From Dickeya solani IPO 2222 (GTDB lineage: Bacteria > Pseudomonadota > Gammaproteobacteria > Enterobacterales > Enterobacteriaceae): 32,000 bases of DNA. Positions 1 to 32,000 of this stretch are shown one piece after another. Below the pieces are notes generated by a model. It ran no database searches. It was not told the DNA's origin and saw only the letters and a program-made list of their open reading frames with translations. Each line of letters starts with the position of its first letter. The first letter of the stretch is position 1. The position numbers were made by a program, and so were the translations under genes. The DNA is taken from assembly GCF_001644705.1 (NCBI RefSeq), contig NZ_CP015137.1, forward strand, positions 3,150,001-3,182,000, in the 5' to 3' direction.

Positions 1-1
1 G

Positions 2-298
2 TCGATGCCGTCCCTGCCGGTCAACGTTGAACAACTGGATCCGAACAGTTCCGAATTTATCACCCCAAAATCCCTCAGCGTCCTGTACGGCGGGCCGATC
101 GCGTCGCTGAAAAATGATAAAGGGGATGCGGTACCGGTGGTGGCGATGCACCGAATACAGTTTCTGTTTAGCGACGCCAGTCTGCCCGACCAGCAGGCGT
201 CGCAGGGCGTGGTGGTGTTGCGGCTGGCGCCGGAGAGCCTTGCCAGTCAGTCGGGAAAACGGTTGTGGCGTTTGATTATTGCCGAACTTAACCAGTAA
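2..298 (+). CDS. 3' end of an unidentified protein-coding gene cut by the window edge
   Basis: The frame is open from the first bases of the window to TAA at 296-298. The ATG at 5 is probably internal. The 98 C-terminal residues carry no motif I recognise. Confidence 0.45.
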   Translation, partial: SMPSLPVNVEQLDPNSSEFITPKSLSVLYGGPIASLKNDKGDAVPVVAMHRIQFLFSDASLPDQQASQGVVVLRLAPESLASQSGKRLWRLIIAELNQ

Positions 299-330
299 CT
301 GAAATTAACCAGTAACGCGGGAGGGGTGAC

Positions 331-1317
331 ATGACATTGACTCGACGTGCATTTCTGGCGGGCGCCTCCGCCTGTATGGTAGCGCCCTGGTTGGGAGCGG
401 GAGCCGCGGAAACCGCGCCATCCGGCGAATTGATCTTCGGATACGGCAAAACCGGGATCGGCAGCGCGCTGGCTGTAGATACCGCGGCGTCGCTGGCGCA
501 ATCTTATCAGCAGAACCATTACCAACTGGTCAATATTCCCAGCGGGAACAGCCTGCGCGCCGTTTCGACGGTTAAACGCGCCGTTCCCGATGGCCGAACG
601 TTGCTGCAGGCCCAGTCGCCGCAGATGAATCTGCTGCCGGTGATCTACCGCAGTTTGCCGTATGACCCGCTCACGGATTTCGAGCCGCTGGCGATCATGG
701 GGGAATACACCCTGTTCCTGACCATCGGCAAGCTGGTAGATCCCCGGGTCAAAACGCTGGATGACTACCTGCGCTGGGTGGAGAGGAACCCGGAATACCG
801 TAATGTCGGGTTCACTCAGTTTGGCTCGACCGGCCATATCGCGCAGGCGATTCTGTCGCGCCAGAAAGAAGTGGCGATCCAGCCGGTGGCCTACTTTGGT
901 TCTTCGATGATGATCGAGGATTTACTGAATGGTTACCTCTCGGCCGGGCTGGTGATTTCGGGTAATGCCTCCGGCGCGTTTCGAAGCGGTCGTCTGCGCG
1001 CGGTCGCCGTTACCAGCACCGAGCGTCATCCCGGCTGGGAAAATATTCCGACCTGCAAGGAGCAGGGGGTGCCGGAAATGGCGATTAATGGCTGGTACGG
1101 CTGGTTTGCGCCGGCCTCAATGCCCGATCGCATCTACGCGCCGCTGGCCGAGGCGTTACAACAGCGCATTCAGCATGAGCATTATACCGCTGTACTGGAT
1201 CGCTATTCGCTGAAGCCGGTGTTGTCGTCATCCCCCGGCAAGATTCGGGAACGTATCCGCGATGAGCAGGAATACTACCGTGAATTGGTCGACAGTTATC
1301 ACATCAGCCGGATCTGA
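331..1317 (+). CDS. Bug/TctC-family (tripartite tricarboxylate transporter) periplasmic substrate-binding protein, Tat signal
   Basis: 328 aa. The N-terminus MTLTRRAFLAGAS matches the twin-arginine consensus (S/T-R-R-x-F-L). The length and the central block ...PDGRTLLQAQSPQMNLLPVIYRSLPYDPLTDFEPLA... are typical of Bug/TctC proteins. GGGAGGGG lies upstream of the ATG. Confidence 0.85.
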   Translation: MTLTRRAFLAGASACMVAPWLGAGAAETAPSGELIFGYGKTGIGSALAVDTAASLAQSYQQNHYQLVNIPSGNSLRAVSTVKRAVPDGRTLLQAQSPQMNLLPVIYRSLPYDPLTDFEPLAIMGEYTLFLTIGKLVDPRVKTLDDYLRWVERNPEYRNVGFTQFGSTGHIAQAILSRQKEVAIQPVAYFGSSMMIEDLLNGYLSAGLVISGNASGAFRSGRLRAVAVTSTERHPGWENIPTCKEQGVPEMAINGWYGWFAPASMPDRIYAPLAEALQQRIQHEHYTAVLDRYSLKPVLSSSPGKIRERIRDEQEYYRELVDSYHISRI

Positions 1318-1367
1318 TGTGAGGCTGTTTTGATGGAACATCCGTAAATCGATTGGGAGACGAATCT

Positions 1368-2354
1368 ATGGCTATGACCCGGCGAACATTCCTGGCGGGC
1401 TGCTCTTCGCTGCTATTCCCCGCGCTGTATTCACGTGGACCCCTGGCCGCCGCGCCGCAGGAAGGCGTGGTGATGTTTGGTTACGCCCAGACCGGGTTGG
1501 GCAGCAAGGTGGCGTCCGAGGTGTCGGTATTGCTGGAATCGCAATATCATGAGCGGCGTTATCGGCTGTATAACGAACCCGGCGAAAACAGTGTCAGGGC
1601 GGTGATGTCGGCGAAAAAATCGCCCGGCGATGGCGGCGTGCTGCTGATGGCGCAATCGCCGCAGCTCATTATTTTCCCGTCTATCTACAATCATCTGCCC
1701 TACAATCCATTGACTGATTTCAGGCCGCTGGCGATAACCGGCGAGTATACCTTGCTGCTGACGCTGGGGCCGATAGTGGACTCCAGGGTAAAAAGCCTGG
1801 ACGATTATGTTCGTTGGGTGGAAAACAACCCGGAGTTCAGCAATATCGGCTTTGCCCAGTTTGGCTCTCCCGGTCACATGGCGCAGCTGGTGCTCGGGCG
1901 TGAAAAGAACGTGGCGCTGCAACCGCAATCCTACTATGGCACCTCAATGATTGTGGATGACCTTATGAACGGGCATCTGGCGGCGGCGTTTTTGATTTCC
2001 GGCAACTCGCTCGACCTGTATAAGAGTGGAAAACTACGAGCGATTGCCTGTACCAGCCGTTTACGTCAACCGGGGGTGGATGACGTGCCGACCTGCCGTG
2101 AGCAGGGGATTTCGTCAATGAACATTAATGGCTGGTACGCCTGGCTGGCGCCGGCCGGCATGCCGGACAGTGTTTATCGCCCGCTGGTGGATGCGATGCA
2201 AAGAACCATCGTGAGCTATGACTATCTGGAGATGCTGAGGAAATATTATCTGAAGCCGGTGTATGACAATCCCGATAAAATTCGCCAGCGAATTCAGCAG
2301 GAGCAGGCATATTACGCCGGCCTGATTGAGACGTATCGGGTGAGTAAAGTGTGA
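1368..2354 (+). CDS. Bug/TctC-family periplasmic substrate-binding protein, tandem paralogue, Tat signal
   Basis: Colinear with the upstream gene and clearly paralogous to it (for example SPQLIIFPSIYNHLPYNPLTDFRPLA versus SPQMNLLPVIYRSLPYDPLTDFEPLA). The N-terminus MAMTRRTFLAGCSS is a Tat motif. I place the start at ATG 1368, preceded by GGGAGA, rather than the TTG at 1353 in the ORF track. Confidence 0.85.
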   Translation: MAMTRRTFLAGCSSLLFPALYSRGPLAAAPQEGVVMFGYAQTGLGSKVASEVSVLLESQYHERRYRLYNEPGENSVRAVMSAKKSPGDGGVLLMAQSPQLIIFPSIYNHLPYNPLTDFRPLAITGEYTLLLTLGPIVDSRVKSLDDYVRWVENNPEFSNIGFAQFGSPGHMAQLVLGREKNVALQPQSYYGTSMIVDDLMNGHLAAAFLISGNSLDLYKSGKLRAIACTSRLRQPGVDDVPTCREQGISSMNINGWYAWLAPAGMPDSVYRPLVDAMQRTIVSYDYLEMLRKYYLKPVYDNPDKIRQRIQQEQAYYAGLIETYRVSKV

Positions 2355-2583
2355 GCCGGTTTGAGCCGCAGGGCGGCATGCCGGAAATGCAGCGCCGGTC
2401 GTCCTGCTAAATATCGTTTTTTTTCATGTTTAAGCGCGAAATTAACTCCTTTGGCATTGCCCGACATAATTGCTTAAATAGCGCGACCTGATGTTATTCA
2501 CTCCTGATGACCCGACGCCTGTCGGGTACGACGATACCTAATATGAATTTTTTTCGTGAATGTCGCGGTAGCGGGGGGCTGAC

Positions 2584-3798
2584 ATGAGCCGCTTCCGCGC
2601 CTGCTTTTCGGTTCGGCCAAATGGCGTTCGCCCGACGCCGATGGCTATTTTCCTGATCGGCATAGTCCAGATTCTGGTATGGGGCGGATCGTTTTTTCTG
2701 CTGTCGGTGCTCGGTAGGCCGATTATGGAAGACACCGGCTGGTCGCGTCAGTGGGTCTACGGCGGCTTATCGCTGGGTATCTTTATTTCCGGTCTTCTGA
2801 TCCCGCGGTGCGGCGATTATGTTGCCCGTCATGGCGGGCGCGGCATGCTGGCGTGGAGCGGCATCGTTACGGCCGCGGGTTTGTTGCTGATGGCCTGTTC
2901 CACCGGGCTCCCCGCGTTTATCGCCGCCTGGGTTATTCTGGGCGGCGCGATGGCGATTGGCCTGTATGACGCCCTGTACGCCACGCTGGGCGACAGCTAT
3001 GGCGTTCAGGCGAAAAGCGCCATTACCACCATTACGTTAATTTCTGGTTTTTGCACCACCATTGTGTGGCCGTTGCTGGCCTTTGGCGTGGCGCAGTGGG
3101 GATGGCGGCACACTTGCATCGCCTGGGCTGTGGTTTTACTGGCGACGGTGTGGCCGGTATATCGCTGTACGCTACCCGCGCCACGACAGGCTCGGGAAAA
3201 CACCACGACCAGAAAAAACGGCGTGATGACGTTTGACCGTCGCACCTACGTTTTATTGTCCACGATTTTTATGCTGTCGGCGGTCATCATGACGGTGATA
3301 TCCGTCCAATTGATCGATCTTCTGCAGGATGAAGGGTTGAGCCTGGCGGCGGCGATTGGCATCAGCGCGGTGATCGGGCCCAGCCAGGTGGCCGCGCGCG
3401 TCATGGATCTGGTTATCCGCCTGAGTCACCCGGTCTGGTCGCTGCTGATTTCAGTCAGTCTGGTGCTGGCGGGTGTCGTGTTCATTGGTTTGTTCCCCGC
3501 TCACGCCTTGCTGGCTGTGGTGGTCTATGGCGCAGGCAACGGGCTGCGTTCGATTGTTCGCGGGACGTTGCCGCTGGCTATCCTGCAGCCGGACGAGTTT
3601 GCGGTGGTGATGGGGAAAATGGCGCGTCCTTCGCTGATCGGTCAGGCGGTGACGCCGTTAATCGGCGGTTATCTGTTCGATGTGGCGGGTTCTCGCTCTG
3701 TGTTGCTGGCGGTGGTGTTGGTGGCGGGCATTAACCTGTTGCTGACGCTGCTGCTGATTGCTCGTCTTAAAGAGCAGGGAAAACTACCCGCACGGTAG
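2584..3798 (+). CDS. MFS transporter
   Basis: 404 aa, strongly hydrophobic with about 12 predicted TM segments. A motif-A-like loop (GDYVARHGGRG) follows TM2. A G-rich SD lies before ATG 2584. An alternative start at the Met at 2641 is possible. Confidence 0.8.
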   Translation: MSRFRACFSVRPNGVRPTPMAIFLIGIVQILVWGGSFFLLSVLGRPIMEDTGWSRQWVYGGLSLGIFISGLLIPRCGDYVARHGGRGMLAWSGIVTAAGLLLMACSTGLPAFIAAWVILGGAMAIGLYDALYATLGDSYGVQAKSAITTITLISGFCTTIVWPLLAFGVAQWGWRHTCIAWAVVLLATVWPVYRCTLPAPRQARENTTTRKNGVMTFDRRTYVLLSTIFMLSAVIMTVISVQLIDLLQDEGLSLAAAIGISAVIGPSQVAARVMDLVIRLSHPVWSLLISVSLVLAGVVFIGLFPAHALLAVVVYGAGNGLRSIVRGTLPLAILQPDEFAVVMGKMARPSLIGQAVTPLIGGYLFDVAGSRSVLLAVVLVAGINLLLTLLLIARLKEQGKLPAR

Positions 3799-3907
3799 GG
3801 AATTGCCGCACACCCTCCGATTTATGAAGAAATCATCTTTCGAAACGGTTTGGTCATGTCAAAAACGTTTATCAAGTAGCCCTGCTTTTGTTGTGCCATT
3901 AATGTGG

Positions 3908-3923
3908 CTGTGTTTATATACAG
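3908..3923 (+). promoter_or_regulatory. LexA (SOS) box CTGTGTTTATATACAG
   Basis: Exact CTG-N10-CAG with an AT-rich core, 31 nt upstream of the sbmC-like start codon and overlapping a TATATA/TATACA -10-like hexamer. Confidence 0.7.
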
Positions 3924-3953
3924 TGATGTTAATCGTGCAATGAGGGGGGAAAT

Positions 3954-4427
3954 ATGACACTGCGTTTTGACGTGGCGCAACCTAAGAAGGTGCATTGCCT
4001 GCGCGTTATCGGGCCTTATCATCAATCGGTGCCCGATGGATTTCAGAAACTGATTGCGTGGTCGCAGGAGCAGCCGTTGCCCTGGACGGAAACGCTGGCG
4101 TTTTACTGGGACGACCCATCAGAAACGCAACAAGATCAGCTACGGGCGGATGTGGCGCTGGTCTTTCCCGAAGGGACGGCTATTGGTGAAAATACGCTGG
4201 GTGTGCGTGAGGAAACGGTTCCGGGGGGATTATTCGCCGTGCTTCATACCATTGTCAGCAACGGTGAATTTGCCAAAGCCTGGAGCGAATTGTATGACCT
4301 GATTGCGCAAAATGGATATAAGCCCGCCAGAGGCATTTGCTTTGAGAGTTATTTGTGCGATGGCAGCAGCGGAAACTGGGAAATTGAAATCTGGCAGTCG
4401 GTCGATCCGAATGATGACGCCCAATGA
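3954..4427 (+). CDS. sbmC: DNA gyrase inhibitor SbmC/GyrI (GyrI-like small-molecule-binding domain)
   Basis: 157 aa, the length I recall for E. coli SbmC, and colinear with my recollection of it (GPY..SVPDGFQKL, FYWDDPSET..D.LR.D, CFE.YL..G..G.WEIE). Strong SD GAGGGGGG. The upstream SOS box matches the known LexA control of sbmC. Confidence 0.75.
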   Translation: MTLRFDVAQPKKVHCLRVIGPYHQSVPDGFQKLIAWSQEQPLPWTETLAFYWDDPSETQQDQLRADVALVFPEGTAIGENTLGVREETVPGGLFAVLHTIVSNGEFAKAWSELYDLIAQNGYKPARGICFESYLCDGSSGNWEIEIWQSVDPNDDAQ

Positions 4428-4462
4428 AGAACGCTCGTCTTTGCTGATGGCACGGATGCCAT

Positions 4463-4554
4463 AAAGCCAGACGTAATATGTTCCGGCATTGCGTCGATCA
4501 CCTTATGAAAAAATGGTGCGGCGCTGCCTGTGATAGTGATGTCTGGCTTTTATC
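4463..4554 (+). terminator. Possible long-loop hairpin with T-run downstream of sbmC
   Basis: AAAGCCAGAC (4463-4472) pairs with GTCTGGCTTT (4541-4550) and is followed by T-rich sequence. The 68-nt loop makes this weak as a classical intrinsic terminator. Confidence 0.3.
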
Positions 4555-4610
4555 GATGGTTATCTAATTCAGGAGCAGGGAACATCGCCCGGAGCAGCTA
4601 TTTTTCAGAC

Positions 4611-5375
4611 CTAATGATGGATGGTTTCCCAAAGCAGTTTTATCAACAGCGTAACTGCGAGTGTCAGAAAAAGACGCCGGATCCAGTGATTCCCCCCTTT
4701 TAAGGCCAGTTGTGTGCCAGCAATTGAACCGCAAATCGATGCGATGCCGAGTGGCACGGCAATACCGTAATTAATTAACCCGGCGGGAATCAGGAAAAAG
4801 AGTGTCGCGGAATTCGTTCCGAAGTTAACGACTTTGGCGCAAGCGGTGGCGCGCAGAAAATCGAAGTGAAAGAAACGGACGAAAAGGAATAACAGAAAAC
4901 TACCCGTGCCCGGGCCGATAAAACCGTCATAAAACCCGATGGCAAGCCCGAGTGCGGCCCCTTTGACGAGGTCTCGTTGTGTCGGTTCCCGGCTGGTGTC
5001 CTGACTGCCAAACCGGGGGCGAAACCAGGTGTAAGCCACCATGATCGTCAACACGACGATAATAACGGGGCGCATCCAGGACGATGGCATGAAATCCAGC
5101 ATTCGGATGCCGAGATAGGCTCCAGCAATGGCGGCCACGGCGGTGGGAAACATCAGCCGCCAGGGCAAACGCAATCGGGTAGCGAACTGCCGAACGGACA
5201 TTAAATGTCCCATCACGGACGAGAATTTGTCGATACCCATAATTTGTGCGGGCGTGAAGTGGGGAAGTATGCTGTAAAACATTGGCATGCTGATCAGCCC
5301 GCCTCCGCCGACCGCGGCATTGATGGCGCCTGCAATGAAAGCAATGGGAATAAGTATAAATAGCTCGTGCGCCAT
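4611..5375 (-). CDS. TSUP (TauE/SafE-like) family membrane permease
   Basis: A multi-TM protein with the two-fold internal repeat typical of TSUP proteins, including AGAINAAVGGGGL near the N-terminus and GFYDGFIGPGTGSF in the second half. I place the start at the Met of MAHELF (5375), preceded by AAGGA, rather than at 5420. Confidence 0.8.
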   Translation of the reverse strand: MAHELFILIPIAFIAGAINAAVGGGGLISMPMFYSILPHFTPAQIMGIDKFSSVMGHLMSVRQFATRLRLPWRLMFPTAVAAIAGAYLGIRMLDFMPSSWMRPVIIVVLTIMVAYTWFRPRFGSQDTSREPTQRDLVKGAALGLAIGFYDGFIGPGTGSFLLFLFVRFFHFDFLRATACAKVVNFGTNSATLFFLIPAGLINYGIAVPLGIASICGSIAGTQLALKGGNHWIRRLFLTLAVTLLIKLLWETIHH

Positions 5376-5591
5376 GATAAATCCTTTACTGATTAATCGC
5401 AGTCTTATGGTCCCCAACAAACACGATGTCGGAGACTAATGTGATACGTGAGCGCTATAAAACAGAGGTAATTAGTTTGTGTACCTATTGCCGATGCGGG
5501 TAAGCCATCAGCCGTTGTGTATCCGAATAACGTATTCAAAACGGCAGCAATCTTAGGTTGGACGGAACTGAGTGTCTAATATATATTTCTG

Positions 5592-5607
5592 GATGAATTG
5601 ATTCATC
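5592..5607. promoter_or_regulatory. Perfect palindrome GATGAAT-TG-ATTCATC upstream of the LysR gene
   Basis: 7-bp inverted arms with a 2-bp spacer, 12 nt upstream of ATG 5619, in the divergent TSUP/LysR intergenic region. Candidate operator. Confidence 0.35.
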
Positions 5608-5618
5608 TGGGGATATTA

Positions 5619-6503
5619 ATGGAGTTTCGCCATCTTCGTTATTTCGTTATGGTTGCCGAGGAATTGCATTTCACTCGTGCGGCGGCGCGTCTGAATATTG
5701 GTCAACCACCGCTTTCACAGCAGATTCAGGCGCTCGAAGCCGAGCTAAACGTTCAGTTGTTTCAGAGAACCCGACGGAGTGTGCGTCTGACGGAAGCGGG
5801 CGAGCACTTGCTGGTCCGCGCTCGCGAAATTTTGGGGGCAAGCGAGGAGGTAGCGATTGAATTGCAGCGAATTTCGCAAGGAGAAGCGGGAGAACTGAGG
5901 ATCAGTTTTACCTCCACAGGCCTGCTGGTTAAAGAGTTACGAGTGCCGCTGAGAACCTTCAGGGCGAAATATCCCGCCGTAAGGCTGACGCTGAAGGAAA
6001 TGTTCACTCACCTTCAGTTTGCCGCATTGCTGGCTGGCGATCTGGATATAGGTTATGTCCGTTTTAACGAACTGAAAGCGCCTGAAGGGTTAACGCTGCG
6101 TTTAGTCCGGCGTGACCGTTTGTGTCTTGTGTTGCCAGACGATCATCGGCTCGCCGGATGCGCTGAAGTCAGTATCGCCGAGGTTCGAGACGAACCTTTC
6201 ATAGGCTACCCGGTTAAAGCGGGGGCAAGTTTATCCGATTATGTGACCACGCTTTGCACGCGGGCAGGCTTTGTGCCTAACGTGACCCAGGAAGCGCGGG
6301 AAGCCATGACACAAATTGGACTGGTTGCTGCGGGAATGGGTGTTGCCGTCCTCCTGCAACCCATGGATCAATTACAGCCGAAAGGCGTATGTTTTGTTCC
6401 CTTGTCTGATGAAGGCGCCGAACTGTGCATGGCGTTGGTTACGCGGGAATCGGATAACTCGCCGCGAGTGCGCAATTTCGTCGAGTTGGTTTGCCAGGAA
6501 TGA
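5619..6503 (+). CDS. LysR-family transcriptional regulator
   Basis: The N-terminus MEFRHLRYFVMVAEELHFTRAAARLNIGQPPLSQQIQALE is the canonical LysR wHTH, and a C-terminal substrate-binding domain follows. It is divergent from the TSUP gene. Start chosen at ATG 5619, after GGGGA. Confidence 0.9.
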   Translation: MEFRHLRYFVMVAEELHFTRAAARLNIGQPPLSQQIQALEAELNVQLFQRTRRSVRLTEAGEHLLVRAREILGASEEVAIELQRISQGEAGELRISFTSTGLLVKELRVPLRTFRAKYPAVRLTLKEMFTHLQFAALLAGDLDIGYVRFNELKAPEGLTLRLVRRDRLCLVLPDDHRLAGCAEVSIAEVRDEPFIGYPVKAGASLSDYVTTLCTRAGFVPNVTQEAREAMTQIGLVAAGMGVAVLLQPMDQLQPKGVCFVPLSDEGAELCMALVTRESDNSPRVRNFVELVCQE

Positions 6504-6930
6504 TGCTGTCTTGGTTTTTTCGTCAGAACTCATTGCGATTAGCCATAAAATTTTCTGATATTTCCCGCTATACAAAGCTGGGTAAAACTGTATTTTAAAA
6601 TAATGCTTTTCCTCTTTGGTGGTGTTAATCGGTTAATGCTTTCTTTAGGCTGTTTTCCGTGTCTATCGGCAACTGTATTGTGAGTCAATATATAATGGCC
6701 TGTCTGTCTGGTCGCGCTTGATACCCAAAAAGGCTTTCTGGCCGGGCTTTCTTGCGGGAGTAGTTTTGCACTTGATATGGAAATGACAAGGTAATGATTA
6801 TCTCTACGGCAAGTCGGGTAGGGTGACAATCAACGCTGAAACGGCGCTACCCTACAGCCGGCGGATTCTTGTCGGCTGGCTAACGACATAGCTGCACAGG
6901 GATAATAATTAGCCTCATAAGGATGAAATC

Positions 6931-7653
6931 ATGCAAGACCGGCTCGATACGCCACCGGGAACATCGGCCCCCGGTCTGATATGGCTGGAACAGGTTAGCC
7001 ACGCTTATCCCTCCTCGGTAGCATCTCACCCGGTTCTGCATAATGTTTCCCTGCTGGTTGACGCGGGGCAGAGTTGCGCCATCGTTGGCGCTTCCGGCTC
7101 AGGCAAAAGCACGCTGCTGAACATTATCGGGCTGCTCGATAAACCCACATCGGGGCGATTGTGGCTGAATGGCCGCGACATGGCGCAGGCCTCGACCGAT
7201 GAACGCGCCAGAATACGCAACCAGACTATCGGGTTCGTTTTTCAGAGCTTTAATCTACTGCCGCGTCTTACCGTGCTGGATAACGCGGCGCTGCCGTTGC
7301 TCTATCGCGGTTACTCTCGTCGTGATGCCCATCAGGCGGCCAGACGGCAACTGGAACACGTCGGGCTGGCTGAGCGCCTCCATTACCGCCCGGCGGATCT
7401 GTCCGGCGGCCAGCGACAGCGTGTCGCCATCGCCCGTGCCCTCACCGGCGAGCCGTCACTGCTGCTGGCCGATGAGCCTACCGGCAATCTCGATAGCCAG
7501 ACCGCCGGCGATATTCTGTCGTTGTTGCTGACGCTGAACCGGGAGCAAGGGGTGACGCTGGTGATGGTCACGCATGACGAATCCATCGCCCGGCAGATGC
7601 AGCGTCGTATTCAGGTGAGCGATGGTTACGTTCAGGAATACAGTAATAGTTAA
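6931..7653 (+). CDS. ABC transporter ATP-binding protein, MacB/LolD/DevA type
   Basis: Walker A GASGSGKST, Q-loop, signature LSGGQRQR, Walker B LLLADEPT and H-loop VTHD are all present. The sequence style (GFVFQSFNLLP..TVLDN) matches the MacB/LolD subgroup. AAGGA SD. Confidence 0.92.
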   Translation: MQDRLDTPPGTSAPGLIWLEQVSHAYPSSVASHPVLHNVSLLVDAGQSCAIVGASGSGKSTLLNIIGLLDKPTSGRLWLNGRDMAQASTDERARIRNQTIGFVFQSFNLLPRLTVLDNAALPLLYRGYSRRDAHQAARRQLEHVGLAERLHYRPADLSGGQRQRVAIARALTGEPSLLLADEPTGNLDSQTAGDILSLLLTLNREQGVTLVMVTHDESIARQMQRRIQVSDGYVQEYSNS

Positions 7654-7803
7654 ATATTTTTGTATGGTTACTAATTTATTTGTAAAGATTTGGTCGGATG
7701 AGTCGATATTGACTAGCGGCAGAGTTTCTGACTTATTGCCTTATTCTATAAAAGGATGCTGTCTTTTTTGCTGACGGCGAAAACGAAACCAAGGGAGGTT
7801 TCC

Positions 7804-8211
7804 ATGTATCTTAACTCATTAAAAAAATTGTTTCTTATTAGTGCGCTGGCTCTGGGTGCGGTCTCTCAGGCGAACGCGGCAAGCTGCGGTCCGACCCGCG
7901 TGACTGTTCCGGTATCGGGAACGGTTAATCCTCAGACAGAAGTGCAGATCTATTCCCAAACGTACAACTGCTCGGCCTACCTGATGGCGTCTTTAACGCC
8001 GAATTTTGGTTCCTCTTCCGTTTCTCTGTCGTTGACGCTCAAGCTGTATCAGCAGGTGGGTGGCAGCTGGCGTAGCGTCAGTGAAGGCCGCAATGTTTCC
8101 TATCAGATGGGCAGCACCGGCGGTACTTACAAACTGGTCGTATTCAATAGCAACACCAGTGGTAACGCTCTCAACTGGACCGGAAACTATAAATCCCCTC
8201 TCAACAACTAA
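7804..8211 (+). CDS. Small secreted protein of unknown family (135 aa precursor, about 110 aa mature)
   Basis: Strong SD AAGGGAGG 5 nt before ATG 7804. The signal peptide MYLNSLKKLFLISALALGAVSQANA has an A-N-A cleavage motif. The mature part is rich in Ser/Thr/Asn/Gly, has two Cys, and has no His or Asp. I recognise no family. Confidence 0.75.
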   Translation: MYLNSLKKLFLISALALGAVSQANAASCGPTRVTVPVSGTVNPQTEVQIYSQTYNCSAYLMASLTPNFGSSSVSLSLTLKLYQQVGGSWRSVSEGRNVSYQMGSTGGTYKLVVFNSNTSGNALNWTGNYKSPLNN

Positions 8212-8223
8212 TTGACAGGGAAA

Positions 8224-8259
8224 TGACCCACACCGTTTTTCATTGAAAGGTGTGGGTCA
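8224..8259 (+). terminator. Perfect 11-bp stem-loop just after the small secreted-protein gene (attenuator or mRNA stabiliser candidate)
   Basis: TGACCCACACC (8224-8234) and GGTGTGGGTCA (8249-8259) are exact reverse complements with a 14-nt loop. The stem starts 13 nt after the stop codon. There is no downstream U-run, so this is not a textbook intrinsic terminator. Confidence 0.5.
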
Positions 8260-8287
8260 GTTAACAGTGCGAATCAGGGAGGATACC

Positions 8288-8392
8288 GTGAGCATTCAAA
8301 TTTCATCCGTGACGGCGCAGAGACAATCAGCCGGGCGCTTCTCTCGTCTGGTTTCTGTCTCTCGTGTTGTGACGGAAAAACCCGTTTCCTGA
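8288..8392 (+). CDS. Candidate 34-aa small ORF (MSIQISSVTAQRQSAGRFSRLVSVSRVVTEKPVS)
   Basis: GTG start 4 nt after a strong SD-like AGGGAGGA (8276-8283), inside the otherwise unassigned spacer between the small-protein gene and the permease. The only support is the SD and the open frame. Confidence 0.2.
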   Translation: MSIQISSVTAQRQSAGRFSRLVSVSRVVTEKPVS

Positions 8393-8536
8393 TGCGATAA
8401 AGGCTCAGTATTTGTGTTAAAGCGCGACAGCGACGGAGACGACGCCAAAGAGATACATTCCGCGACACTGCCGGAAGAACGGAACGCAGCCCTGCCTGAC
8501 GTTGTTCACTCTCCCTACGGCGCTTCTCTGCACTAC

Positions 8537-9706
8537 ATGCTGACCGAACCGTTGGATAGCCTGCGCCAGTTAGGGCGACGGGCAGTGCTGGCGTTGCTGG
8601 GTATCACGGTGGGCTGCGCTGCGGTGGTGGCGTTGCTGAACATCGGCCACAACGCGGCGGCGGACGCCATCAGCGCCTTTCGCGATATGGGCAGCGATAT
8701 GCTGGTCGCCGGCTTTGCCGACACGGCGGAAACGAACCAACGCCGTGCGCCCGCCACGCTGGATATTGATGCGCTGACCCGCGCCTTGCCTGGAATCCGA
8801 CACGCTGCGCCGCTTATCCTCACCTCGACCAATGCCCGTCTGCACCGACGTCAATTTAATGCCATCGTGGCCGGCGCCGGCGCCGAACTGGCGCAAGTAC
8901 TGGCGTTGCGGGTCGCTCATGGCCGCTTCCTGACCCGTTACGATCGTCAGAGCACCTACGCCGTGCTCGGCGCGAAAACGGCCGTCGAACTGGGCGAGGC
9001 CGGTACGCCGGTAGCGCTTGGCAGCCGGATACAGCTTGGCGGCTATCTGTTTGAAGTGGTGGGTATTTTACAAGAGCAGGGGCAAAACCCGCTGCTGCCG
9101 GTGCCGGTGGACGAGGCTATCATCTTGCCTATCGAAGGAATGCACCGTCTGCTTTCCTCTCCTGAAATCAGCAGCGTGGTGGCGCGTAGCCGCCGTAGCG
9201 AGACCTTGCAGCAAGAGGCGGCAGCGCTGCGTGATTACCTGATGGCACTGGCGCCGGGACGCGAGGTGGCGGTGCAAATCTCGCAACAACTGCTGGAAGG
9301 AATGGAGCGGCAGTCGCGCACCTTTACCTGGCTGCTCGCCGGATTAGGCGGCGTTTCGCTGCTGATGGGGGGCGTGGGCGTGATGAACGTGATGGTGATG
9401 AACATTGCCGGGCGGCGGCGAGAAATCGGTGTGCGCATGGCGCTGGGCGCTCGCCCAAAAGATATTGGCCGCCTGTTTCTGCTGGAAGCGGCGGCGTTGG
9501 CGATCGCCGGCGCGCTGGCCGGCGCGATTGTCGGCCTGCTCGCCGCCTGGTTGTTTGTGAAAATGTCCGGCTGGGCTTTTTCTTTGTCCCCGCTGTCGCT
9601 GCCTTTGGGCATTGTCAGTTCACTGGCGGTCGGGGTGTTCTTTGGTCTGCATCCCGCCCTGACGGCGGCCCGGCTGGAACCTGTTAAGGCGCTGCGTGAT
9701 GATTAG
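8537..9706 (+). CDS. ABC transporter permease, MacB/FtsX type (4 TM plus periplasmic domain)
   Basis: TM1 (AVLALLGITVGCAAVVALLNIG) is followed by a periplasmic domain of roughly 230 aa. A C-terminal FtsX-type 3-TM bundle follows (LLAGLGGVSLLMGGVGVMNVMVMNIAGRRREIGVRMALGA...), ending in P..AARLEPVKALR. The start is uncertain: ATG 8537 fits the family N-terminus but has no SD, and the ORF is open from GTG 8414. Confidence 0.85.
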   Translation: MLTEPLDSLRQLGRRAVLALLGITVGCAAVVALLNIGHNAAADAISAFRDMGSDMLVAGFADTAETNQRRAPATLDIDALTRALPGIRHAAPLILTSTNARLHRRQFNAIVAGAGAELAQVLALRVAHGRFLTRYDRQSTYAVLGAKTAVELGEAGTPVALGSRIQLGGYLFEVVGILQEQGQNPLLPVPVDEAIILPIEGMHRLLSSPEISSVVARSRRSETLQQEAAALRDYLMALAPGREVAVQISQQLLEGMERQSRTFTWLLAGLGGVSLLMGGVGVMNVMVMNIAGRRREIGVRMALGARPKDIGRLFLLEAAALAIAGALAGAIVGLLAAWLFVKMSGWAFSLSPLSLPLGIVSSLAVGVFFGLHPALTAARLEPVKALRDD

Positions 9707-11165
9707 AACGGTTGCCCTCGTCCTGTTGCTGCTGGTCGGTCTGGATGCGTCCGCGGCGCTGACCGACCGCTTGTTGCCTTCTCAGGCTACCCGCGCGGGC
9801 AGCAGCAGTTTGTCGCCCAACGCGCAGATTATCGATCTGACGTTAAGCGACGCCATTTACCTTGGCTTGCGCGATAACCGCGCCATTCGTAGCGCCTATC
9901 TGGATCGCGTCGCGCAGAAATTTGACCTGCTGGTGGCCGAAGACCGCTTTACCCCCAAGCTGGTGTTGAGCGGCAGCTATCTGGCGGCGCGCAATCAGGA
10001 TGACCGCTACCGTCAGGGCGAAATCGCGCCCACCACCACGCTGCTGACGCCTTACGGCACCCGCGTGAGTCTGGCCTGGACGCACCGTTCCACGCAGGCG
10101 GATGAAGCCGGCCGTACCCGCAATGACGGCGCCACGATCACGGTTATCCAGCCGTTGCTGCGCGGTGCCGGTAAGGAGATAGCCACCGCGCCGGTGCGGC
10201 TGGCAAAGCTGTCCGAACAGATCAACCGGCTGACGCTGAAAGCCACCGTCGCCCGGACTATCACCCAAATCATCATGGCTTATCGGGCGTTGTTGCAGAC
10301 GCAGGAGCAATTGAACATTGCCGACGAAGCGCTGGCGCGCTCACGCCAGTTGCTGGAGGTAAACCGCTCGCTGATCGCCGCCGGGCGTATGGCTGAATTC
10401 GAAATCATCCAGACGGAAGCGGATGTCGCGACTCAGGAATTATCCCGTGAAGAAGCGCTCAATCAGCTTGACGTTAGCCGTCTGGCGCTGTTGCAACTGC
10501 TGGCGCTGGATTTGCGCACGCCGGTCCGCGCGACCGAACGGCTGCAGGCTGGTCGCGTTGACGTCAGCCCCGCCGCGGCGTTGTCTCAGGCCGAAGCGCT
10601 GCAACCCGCCTACCTTACACAGCTGATCGTCGATAAGCAGGCCGACATTAATCTGGCGGTGGCGCGCGATGACCGCCTGTGGGATGTGTCGCTGGTGGGG
10701 GGGACCAGCCAACTGCGCGACCGCAGCAGCGCGGTGGGCAGTTCGCGCAATTGGGAGAACTATGTCGGCGTGCAGGTGGACATTCCCATCGGCGATATGA
10801 GTCAACAGCAGGCGGAAGTACAAGCGCGGGTGAACGTGCAGAATCAACGCATTCAGCTTGTCGAAACCCGCCAGCAACTGGAGCGCGACGTCGCCAACGC
10901 CGTGCGTGATATCAGCACCCGCTGGCGCCAGTTTGAGATTGCCCAGCGCGCGCGGGATCTTTCGCGTCGCAAGCTGGATATTGAACGGGAAAAACTCACC
11001 GCCGGGCGCTCCAGCAACTTTCAGGTGCTGAGTTTTGAAACCGATCTGCGTAACGCCGAAAACGCCCGGCTTAGCGCTTTGATTACCTATCTCAACACCC
11101 AGGCCGATCTGGACCAAACCTTGGGTACGACGCTGCAAAGCTGGGATATCTCTCTCAATGATTAA
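9699..11165 (+). CDS. TolC-like outer-membrane efflux protein (OMF)
   Basis: Signal peptide MIRTVALVLLLLVGLDASA. Two-repeat coiled-coil/beta architecture with OEP-style sequence (LSDAIYLGLRDNRAIRSA..., ...RLSALITYLNTQADLDQTLGT). The start (ATG 9699 or GTG 9696) overlaps the permease stop codon, which suggests translational coupling. Confidence 0.88.
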   Translation: MIRTVALVLLLLVGLDASAALTDRLLPSQATRAGSSSLSPNAQIIDLTLSDAIYLGLRDNRAIRSAYLDRVAQKFDLLVAEDRFTPKLVLSGSYLAARNQDDRYRQGEIAPTTTLLTPYGTRVSLAWTHRSTQADEAGRTRNDGATITVIQPLLRGAGKEIATAPVRLAKLSEQINRLTLKATVARTITQIIMAYRALLQTQEQLNIADEALARSRQLLEVNRSLIAAGRMAEFEIIQTEADVATQELSREEALNQLDVSRLALLQLLALDLRTPVRATERLQAGRVDVSPAAALSQAEALQPAYLTQLIVDKQADINLAVARDDRLWDVSLVGGTSQLRDRSSAVGSSRNWENYVGVQVDIPIGDMSQQQAEVQARVNVQNQRIQLVETRQQLERDVANAVRDISTRWRQFEIAQRARDLSRRKLDIEREKLTAGRSSNFQVLSFETDLRNAENARLSALITYLNTQADLDQTLGTTLQSWDISLND

Positions 11166-12453
11166 TCTTTCACGATACCGGCAGCGCCCGCTGCGCCAGC
11201 GCGCGGCATTGATAGGTGTCTTTGCGCTGGGCGCGGTGGCGATGGTCTGGAAGCTATGGTCGCCAGCCACCAGCGCCATGCCGCAGACACAATGGCTGCG
11301 GGTTGAGCCGCAGGTGTTGGAAAACCGTCTGGGGTTGACCGGGCGGATTCAGGCCGCCGCCACACTGACGCTCTCCGCGCCGTTTGAAGGCATGATCAAA
11401 GACGTGCTGGTCAACGAAGGGCAACGTGTGGAAGCGAGCCAGCCGTTGCTGACGCTGGACACCGGCCTGCTGGATATCCAACTGCGCCAGGCGCTGGCCG
11501 ACTTGCTAAAAGCGCAGCGCACGGTGCAGGACATGCAGCATTGGGAACAAGGTCAGGAGGTGGCGCGGGCGCGACGCACCCTGAATAACGCGCGTATCAG
11601 CCTGGCGAACACCGAGGCCAACCTGAAAGATACCCGCACCCTGTTTGAGCGCGGCATCGTAGCCAGAATGGAAGTCGACGCGCTGGCTCAACAGGCTCAG
11701 GCGCAACGGCTGGATCTGTCCGCCGCGCAGGATGAATTGCAGGCTGCGCTGGACCGCGGGCGTGGTGAAAACCGTCAGATCGCCGAGATGGAACAGGCTA
11801 ACGCTCAGTCGCGCCATCAAACGTTGATGGCGATGCAGGCGCAGCAGGTGGTGCGTGCGCCGTTTGCGGGCGTACTGGTGCGCCCCGCCGCGCCGGAAAC
11901 CGATAAACGCCAGCCATTGCAGCCGGGGATGCGGGTCAGTCAGGGGATGCCGCTGTTCGGACTGGTCAATCCCGACCATCTACAGGTCGTGGCCAGTCTT
12001 GACGAGGCCGACTTGCATCAGTTGCACGAAGGGATGGCGGTGGACATCAGCGGCGACGGTTTTGCCGGGCTGACGCTGTACGGCCATATCCAGACCATCG
12101 GTATTGAAGGGCGCGTCGCTGACGTGGCCGGCGCCGGCGCCCGCTACGATGTACTGGTCACTGTCGCTACCCCGTCAGCGGAACAGCGCCAGCGCCTGCG
12201 GTTAGGGATGAGCGCCCGGCTGTCGGTGGTCACGTATCGCAACGAGCATGGCATCGCCGTTCCTGCCGAGGCGTTGCACACGGACGAGGCCGGTAACAGC
12301 TATATTCTCTTTCGTCAGGATGCCGACAGTGCGCCTCAGCGGCGTACGGTAGTGCCGGGCGTTGCTGTGCCGCAGGGCGTGGAAGTAAAAGGATTACCTG
12401 ATGAAGGCCCTGGGTTCGTCGAAATCACCAATAACAGCGGCGCTGCTGAATGA
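11158..12453 (+). CDS. HlyD-family membrane-fusion (periplasmic adaptor) protein
   Basis: N-terminal TM anchor, lipoyl-like motif (G.I..V.V.EGQRV...QPLLTLD), long coiled-coil hairpin, and C-terminal beta-barrel. Its ATG overlaps the OMF stop codon (ATGATTAA). Confidence 0.88.
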   Translation: MINLSRYRQRPLRQRAALIGVFALGAVAMVWKLWSPATSAMPQTQWLRVEPQVLENRLGLTGRIQAAATLTLSAPFEGMIKDVLVNEGQRVEASQPLLTLDTGLLDIQLRQALADLLKAQRTVQDMQHWEQGQEVARARRTLNNARISLANTEANLKDTRTLFERGIVARMEVDALAQQAQAQRLDLSAAQDELQAALDRGRGENRQIAEMEQANAQSRHQTLMAMQAQQVVRAPFAGVLVRPAAPETDKRQPLQPGMRVSQGMPLFGLVNPDHLQVVASLDEADLHQLHEGMAVDISGDGFAGLTLYGHIQTIGIEGRVADVAGAGARYDVLVTVATPSAEQRQRLRLGMSARLSVVTYRNEHGIAVPAEALHTDEAGNSYILFRQDADSAPQRRTVVPGVAVPQGVEVKGLPDEGPGFVEITNNSGAAE

Positions 12454-12464
12454 AACGGGCCGAT

Positions 12465-12524
12465 GCATAACGGTCAGATGAATAACGGTCAGATTCCTAA
12501 TGGTCAGATTCCTAATGATCAGAT
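12465..12524. repeat. Four tandem 15-bp repeats (core TAAYGRTCAGAT)
   Basis: GCATAACGGTCAGAT / GAATAACGGTCAGAT / TCCTAATGGTCAGAT / TCCTAATGATCAGAT, head to tail. The array starts 12 nt after the MFP stop codon, in a convergent intergenic region. Confidence 0.9.
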
Positions 12525-12601
12525 GATAGCGGGCTTGCAGGGCCGGTCGCGGCATCCACGGATTGAAAACGTCGCTTATCAATGGCGGATTGTTGAAATG
12601 G

Positions 12602-13129
12602 TTATCTCGTCAGTTCCCATTCATCAAACTGTTTATTAATGTCTTTAATCGAGGCGAGTCTGATTTTGGGTAGGGTCAACGCGTCAAACAGCTCAGCATA
12701 GTGTTTCCTGTTTTTAGGCGTGACGGCGGTAATATGATGGAACATTTTCCAGTTCAGCCGGTCTATCCCCCCTTCCAGCGCACCATAGCGCTGGTATTGA
12801 AATAGCGTTCGGTTCACATAGCGCAATAAGCTCGACAGCGTGGAGACATCCAGCAGAATAAGTCCCGTGGCGCGAGACAAACGCTGTGGCAGGCATCTTT
12901 TGTAATTTCCATCGATGACCCAACTTTCCTGATTTATTGCCATATCATGCAATAAAAGGAACTCATGAAAAGGGCGTTCTTGCCAGTTTGAATGGGGGAC
13001 ATGAAAAAGCTGGTCCAGATGGATAACGTCCAGATTACGTTTCCGCGCAATCGCATTCGCAAGGGTCGATTTACCGCTGTTCGATGGCCCCATAATGCAA
13101 ATTCTGTCGCCTAAATCTGAAAGCTTCAT
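12602..13129 (-). CDS. P-loop NTPase / adenylate-kinase-like protein (topology-modulation FlaR-like family)
   Basis: Walker A GPSNSGKST right after the N-terminus, and about 175 aa in total, as is typical of small AAA/kinase-fold proteins. Start chosen at MKLSDL (13129), preceded by GGAGAA. Visibly AT-richer than the flanking genes. Confidence 0.7.
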   Translation of the reverse strand: MKLSDLGDRICIMGPSNSGKSTLANAIARKRNLDVIHLDQLFHVPHSNWQERPFHEFLLLHDMAINQESWVIDGNYKRCLPQRLSRATGLILLDVSTLSSLLRYVNRTLFQYQRYGALEGGIDRLNWKMFHHITAVTPKNRKHYAELFDALTLPKIRLASIKDINKQFDEWELTR

Positions 13130-13609
13130 CGTCTTCTCCATACCGCGTGGTGTCTGGTATTTGGGTGAGCGCGAGCTGCCACCACGGCGATTTATCATTT
13201 TAACGATCTCTCGCCTGTTCGGGTTGACGAAGTAGTAAAAGATTTTGAAAGTGAGGGGAACGTAGAAAAAATAAAGCAGCCTGGCGGTTGTATTGACTGT
13301 TGTAATGCCAGATTGACGACCGGGATGGTTTATAGTTATTCGTCCGTTTTAGCCGTAAGGAACCTTAACCGTACTGCTGCTGAGGTCCACCGTCAGAGAA
13401 CCGGAGTTATTACCGGCGGTAACGGGCGATAACGACGCCGTTTTGTCGGAGTTGCCACATTAGTTCAGTACCGGGAGTCGCCGAAGAATCAAATCCAACG
13501 ATATATATCGGCATAATATCAATACCCGCTGTCACAATGTTACGAGAGCCTTCGCTGAAACGTCAGGATATTAATTCGCTCTTAGTTTTTCGATGTTATT
13601 AATATATTG

Positions 13610-13655
13610 ACGCCAGACTGTCTCTTCCATAGTGAAAGGATGGTCTGGCGTTTTT
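13610..13655 (+). terminator. Hairpin ACGCCAGAC...GTCTGGCGT followed by TTTT
   Basis: 9-bp perfect stem with a 24-nt loop. A T-run follows on the plus strand only. It lies 3-4 nt from the stop codon of the minus-strand hydrolase gene, so it may act bidirectionally. Confidence 0.45.
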
Positions 13656-13658
13656 AGG

Positions 13659-14732
13659 TTATATCCCAGCGAAATCGAATGGTGGCGCTTTTTTAAATTG
13701 ATCCGAAACCTGCCCAGAGTAAATCTTACTTTGATTCGGCCCCAGATCCAGTTTCATGGCGTTCCCATCGTGTGGAGAGAAATCCACCTTTTTCAGGTCG
13801 ACCCAAAAGATATTAGGAGACATGGCCGACTCAAAGAAATATTGCATGGATTTATGATCAATCACGCTACGCCACCGGGTTGAGGCGATATTCGGTTCAG
13901 CCGACAGGGCATAACCGTAAGGGACGGAAACATTCCGTATCACACTGAAGGCACTGGCTAATGCTTTATCATGCCCTTCATTTTTGGGAATATGATTCAC
14001 ATAAAATGAGGCGCGAACAAAGCGATCCGCCGCCCGATTGGTGCCCGGTAGCATGACGCTTCCGCCTATCTGTTCCCAGTAGGCATTAAGCGCCAATTGC
14101 TGGTTGAACACCGGCGAATTGGTCATTACCTGGTATTCCCGGTTATGGTGAATGACGGGTTTACCATCGATATATTCAATAATTGCGCTGTCGCCTGACG
14201 AATCAGACAAAGACAGGTGTAGTTTTGCAAGCCGCTCTTCGTCAGGAACATTGGCTGTGACCAACGTAAATTTATCCTGCTTCAGCGCCTGAACCGCTTC
14301 TTCGACGGTGGCAAAGTTATCCAGCACATATTGCGCCCAGGCGGCGACACTCAGCCCCGGTTTTTCAGCGGTAGGCGCAGTGGTTGGATATTCTGATTCC
14401 ACCAGCCACAGCAAATTGGCGGCTAGCCCTTTCTCATTTATGCCATCTGTTGTCGATATATCATAAGCCGCTGCGATGACGCTGCCATATTTAGAGACCC
14501 ACTTAAGTGTGTGTTGTCCCCCTTCGCCAGAACGATGTAACTCGCGTGGGAATACCCATAAGTTTGTTCCCACATCTTTTTTCCAGTCCATCGAGCGAGC
14601 GGTGATGGTTTCATTATTATCACCCAGATAAACTAGTCGCGTGCAGGCAAACGTTACGGATGAACTAAGTATTAAAGCGCCCAGCGATATCATGCAAGCA
14701 ACAGAATTAACGTGCTTATTATTTCTCTTCAT
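13659..14732 (-). CDS. Choloylglycine-hydrolase-family Ntn hydrolase (penicillin V acylase / AHL acylase-like), secreted
   Basis: Signal peptide ending ...SVTFA followed by CTRLVY. A Cys becoming residue 1 after cleavage is the hallmark nucleophile of this family. The RSMDW motif occurs shortly after. 357 aa. Confidence 0.85.
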   Translation of the reverse strand: MKRNNKHVNSVACMISLGALILSSSVTFACTRLVYLGDNNETITARSMDWKKDVGTNLWVFPRELHRSGEGGQHTLKWVSKYGSVIAAAYDISTTDGINEKGLAANLLWLVESEYPTTAPTAEKPGLSVAAWAQYVLDNFATVEEAVQALKQDKFTLVTANVPDEERLAKLHLSLSDSSGDSAIIEYIDGKPVIHHNREYQVMTNSPVFNQQLALNAYWEQIGGSVMLPGTNRAADRFVRASFYVNHIPKNEGHDKALASAFSVIRNVSVPYGYALSAEPNIASTRWRSVIDHKSMQYFFESAMSPNIFWVDLKKVDFSPHDGNAMKLDLGPNQSKIYSGQVSDQFKKAPPFDFAGI

Positions 14733-14943
14733 GTTATTTCCTTTCGGCTTTTTAATGTCATTTTATTATAGGTGGCATTTGACGCTGCATTAGTGTTTTT
14801 TAAGGTTTTCATTGTTGATTGTTTTTAGTGGATTAATTTTTTTATTTTTATATTTTAGTCGAAATAATTTTTTGTTTTTATTTCTTCCCCTACTTTAGTT
14901 ATTCGTCGGATCTGAATTGCGATAATTGCTGGTTTTTTAATAG

Positions 14944-14987
14944 GTAATGTTTTAATCGATAATATTTTAATCGGTAATGTTTAAGCG
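14944..14987. repeat. Three tandem ~15-bp AT-rich repeats (RTAATRTTTTAATCG)
   Basis: GTAATGTTTTAATCG / ATAATATTTTAATCG / GTAATGTTTAAGCG. They sit inside a very AT-rich 450-bp divergent intergenic region with many A/T tracts. Confidence 0.75.
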
Positions 14988-15184
14988 CTTCTGCGAGGGA
15001 ATATCTTTTTTTTGTAATATTAAGTCTGCGGTTAGTGTGAGAATGGTTTCAGTTCTTCATAGATAAATTCAATGTTTTCTTCAACGTTAGGCATAGCGGC
15101 GGTAATCCCTCTAACCATGGTGACAGGATCTGTCACTACGTTGCTCTAGACTACGTTTTCTTTTCACCACGAAGGAAAATTATC

Positions 15185-15562
15185 ATGACTACAATGAGTA
15201 ACAAGACCCTGGAAATTGCGCGTACTTACGTTACAGCAATGGCGAAAAAAGATGTCGAAACAATTATTTCAATCACGGCAGACAATGTCGTTTGCACATC
15301 ACCCATCGGGCAAACCACCGGTATTGAGCGTTTCCAGGCCTTTCAGGAAGGCTTTGCCCGGATGATCACGAACTTGACCGTCCTCGCCATTTATGGCGAT
15401 GACGAGCAGGCTGTAGTGGTCTACGACGTCGAAACGCATCCGGTTCCGCACTCGGTCGTGGCGGAACTGATCAAGGTTAGGGACGGTAAGCTCGCCTCCA
15501 CCGAGGTGATCTACGACGCTACGTCGTTTGCCGCTTACATGGCATCGGTTCAACCTCACTGA
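15185..15562 (+). CDS. SnoaL-like / NTF2-fold small protein
   Basis: 125 aa. The N-terminal pattern (LEIARTYVTAMAKKDVETIISITADNVVCTSP) is typical of SnoaL / ketosteroid-isomerase-like proteins. AAGGA SD. Confidence 0.6.
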   Translation: MTTMSNKTLEIARTYVTAMAKKDVETIISITADNVVCTSPIGQTTGIERFQAFQEGFARMITNLTVLAIYGDDEQAVVVYDVETHPVPHSVVAELIKVRDGKLASTEVIYDATSFAAYMASVQPH

Positions 15563-15586
15563 CCTTATTGGAAAGAGATCAGGCTT

Positions 15587-16104
15587 ATGAGGCGTATTCA
15601 ATACGATAAGTACGGTGGGCCGGAGTTGATGCGGATCGAAGACTTCGAGCTGGCTGCACCGGGAAAAGGTGAAGTGGCGGTGCAGGTCAGGTTTGCCGCC
15701 ATCAACCCAATCGACAGGAAGGTTCGCAACGGCTATCTCAAGATAGTCACGGGGAAAGGCTTACCGATCTGTCGACGCTCAGTGAACGGTTCGATGTGGT
15801 CTACGACGCGGCTGCCGTGATGACGACCGCAGAAGGTCTCGGCCTGCTGCGTAACAAGGGGGCTTTTCTTGATCTTAACCCGACACCGGGCACGTTCATG
15901 CTATCCCTCTTCAACCTACGACTGAAGCCGATTGTCTGCACTCCACGGTCCGAGATACTCGATAGCCTCGCTCATGCAGCGGAGGCGGGAAATCTGCGAC
16001 TCTCGGTTGCCAGGGTTGTACCACTGAGCGACGCAATCCCGTTTGTCACCGCTCTTGAAGCGGGCCACAGGCTCGGTGGGAAGGGCCTTGTCGTGATGGA
16101 TTGA
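15587..16104 (+). pseudogene. MDR-superfamily NADPH:quinone-oxidoreductase-like gene with a large internal deletion and a frame change
   Basis: The first 60 aa (MRRIQYDKYGGPELMRIEDFELAAPGKGEVAVQVRFAAINPIDRKVRNG) form a normal GroES-like N-terminus. From about 15760 a different frame reads ...LTDLSTLSERFDVVYDAA...GKGLVVMD, a normal C-terminus. The roughly 150 residues in between, including the nucleotide-binding motif, are missing. Confidence 0.75.
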
Positions 16105-16415
16105 GTGTGTCGCGCAATCTCGATTATTCAATCTTATACAGGCACTTCGTCGGCACCGTGGAACGGTGTCCGGCGCAGTGCTTGCGCGTGAGACTGTCGT
16201 GTCACACCATTCGCCGTGACATCGCTACGTTACAAGCCGTGGGTTAACCATGTTGAACGCCGATGGCAGGGACCACGGCACGAAACCCTCGCCGGCAATC
16301 ATCAGTGTCGCTCAATGTGACAATTGCGGAAGAAGGTATGCCATTTTATGAAAACGGTCAGTCCGTTCCCGGGCACTCAACATAGACGGGCTAAAATGAA
16401 GCGGTAATTAGGCCG

Positions 16416-17822
16416 CTATTTAGTCGATATTGCCAAATGACTTGATTTTCCAATGGTTAAGCTGGCCACGGCAGTGATAGCGCCATAAACCAATGCACTC
16501 AGTGCGACGATCTTGAAAAGCGATGGCAAGTCAGCATCAAAATGCGTAACGGCCAGCCATCCTGCAAAAGCCGCTATCGCCATGCGCGCGGTTCCGGCTA
16601 ATACGGGCCATAGCACGCGTTTCGCCCCTTGACCGGCAAAATAGAGCGCCATGCCGATGCCAATAGCGCCATAGAACGGCGCTACGTTTTGCAGGTAGCG
16701 GGTCCCCGCCGTCAGGATGGCGTGATCGTCACTAAAGAGCGTGAGCCAAAGGCGTGGATATGCCGCCACGCCAAGCCCGATTAACTCCGTAAACGTAAAC
16801 GCAACCGCAGCGCCAATCCAGGTAATACGTTGTGCGCGTTGCACTTGCCCCGCCCCGAGATTGATGCCAACCATGGTCATAACGGCCGTGCCAAGACCAA
16901 ACAGCAGAGGGATTTGCAGATAATCTAGTCTTGAGGCGATGCCATACCCGGCAATGGCATCAGGCCCAAACCGGCCTACAACGGCGGTCACAACGGCAAC
17001 GGTTAAATTGATCTGCACGGTACCGATAGCGGATAGCAAACCCACGCCAAGGATATCCTTGAACAATCGTGAACTCAGCGACGCCGGCGATAGCCTGATA
17101 ACACTACTGGCTGACCGCATGTGCCTTACCAGCAATAGGGTTGCGAAGAGGTAATAGACCAGAATCGCGATGCCGGCCCCGGCGACGCCAAATGATGGAA
17201 TTGGTCCCCACCCCAAAATCAAGGCGGGTGACAATGGCAGTAGGATGGCGGCCCCCAACAGCGTGATACGTGCGGGAGTCTTCGTATCGCCCGCTCCGCG
17301 TAGCGCGGCTGACAACAAGGCAACCACCCAAATTAGCGGCGACCCTACAAAGACGAGGTTCGAATAGCTCATGGCCGCAGAAAGCGCAGGCCCGTTAACG
17401 CCCATCAAGTGATACAGCGCATTACCGCCGATGATGATAATGGCAGCAAAGGCTGCCCCTACAACAGCGGCAATAATAACGCCATGCCATACCAGCGCCT
17501 GCGCATCCTGCCATCGACCGGCGCCGGATGCCCGCGATATCGCCGATGATAATCCCCCGCCGATGCCGCCGTTCGCCATCATCTGCATTAGCATCAAGAC
17601 GGGAAATACCACCGCCACCCCGGCTAATACATCAGCGCCAAGCGAGCTTACAAAGTAGGTTTCCACTATCCCCACCAGCGCCTGAACCACCAGTACCGCA
17701 ATCGTCGGCAACGCCAGACGAAGCATGACCGGCAGGATGGGGCCGACCAGAATATCCGTGGTCAATTGTTTGGCGGTCGGCTCATGGCTTCGATTTGCGT
17801 TCGGTAATAATTTAGTCATCAT
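16416..17822 (-). CDS. MATE-family efflux transporter
   Basis: 468 aa with about 12 TM segments. The MATE-style N-terminal region (LRLALPTIAVLVVQALVGIVETYFVSSLGADVLAGVAV) and internal duplication are present. Confidence 0.88.
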   Translation of the reverse strand: MMTKLLPNANRSHEPTAKQLTTDILVGPILPVMLRLALPTIAVLVVQALVGIVETYFVSSLGADVLAGVAVVFPVLMLMQMMANGGIGGGLSSAISRASGAGRWQDAQALVWHGVIIAAVVGAAFAAIIIIGGNALYHLMGVNGPALSAAMSYSNLVFVGSPLIWVVALLSAALRGAGDTKTPARITLLGAAILLPLSPALILGWGPIPSFGVAGAGIAILVYYLFATLLLVRHMRSASSVIRLSPASLSSRLFKDILGVGLLSAIGTVQINLTVAVVTAVVGRFGPDAIAGYGIASRLDYLQIPLLFGLGTAVMTMVGINLGAGQVQRAQRITWIGAAVAFTFTELIGLGVAAYPRLWLTLFSDDHAILTAGTRYLQNVAPFYGAIGIGMALYFAGQGAKRVLWPVLAGTARMAIAAFAGWLAVTHFDADLPSLFKIVALSALVYGAITAVASLTIGKSSHLAISTK

Positions 17823-17854
17823 GCAGGCCCAACATTCAGTGTTATGAATAAAAT

Positions 17855-19336
17855 TTAAACGCCGCTATTGCTGTGCTGACCGGGAGCAGACGCCCCCGTT
17901 TCACCGGGTTGCCAGCCGCCGCCGAGCGCTTTGAACGCCGCGACCGCCGCGCGTGCGGATTCGGCTTGCGCCTGAAGTCGCGCATCAGAAGCCCGCAGCA
18001 TACTTTCGTCGGCTTGCAGCACCTCTATCAGGCTAAGGGTGCCGTGCTGATAGGCCGCAAACGCGGCATCCCGCGCCCGGCTGAGTGAATCAACCCCTTG
18101 CGTCAGCACGCGGGCCTGCTCCTCATTGTTAACCAGCGCCGAGAAGGCGTTTTCCACATCTTCGGTAGCCCGCAATACCGCCAGCCGATAGGCCGCCAGC
18201 ATCTCAGCCTCCTGGCCTTTGGCCTGGTTGATCTGCGCATTGATGCGGCCAAAATCGAACAGCCGCCAGCGCAAACCGATCACACCGGACGATTGGCTGG
18301 CGCCGTTGCTAAACAAGTTGCCGCTGGATACCGTCGTCGCGCTGCCAAGCAGCCCACTCAGGGAAAATTTGGGGTAATACTCTGCAACGGCGACACCAAT
18401 ACGCGCGTTGGATGCGGCTAAGCGACGCTCAGCCACGATCAGGTCCGGTCGGCGCCGAAGCAGTTCGCCCGGCGTGCCGGTCGCGGCGATTTGCGGCGCG
18501 GCGGGAATGGCGCTCGTCTCGGCAAGCACTGCCCGGTGCGTGCCCGGCGCTGACCCCAGCATCACATCCAGTGCGTTCATTGCTGTATCCAGCGCAGTTT
18601 GTAAAACGGGCACCGATGCCTGCACCTGCGCCAACGCGCCTTCGGCCTGTCTTACCTGAAGCTCCGCCGCCAACCCTTTGTCATACAAGCGGTTGATGGT
18701 TGCGAGTAACTCCTGCTGCGTTTGCACTTGCCGCCGGGCGACATTCAGACGGGCCTGTAATCCACGAATCGTGATGTAGATGTCGGCGGTTTGTGCGGTT
18801 ACCGCCAGACGTGTTGCCACCACTCCCGCTTCAGACGCCTGATACTCGGCAAGAGCCGCTTCCCGCCCGCGGCGCAGGCCGCCGAACACATCCAGTTCCC
18901 AACTGGCACCGAGATTGGCCTCGTAAGAATTACCGTAGCGGTCGAAACCCGGCGTCGAATTCAATACTTTCCCCAACGGGGTTTCGACAGACTGGTAGGC
19001 ACGGCCCGCCTGACCGGAAATGTTGCCGGAAGGCAGCAGTGCGGCATTCGCCGCGCCAAGACCGGCGCGGGCCTGCACCACGCGCGCGGAAGCCTGCGCA
19101 AGATCGAGATTCTGCTGCAACGCCTGCGTGATAAATCGGGTTAATTGCGGATCGCCGAACCCCTCCCACCACGTCAGAAGCTCGGCACGGGCGGCAGCAT
19201 GTCGTTGATTAACAGCCTCCTGACCAAGGTATTTTTCCTGCATTGACACAGCAGGCCGGGTGTAATCAGGGCCGACAGCACAACCGGCTAACAAACCAGC
19301 CACGGTAAGGACGATAACGGGAGACTTGGGTAACAT
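17855..19336 (-). CDS. RND-type efflux outer-membrane lipoprotein, NodT family
   Basis: Lipobox LLAGC followed by the GPDYTRP motif characteristic of NodT/OprM-type OMFs. About 490 aa. Start chosen at MLPKSPV (19336). Confidence 0.9.
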   Translation of the reverse strand: MLPKSPVIVLTVAGLLAGCAVGPDYTRPAVSMQEKYLGQEAVNQRHAAARAELLTWWEGFGDPQLTRFITQALQQNLDLAQASARVVQARAGLGAANAALLPSGNISGQAGRAYQSVETPLGKVLNSTPGFDRYGNSYEANLGASWELDVFGGLRRGREAALAEYQASEAGVVATRLAVTAQTADIYITIRGLQARLNVARRQVQTQQELLATINRLYDKGLAAELQVRQAEGALAQVQASVPVLQTALDTAMNALDVMLGSAPGTHRAVLAETSAIPAAPQIAATGTPGELLRRRPDLIVAERRLAASNARIGVAVAEYYPKFSLSGLLGSATTVSSGNLFSNGASQSSGVIGLRWRLFDFGRINAQINQAKGQEAEMLAAYRLAVLRATEDVENAFSALVNNEEQARVLTQGVDSLSRARDAAFAAYQHGTLSLIEVLQADESMLRASDARLQAQAESARAAVAAFKALGGGWQPGETGASAPGQHSNSGV

Positions 19337-19366
19337 ATTTTTCCACCATAGACATTGCACCGATTT

Positions 19367-19390
19367 GTGACCATATTACAAATTGGTCAC
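19367..19390. promoter_or_regulatory. Candidate TetR operator O1: GTGACCATATTACAAATTGGTCAC
   Basis: GTGACCA / TGGTCAC are perfect 7-bp inverted arms. The site sits in the divergent OMF/tetR intergenic region and is nearly identical to the site at 20100-20123. Confidence 0.7.
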
Positions 19391-19460
19391 TCGTTGTCAA
19401 TGAGAAGGTCAGGGGGTAAACTTCCCCCTTGTGTATTACGTCAGGGGCAAATTGCAAACT

Positions 19461-20078
19461 ATGAGTAAAGAAAACCCTTATCCCGTGTCGAACCGGGGCC
19501 CGGCTGATCATGATGTACGGGATCAGATAGTGAGCGCCGCGACTGAGCACTTCAGACTTTATGGCTATGAAAAAACTACGGTTTCTGACCTCGCCAAATC
19601 CATCGGTTTTTCCAAGGCCTACATCTACAAGTTCTTCTCATCCAAGCAGGTGATTGGCGAGATGATTTGTGCCAACTGCCTGCGAGAGATCGAAGCAGAA
19701 GTTCGCGCCGCCGTTGAGGAGGCCGATCAGCCGCCGGAAAAATTGCGACAAATGTTTAAGGCCGCCGTCGAAGCCAGCCTTCGTTTGTTCTTCCATGACA
19801 GAAAGCTGTATGAAATTGCCGCCTCCTCCGCCAGCGAGCGCTGGCAGTCGGCGATCGCCTATGAAGAACGCATCCAGACACTGCTGCATGATATTTTGCT
19901 GGAAGGCCGACAGAGCGGGGATTTTGAACGAAAAACGCCGCTTGATGAAACGGCAGCTGCGATTTATCTCGTCATGCGCCCTTATCTCAACCCACTGATA
20001 TTGCAGCACAGTTTCGATTACGCCGATAAGGCGCCGGCACAGCTGTCCAGCCTGATACTGCGTAGCTTATCGCCATAG
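19461..20078 (+). CDS. TetR/AcrR-family transcriptional repressor
   Basis: N-terminal HTH (IVSAATEHFRLYGYEKTTVSDLAKSIGFSKAYIYKFFSSKQ) and about 205 aa in total. Located between the OMF gene and the MFP-RND genes. Confidence 0.9.
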   Translation: MSKENPYPVSNRGPADHDVRDQIVSAATEHFRLYGYEKTTVSDLAKSIGFSKAYIYKFFSSKQVIGEMICANCLREIEAEVRAAVEEADQPPEKLRQMFKAAVEASLRLFFHDRKLYEIAASSASERWQSAIAYEERIQTLLHDILLEGRQSGDFERKTPLDETAAAIYLVMRPYLNPLILQHSFDYADKAPAQLSSLILRSLSP

Positions 20079-20099
20079 TTCAGCAACGAACATGAAATG

Positions 20100-20123
20100 G
20101 TGACTATTGACTAAATTGGTCAC
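20100..20123. promoter_or_regulatory. Candidate TetR operator O2: GTGACTATTGACTAAATTGGTCAC
   Basis: Same 24-bp frame and outer arms as O1. It contains TTGACT (a -35-like hexamer) and lies 49 nt upstream of the MFP start codon. Confidence 0.65.
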
Positions 20124-20171
20124 TTGATTGAAGATGGGTCTCCTGATTAATCCGTCAAGGGGACTCTACAT

Positions 20172-21287
20172 ATGGCACGTCGCCGCCTCCTTTCATTTGC
20201 AGTCATCTGCGCATTGCCGTTTGCCCTGGCCGCCTGCGGCGAAAAAACATCCTCCGACCCGCGAACGCAGGCGCCACTGGTACGATCCTCAACGATACAG
20301 GGCTCAGAGGTTGAGTCACGGACGTTCACCGGAACGATCGCCGCCAGAATAGAGAGTGATTTAGGGTTCCGGGTCTCCGGCAAAGTGCTGGAACGACTGG
20401 TCGATACGGGACAAGCGGTCAAACGTGGTCAGCCGTTGATGCGGCTTGACCCCATCGATCTGGAACTCGCCGCTCGCGCGCAGCAGGAAGCGGTAGCCGC
20501 CGCCCGTGCGCGGGCGTTACAAACCGCAGAAGATGAGGCACGCTACCGCGGCCTGCGAGGAACCGGTGCGATATCGTCATCCGCTTACGACCAGGTGAAA
20601 GCAGCGGCAGACGCAGCAAAAGCCCAGCTCAGTGCGGCACAGGCCCAGGCCGACGTGGCCCGAAATGCCAGCCGCTATGCGGTATTAGTCGCCGATGGTG
20701 ATGGCATCGTGATGGAAACGCTGGCCGAACCGGGCCAGGTGGTCAGCGCCGGGCAAACCGTGGTTCGCCTGGCTCAGGCCGGGCAGCGCGAAGCGATTAT
20801 CCAGCTACCGGAAACGCTGCGCCCCGCGCTCGGTTCAACCGGGCTGGCAACACGCTTTGGTCAGGCAGGCACCGGCAGTCCGGCCACCCTGCGACAACTC
20901 TCCAACACGGCAGACAAGCTGACGCGCACATTCGAGGCGCGCTATGTACTGCAAGGCGAGCTGGCCAATGCACCGCTGGGAACAACGGTGATGATCCGTA
21001 TCCCCGACCAGCAATCCGCTACGCAGGGAAGCCTGCAAGTGCCGCTGGCCGCCTTGTTTGACGCCGGTAAAGGGCCGGGAGTGTGGGTGATTCACGGTGA
21101 ACCGGCGACGGTAACCTGGCGCCCGGTCACCATTCAGAACATGAGCGACGACACGGCACGCGTCACCGGCCAGATACAGCAAGGCGAGCAGATCGTCGCG
21201 CTCGGCGCACATCTGCTGCGCGAAGGCGAACCGGTGCGGGTCGCTGACGTTGCCGCCACAACTGCTGCTGCGGGAGGTCGCCCGTGA
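20172..21287 (+). CDS. RND efflux periplasmic adaptor (MFP) lipoprotein
   Basis: Lipobox ALAAC. Lipoyl motif (G.V.E.LVDTGQAVKRGQPLMRLD), alpha-hairpin and beta-barrel regions are present. Its stop codon overlaps the RND start (GTGA). Confidence 0.9.
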   Translation: MARRRLLSFAVICALPFALAACGEKTSSDPRTQAPLVRSSTIQGSEVESRTFTGTIAARIESDLGFRVSGKVLERLVDTGQAVKRGQPLMRLDPIDLELAARAQQEAVAAARARALQTAEDEARYRGLRGTGAISSSAYDQVKAAADAAKAQLSAAQAQADVARNASRYAVLVADGDGIVMETLAEPGQVVSAGQTVVRLAQAGQREAIIQLPETLRPALGSTGLATRFGQAGTGSPATLRQLSNTADKLTRTFEARYVLQGELANAPLGTTVMIRIPDQQSATQGSLQVPLAALFDAGKGPGVWVIHGEPATVTWRPVTIQNMSDDTARVTGQIQQGEQIVALGAHLLREGEPVRVADVAATTAAAGGRP

Positions 21288-24200
21288 GTGAAAGCCGTTT
21301 CAATCTGTCGGCGCTTGCGGTACACGAACGCGCCATCACATTGTTCCTGATTTTCCTGATCTCCGTCGCCGGTATCCTCGCGTTTTTTCAGCTCGGACGT
21401 GCGGAAGATCCGCCGTTTACCATCAAGCAGATGACGATCATCACCGCCTGGCCGGGAGCCACGGCGCAGGAGATGCAGGATCAGGTCGCCGAACCGCTGG
21501 AAAAACGCCTGCAGGAGCTGCGTTGGTACGACCGCGCGGAAACCTACACCCGTCCCGGCCTGGCTGTCACCATGCTTTCTCTGCTTGACAGCGCGCCGCC
21601 TTCGGAGGTTAAGGAGGAGTTTTATCAGGCCCGTAAGAAGATGGGAGATGAAGCCAAAAAATTGCCTGCCGGCGTCATCGGCCCCCTCATCAACGACGAA
21701 TATGCCGACGTGACGTTCGCGCTCTTTGCGCTCAAAGCCAAAGGCGAACCGCAGCGGCTGCTGGTGCGGGATGCGGAAACGTTACGCCAGCAACTGCTGC
21801 ACGTTCCGGGGGTGAAGAAGGTCAATATCATCGGGGAGCAGCCTGAGCGCATTTTCGTTTCGTTCTCCCACGACCGCCTGGCTACGCTGGGCGTCACACC
21901 GCAGGATATCTTCGCCGCGCTCAATAACCAGAACGTACTGACCCCGGCCGGCTCCATTGAGACCAAAGGGCCGCAGGTGTTTGTGCGCGTCGACGGCGCG
22001 TTCGATAACCTGGAGAAAATCCGCCAGACCCCTATCGTGGCGCAGGGACGGACGCTGAAGTTATCGGATGTGGCAACCGTCGAGCGCGGTTATGAAGACC
22101 CCTCGACCTTCATGGTCCGCAGCAACGGTGAACCGGCGCTGTTGCTGGGCGTCGTGATGCGTGACGACTGGAACGGGCTTAAGCTCGGCCAGGCGCTTGA
22201 AGCGGAAGTCACCAATATCAACGCAGCGCTTCCCCTGGGTATGACCCTGAGCAAAGTGACCGACCAGGCCGTCAACATCAGTTCGGCGGTCGACGAGTTC
22301 ATGGTCAAATTCTTCGTCGCCTTGCTGGTCGTGATGGCGGTGTGTTTTCTCAGCATGGGCTGGCGCGTCGGTATCGTGGTCGCCGCGGCGGTTCCGCTGA
22401 CGCTGGCGGCCGTGTTCGTCATCATGGCCGCCAGCGGCAAGAACTTTGACCGCATCACGCTGGGTTCGCTGATTCTGGCGCTGGGCTTGCTGGTGGATGA
22501 CGCCATCATCGCCATCGAAATGATGGTGGTGAAAATGGAAGAAGGCTACAGCCGCATCAAAGCGTCGGCCTATGCCTGGAGCCACACGGCGGCCCCGATG
22601 CTTTCCGGTACGCTGGTGACGGCCATCGGCTTCATGCCGAACGGGTTCGCCCGCTCCACCGCCGGTGAATACACCAGCAATATGTTCTGGATCGTCGGTA
22701 TCGCGCTGATCGCTTCCTGGGTGGTGGCGGTAGCGTTCACCCCTTATCTGGGGGTGAAAATGCTGCCGGATATCAAGAAGGTCGAGGGCGGACACGACGC
22801 CATCTACAACACCCGTAACTACAACCGCTTTCGGCAGGTGCTGGGGCACGTGATTGCCCACAAGTGGCTCGTCGCCGGCACCGTTATCACACTGTTCGTG
22901 GTATCGGTGCTTGGCATGGGAGTAGTCAAGCAGCAGTTCTTCCCGACGTCCGACCGGCCAGAAGTGCTTGTGGAAGTGCAGATGCCGTACGGCACCTCGA
23001 TTGAACAAACCAGCACCGCCACCGCGAAAGTCGAAGCCTGGCTGGCGCAGCAGAAAGAAGCGCAGATCGTAACGTCCTACATCGGCCAGGGTGCGCCGCG
23101 TTTCTTCCTGGCAATGTCGCCTGAATTGCCCGATCCGTCGTTCGCCAAAATCGTGGTGCTGGCAGGTAACGATAAAGAGCGCGAAGCCCTCAAGTTCAGG
23201 TTGCGCGAGGCGATAGCCGGCGGCTTAGCGCCGGAAGCGCAGGTGCGTGTCACTCAGATCGTGTTTGGCCCGCCGTCGCCGTTCCCCGTCGCCTACCGCG
23301 TCATGGGGCCGGATCCGGACAAGCTGCGCGCCATCGCCGATGAAGTCGGGACAGTGATGCGCGCCAGCCCGATGATGCGCACCGTCAATACGGATTGGGG
23401 ACCGCGTGTTCCAACCTTGCACTTCACGCTCAACCAGGACCGTCTCCAGGCGGTAGGGCTGACCACCAATTCGGTGTCCTTGCAACTGCAGTTCCTGCTG
23501 AGCGGAGTACCGATTACGGAGGTGCGTGAGGATATTCGTTCGGTGCAGGTCGTCGGCCGCGCGGCGGGTGATATCCGCCTTGATCCCGCCAGGATCGCCG
23601 ACTTTACGCTAGTCGGTTCCGCCGGGCAGCGCATCCCGCTGTCTCAGGTGGGGTCGGTCGATGTACGCATGGAAGACCCGATCCTGCGACGCCGTGACCG
23701 CACGCCGACCATCACGGTTCGCGGCGACATCGGTGAAGGACTGCAACCGCCGGACGTTTCCACCGCCATCATGACGCAGTTGCAACCGATCATCGACCAT
23801 CTTCCGGCAGGTTACCGGATCGAACAGGCCGGCTCGATCGAGGAATCCGCCAAGGCGACGAAAGCCATGCTGCCGCTTTTCCCGATCATGATCGCCCTCA
23901 CACTGCTCATCATCATTCTGCAGGTGCGTTCTATTGCGGCGATGGTCATGGTGTTCGCCACCAGTCCGCTGGGTTTGATCGGCGTGGTGCCGACTCTGCT
24001 GCTGTTCCAGCAACCGTTCGGCATCAACGCGCTGGTTGGCCTGATTGCCTTATCAGGGATCCTGATGCGCAACACGCTGATACTGATTGGGCAGATCCAC
24101 CACAACGAACAGGAGGGACTGGATCCGTTCCGTGCAGTCGTCGAGGCCACCGTACAGCGAGCCCGACCGGTGCTCCTGACGGCGCTGGCGGCAATTCTGG

Positions 24201-24349
24201 CGTTCATCCCGCTCACCCATTCGGTGTTCTGGGGAACGCTGGCCTACACGCTGATTGGCGGCACGTTGGCCGGGACGATCCTGACGCTGGTGTTCCTGCC
24301 GGCCATGTATTCCATCTGGTTCAAGATCAGAGCGGTCCGTCATGCATGA
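21284..24349 (+). CDS. RND (HAE1, AcrB-like) inner-membrane efflux permease
   Basis: 1021 aa. The N-terminus FNLSALAVHERAITLFLIFL is AcrB-like, and the TM4 motif LGLLVDDAIIAIE carries the proton-relay aspartate pair. Two large periplasmic loops. Confidence 0.93.
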   Translation: MSESRFNLSALAVHERAITLFLIFLISVAGILAFFQLGRAEDPPFTIKQMTIITAWPGATAQEMQDQVAEPLEKRLQELRWYDRAETYTRPGLAVTMLSLLDSAPPSEVKEEFYQARKKMGDEAKKLPAGVIGPLINDEYADVTFALFALKAKGEPQRLLVRDAETLRQQLLHVPGVKKVNIIGEQPERIFVSFSHDRLATLGVTPQDIFAALNNQNVLTPAGSIETKGPQVFVRVDGAFDNLEKIRQTPIVAQGRTLKLSDVATVERGYEDPSTFMVRSNGEPALLLGVVMRDDWNGLKLGQALEAEVTNINAALPLGMTLSKVTDQAVNISSAVDEFMVKFFVALLVVMAVCFLSMGWRVGIVVAAAVPLTLAAVFVIMAASGKNFDRITLGSLILALGLLVDDAIIAIEMMVVKMEEGYSRIKASAYAWSHTAAPMLSGTLVTAIGFMPNGFARSTAGEYTSNMFWIVGIALIASWVVAVAFTPYLGVKMLPDIKKVEGGHDAIYNTRNYNRFRQVLGHVIAHKWLVAGTVITLFVVSVLGMGVVKQQFFPTSDRPEVLVEVQMPYGTSIEQTSTATAKVEAWLAQQKEAQIVTSYIGQGAPRFFLAMSPELPDPSFAKIVVLAGNDKEREALKFRLREAIAGGLAPEAQVRVTQIVFGPPSPFPVAYRVMGPDPDKLRAIADEVGTVMRASPMMRTVNTDWGPRVPTLHFTLNQDRLQAVGLTTNSVSLQLQFLLSGVPITEVREDIRSVQVVGRAAGDIRLDPARIADFTLVGSAGQRIPLSQVGSVDVRMEDPILRRRDRTPTITVRGDIGEGLQPPDVSTAIMTQLQPIIDHLPAGYRIEQAGSIEESAKATKAMLPLFPIMIALTLLIIILQVRSIAAMVMVFATSPLGLIGVVPTLLLFQQPFGINALVGLIALSGILMRNTLILIGQIHHNEQEGLDPFRAVVEATVQRARPVLLTALAAILAFIPLTHSVFWGTLAYTLIGGTLAGTILTLVFLPAMYSIWFKIRAVRHA

Positions 24350-24392
24350 TCTGTCTACTGACCATTAATTATCTGATTTGAGAGGACTTACC

Positions 24393-25199
24393 ATGTCAAA
24401 ACAAAAGGTTGTAGTGGTTACCGGCGTATCGTCAGGCATAGGACGTGCCGTAGCAAAGAAATTTGCCAGTCAGGGCTGTATGGTCTTCGGCACCGTGCGC
24501 AACATCAATACGGCGAATACCTTGCCCGGTGTGGAACTGATCGAAATGGATGTGCGTGACGACGACGCCGTACAGCGCGGCATTCAGTCTATCGTTGAGC
24601 GAGCTCAACGTATTGATGTGCTTATCAATAACGCGGGAACAGGCTTAGTCGGCGCGGTGGAAGAGACGTCGACGGCGGAAGCCGCCGCCCTGTTCGATAC
24701 CAACGTGTTCAGTATTTTGCGCACGGTACAGGCGGTGCTGCCGCTCATGCGGGCGCAGGGTAGCGGGCGGATCGTCAATGTCAGTTCGGTGCTCGGTTTC
24801 CTCCCGGCGCCGTACATGGGGCTGTACTCCGCTTCCAAGCACGCGGTGGAAGGACTCACGGAAAGTCTGGATCACGAAGTACGCCAGTTTGGTATCCGCG
24901 TCACGCTGGTGGAACCGTCTTTCACCCGAACCAATCTGGATATCAATGCGCCGCAGACCAGCGCCAAACTCGACAGCTACGATCGCGAGCGGGAGAAGGC
25001 ATCACACGCCATCGTCAACAGCGTCAAAAATGCTCCCGACCCTGAAGGGGTGGCGGCCACGATTGTCGATGCCGCGCTGGGGCCATGGCAGATGCGCCGC
25101 ACACCGTCAGGGCAAGCCTCTCTGTTACGTAAATTGCGCCGCTTTATGCCTGCCGGGCCGGTCGATTCCAGTTTACGCAAAACCTTCGGGCTCAATTGA
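24393..25199 (+). CDS. Short-chain dehydrogenase/reductase (classical SDR)
   Basis: TGVSSGIG cofactor motif, NNAG, and catalytic S...YSASK. Confidence 0.88.
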
Positions 25200-25247
25200 A
25201 CATCTATTTAGCTTTCAAACCATCAACATTTTAGGGGGGAATACGCT

Positions 25248-26533
25248 ATGAGTACGAGAAATGTTGTGCGTATTGTCGTGACAGGAACCGGTATCGTTGG
25301 GCCATTGGGATGCGGTAGCGAAACCGTTTGGTCCCGCCTGCTGGCCGGACAATCGGGTATTCGAACGTTACCTGCCGAGCTTACCGATGGCACAGGCACG
25401 TTGATCGGCGGACAGGTGCCAGACCGGGAGGAAGATCCGCAGGCGGGCTATGACGCCGGGGAGATTATTGCGCCTAAAGAGCGTAAGAAAATGGATCGTT
25501 TCATTGAGTTTGCGTTAATGGCTGCCAAAGAGGCGCTCACTCAGGCGGGATGGAACCCAAGCGAAGAAGCCCAGCGACAGCGAACAGCCACGATTATTGC
25601 TTCTGGTATCGGTGGGTTCGGCGCCATCGCTGACGCGGTGCGCACCACCGATGAGCGGGGCCGCGTCGGCTGTCGCCATTTAGCGCACCGTCCTTTCTCG
25701 CCAACATGGCGGCGGGCCATGTCTCTATCGCACATGGCTTCAAAGGGCCGCTGGGCGCGCCGGTAACAGCCTGCGCTGCGGGTGTGCAGGCTATCGGCGA
25801 TGCGGCACGGCTGATACGAAGCGGTGAAGCGGACATCGCCTTATGTGGTGGGACTGAGGCGGCGCTGCACCGTGTCTCACTCGGATGCTTTGCGGCGGCT
25901 CGGGCGCTATCAACCGCATTCAACGATCGCCCTCAGGAAGCATCGCGCCCCTTTGACAGGGATCGGGATGGTTTTGTGATGGCCGAAGGCGCAGGCCTGC
26001 TGGTCATCGAGTCCCTCGACCATGCACTGGCGCGAGGCGCTCGCCCGCTGGCGGAGCTGGTAGGTTACGGCACCAGTGCCGATGCTTACCATCTGACAGC
26101 AGGCCCGGAAGATGGCAACGGCGCTCAGTACGCGATGCAGCAAGCACTACGACAAGCTGGCATCGCCCCCGGTGATGTTCAGCACATCAACGCCCATGCC
26201 ACCTCCACTCCAGTCGGCGATCGAGGAGAGCTGAGCGCGATTCGGGCTGTGTTCGGAAGCGAGTCCAGGGTTGCTATTACGTCGACCAAATCCAGTACCG
26301 GCCATTTACTGGGGGCTGCCGGTGGCATCGAAGCCATCTTCACCGTTCTGGCGCTGCGCGATCAAATTGTTCCCCCCACTCTCAACCTTACCCATCCCGA
26401 TGCGTTAGCCAGCGGCCTTAACCTGGTGGCGACATCCGCACGGAAAATGCCGATTCAGTACGCCTTGTCGAATGGGTTTGGGTTTGGCGGGGTGAACGCC
26501 AGCGTGCTGCTTCGTCGCTGGGAAACGGATTGA
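25248..26533 (+). pseudogene. Beta-ketoacyl-ACP synthase II (FabF-like) paralogue interrupted by a -1 frameshift
   Basis: The N-terminal 137 aa (frame of 25248) and the C-terminal 290 aa (frame of 25706) are both KAS II-like: active-site TACAAG Cys, HATSTP His, and STGHLLGAAG His. The frames join at CGGGGCCG (25656-25663). One extra base there would give ...TDERGPRRLSPFSAPSFLANMAAGHVSI..., an intact 428-aa protein. Confidence 0.8.
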
Positions 26534-26720
26534 GAAAAGACTGTCGGGACCGGCTCTCACCAGGCGGAGTGCTGCAATAACGCAGCCCCGCCAGCTAACG
26601 TCTGGAATTCCTGAAGGAATTGGGCCCGGCAGAGGTAATTCCAAGCGCATCGGTAGGTACTGTGGTGTTTAACGAGATGGAGGCTGAAGAATGGCGCAAC
26701 GCTATCGATATTCGGACCCC

Positions 26721-27623
26721 TTATTCACTGGATTTTATATAGTCTATAAACGCTCTTAATGGGGGAGGGACAAAGCGGCGGCCCGAGTAGTAAAGGTATA
26801 ACCCGGAAAAGGGTTTCCACCAGTCAGCCAGTACCGGCTCCAGCCGTCCATTTTCGAAGTATGGTTCAAGCCAGTCTTCGAATAAATGAATAATCCCCAC
26901 CCCTTCAAGGGCTGCGTTAACAGCAAGGTCCGTTGCGCCGCCCGCCCTTACCGTTAGACGATTCTTTGGGGTAACGCAAATCACCTCGCCATCGCGTTCA
27001 AACTCCCAGGGGCTGGCCAGGGCACCATTTGCAAAGCGGTTCAAAATGCAAGCGTGTTTTTCGATGTCCCGGGGATGAGAAAGCCGTCCGTAGCGGTCTA
27101 AATATTCCTGTGATGCCGCCGTTGCATTGCGCTGGAATCTCGGACCAATGGGGACGGCAATCATGTCCTGGTCAAGTTTATCGTCATGGCGGATCCCGGC
27201 ATCATTTCGTAGAGATAGCACATCAACAATATTATCCTCAGCGTCAATTTCTACGCGTATATCAGGGAATTTCTTCATAAAGCCGGGCAGGATCTTAGGT
27301 AATACCAGTCGGGCTGCACTCACCGGTACATTAAGCCGTAAAGTCCCTGGTAGATTTTCTCGAAATACTTCCACGACACCAAGAGCCGTTTCAATTTCAT
27401 CAAGGGCGGGTCCCAGCCTGGTCATCAGTAACAACCCAGCTTCAGTGGGTGTGACACTCCGGGTCGTACGATGAAGCAGACGAACACCGAGCTGAGTTTC
27501 AAGTCTACGGACTGCACCGCTCAGGGTTGAGGCGCTCAGTTCGCCGGATCGAGCCGCATCCCGAAATCCTCCTGCGCGTACAACGGACACAAACATGCTG
27601 ATATCTCTGAGGTTGTTACTCAT
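26721..27623 (-). CDS. LysR-family transcriptional regulator
   Basis: N-terminal wHTH (ISMFVSVVRAGGFRDAARSGELSASTLSGAVRRLE) and 300 aa in total. Divergent from the aldo-keto reductase gene. Confidence 0.9.
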   Translation of the reverse strand: MSNNLRDISMFVSVVRAGGFRDAARSGELSASTLSGAVRRLETQLGVRLLHRTTRSVTPTEAGLLLMTRLGPALDEIETALGVVEVFRENLPGTLRLNVPVSAARLVLPKILPGFMKKFPDIRVEIDAEDNIVDVLSLRNDAGIRHDDKLDQDMIAVPIGPRFQRNATAASQEYLDRYGRLSHPRDIEKHACILNRFANGALASPWEFERDGEVICVTPKNRLTVRAGGATDLAVNAALEGVGIIHLFEDWLEPYFENGRLEPVLADWWKPFSGLYLYYSGRRFVPPPLRAFIDYIKSSE

Positions 27624-27726
27624 TGTTCGATTTTCCGTACATGCCGTGCAAAAAGCTGATGTTATATATCAGTGTATTCGGTTGTAAAGTAGAAGGCATA
27701 CGACAAATATTCAGGAGACCACCAGT

Positions 27727-28611
27727 ATGCAGTCGATAGAATCATTCCAACAATTCCTTGTAGGTGATCGTCAGGTAAACCGAATTGGCTATGGCGCCAT
27801 GCAACTCGCGGGGCCGGGTGTTTTTGGGCCACCACGTGATCATGAATCCGCTCTCGCTGTTCTCAGAGCGGCCGTATCTGCTGGCGTTAATCATATTGAT
27901 ACGAGTGATTTTTACGGACCTTTTGTGACGAACAGGTTGATCCGGGAGGCTCTGGCCCCCTACAGCAATGAATTAGTTATTGTCACAAAAGTTGGTGCTC
28001 TGCGCGGTGAGGATGGTTCATGGAACTCAGCCCTTAAACCGCACCAGCTGCGGGCCGCTGTCGAAAGTAACCTGACAAATTTAGGTCTTGATCGGTTAGA
28101 AGTGGTAAATCTTCGCATTCATCCTTCCGAACAGGAACGGGGGAATTATTCCGTTGCAGAAAGCTTTGGTGCCCTGGAAGCGATGCAGCGTGAGGGCCTA
28201 ATCCGACACCTCGGGTTGAGTAATGCGACTGCTGCTCAGATCAATGAAGCCAGAGATATTGCTCCGGTTGTCTGTGTTCAAAATGAATATAATCTTGCAC
28301 ACCGGAATGATGATCCCCTTATTGACAGCCTGGCCAAAGACGGCATTGCGTATGTGCCTTATTTCCCTCTGGGTGGGTTCAACCCGTTACAGTCTGCAAG
28401 TCTATCGGATGTCGCCACACGTGTTGGTGCAACACCTATGCAGGTTGCCCTTGCCTGGTTACTGCAACGCTCACCGAATATTCTGCTGATCCCGGGGACG
28501 TCATCGGTTACACATCTTAAAGAAAATCTTGAGGTATCCTCGCTGACCCTTCCCGAAGATGCTATTGCAGAGCTTAATAATATTGGGGCATTACCTCAGG
28601 AACACTCTTAA
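27727..28611 (+). CDS. Aldo/keto reductase
   Basis: AKR signatures are present: GYGAMQL, IDTSDFYG (Asp/Tyr), VTKVG (Lys), and LGLSN. 294 aa. AGGAGA SD. Confidence 0.88.
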   Translation: MQSIESFQQFLVGDRQVNRIGYGAMQLAGPGVFGPPRDHESALAVLRAAVSAGVNHIDTSDFYGPFVTNRLIREALAPYSNELVIVTKVGALRGEDGSWNSALKPHQLRAAVESNLTNLGLDRLEVVNLRIHPSEQERGNYSVAESFGALEAMQREGLIRHLGLSNATAAQINEARDIAPVVCVQNEYNLAHRNDDPLIDSLAKDGIAYVPYFPLGGFNPLQSASLSDVATRVGATPMQVALAWLLQRSPNILLIPGTSSVTHLKENLEVSSLTLPEDAIAELNNIGALPQEHS

Positions 28612-28810
28612 TTATCATGGTGTAAATGAGTTTAAATATTTGGTACTTATCATAATCATTTCTTAATGGTTTTTACTTAAAAAACAAAAGGCATATTTTA
28701 TTACATCCATTGCAGGGTGCGGGAATATGTTTTTCATCGATAATTAACTTAAGGCATCAAAATATTTAAAAAGATATTTGATGTCAAATATATAGTGGTG
28801 AGGTTAAAAA

Positions 28811-29824
28811 ATGAAAGCTGTTTTGCTGAATGGTAGCGGTGAGCCGAAGAATGTTCTGAGCCTGAATGAAATAAATGATCTGACTGCTCCGAAATACGGA
28901 GAGGCAATCGTACGGATTAATAAACGCATTATACATCCAGCAGATTATCAAACCATCCGTGGATTTCTTCCGGCCGAGGTATTCACTCATGCCGGGGTGC
29001 CGGGTATTGATGGCGTTGGTATTGTTGAGGCCATTAATTCAGATGATGAGCATTCAGCGGCTATTCGCGTAGGAACCAGGGTTATTATTTATCACACGAG
29101 AGGTACATGGGCTGAACGCGTATTGGTCCCTGTCTCCTCATTGATGCCGGTACCTGACGACATCGATGATTCGGTTGCATGCCAGCTTGCTACCAATGGT
29201 ATTACTGGGTTGATGCTCCTGAATGCCGCAGAACAATCCGCCAATGAATCAACAGAGAAAGCAACGCTGCTAGTGACTGCTGCAGGCTCCGGTGTAGCCC
29301 AGAATATTATCGCGCTTGCCATTGCCAGGGGGCACCGGGTTATAGGTCTGGTCCGTCGTCATATGGATGCGACAGTATTAAATGAGCGATTCCAGAATGC
29401 GGATATTATTGGTACCGATCATGACGACTGGCAAAATACGGTAAAAAGACTCTCTACTAACCCCCCTGAGGTCGCTATTGATCCTATTGGTGGCAGTATG
29501 GCTTCCGCCTTGCTTGGCCTGCTGCCGCCAGGTGGAACGCTCATTACGTATGGCGCACTGGACCCACAGCCGGTACAGATTTATACCGGTTTCCTTACCT
29601 CGCTCGAGCTGACCATTAGAGGCTGTTCCGCTATAGGATGGGCTACACGCACATCAGCAGAGCAGCGCGCCGCTGATTTCAATACACTCTTCGATCTTGT
29701 GAGGAGAACTCCTCAGATATTTGAGAATACGAATGAATACCCATTAGCAATGGTGGTTGATGCTATTGCAGCTGCAGAGTCAAGTCCGCGGCGGGGAGCT
29801 ACTATATTAGTGGCTGATAATTGA
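28811..29824 (+). CDS. MDR-superfamily quinone-oxidoreductase / enoyl-reductase-like NAD(P)-dependent oxidoreductase
   Basis: GroES-like N-terminal domain and the nucleotide-binding motif VTAAGSGVAQ (AxxGxxG). I see no obvious catalytic-zinc ligand set. 337 aa, AT-richer coding sequence. Confidence 0.8.
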   Translation: MKAVLLNGSGEPKNVLSLNEINDLTAPKYGEAIVRINKRIIHPADYQTIRGFLPAEVFTHAGVPGIDGVGIVEAINSDDEHSAAIRVGTRVIIYHTRGTWAERVLVPVSSLMPVPDDIDDSVACQLATNGITGLMLLNAAEQSANESTEKATLLVTAAGSGVAQNIIALAIARGHRVIGLVRRHMDATVLNERFQNADIIGTDHDDWQNTVKRLSTNPPEVAIDPIGGSMASALLGLLPPGGTLITYGALDPQPVQIYTGFLTSLELTIRGCSAIGWATRTSAEQRAADFNTLFDLVRRTPQIFENTNEYPLAMVVDAIAAAESSPRRGATILVADN

Positions 29825-30050
29825 ATAAGTCAGTAATGCTTATATCAAGTAATTTGTGATAATGGCGGGGGTTATGTTTAAACTGACAATACCCTCGCAC
29901 TTTAAGTGGCGATTGGGTTAATCAATGACAAAGCACTCTGGATCAATATCTTGGTTTCATAAAATCACAAGGCTAGTAAGTTTGTTCTATTCTGTGGGTA
30001 CACCTAAGGTAGATGCCAGGTGTTAAATGTTATATTTTCAGGAGGCATGT

Positions 30051-30392
30051 ATGAAATTTCATGATGATATAGTGATGGATCTAAAGAAATGGATTGCAAG
30101 TAACCTCTCTGAGAAAATAGTTATTGACGTTATAAGTGAACGTTCTGGGTATTCTAAATGGTATGTGCAGCGGTTATTCAGAAAGGTAACAGGTATTACT
30201 TTAGCCACGTATGTCAGACAACAGCGATTGTCTAAAGCTTCCTGTGAATTAATAAATACAAACCATACTATTGCATATATTGCATTGCAGAATGGCTTCG
30301 CGGATCAACAAACATTTCACCGTGTTTTCGCCCGGTATTACAAGCAAGCGCCATCCAAATGGCGTAAGAATCAGTCTGCTGGTCGCGGATAA
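30051..30392 (+). CDS. Small AraC/XylS-family regulator of the MarA/SoxS/RamA type (DNA-binding domain only)
   Basis: 113 aa with two HTH units (SERSGYSKWYVQRLFRKVTG... and IALQNGFADQQTFHRVFARYYKQAPSKWR), the same architecture as MarA/SoxS/RamA. AGGAGG 5 nt before ATG 30051. Confidence 0.85.
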   Translation: MKFHDDIVMDLKKWIASNLSEKIVIDVISERSGYSKWYVQRLFRKVTGITLATYVRQQRLSKASCELINTNHTIAYIALQNGFADQQTFHRVFARYYKQAPSKWRKNQSAGRG

Positions 30393-30542
30393 TGATTTCT
30401 GGAACTTCATTGCACTCTTAATTCACTGAAGATGATTCTTTCACAATTTTCCATGAACAGTTATGTGAATGAGAAAATCCTGCCAGACGGACTTTATTGA
30501 TAAAGAATTACATCAATATGTCAGCACTTGTTATCTTCACAT

Positions 30543-31187
30543 TGATCTTCCCCGGCAATAGTGGACACACGACTAAGTGAGTAAACTCTCAAGCAAGAGG
30601 GGACTCACATGACAAAGCCCGCATCAATCAATAAGAAGCCCCGTGAATAGCTCTCGCCGGAATTCCGTGATGAAGCTCTGAAACTGGCAGAGCGTATCGG
30701 TGTGGCCGCCGCCCGTCAGCTCAGCTTTCAGGAATCGCAACCCTATGCCTGGCGCAGCAAAAAGCAACAGCAAACAGCGTCCTCAGAACGCGAAAATGAA
30801 CTCGCTGCTGAACCGGCTGAGGAACTGACCGTCCTCCCAAAGGCCGCGACATACTTTGTTAAGCGCCTGAAATGGAGTATGTCTTTATCGAAAAACACCG
30901 GGCAGAGTTCAGTATCAACGCCATGTGTCATGTGCTTCAGATTGTCTGCAGCGGCTGGTAGGTCTGGCAAAACAGCGCTATGGCGCGCCGCGTCTGACGA
31001 ATGAACTCCATGCGCAAGGATTGCCATTTAATATCAAAATGGTTGCTGACAGCCTGCGCCGTCAGGGACTGCGGGCCAAAGCGGCACGGAAGTTTAGTCC
31101 GGTCAGCTACCGTGAGCACGGCATGCCGGTGTCAGAGAATCTGCTGAAGCAGGATTTTGCGCTAGCGACCCAAATCAAAAGGTAGAT
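30543..31187 (+). mobile_element. Decayed, 3'-truncated IS3-family element (left inverted repeat, orfA and the 5' part of orfB)
   Basis: It begins TGATCTTCCCCGGCAATAGTGGACAC..., which resembles the IS3 left end as I recall it. The orfA-like frame MTKPASINKKPRE*LSPEFRDEALKLAERIG... has an in-frame TAG at 30648-30650. The orfB-like sequence ([17 protein letters not shown]..., [62 protein letters not shown]) has an internal deletion and stops before the DDE domain. No right inverted repeat is present. Confidence 0.85.
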
Positions 31188-31434
31188 ACCGTCAGGTACA
31201 GGCCTTGCGAGTCAGTGAGCTTGTAAGATTTTGCGAGAGGTTTCGCGGATCGGACTTTGCTGTCAGTTAACATATGAGGGTCACTCCCGTTCATCGAACT
31301 GAATGACCCGCAATCTGACCCACAAATTCCCCGATACGAAGGGATAAATCAAAACGCATCGGAAAAGATTTTCACGCCAACTTATTGAATCGTAACAACA
31401 TAGGGATTGATAAGGAAGCATAAAAAAGGAAAGG

Positions 31435-31510
31435 TGGTGCCCGGACTCGGAATCGAACCAAGGACACGGGGATTTTCAATCCCCTGCTCTACCGACTGAG
31501 CTATCCGGGC
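31435..31510 (-). tRNA. tRNA-Phe (anticodon GAA)
   Basis: The reverse complement reads GCCCGGATAGCTCAGTCGGTAGAGCAGGGGATTGAAAATCCCCGTGTCCTTGGTTCGATTCCGAGTCCGGGCACCA. It is 76 nt, folds as a cloverleaf with encoded CCA, and matches the E. coli pheU/pheV sequence as I remember it. Confidence 0.97.
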
Positions 31511-31520
31511 AACGGGGCGC

Positions 31521-31549
31521 ATTAAACCGTATATCGTGGGGAGCGTCAA
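31521..31549 (-). promoter_or_regulatory. Sigma70-type promoter of the tRNA-Phe gene
   Basis: On the minus strand: TTGACG, then a 17-nt spacer, then TTTAAT, followed by the GC-rich discriminator GCGCCCCG just before the mature tRNA 5' end. This layout is typical of stringently controlled stable-RNA promoters. Confidence 0.6.
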
Positions 31550-32000
31550 CGAGTTTCTGCCATAATCGCTGCGGTTGGTCTATTTTCAGTCAGCTATCCC
31601 CATTGGTAGTGGGTTTCCGGCGTGCCGGAACGTTCCCGCAATGACACGGCAGGCCAGACGGCGCGCGGCATTGCGTCGATAAATACTGTCACATTCGTTT
31701 TCTTGAATTCGGCGAAAAATAATGCCACTATTGCGCGGTTTTTAACTTACCTTTCACTTGCGGTTATTAGAGGGTTGCGGATATGTCGGATTCAATGCTC
31801 ATGGTACAGATGCCGTGCGCCGGATCTCTGCTGCTGTCGCCGCATCCTGAACGCACTGCGTTAACCCCGTCCCTGTTTTCCCGATTATCCCTCGCCACCA
31901 TGCGGTGAGGCGTGCTGACGCTCCCTGTTAGGCATGATTAAAAATAGAGCCGGTCTCTGATTTTACTGATGTCTATCGGACGGTGCTGGTCCCAGATGAT

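Follow-up and report, generated by a model that had tools for sequence, protein, structure and literature searches.

A split MacB-type pump locus of Dickeya solani with an embedded gene for a small signal-peptide protein: a putative two-step protein export module

Five co-oriented genes occupy positions 6931-12453 of the window (the whole stretch of Dickeya solani DNA that was analysed, 32,000 nucleotides), in the order ABC ATPase, 135-aa signal-peptide protein, MacB_PCD/FtsX permease, TolC-like OMF and HlyD-type adaptor. The locus raises the question of whether the small protein encoded among the pump genes is the cargo of the pump, as a preliminary description had proposed, or stands in another relation to it. 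The features of the locus are as follows.

6504..6930, + strand, AT-rich leader/promoter region, 427 nt, 5' of the ATPase gene (GC 0.433)
6931..7653, + strand, ABC ATPase subunit, 240 aa, stand-alone NBD of MacB/LolD/FtsE type (Pfam ABC_tran, E 6.5e-36)
7679..7711, + strand, conserved intergenic block TTTGTAAAG ... CGATATTG, candidate internal promoter of the small gene (Dickeya/L016 conservation)
7793..7798, + strand, Shine-Dalgarno GGGAGG of the small gene (anti-SD duplex -12.0 kcal/mol)
7804..8211, + strand, small protein gene, 135 aa (ORF; Sec signal peptide 7804-7878, MYLNSLKKLFLISALALGAVSQANA)
8225..8258, + strand, stem-loop past the small-gene stop, GACCCACACC ... GGTGTGGGTC (MFE -31.9 kcal/mol, z -3.55 vs shuffles)
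8414..9706, + strand, MacB-type permease, 389-430 aa, periplasmic core domain and FtsX TM bundle (MacB_PCD 1.9e-29, FtsX 3.8e-18)
9699..11165, + strand, TolC-like OMF, 488 aa, non-lipoprotein signal peptide (OEP x2, 3.1e-37)
11158..12453, + strand, periplasmic adaptor (MFP), 431 aa, N-terminal membrane anchor (HlyD_3 3.7e-18, HlyD_D23 4.9e-13)

The transporter assignments made earlier were borne out by profile searches, in which ABC_tran, MacB_PCD/FtsX, OEP and HlyD_3 were all matched, as was the split MacB-type architecture with a dedicated OMF. The top NCBIfam models for the ATPase were LolD, YbbA, the N-terminal half of MacB and DarD, all under their equivalog cut-offs; the MacB equivalog scores were 221 and 140 bits, far under the cut-off of 966. 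The permease was aligned over its full length with solved MacB structures (5gko, 1.5e-39; 5nik, 5.6e-35; also 5lil). Its start is uncertain (GTG 8414 to ATG 8537), and homology with relatives is already present upstream of ATG 8537. The OMF scored 83 bits on TIGR01844, under the cut-off, and the adaptor passed the cut-off of TIGR01730 RND_mfp (99.5 bits vs 94.9). The overlapping stops and starts described for the last three genes were found at both junctions, with 8 nt shared between permease and OMF (ATGATTAG) and 8 nt between OMF and MFP (ATGATTAA).

The leader matched no Rfam family, and a consensus scan of it returned a single sigma-70-like site (6772-6801), which is not above chance expectation. 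The LysR gene noted earlier is present (5598-6503), but its divergent partner is a TauE-family gene (4611-5420); a role for it in regulating this cluster is therefore not evident, and the argument built on it is weak.

The small gene was correctly singled out as having the strongest Shine-Dalgarno of the cluster and a special status within it. Its anti-SD duplex energy of -12.0 kcal/mol compares with -6.0 for the ATPase gene and -1.7 to -4.0 for the remaining genes. Intergenic blocks are kept between Dickeya and a second lineage (L016) despite a small-protein identity of about 57%. The block at 7679..7711 may act as an internal promoter driving the small gene; it consists of TTGTAA, a suboptimal 19-nt spacer and GATATT, and was not called by the consensus scan. 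The stem-loop at 8225..8258 has no U-run on its 3' side and is a candidate attenuator or mRNA-stabilising hairpin; at the equivalent place, L001 and L016 have a hairpin of different sequence with a T-run. The GC content is 0.507 in the small gene and 0.37 upstream of it, against 0.60-0.64 in the pump genes, and in all relatives examined the ATPase and permease genes are immediately adjacent, either overlapping or 12-25 nt apart (L014, L022). This lower GC, the conserved upstream block, the hairpin past the stop and the adjacency in relatives give the small gene the appearance of an inserted cassette that separates ATPase from permease. Its strong Shine-Dalgarno, upstream block and post-gene hairpin would suit an abundant product over a stoichiometric subunit.

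The signal peptide of the small protein is directly readable (K7K8, hydrophobic L9-V20, SQANA/ASC) and conserved among homologues. The mature form has 110 aa, 11.7 kDa, a pI of 9.3 and two cysteines, Cys3 and Cys31. It matched nothing in Pfam, NCBIfam or the PDB sequences and belongs to no known family by these searches. PF06366 gave no match even at E<=10, and DUF4879 none either. By AF2 the protein was confidently modelled as an eight-strand beta sandwich (pLDDT 87.5, pTM 0.81), with a generic likeness to YPM, Ena and the CPE C-terminal domain. The mature protein hardly varies among four Dickeya species.

The five-gene order is kept in these four Dickeya species and is intact in the second lineage, in a different genome context and at 57-79% protein identity (ATPase 70%, OMF 79%). 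Homologues of the small protein were found only in Dickeya spp., in the second lineage (about 57-58%) and in one Comamonas MAG. The neighbourhoods of the first two agree with the link to the pump that had been claimed; the Comamonas homologue (P0003; E 2e-14), the sole distant one, does not, having no adjoining MacB system, following a GNAT gene and facing an RND pump. Related pumps, which occur in many plant- and insect-associated bacteria, were then compared at about 19 loci. Most adjoin a small signal-peptide protein, drawn from five sequence-unrelated families; none is annotated in the Enterobacter, Rahnella and Deefgea plasmid records. These partners have a mature form of 109-133 aa, exactly two Cys and a pI of 7.7-10.3 (mostly basic). 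Their genes precede, follow or interrupt the pump genes or point away from or towards them, and they often form transcription units of their own; the same partner family and pump can be shared across Beta- and Gammaproteobacteria. In many relatives, strictly paired proteins without a signal peptide also occur (families B and D), which the cargo model leaves unexplained.

A functional linkage between small protein and pump is well supported by these comparisons, because the five-gene unit recurs and nearly all related pumps adjoin some small signal-peptide protein. It is doubtful that a direct transport link is absent, the protein being an ordinary periplasmic or Out T2SS-secreted one whose gene lodged in the operon of a pump for a lipid, peptide or metabolite. 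The Out route, which was omitted from the alternatives considered earlier, is taken in D. dadantii by the small signal-peptide proteins SvfA, SvfB, VirK and YoaJ (10.1101/2021.08.03.454866), and the substrates of MacB-family pumps include many that are not proteins (PMC8277102). The foreign base composition of the cassette and the occurrence of P0003 away from any MacB system point the same way. Against this, the gene order survives about 30-43% protein divergence and a move to a different genome context, the small exported proteins beside most of the related pumps are hard to square with a passive hitch-hiker, and no metabolite biosynthetic genes flank the module.

Linkage alone would also be expected of a periplasmic protein that assists or gates the pump, whether as a plug, a chaperone or an adaptor for substrate, a role of the kind proposed for FlhE at the export apparatus of the flagellum; the true cargo would then be encoded elsewhere or be a small molecule. 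One small protein of uniform size, Cys count and charge beside almost every related pump is what this would give, as is the 98% identity of the mature protein within Dickeya against 91% for the permease. FlhE itself is known as a periplasmic rather than a secreted protein. Bona fide FlhE-family partners (PF06366, 4e-9 and 1e-6) were found, one on each side of a Pantoea plasmid pump and divergent ones in Kosakonia, Photorhabdus and P. cichorii; they keep the accessory-subunit alternative alive, and the Dickeya model weakly resembles the FlhE structure 4qxl (TM 0.45). This explanation is nevertheless considered unlikely. The five partner families are mutually without detectable homology (hhalign probabilities <=11%) while the permeases stay 55-78% identical, the positions and orientations of the partner genes vary, and the far stronger Shine-Dalgarno and the hairpin of the Dickeya gene suit an overproduced product rather than a subunit. 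Partner type is moreover scattered over the permease tree (NJ, unbootstrapped): the Dickeya permease shares 78% identity with that of the Brenneria pump, whose partners belong to the A and B families, and only 71% with that of the other E-type pump. As partner type does not follow the tree, cassette exchange on a conserved chassis is indicated. Conservation of the pump set without the small protein, which had been expected to count against the cargo proposal, is literally found, as in the Brenneria case; at such loci an unrelated small exported protein replaces it, and this fits exchangeable cargo better than refutation.

Variable small secreted proteins with a conserved exporter are also the usual bacteriocin pattern, and the modules are mobile, with examples carried by plasmids (IncFII and others) or lying close to IS elements. 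The small protein might be an envelope-acting toxin or bacteriocin and the pump mainly a means of producer immunity, clearing the periplasm like the lactococcin-972/bacitracin-type FtsX-family ABC systems, with export a by-product. The top fold matches to YPM, the CPE C-terminal domain and PirA could be read in this way, and the ATPase scored 200.6 bits on the lactococcin-972-type ABC model, under its cut-off. Such a role is judged very improbable: a separate immunity gene is absent, the mature protein, unlike arms-race toxins, barely changes from one to another of four Dickeya species, and searches of Pfam, NCBIfam and PDB sequences gave no similarity to known bacteriocins.

The evidence favours, by analogy with STII or dispersin/CexE, exchangeable cargo handled by Sec and then by the pump, and the locus is tentatively read, with a little less than even confidence, as a self-contained module for two-step protein export that moves horizontally. 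Under the two-step export reading, the 135-aa precursor would be overproduced from its own strong Shine-Dalgarno and probably its own promoter, with the post-gene hairpin limiting read-through to the pump genes. It would be exported by Sec and cleaved by signal peptidase I after ANA, and the 11.7 kDa basic beta sandwich would fold in the periplasm with a single disulfide (Cys3-Cys31). The adaptor and the split MacB-type transporter, the latter with its periplasmic domain, would then capture the protein, and ATP-driven mechanotransmission would push it out to the cell surface or medium by way of the dedicated TolC-like duct. The link of small protein to pump claimed earlier stands; passage through the pump is a step that we infer from gene arrangement. 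MacB-type pumps do accept periplasmic substrates, including Sec-exported STII and dispersin/CexE (PMC5985334, PMC8277102, PMC7943197). The largest accepted MacB-type cargo, dispersin, has 10 kDa, close to the size of the small protein, and the Greene review raises a possible upper bound on folded cargo size, at or above which an 11.7 kDa jelly-roll would lie (PMC5985334). Once outside, the protein would most likely coat the surface or bind a target, by comparison with dispersin, CPE-C and YPM. The related pumps probably represent an undescribed family of dedicated, putative protein exporters.

Of known proteins, YPM (Yersinia pseudotuberculosis mitogen, 1pm4) is the top structural match of both models and, like the predicted product here, a small Sec-dependent secreted jelly-roll protein from an enterobacterium. 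The match (TM 0.56-0.65, Foldseek E 5e-5 to 1e-4) is at fold-class level at best, because many unrelated jelly-rolls reach TM 0.5-0.6; identity is 16-17% with no sequence-level signal, and no superantigen implication is carried. FlhE (PF06366, 4qxl) resembles the Dickeya protein in its small size and in being a Sec-exported beta-sandwich, and genes of its family hold an equivalent place by related pumps in Kosakonia, Photorhabdus, P. cichorii and Pantoea; the Dickeya protein differs in its hhalign probability of 0.9%, the lack of a PF06366 match and structural matches of TM 0.45-0.47 at ranks 18 and 49. STII, the cargo of E. coli MacAB-TolC, is a 48-residue peptide, whereas the putative Dickeya cargo, whose gene lies within the pump operon, is a folded domain of 110 residues. 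The Out substrates SvfA/SvfB, VirK and YoaJ come from the same genus, are small and Sec-exported, and are variably present among species (10.1101/2021.08.03.454866); the Svf genes do not lie inside an export operon. The Dickeya solani route is deduced from gene linkage, and the small protein of this species lacks a DUF4879 match.

STII is periplasmic, Sec-delivered and disulfide-bonded, and leaves via the OMF (PMC5985334). The Dickeya permease shares the MacB fold (5nik, full-length), but MacB is a fused NBD-permease using the shared chromosomal TolC, whereas Dickeya has a separate NBD and a dedicated OMF. In the Aat/Cex systems of EAEC and ETEC (AatPABCD, dispersin/CexE), the cargo is small (10-12 kDa), basic, Sec-dependent and cut by signal peptidase I, with export in two steps (PMC7943197, PMC5985334). 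The Dickeya window differs in having no AatD/Lnt-like acyltransferase anywhere within it, the mature N-terminus is Ala-Ser-Cys in place of the invariant Gly needed for Aat/Cex acylation, no similarity links the small protein to dispersin/CexE, and its gene is placed between ATPase and permease. Both nevertheless have a split MacB-type permease and ATPase, their own TolC-like OMF and their own adaptor. The concept is less novel than the preliminary description implied, since Aat/Cex already pairs a cargo gene with a MacB-type pump.

Five co-oriented genes were found at window 6931-12453, and the transporter parts named in the preliminary description were confirmed by Pfam profile searches: the ATPase matched ABC_tran (6.5e-36), the permease MacB_PCD (1.9e-29) and FtsX (3.8e-18), the OMF two OEP repeats (3.1e-37) and the adaptor HlyD_3/HlyD_D23 domains. 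The permease has a MacB periplasmic core domain between TM1 and TM2 and a C-terminal FtsX bundle, and was matched over its full length by solved MacB structures (5gko, 1.5e-39; 5nik, 5.6e-35). The common orientation and the overlaps of the last three genes (8 nt at both the permease/OMF and the OMF/adaptor junctions) were also as first described; candidate start codons of the permease span 8414-8537. Permease type, partner NBD, adaptor and OMF, all in one co-oriented cluster, are those of the MacB/type VII ABC superfamily. None of the window components reached the NCBIfam equivalog cut-offs for MacB, MacA, LolD/LolCE, DevA/DevB or type I HlyD, and the pump was therefore assigned to the MacB superfamily, yet to no named system.

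The gene between those for the ATPase and the permease (7804-8211; the small gene) encodes a 135-aa protein with a signal peptide, judged by eye (K7K8, L9-V20, cleavage at SQANA/ASC) and conserved in homologues. The mature protein (110 aa, 11.7 kDa, pI 9.3) has two Cys, at mature positions 3 and 31, which are invariant in all homologues. A lipoprotein reading was rejected, as N-A-A-S before Cys28 fails the lipobox (read from the sequence, ANAAS-C departs from the PROSITE PS51257-type pattern at position -4) and ANA/AS is a classical signal peptidase I site. The protein had been described as an orphan and matched no known unrelated family in Pfam (none even at E<=10), NCBIfam or PDB sequence searches; solved structures likewise gave no significant sequence match for families A-D, the small or paired proteins adjoining related pumps. 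Membership of the FlhE family (PF06366) was rejected (no hit at E<=10, hhalign probability 0.9%, fold TM 0.45-0.47 only). DUF4879/Svf identity was rejected for the small protein and for family A (no Pfam hit), despite the UniRef label on one Photorhabdus member.

Only two relatives emerged when 1.84 billion cluster representatives were searched exhaustively with HMMER, a 58%-identical protein and a distant one from a Comamonas MAG (E 2e-14); weak profile hits to Fn3, Big_13, Y_Y_Y and PPC repeats in giant proteins were taken as generic beta-sandwich or compositional likeness, not homology. A hypothetical protein of D. solani shares 99% identity with the small protein, whose 90% cluster covers D. 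solani, D. dadantii, D. fangzhongdai and D. undicola, again only as hypothetical proteins; no copy was seen in plasmid records. The mature domain was modelled with AlphaFold2 from a seven-sequence alignment as an eight-strand beta sandwich (pLDDT 87.5, pTM 0.81). In Foldseek searches of the PDB the first match of both models was the Yersinia mitogen YPM (TM 0.56-0.65). Next came Ena spore-appendage subunits, the claudin-binding C-terminal domain of C. perfringens enterotoxin and PPC/collagen-binding domains, then PliG, GOLD domains and PirA and, lower down, FlhE (TM about 0.45). The predicted fold class is a small jelly-roll-like sandwich, often a binding module, which fixes neither family nor function.

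In every relative examined the permease gene directly follows the ATPase gene, with an overlap of a few nt or, at two loci (L014 and L022), a gap of 12-25 nt. Only in Dickeya (about 880 bases) and in a second lineage with the same five-gene module (L001/L016; about 670) are the two separated by several hundred bases, with the small gene inside. GC content is 0.507 in the small gene, 0.373 in the spacer upstream of it and 0.60-0.64 in the four transporter genes. Within this spacer the blocks TTTGTAAAG and CGATATTG (7679-7711) are kept between Dickeya and L001/L016 despite 57% small-protein identity; their hexamers are 19 nt apart and may form an internal promoter. The small gene was said to have the strongest SD of the cluster, and this was upheld by the anti-SD energies (-12.0 kcal/mol, against -6.0 or weaker for the pump genes). 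It is followed by a hairpin:

8225-8258, + strand: stem-loop after the stop codon of the small gene (-31.9 kcal/mol, z -3.55)

This hairpin may act as an attenuator. In L001/L016 the equivalent position is taken by a hairpin unrelated in sequence, with a T-run. No Rfam family, including riboswitches, was detected in the 427-nt leader or the small-gene spacers, and in a consensus promoter/terminator scan sites were no more numerous than in shuffled sequence. As a dedicated regulator the LysR product is doubtful, its gene being divergently paired with TauE. Judged by its sequence features, the small gene is probably an inserted, separately tuned cassette. The strong SD, candidate promoter, hairpin and composition predict more small protein than pump, as would be expected of a product rather than of a subunit made in stoichiometric amounts.

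On either flank of the GC-rich pump genes the base composition changes, which suggests a mosaic, horizontally acquired region. Directly downstream of the module is an AT-rich stretch (12454-15000, GC 0.43-0.48). A second efflux region (16416-24349) lies 4 kb downstream of the module. The features concerned are:

12602-13198, - strand: P-loop kinase-like gene
13659-14732, - strand: choloylglycine-hydrolase-family gene with signal peptide
16416-17822, - strand: MATE transporter
17855-19360, - strand: OEP-family OMF
19431-20078, + strand: TetR regulator
20172-21287, + strand: adaptor of the second efflux region
21284-24349, + strand: AcrB-type RND pump

Two genes that look split were also noted. 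A beta-ketoacyl synthase (25248-26533) is split over overlapping ORFs, 25248-25766 and 25706-26533, one with the N-terminal ketoacyl-synt part and the other with the remainder and the C-terminal domain, which suggests a frameshift or sequencing error. The overlapping ORFs 15587-15820 and 15796-16104 look by eye like halves of one oxidoreductase-like gene, possibly another frameshift.

The small protein had been proposed as the cargo of the pump, with homologues expected beside such pump sets. This held for the 58% homologue: contig L016 carries the whole ATPase-small-permease-OMF-adaptor module with the homologue in the same place (identities to the window: ATPase 70%, small protein 57%, permease 71%, OMF 79%, adaptor 66%). 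It did not hold for the distant homologue:

L007:4195-6989: region of the Comamonas MAG homologue, with no MacB system beside it

There the homologue comes 8 nt after a GNAT acetyltransferase gene, and an OMF-RND-adaptor operon, which encodes a tripartite pump with another class of energiser, is oriented convergently to it. The flanks of the L016 module are wholly unlike those in the window: a siderophore-type uptake system lies to one side of it and a phospholipase/ankyrin pair to the other. In L001 an IS6-like fragment lies upstream of the module; since the same module occurs in different neighbourhoods, it moves as a unit. The phospholipase-like and ankyrin-repeat genes (L016:17064-19221, - strand, in that order), a few kb from the module, resemble an antibacterial effector/immunity pair. 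Between Dickeya species the mature small protein is about 98% identical, against 91% for the permease between D. solani and D. undicola (the latter permease having no contig on record), and strong constraint on the small protein therefore follows. Export by another route, notably the Out T2SS, with the pump handling something else, has a precedent in D. dadantii, where the Out T2SS is proven to export small signal-peptide proteins (10.1101/2021.08.03.454866), but the conserved linkage of small gene and pump counts against it, and we regard it as unlikely.

Relatives of the window permease at 55-78% identity number in the hundreds and come from Brenneria, Pectobacterium, other Dickeya, Lonsdalea, Photorhabdus, Kosakonia, Azotobacter, Pseudomonas cichorii/syringae/viridiflava, Ralstonia pseudosolanacearum and Burkholderia ubonensis; plasmid-borne relatives occur in Citrobacter, Pantoea, Rahnella, Deefgea and Enterobacter. 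About 19 related pump loci were sampled by similarity rank, not at random, and in most of them, counted without matched control loci, a small signal-peptide protein adjoins the four pump genes; none was annotated on the Deefgea, Rahnella and Enterobacter plasmids, for which PLSDB annotation is incomplete. Family A (about 150 aa) was found in Brenneria, Burkholderia, Pectobacterium, Photorhabdus, D. dianthicola and Ralstonia, paired in all but Photorhabdus with family B (about 255-265 aa, without signal peptide). Family C (about 156 aa) accompanies the pumps of Dryocola, Lonsdalea and the Citrobacter and Pantoea plasmids, each time together with a family D protein (about 315-320 aa, without signal peptide). 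The partner is of family F in P. fildesensis, of family E in the window and of the FlhE family (PF06366) in Photorhabdus, P. cichorii and Kosakonia, and a Pantoea plasmid has an FlhE-family gene on each side of the pump. Partner genes lie variously upstream, downstream, inside, divergent or convergent relative to the pump genes.

Profile-profile comparison (hhalign) gave no homology between the five small families, so that common ancestry is not detectable by this method; in all five the mature protein measures 109-133 aa and contains exactly two Cys, with a pI of 7.7-10.3. Partner type is scattered over the permease tree (NJ, without bootstrap or other support values; the Lonsdalea entry is a wrong-frame artefact, to be ignored), and the Brenneria pump (A+B) is 78% identical to that of Dickeya, the other E-type pump only 71%. 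Several modules looked decayed: the C-type gene of Lonsdalea iberica has an in-frame stop (L002:~4730-5204), the OMF of P. fildesensis is spread over two ORFs (L004:7947-9605), the Ralstonia OMF is truncated to 204 aa (L014:7175-7789) and a Pectobacterium D-type gene is split into ORFs of 168 aa and 107 aa (L010:4300-5142).

Because the chassis is conserved, the partners are interchangeable, unrelated in sequence and alike in size and charge, and the Dickeya gene has over-expression signals, the small proteins are read as putative cargo cassettes sharing the physical constraints of one export route; we give this reading slightly less than an even chance. Many loci encode further proteins without a signal peptide:

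L008:4476-5279, L009:10826-11614, L010:10138-10935 (- strand), L013:2885-5217, L014:4439-5212: family B genes
L002:5251-6219, L003:5269-6222, L017:3284-4225, L019:3749-4708: family D genes
L020:9934-10461 (- strand): further protein without signal peptide at a related pump locus

These proteins (175-322 aa) are acidic, apart from that of Deefgea (pI 8.8), and have few or no Cys, with 40-64% S/T/N/Q in the first 50 residues, and had no Pfam or PDB match. They begin MxINTS..., a start that recalls the flagellin N-terminus. Families B and D are strictly paired with families A and C, respectively; D. dianthicola has three tandem family B copies (87-94% identical) upstream of a paralogous pump (L013:2885-5217). 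A toxin plus immunity-pump variant was also considered and is given a slim chance; like the cargo, accessory and other-route readings, it leaves families B and D unexplained.

FlhE-family genes (PF06366) stand directly beside related pumps at:

L012:4353-4778 (- strand)
L011:4535-4948 (- strand)
L015:4445-4867 (- strand)
L022:3633-4091
L022:8930-9382

The P. cichorii pump lies, together with its FlhE gene, between cheR and flgB in a flagellar gene cluster; a plasmid of Pantoea agglomerans has flgE next to its pump and the two flanking FlhE genes. Such neighbours may mean that the pump family is connected with flagellar export, or that FlhE-like proteins have a role not yet recognised. The main rival to the cargo reading, that the small proteins are periplasmic partners of the pump, draws on this recurrence of FlhE-family members and on the uniformity of the small-protein class, but the families show no homology, partner and pump show no co-phylogeny and the gene arrangements are loose; it was judged improbable.

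More broadly, and as a rather doubtful proposal taken whole, dedicated MacB-type protein secretion modules would make up a widespread and mobile family, as yet undescribed, among Proteobacteria associated with plants and insects, and the window would hold one of its variants. In this family a conserved chassis would export interchangeable, folded, basic, single-disulfide beta-sandwich proteins of 12-14 kDa from at least five unrelated families, FlhE-like ones included, and many loci would add a second, acidic partner with a flagellin-like N-terminus. No published account of the module, or of families A-F in such a context, was found in full-text searches of a literature library. If the proposal is true, the modules would in effect amount to a two-step secretion pathway in its own right, with effectors of its own. 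The comparative pattern suggests that modules of this kind, with differing small proteins, are present in many plant pathogens (Pectobacterium, Brenneria, Lonsdalea, Ralstonia, Pseudomonas cichorii/syringae and Burkholderia, with plasmids of Pantoea and Citrobacter); together they would be a source, so far overlooked, of candidate surface or effector proteins, and the pattern may offer a handle on the poorly understood FlhE family. With its five genes, no acyltransferase and the candidate cargo inside the operon, the module is a compact test case, complete in itself genetically, for how folded proteins of at least 10 kDa might be handled by a mechanotransmission pump, and it is present in the tractable pathogens D. 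dadantii and D. solani.

Among known systems, a MacAB-TolC orthologue (macrolide pump) was ruled out, the NBD and permease genes being split, not fused; NF007826 (MacB) scored 221.3 for the ATPase and 140.1 for the permease (cut-off 966), and NF008606 (MacA) 18.1 (cut-off 342). Type I systems have an ABC_membrane-type TMD and an unfolded cytoplasmic substrate with a C-terminal or double-glycine signal. A system of this kind (HlyB/HlyD/TolC type) was ruled out by the FtsX/MacB-type permease and the Sec signal peptide of the candidate cargo; type_I_hlyD TIGR01843 scored 29 bits (cut-off 208). LolCDE was ruled out by score (LolD 245.6 against 307.75; lolCE 26.8 against 362) and by a candidate substrate without lipobox, and the Lol system lacks the OMF and adaptor that the window module has. 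A DevBCA-type glycolipid exporter was excluded likewise (DevA 201.2 against 295.8; DevB 39.6 against 129).

To our knowledge, few protein cargoes of MacB-type pumps have been described, namely STII and dispersin/CexE, with Aat/Cex using a special acylation step. Aat/Cex is functionally the closest system: like the window module it has its MacB-type permease and ATPase as separate proteins and an OMF and adaptor of its own, and its cargo, like the Dickeya small protein, is small, basic and Sec-dependent. Membership was nevertheless rejected, as there is no AatD, no N-terminal Gly on the small protein and no dispersin/CexE homology. The composite Aat/Cex system requires AatD, an Lnt-like N-acyltransferase encoded with the pump (PMC7943197), whereas no CN-hydrolase/Lnt-like product was found among the window ORFs scanned. 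Aat/Cex cargo has an invariant N-terminal Gly after cleavage, whereas the predicted mature N-terminus of the small protein is ASCGP, conserved in homologues as AAC and ATC. MacB-type transporters have no transmembrane substrate path and expel periplasmic substrates through an adaptor/OMF duct; STII and dispersin/CexE are Sec-dependent protein cargoes of such pumps, and dispersin (10 kDa, 20 x 50 Å) has been proposed to be near the upper size limit (PMC5985334, PMC8277102). Protein export by a MacB-type tripartite pump is thus an already known concept, of which the five-gene module would be a variant.
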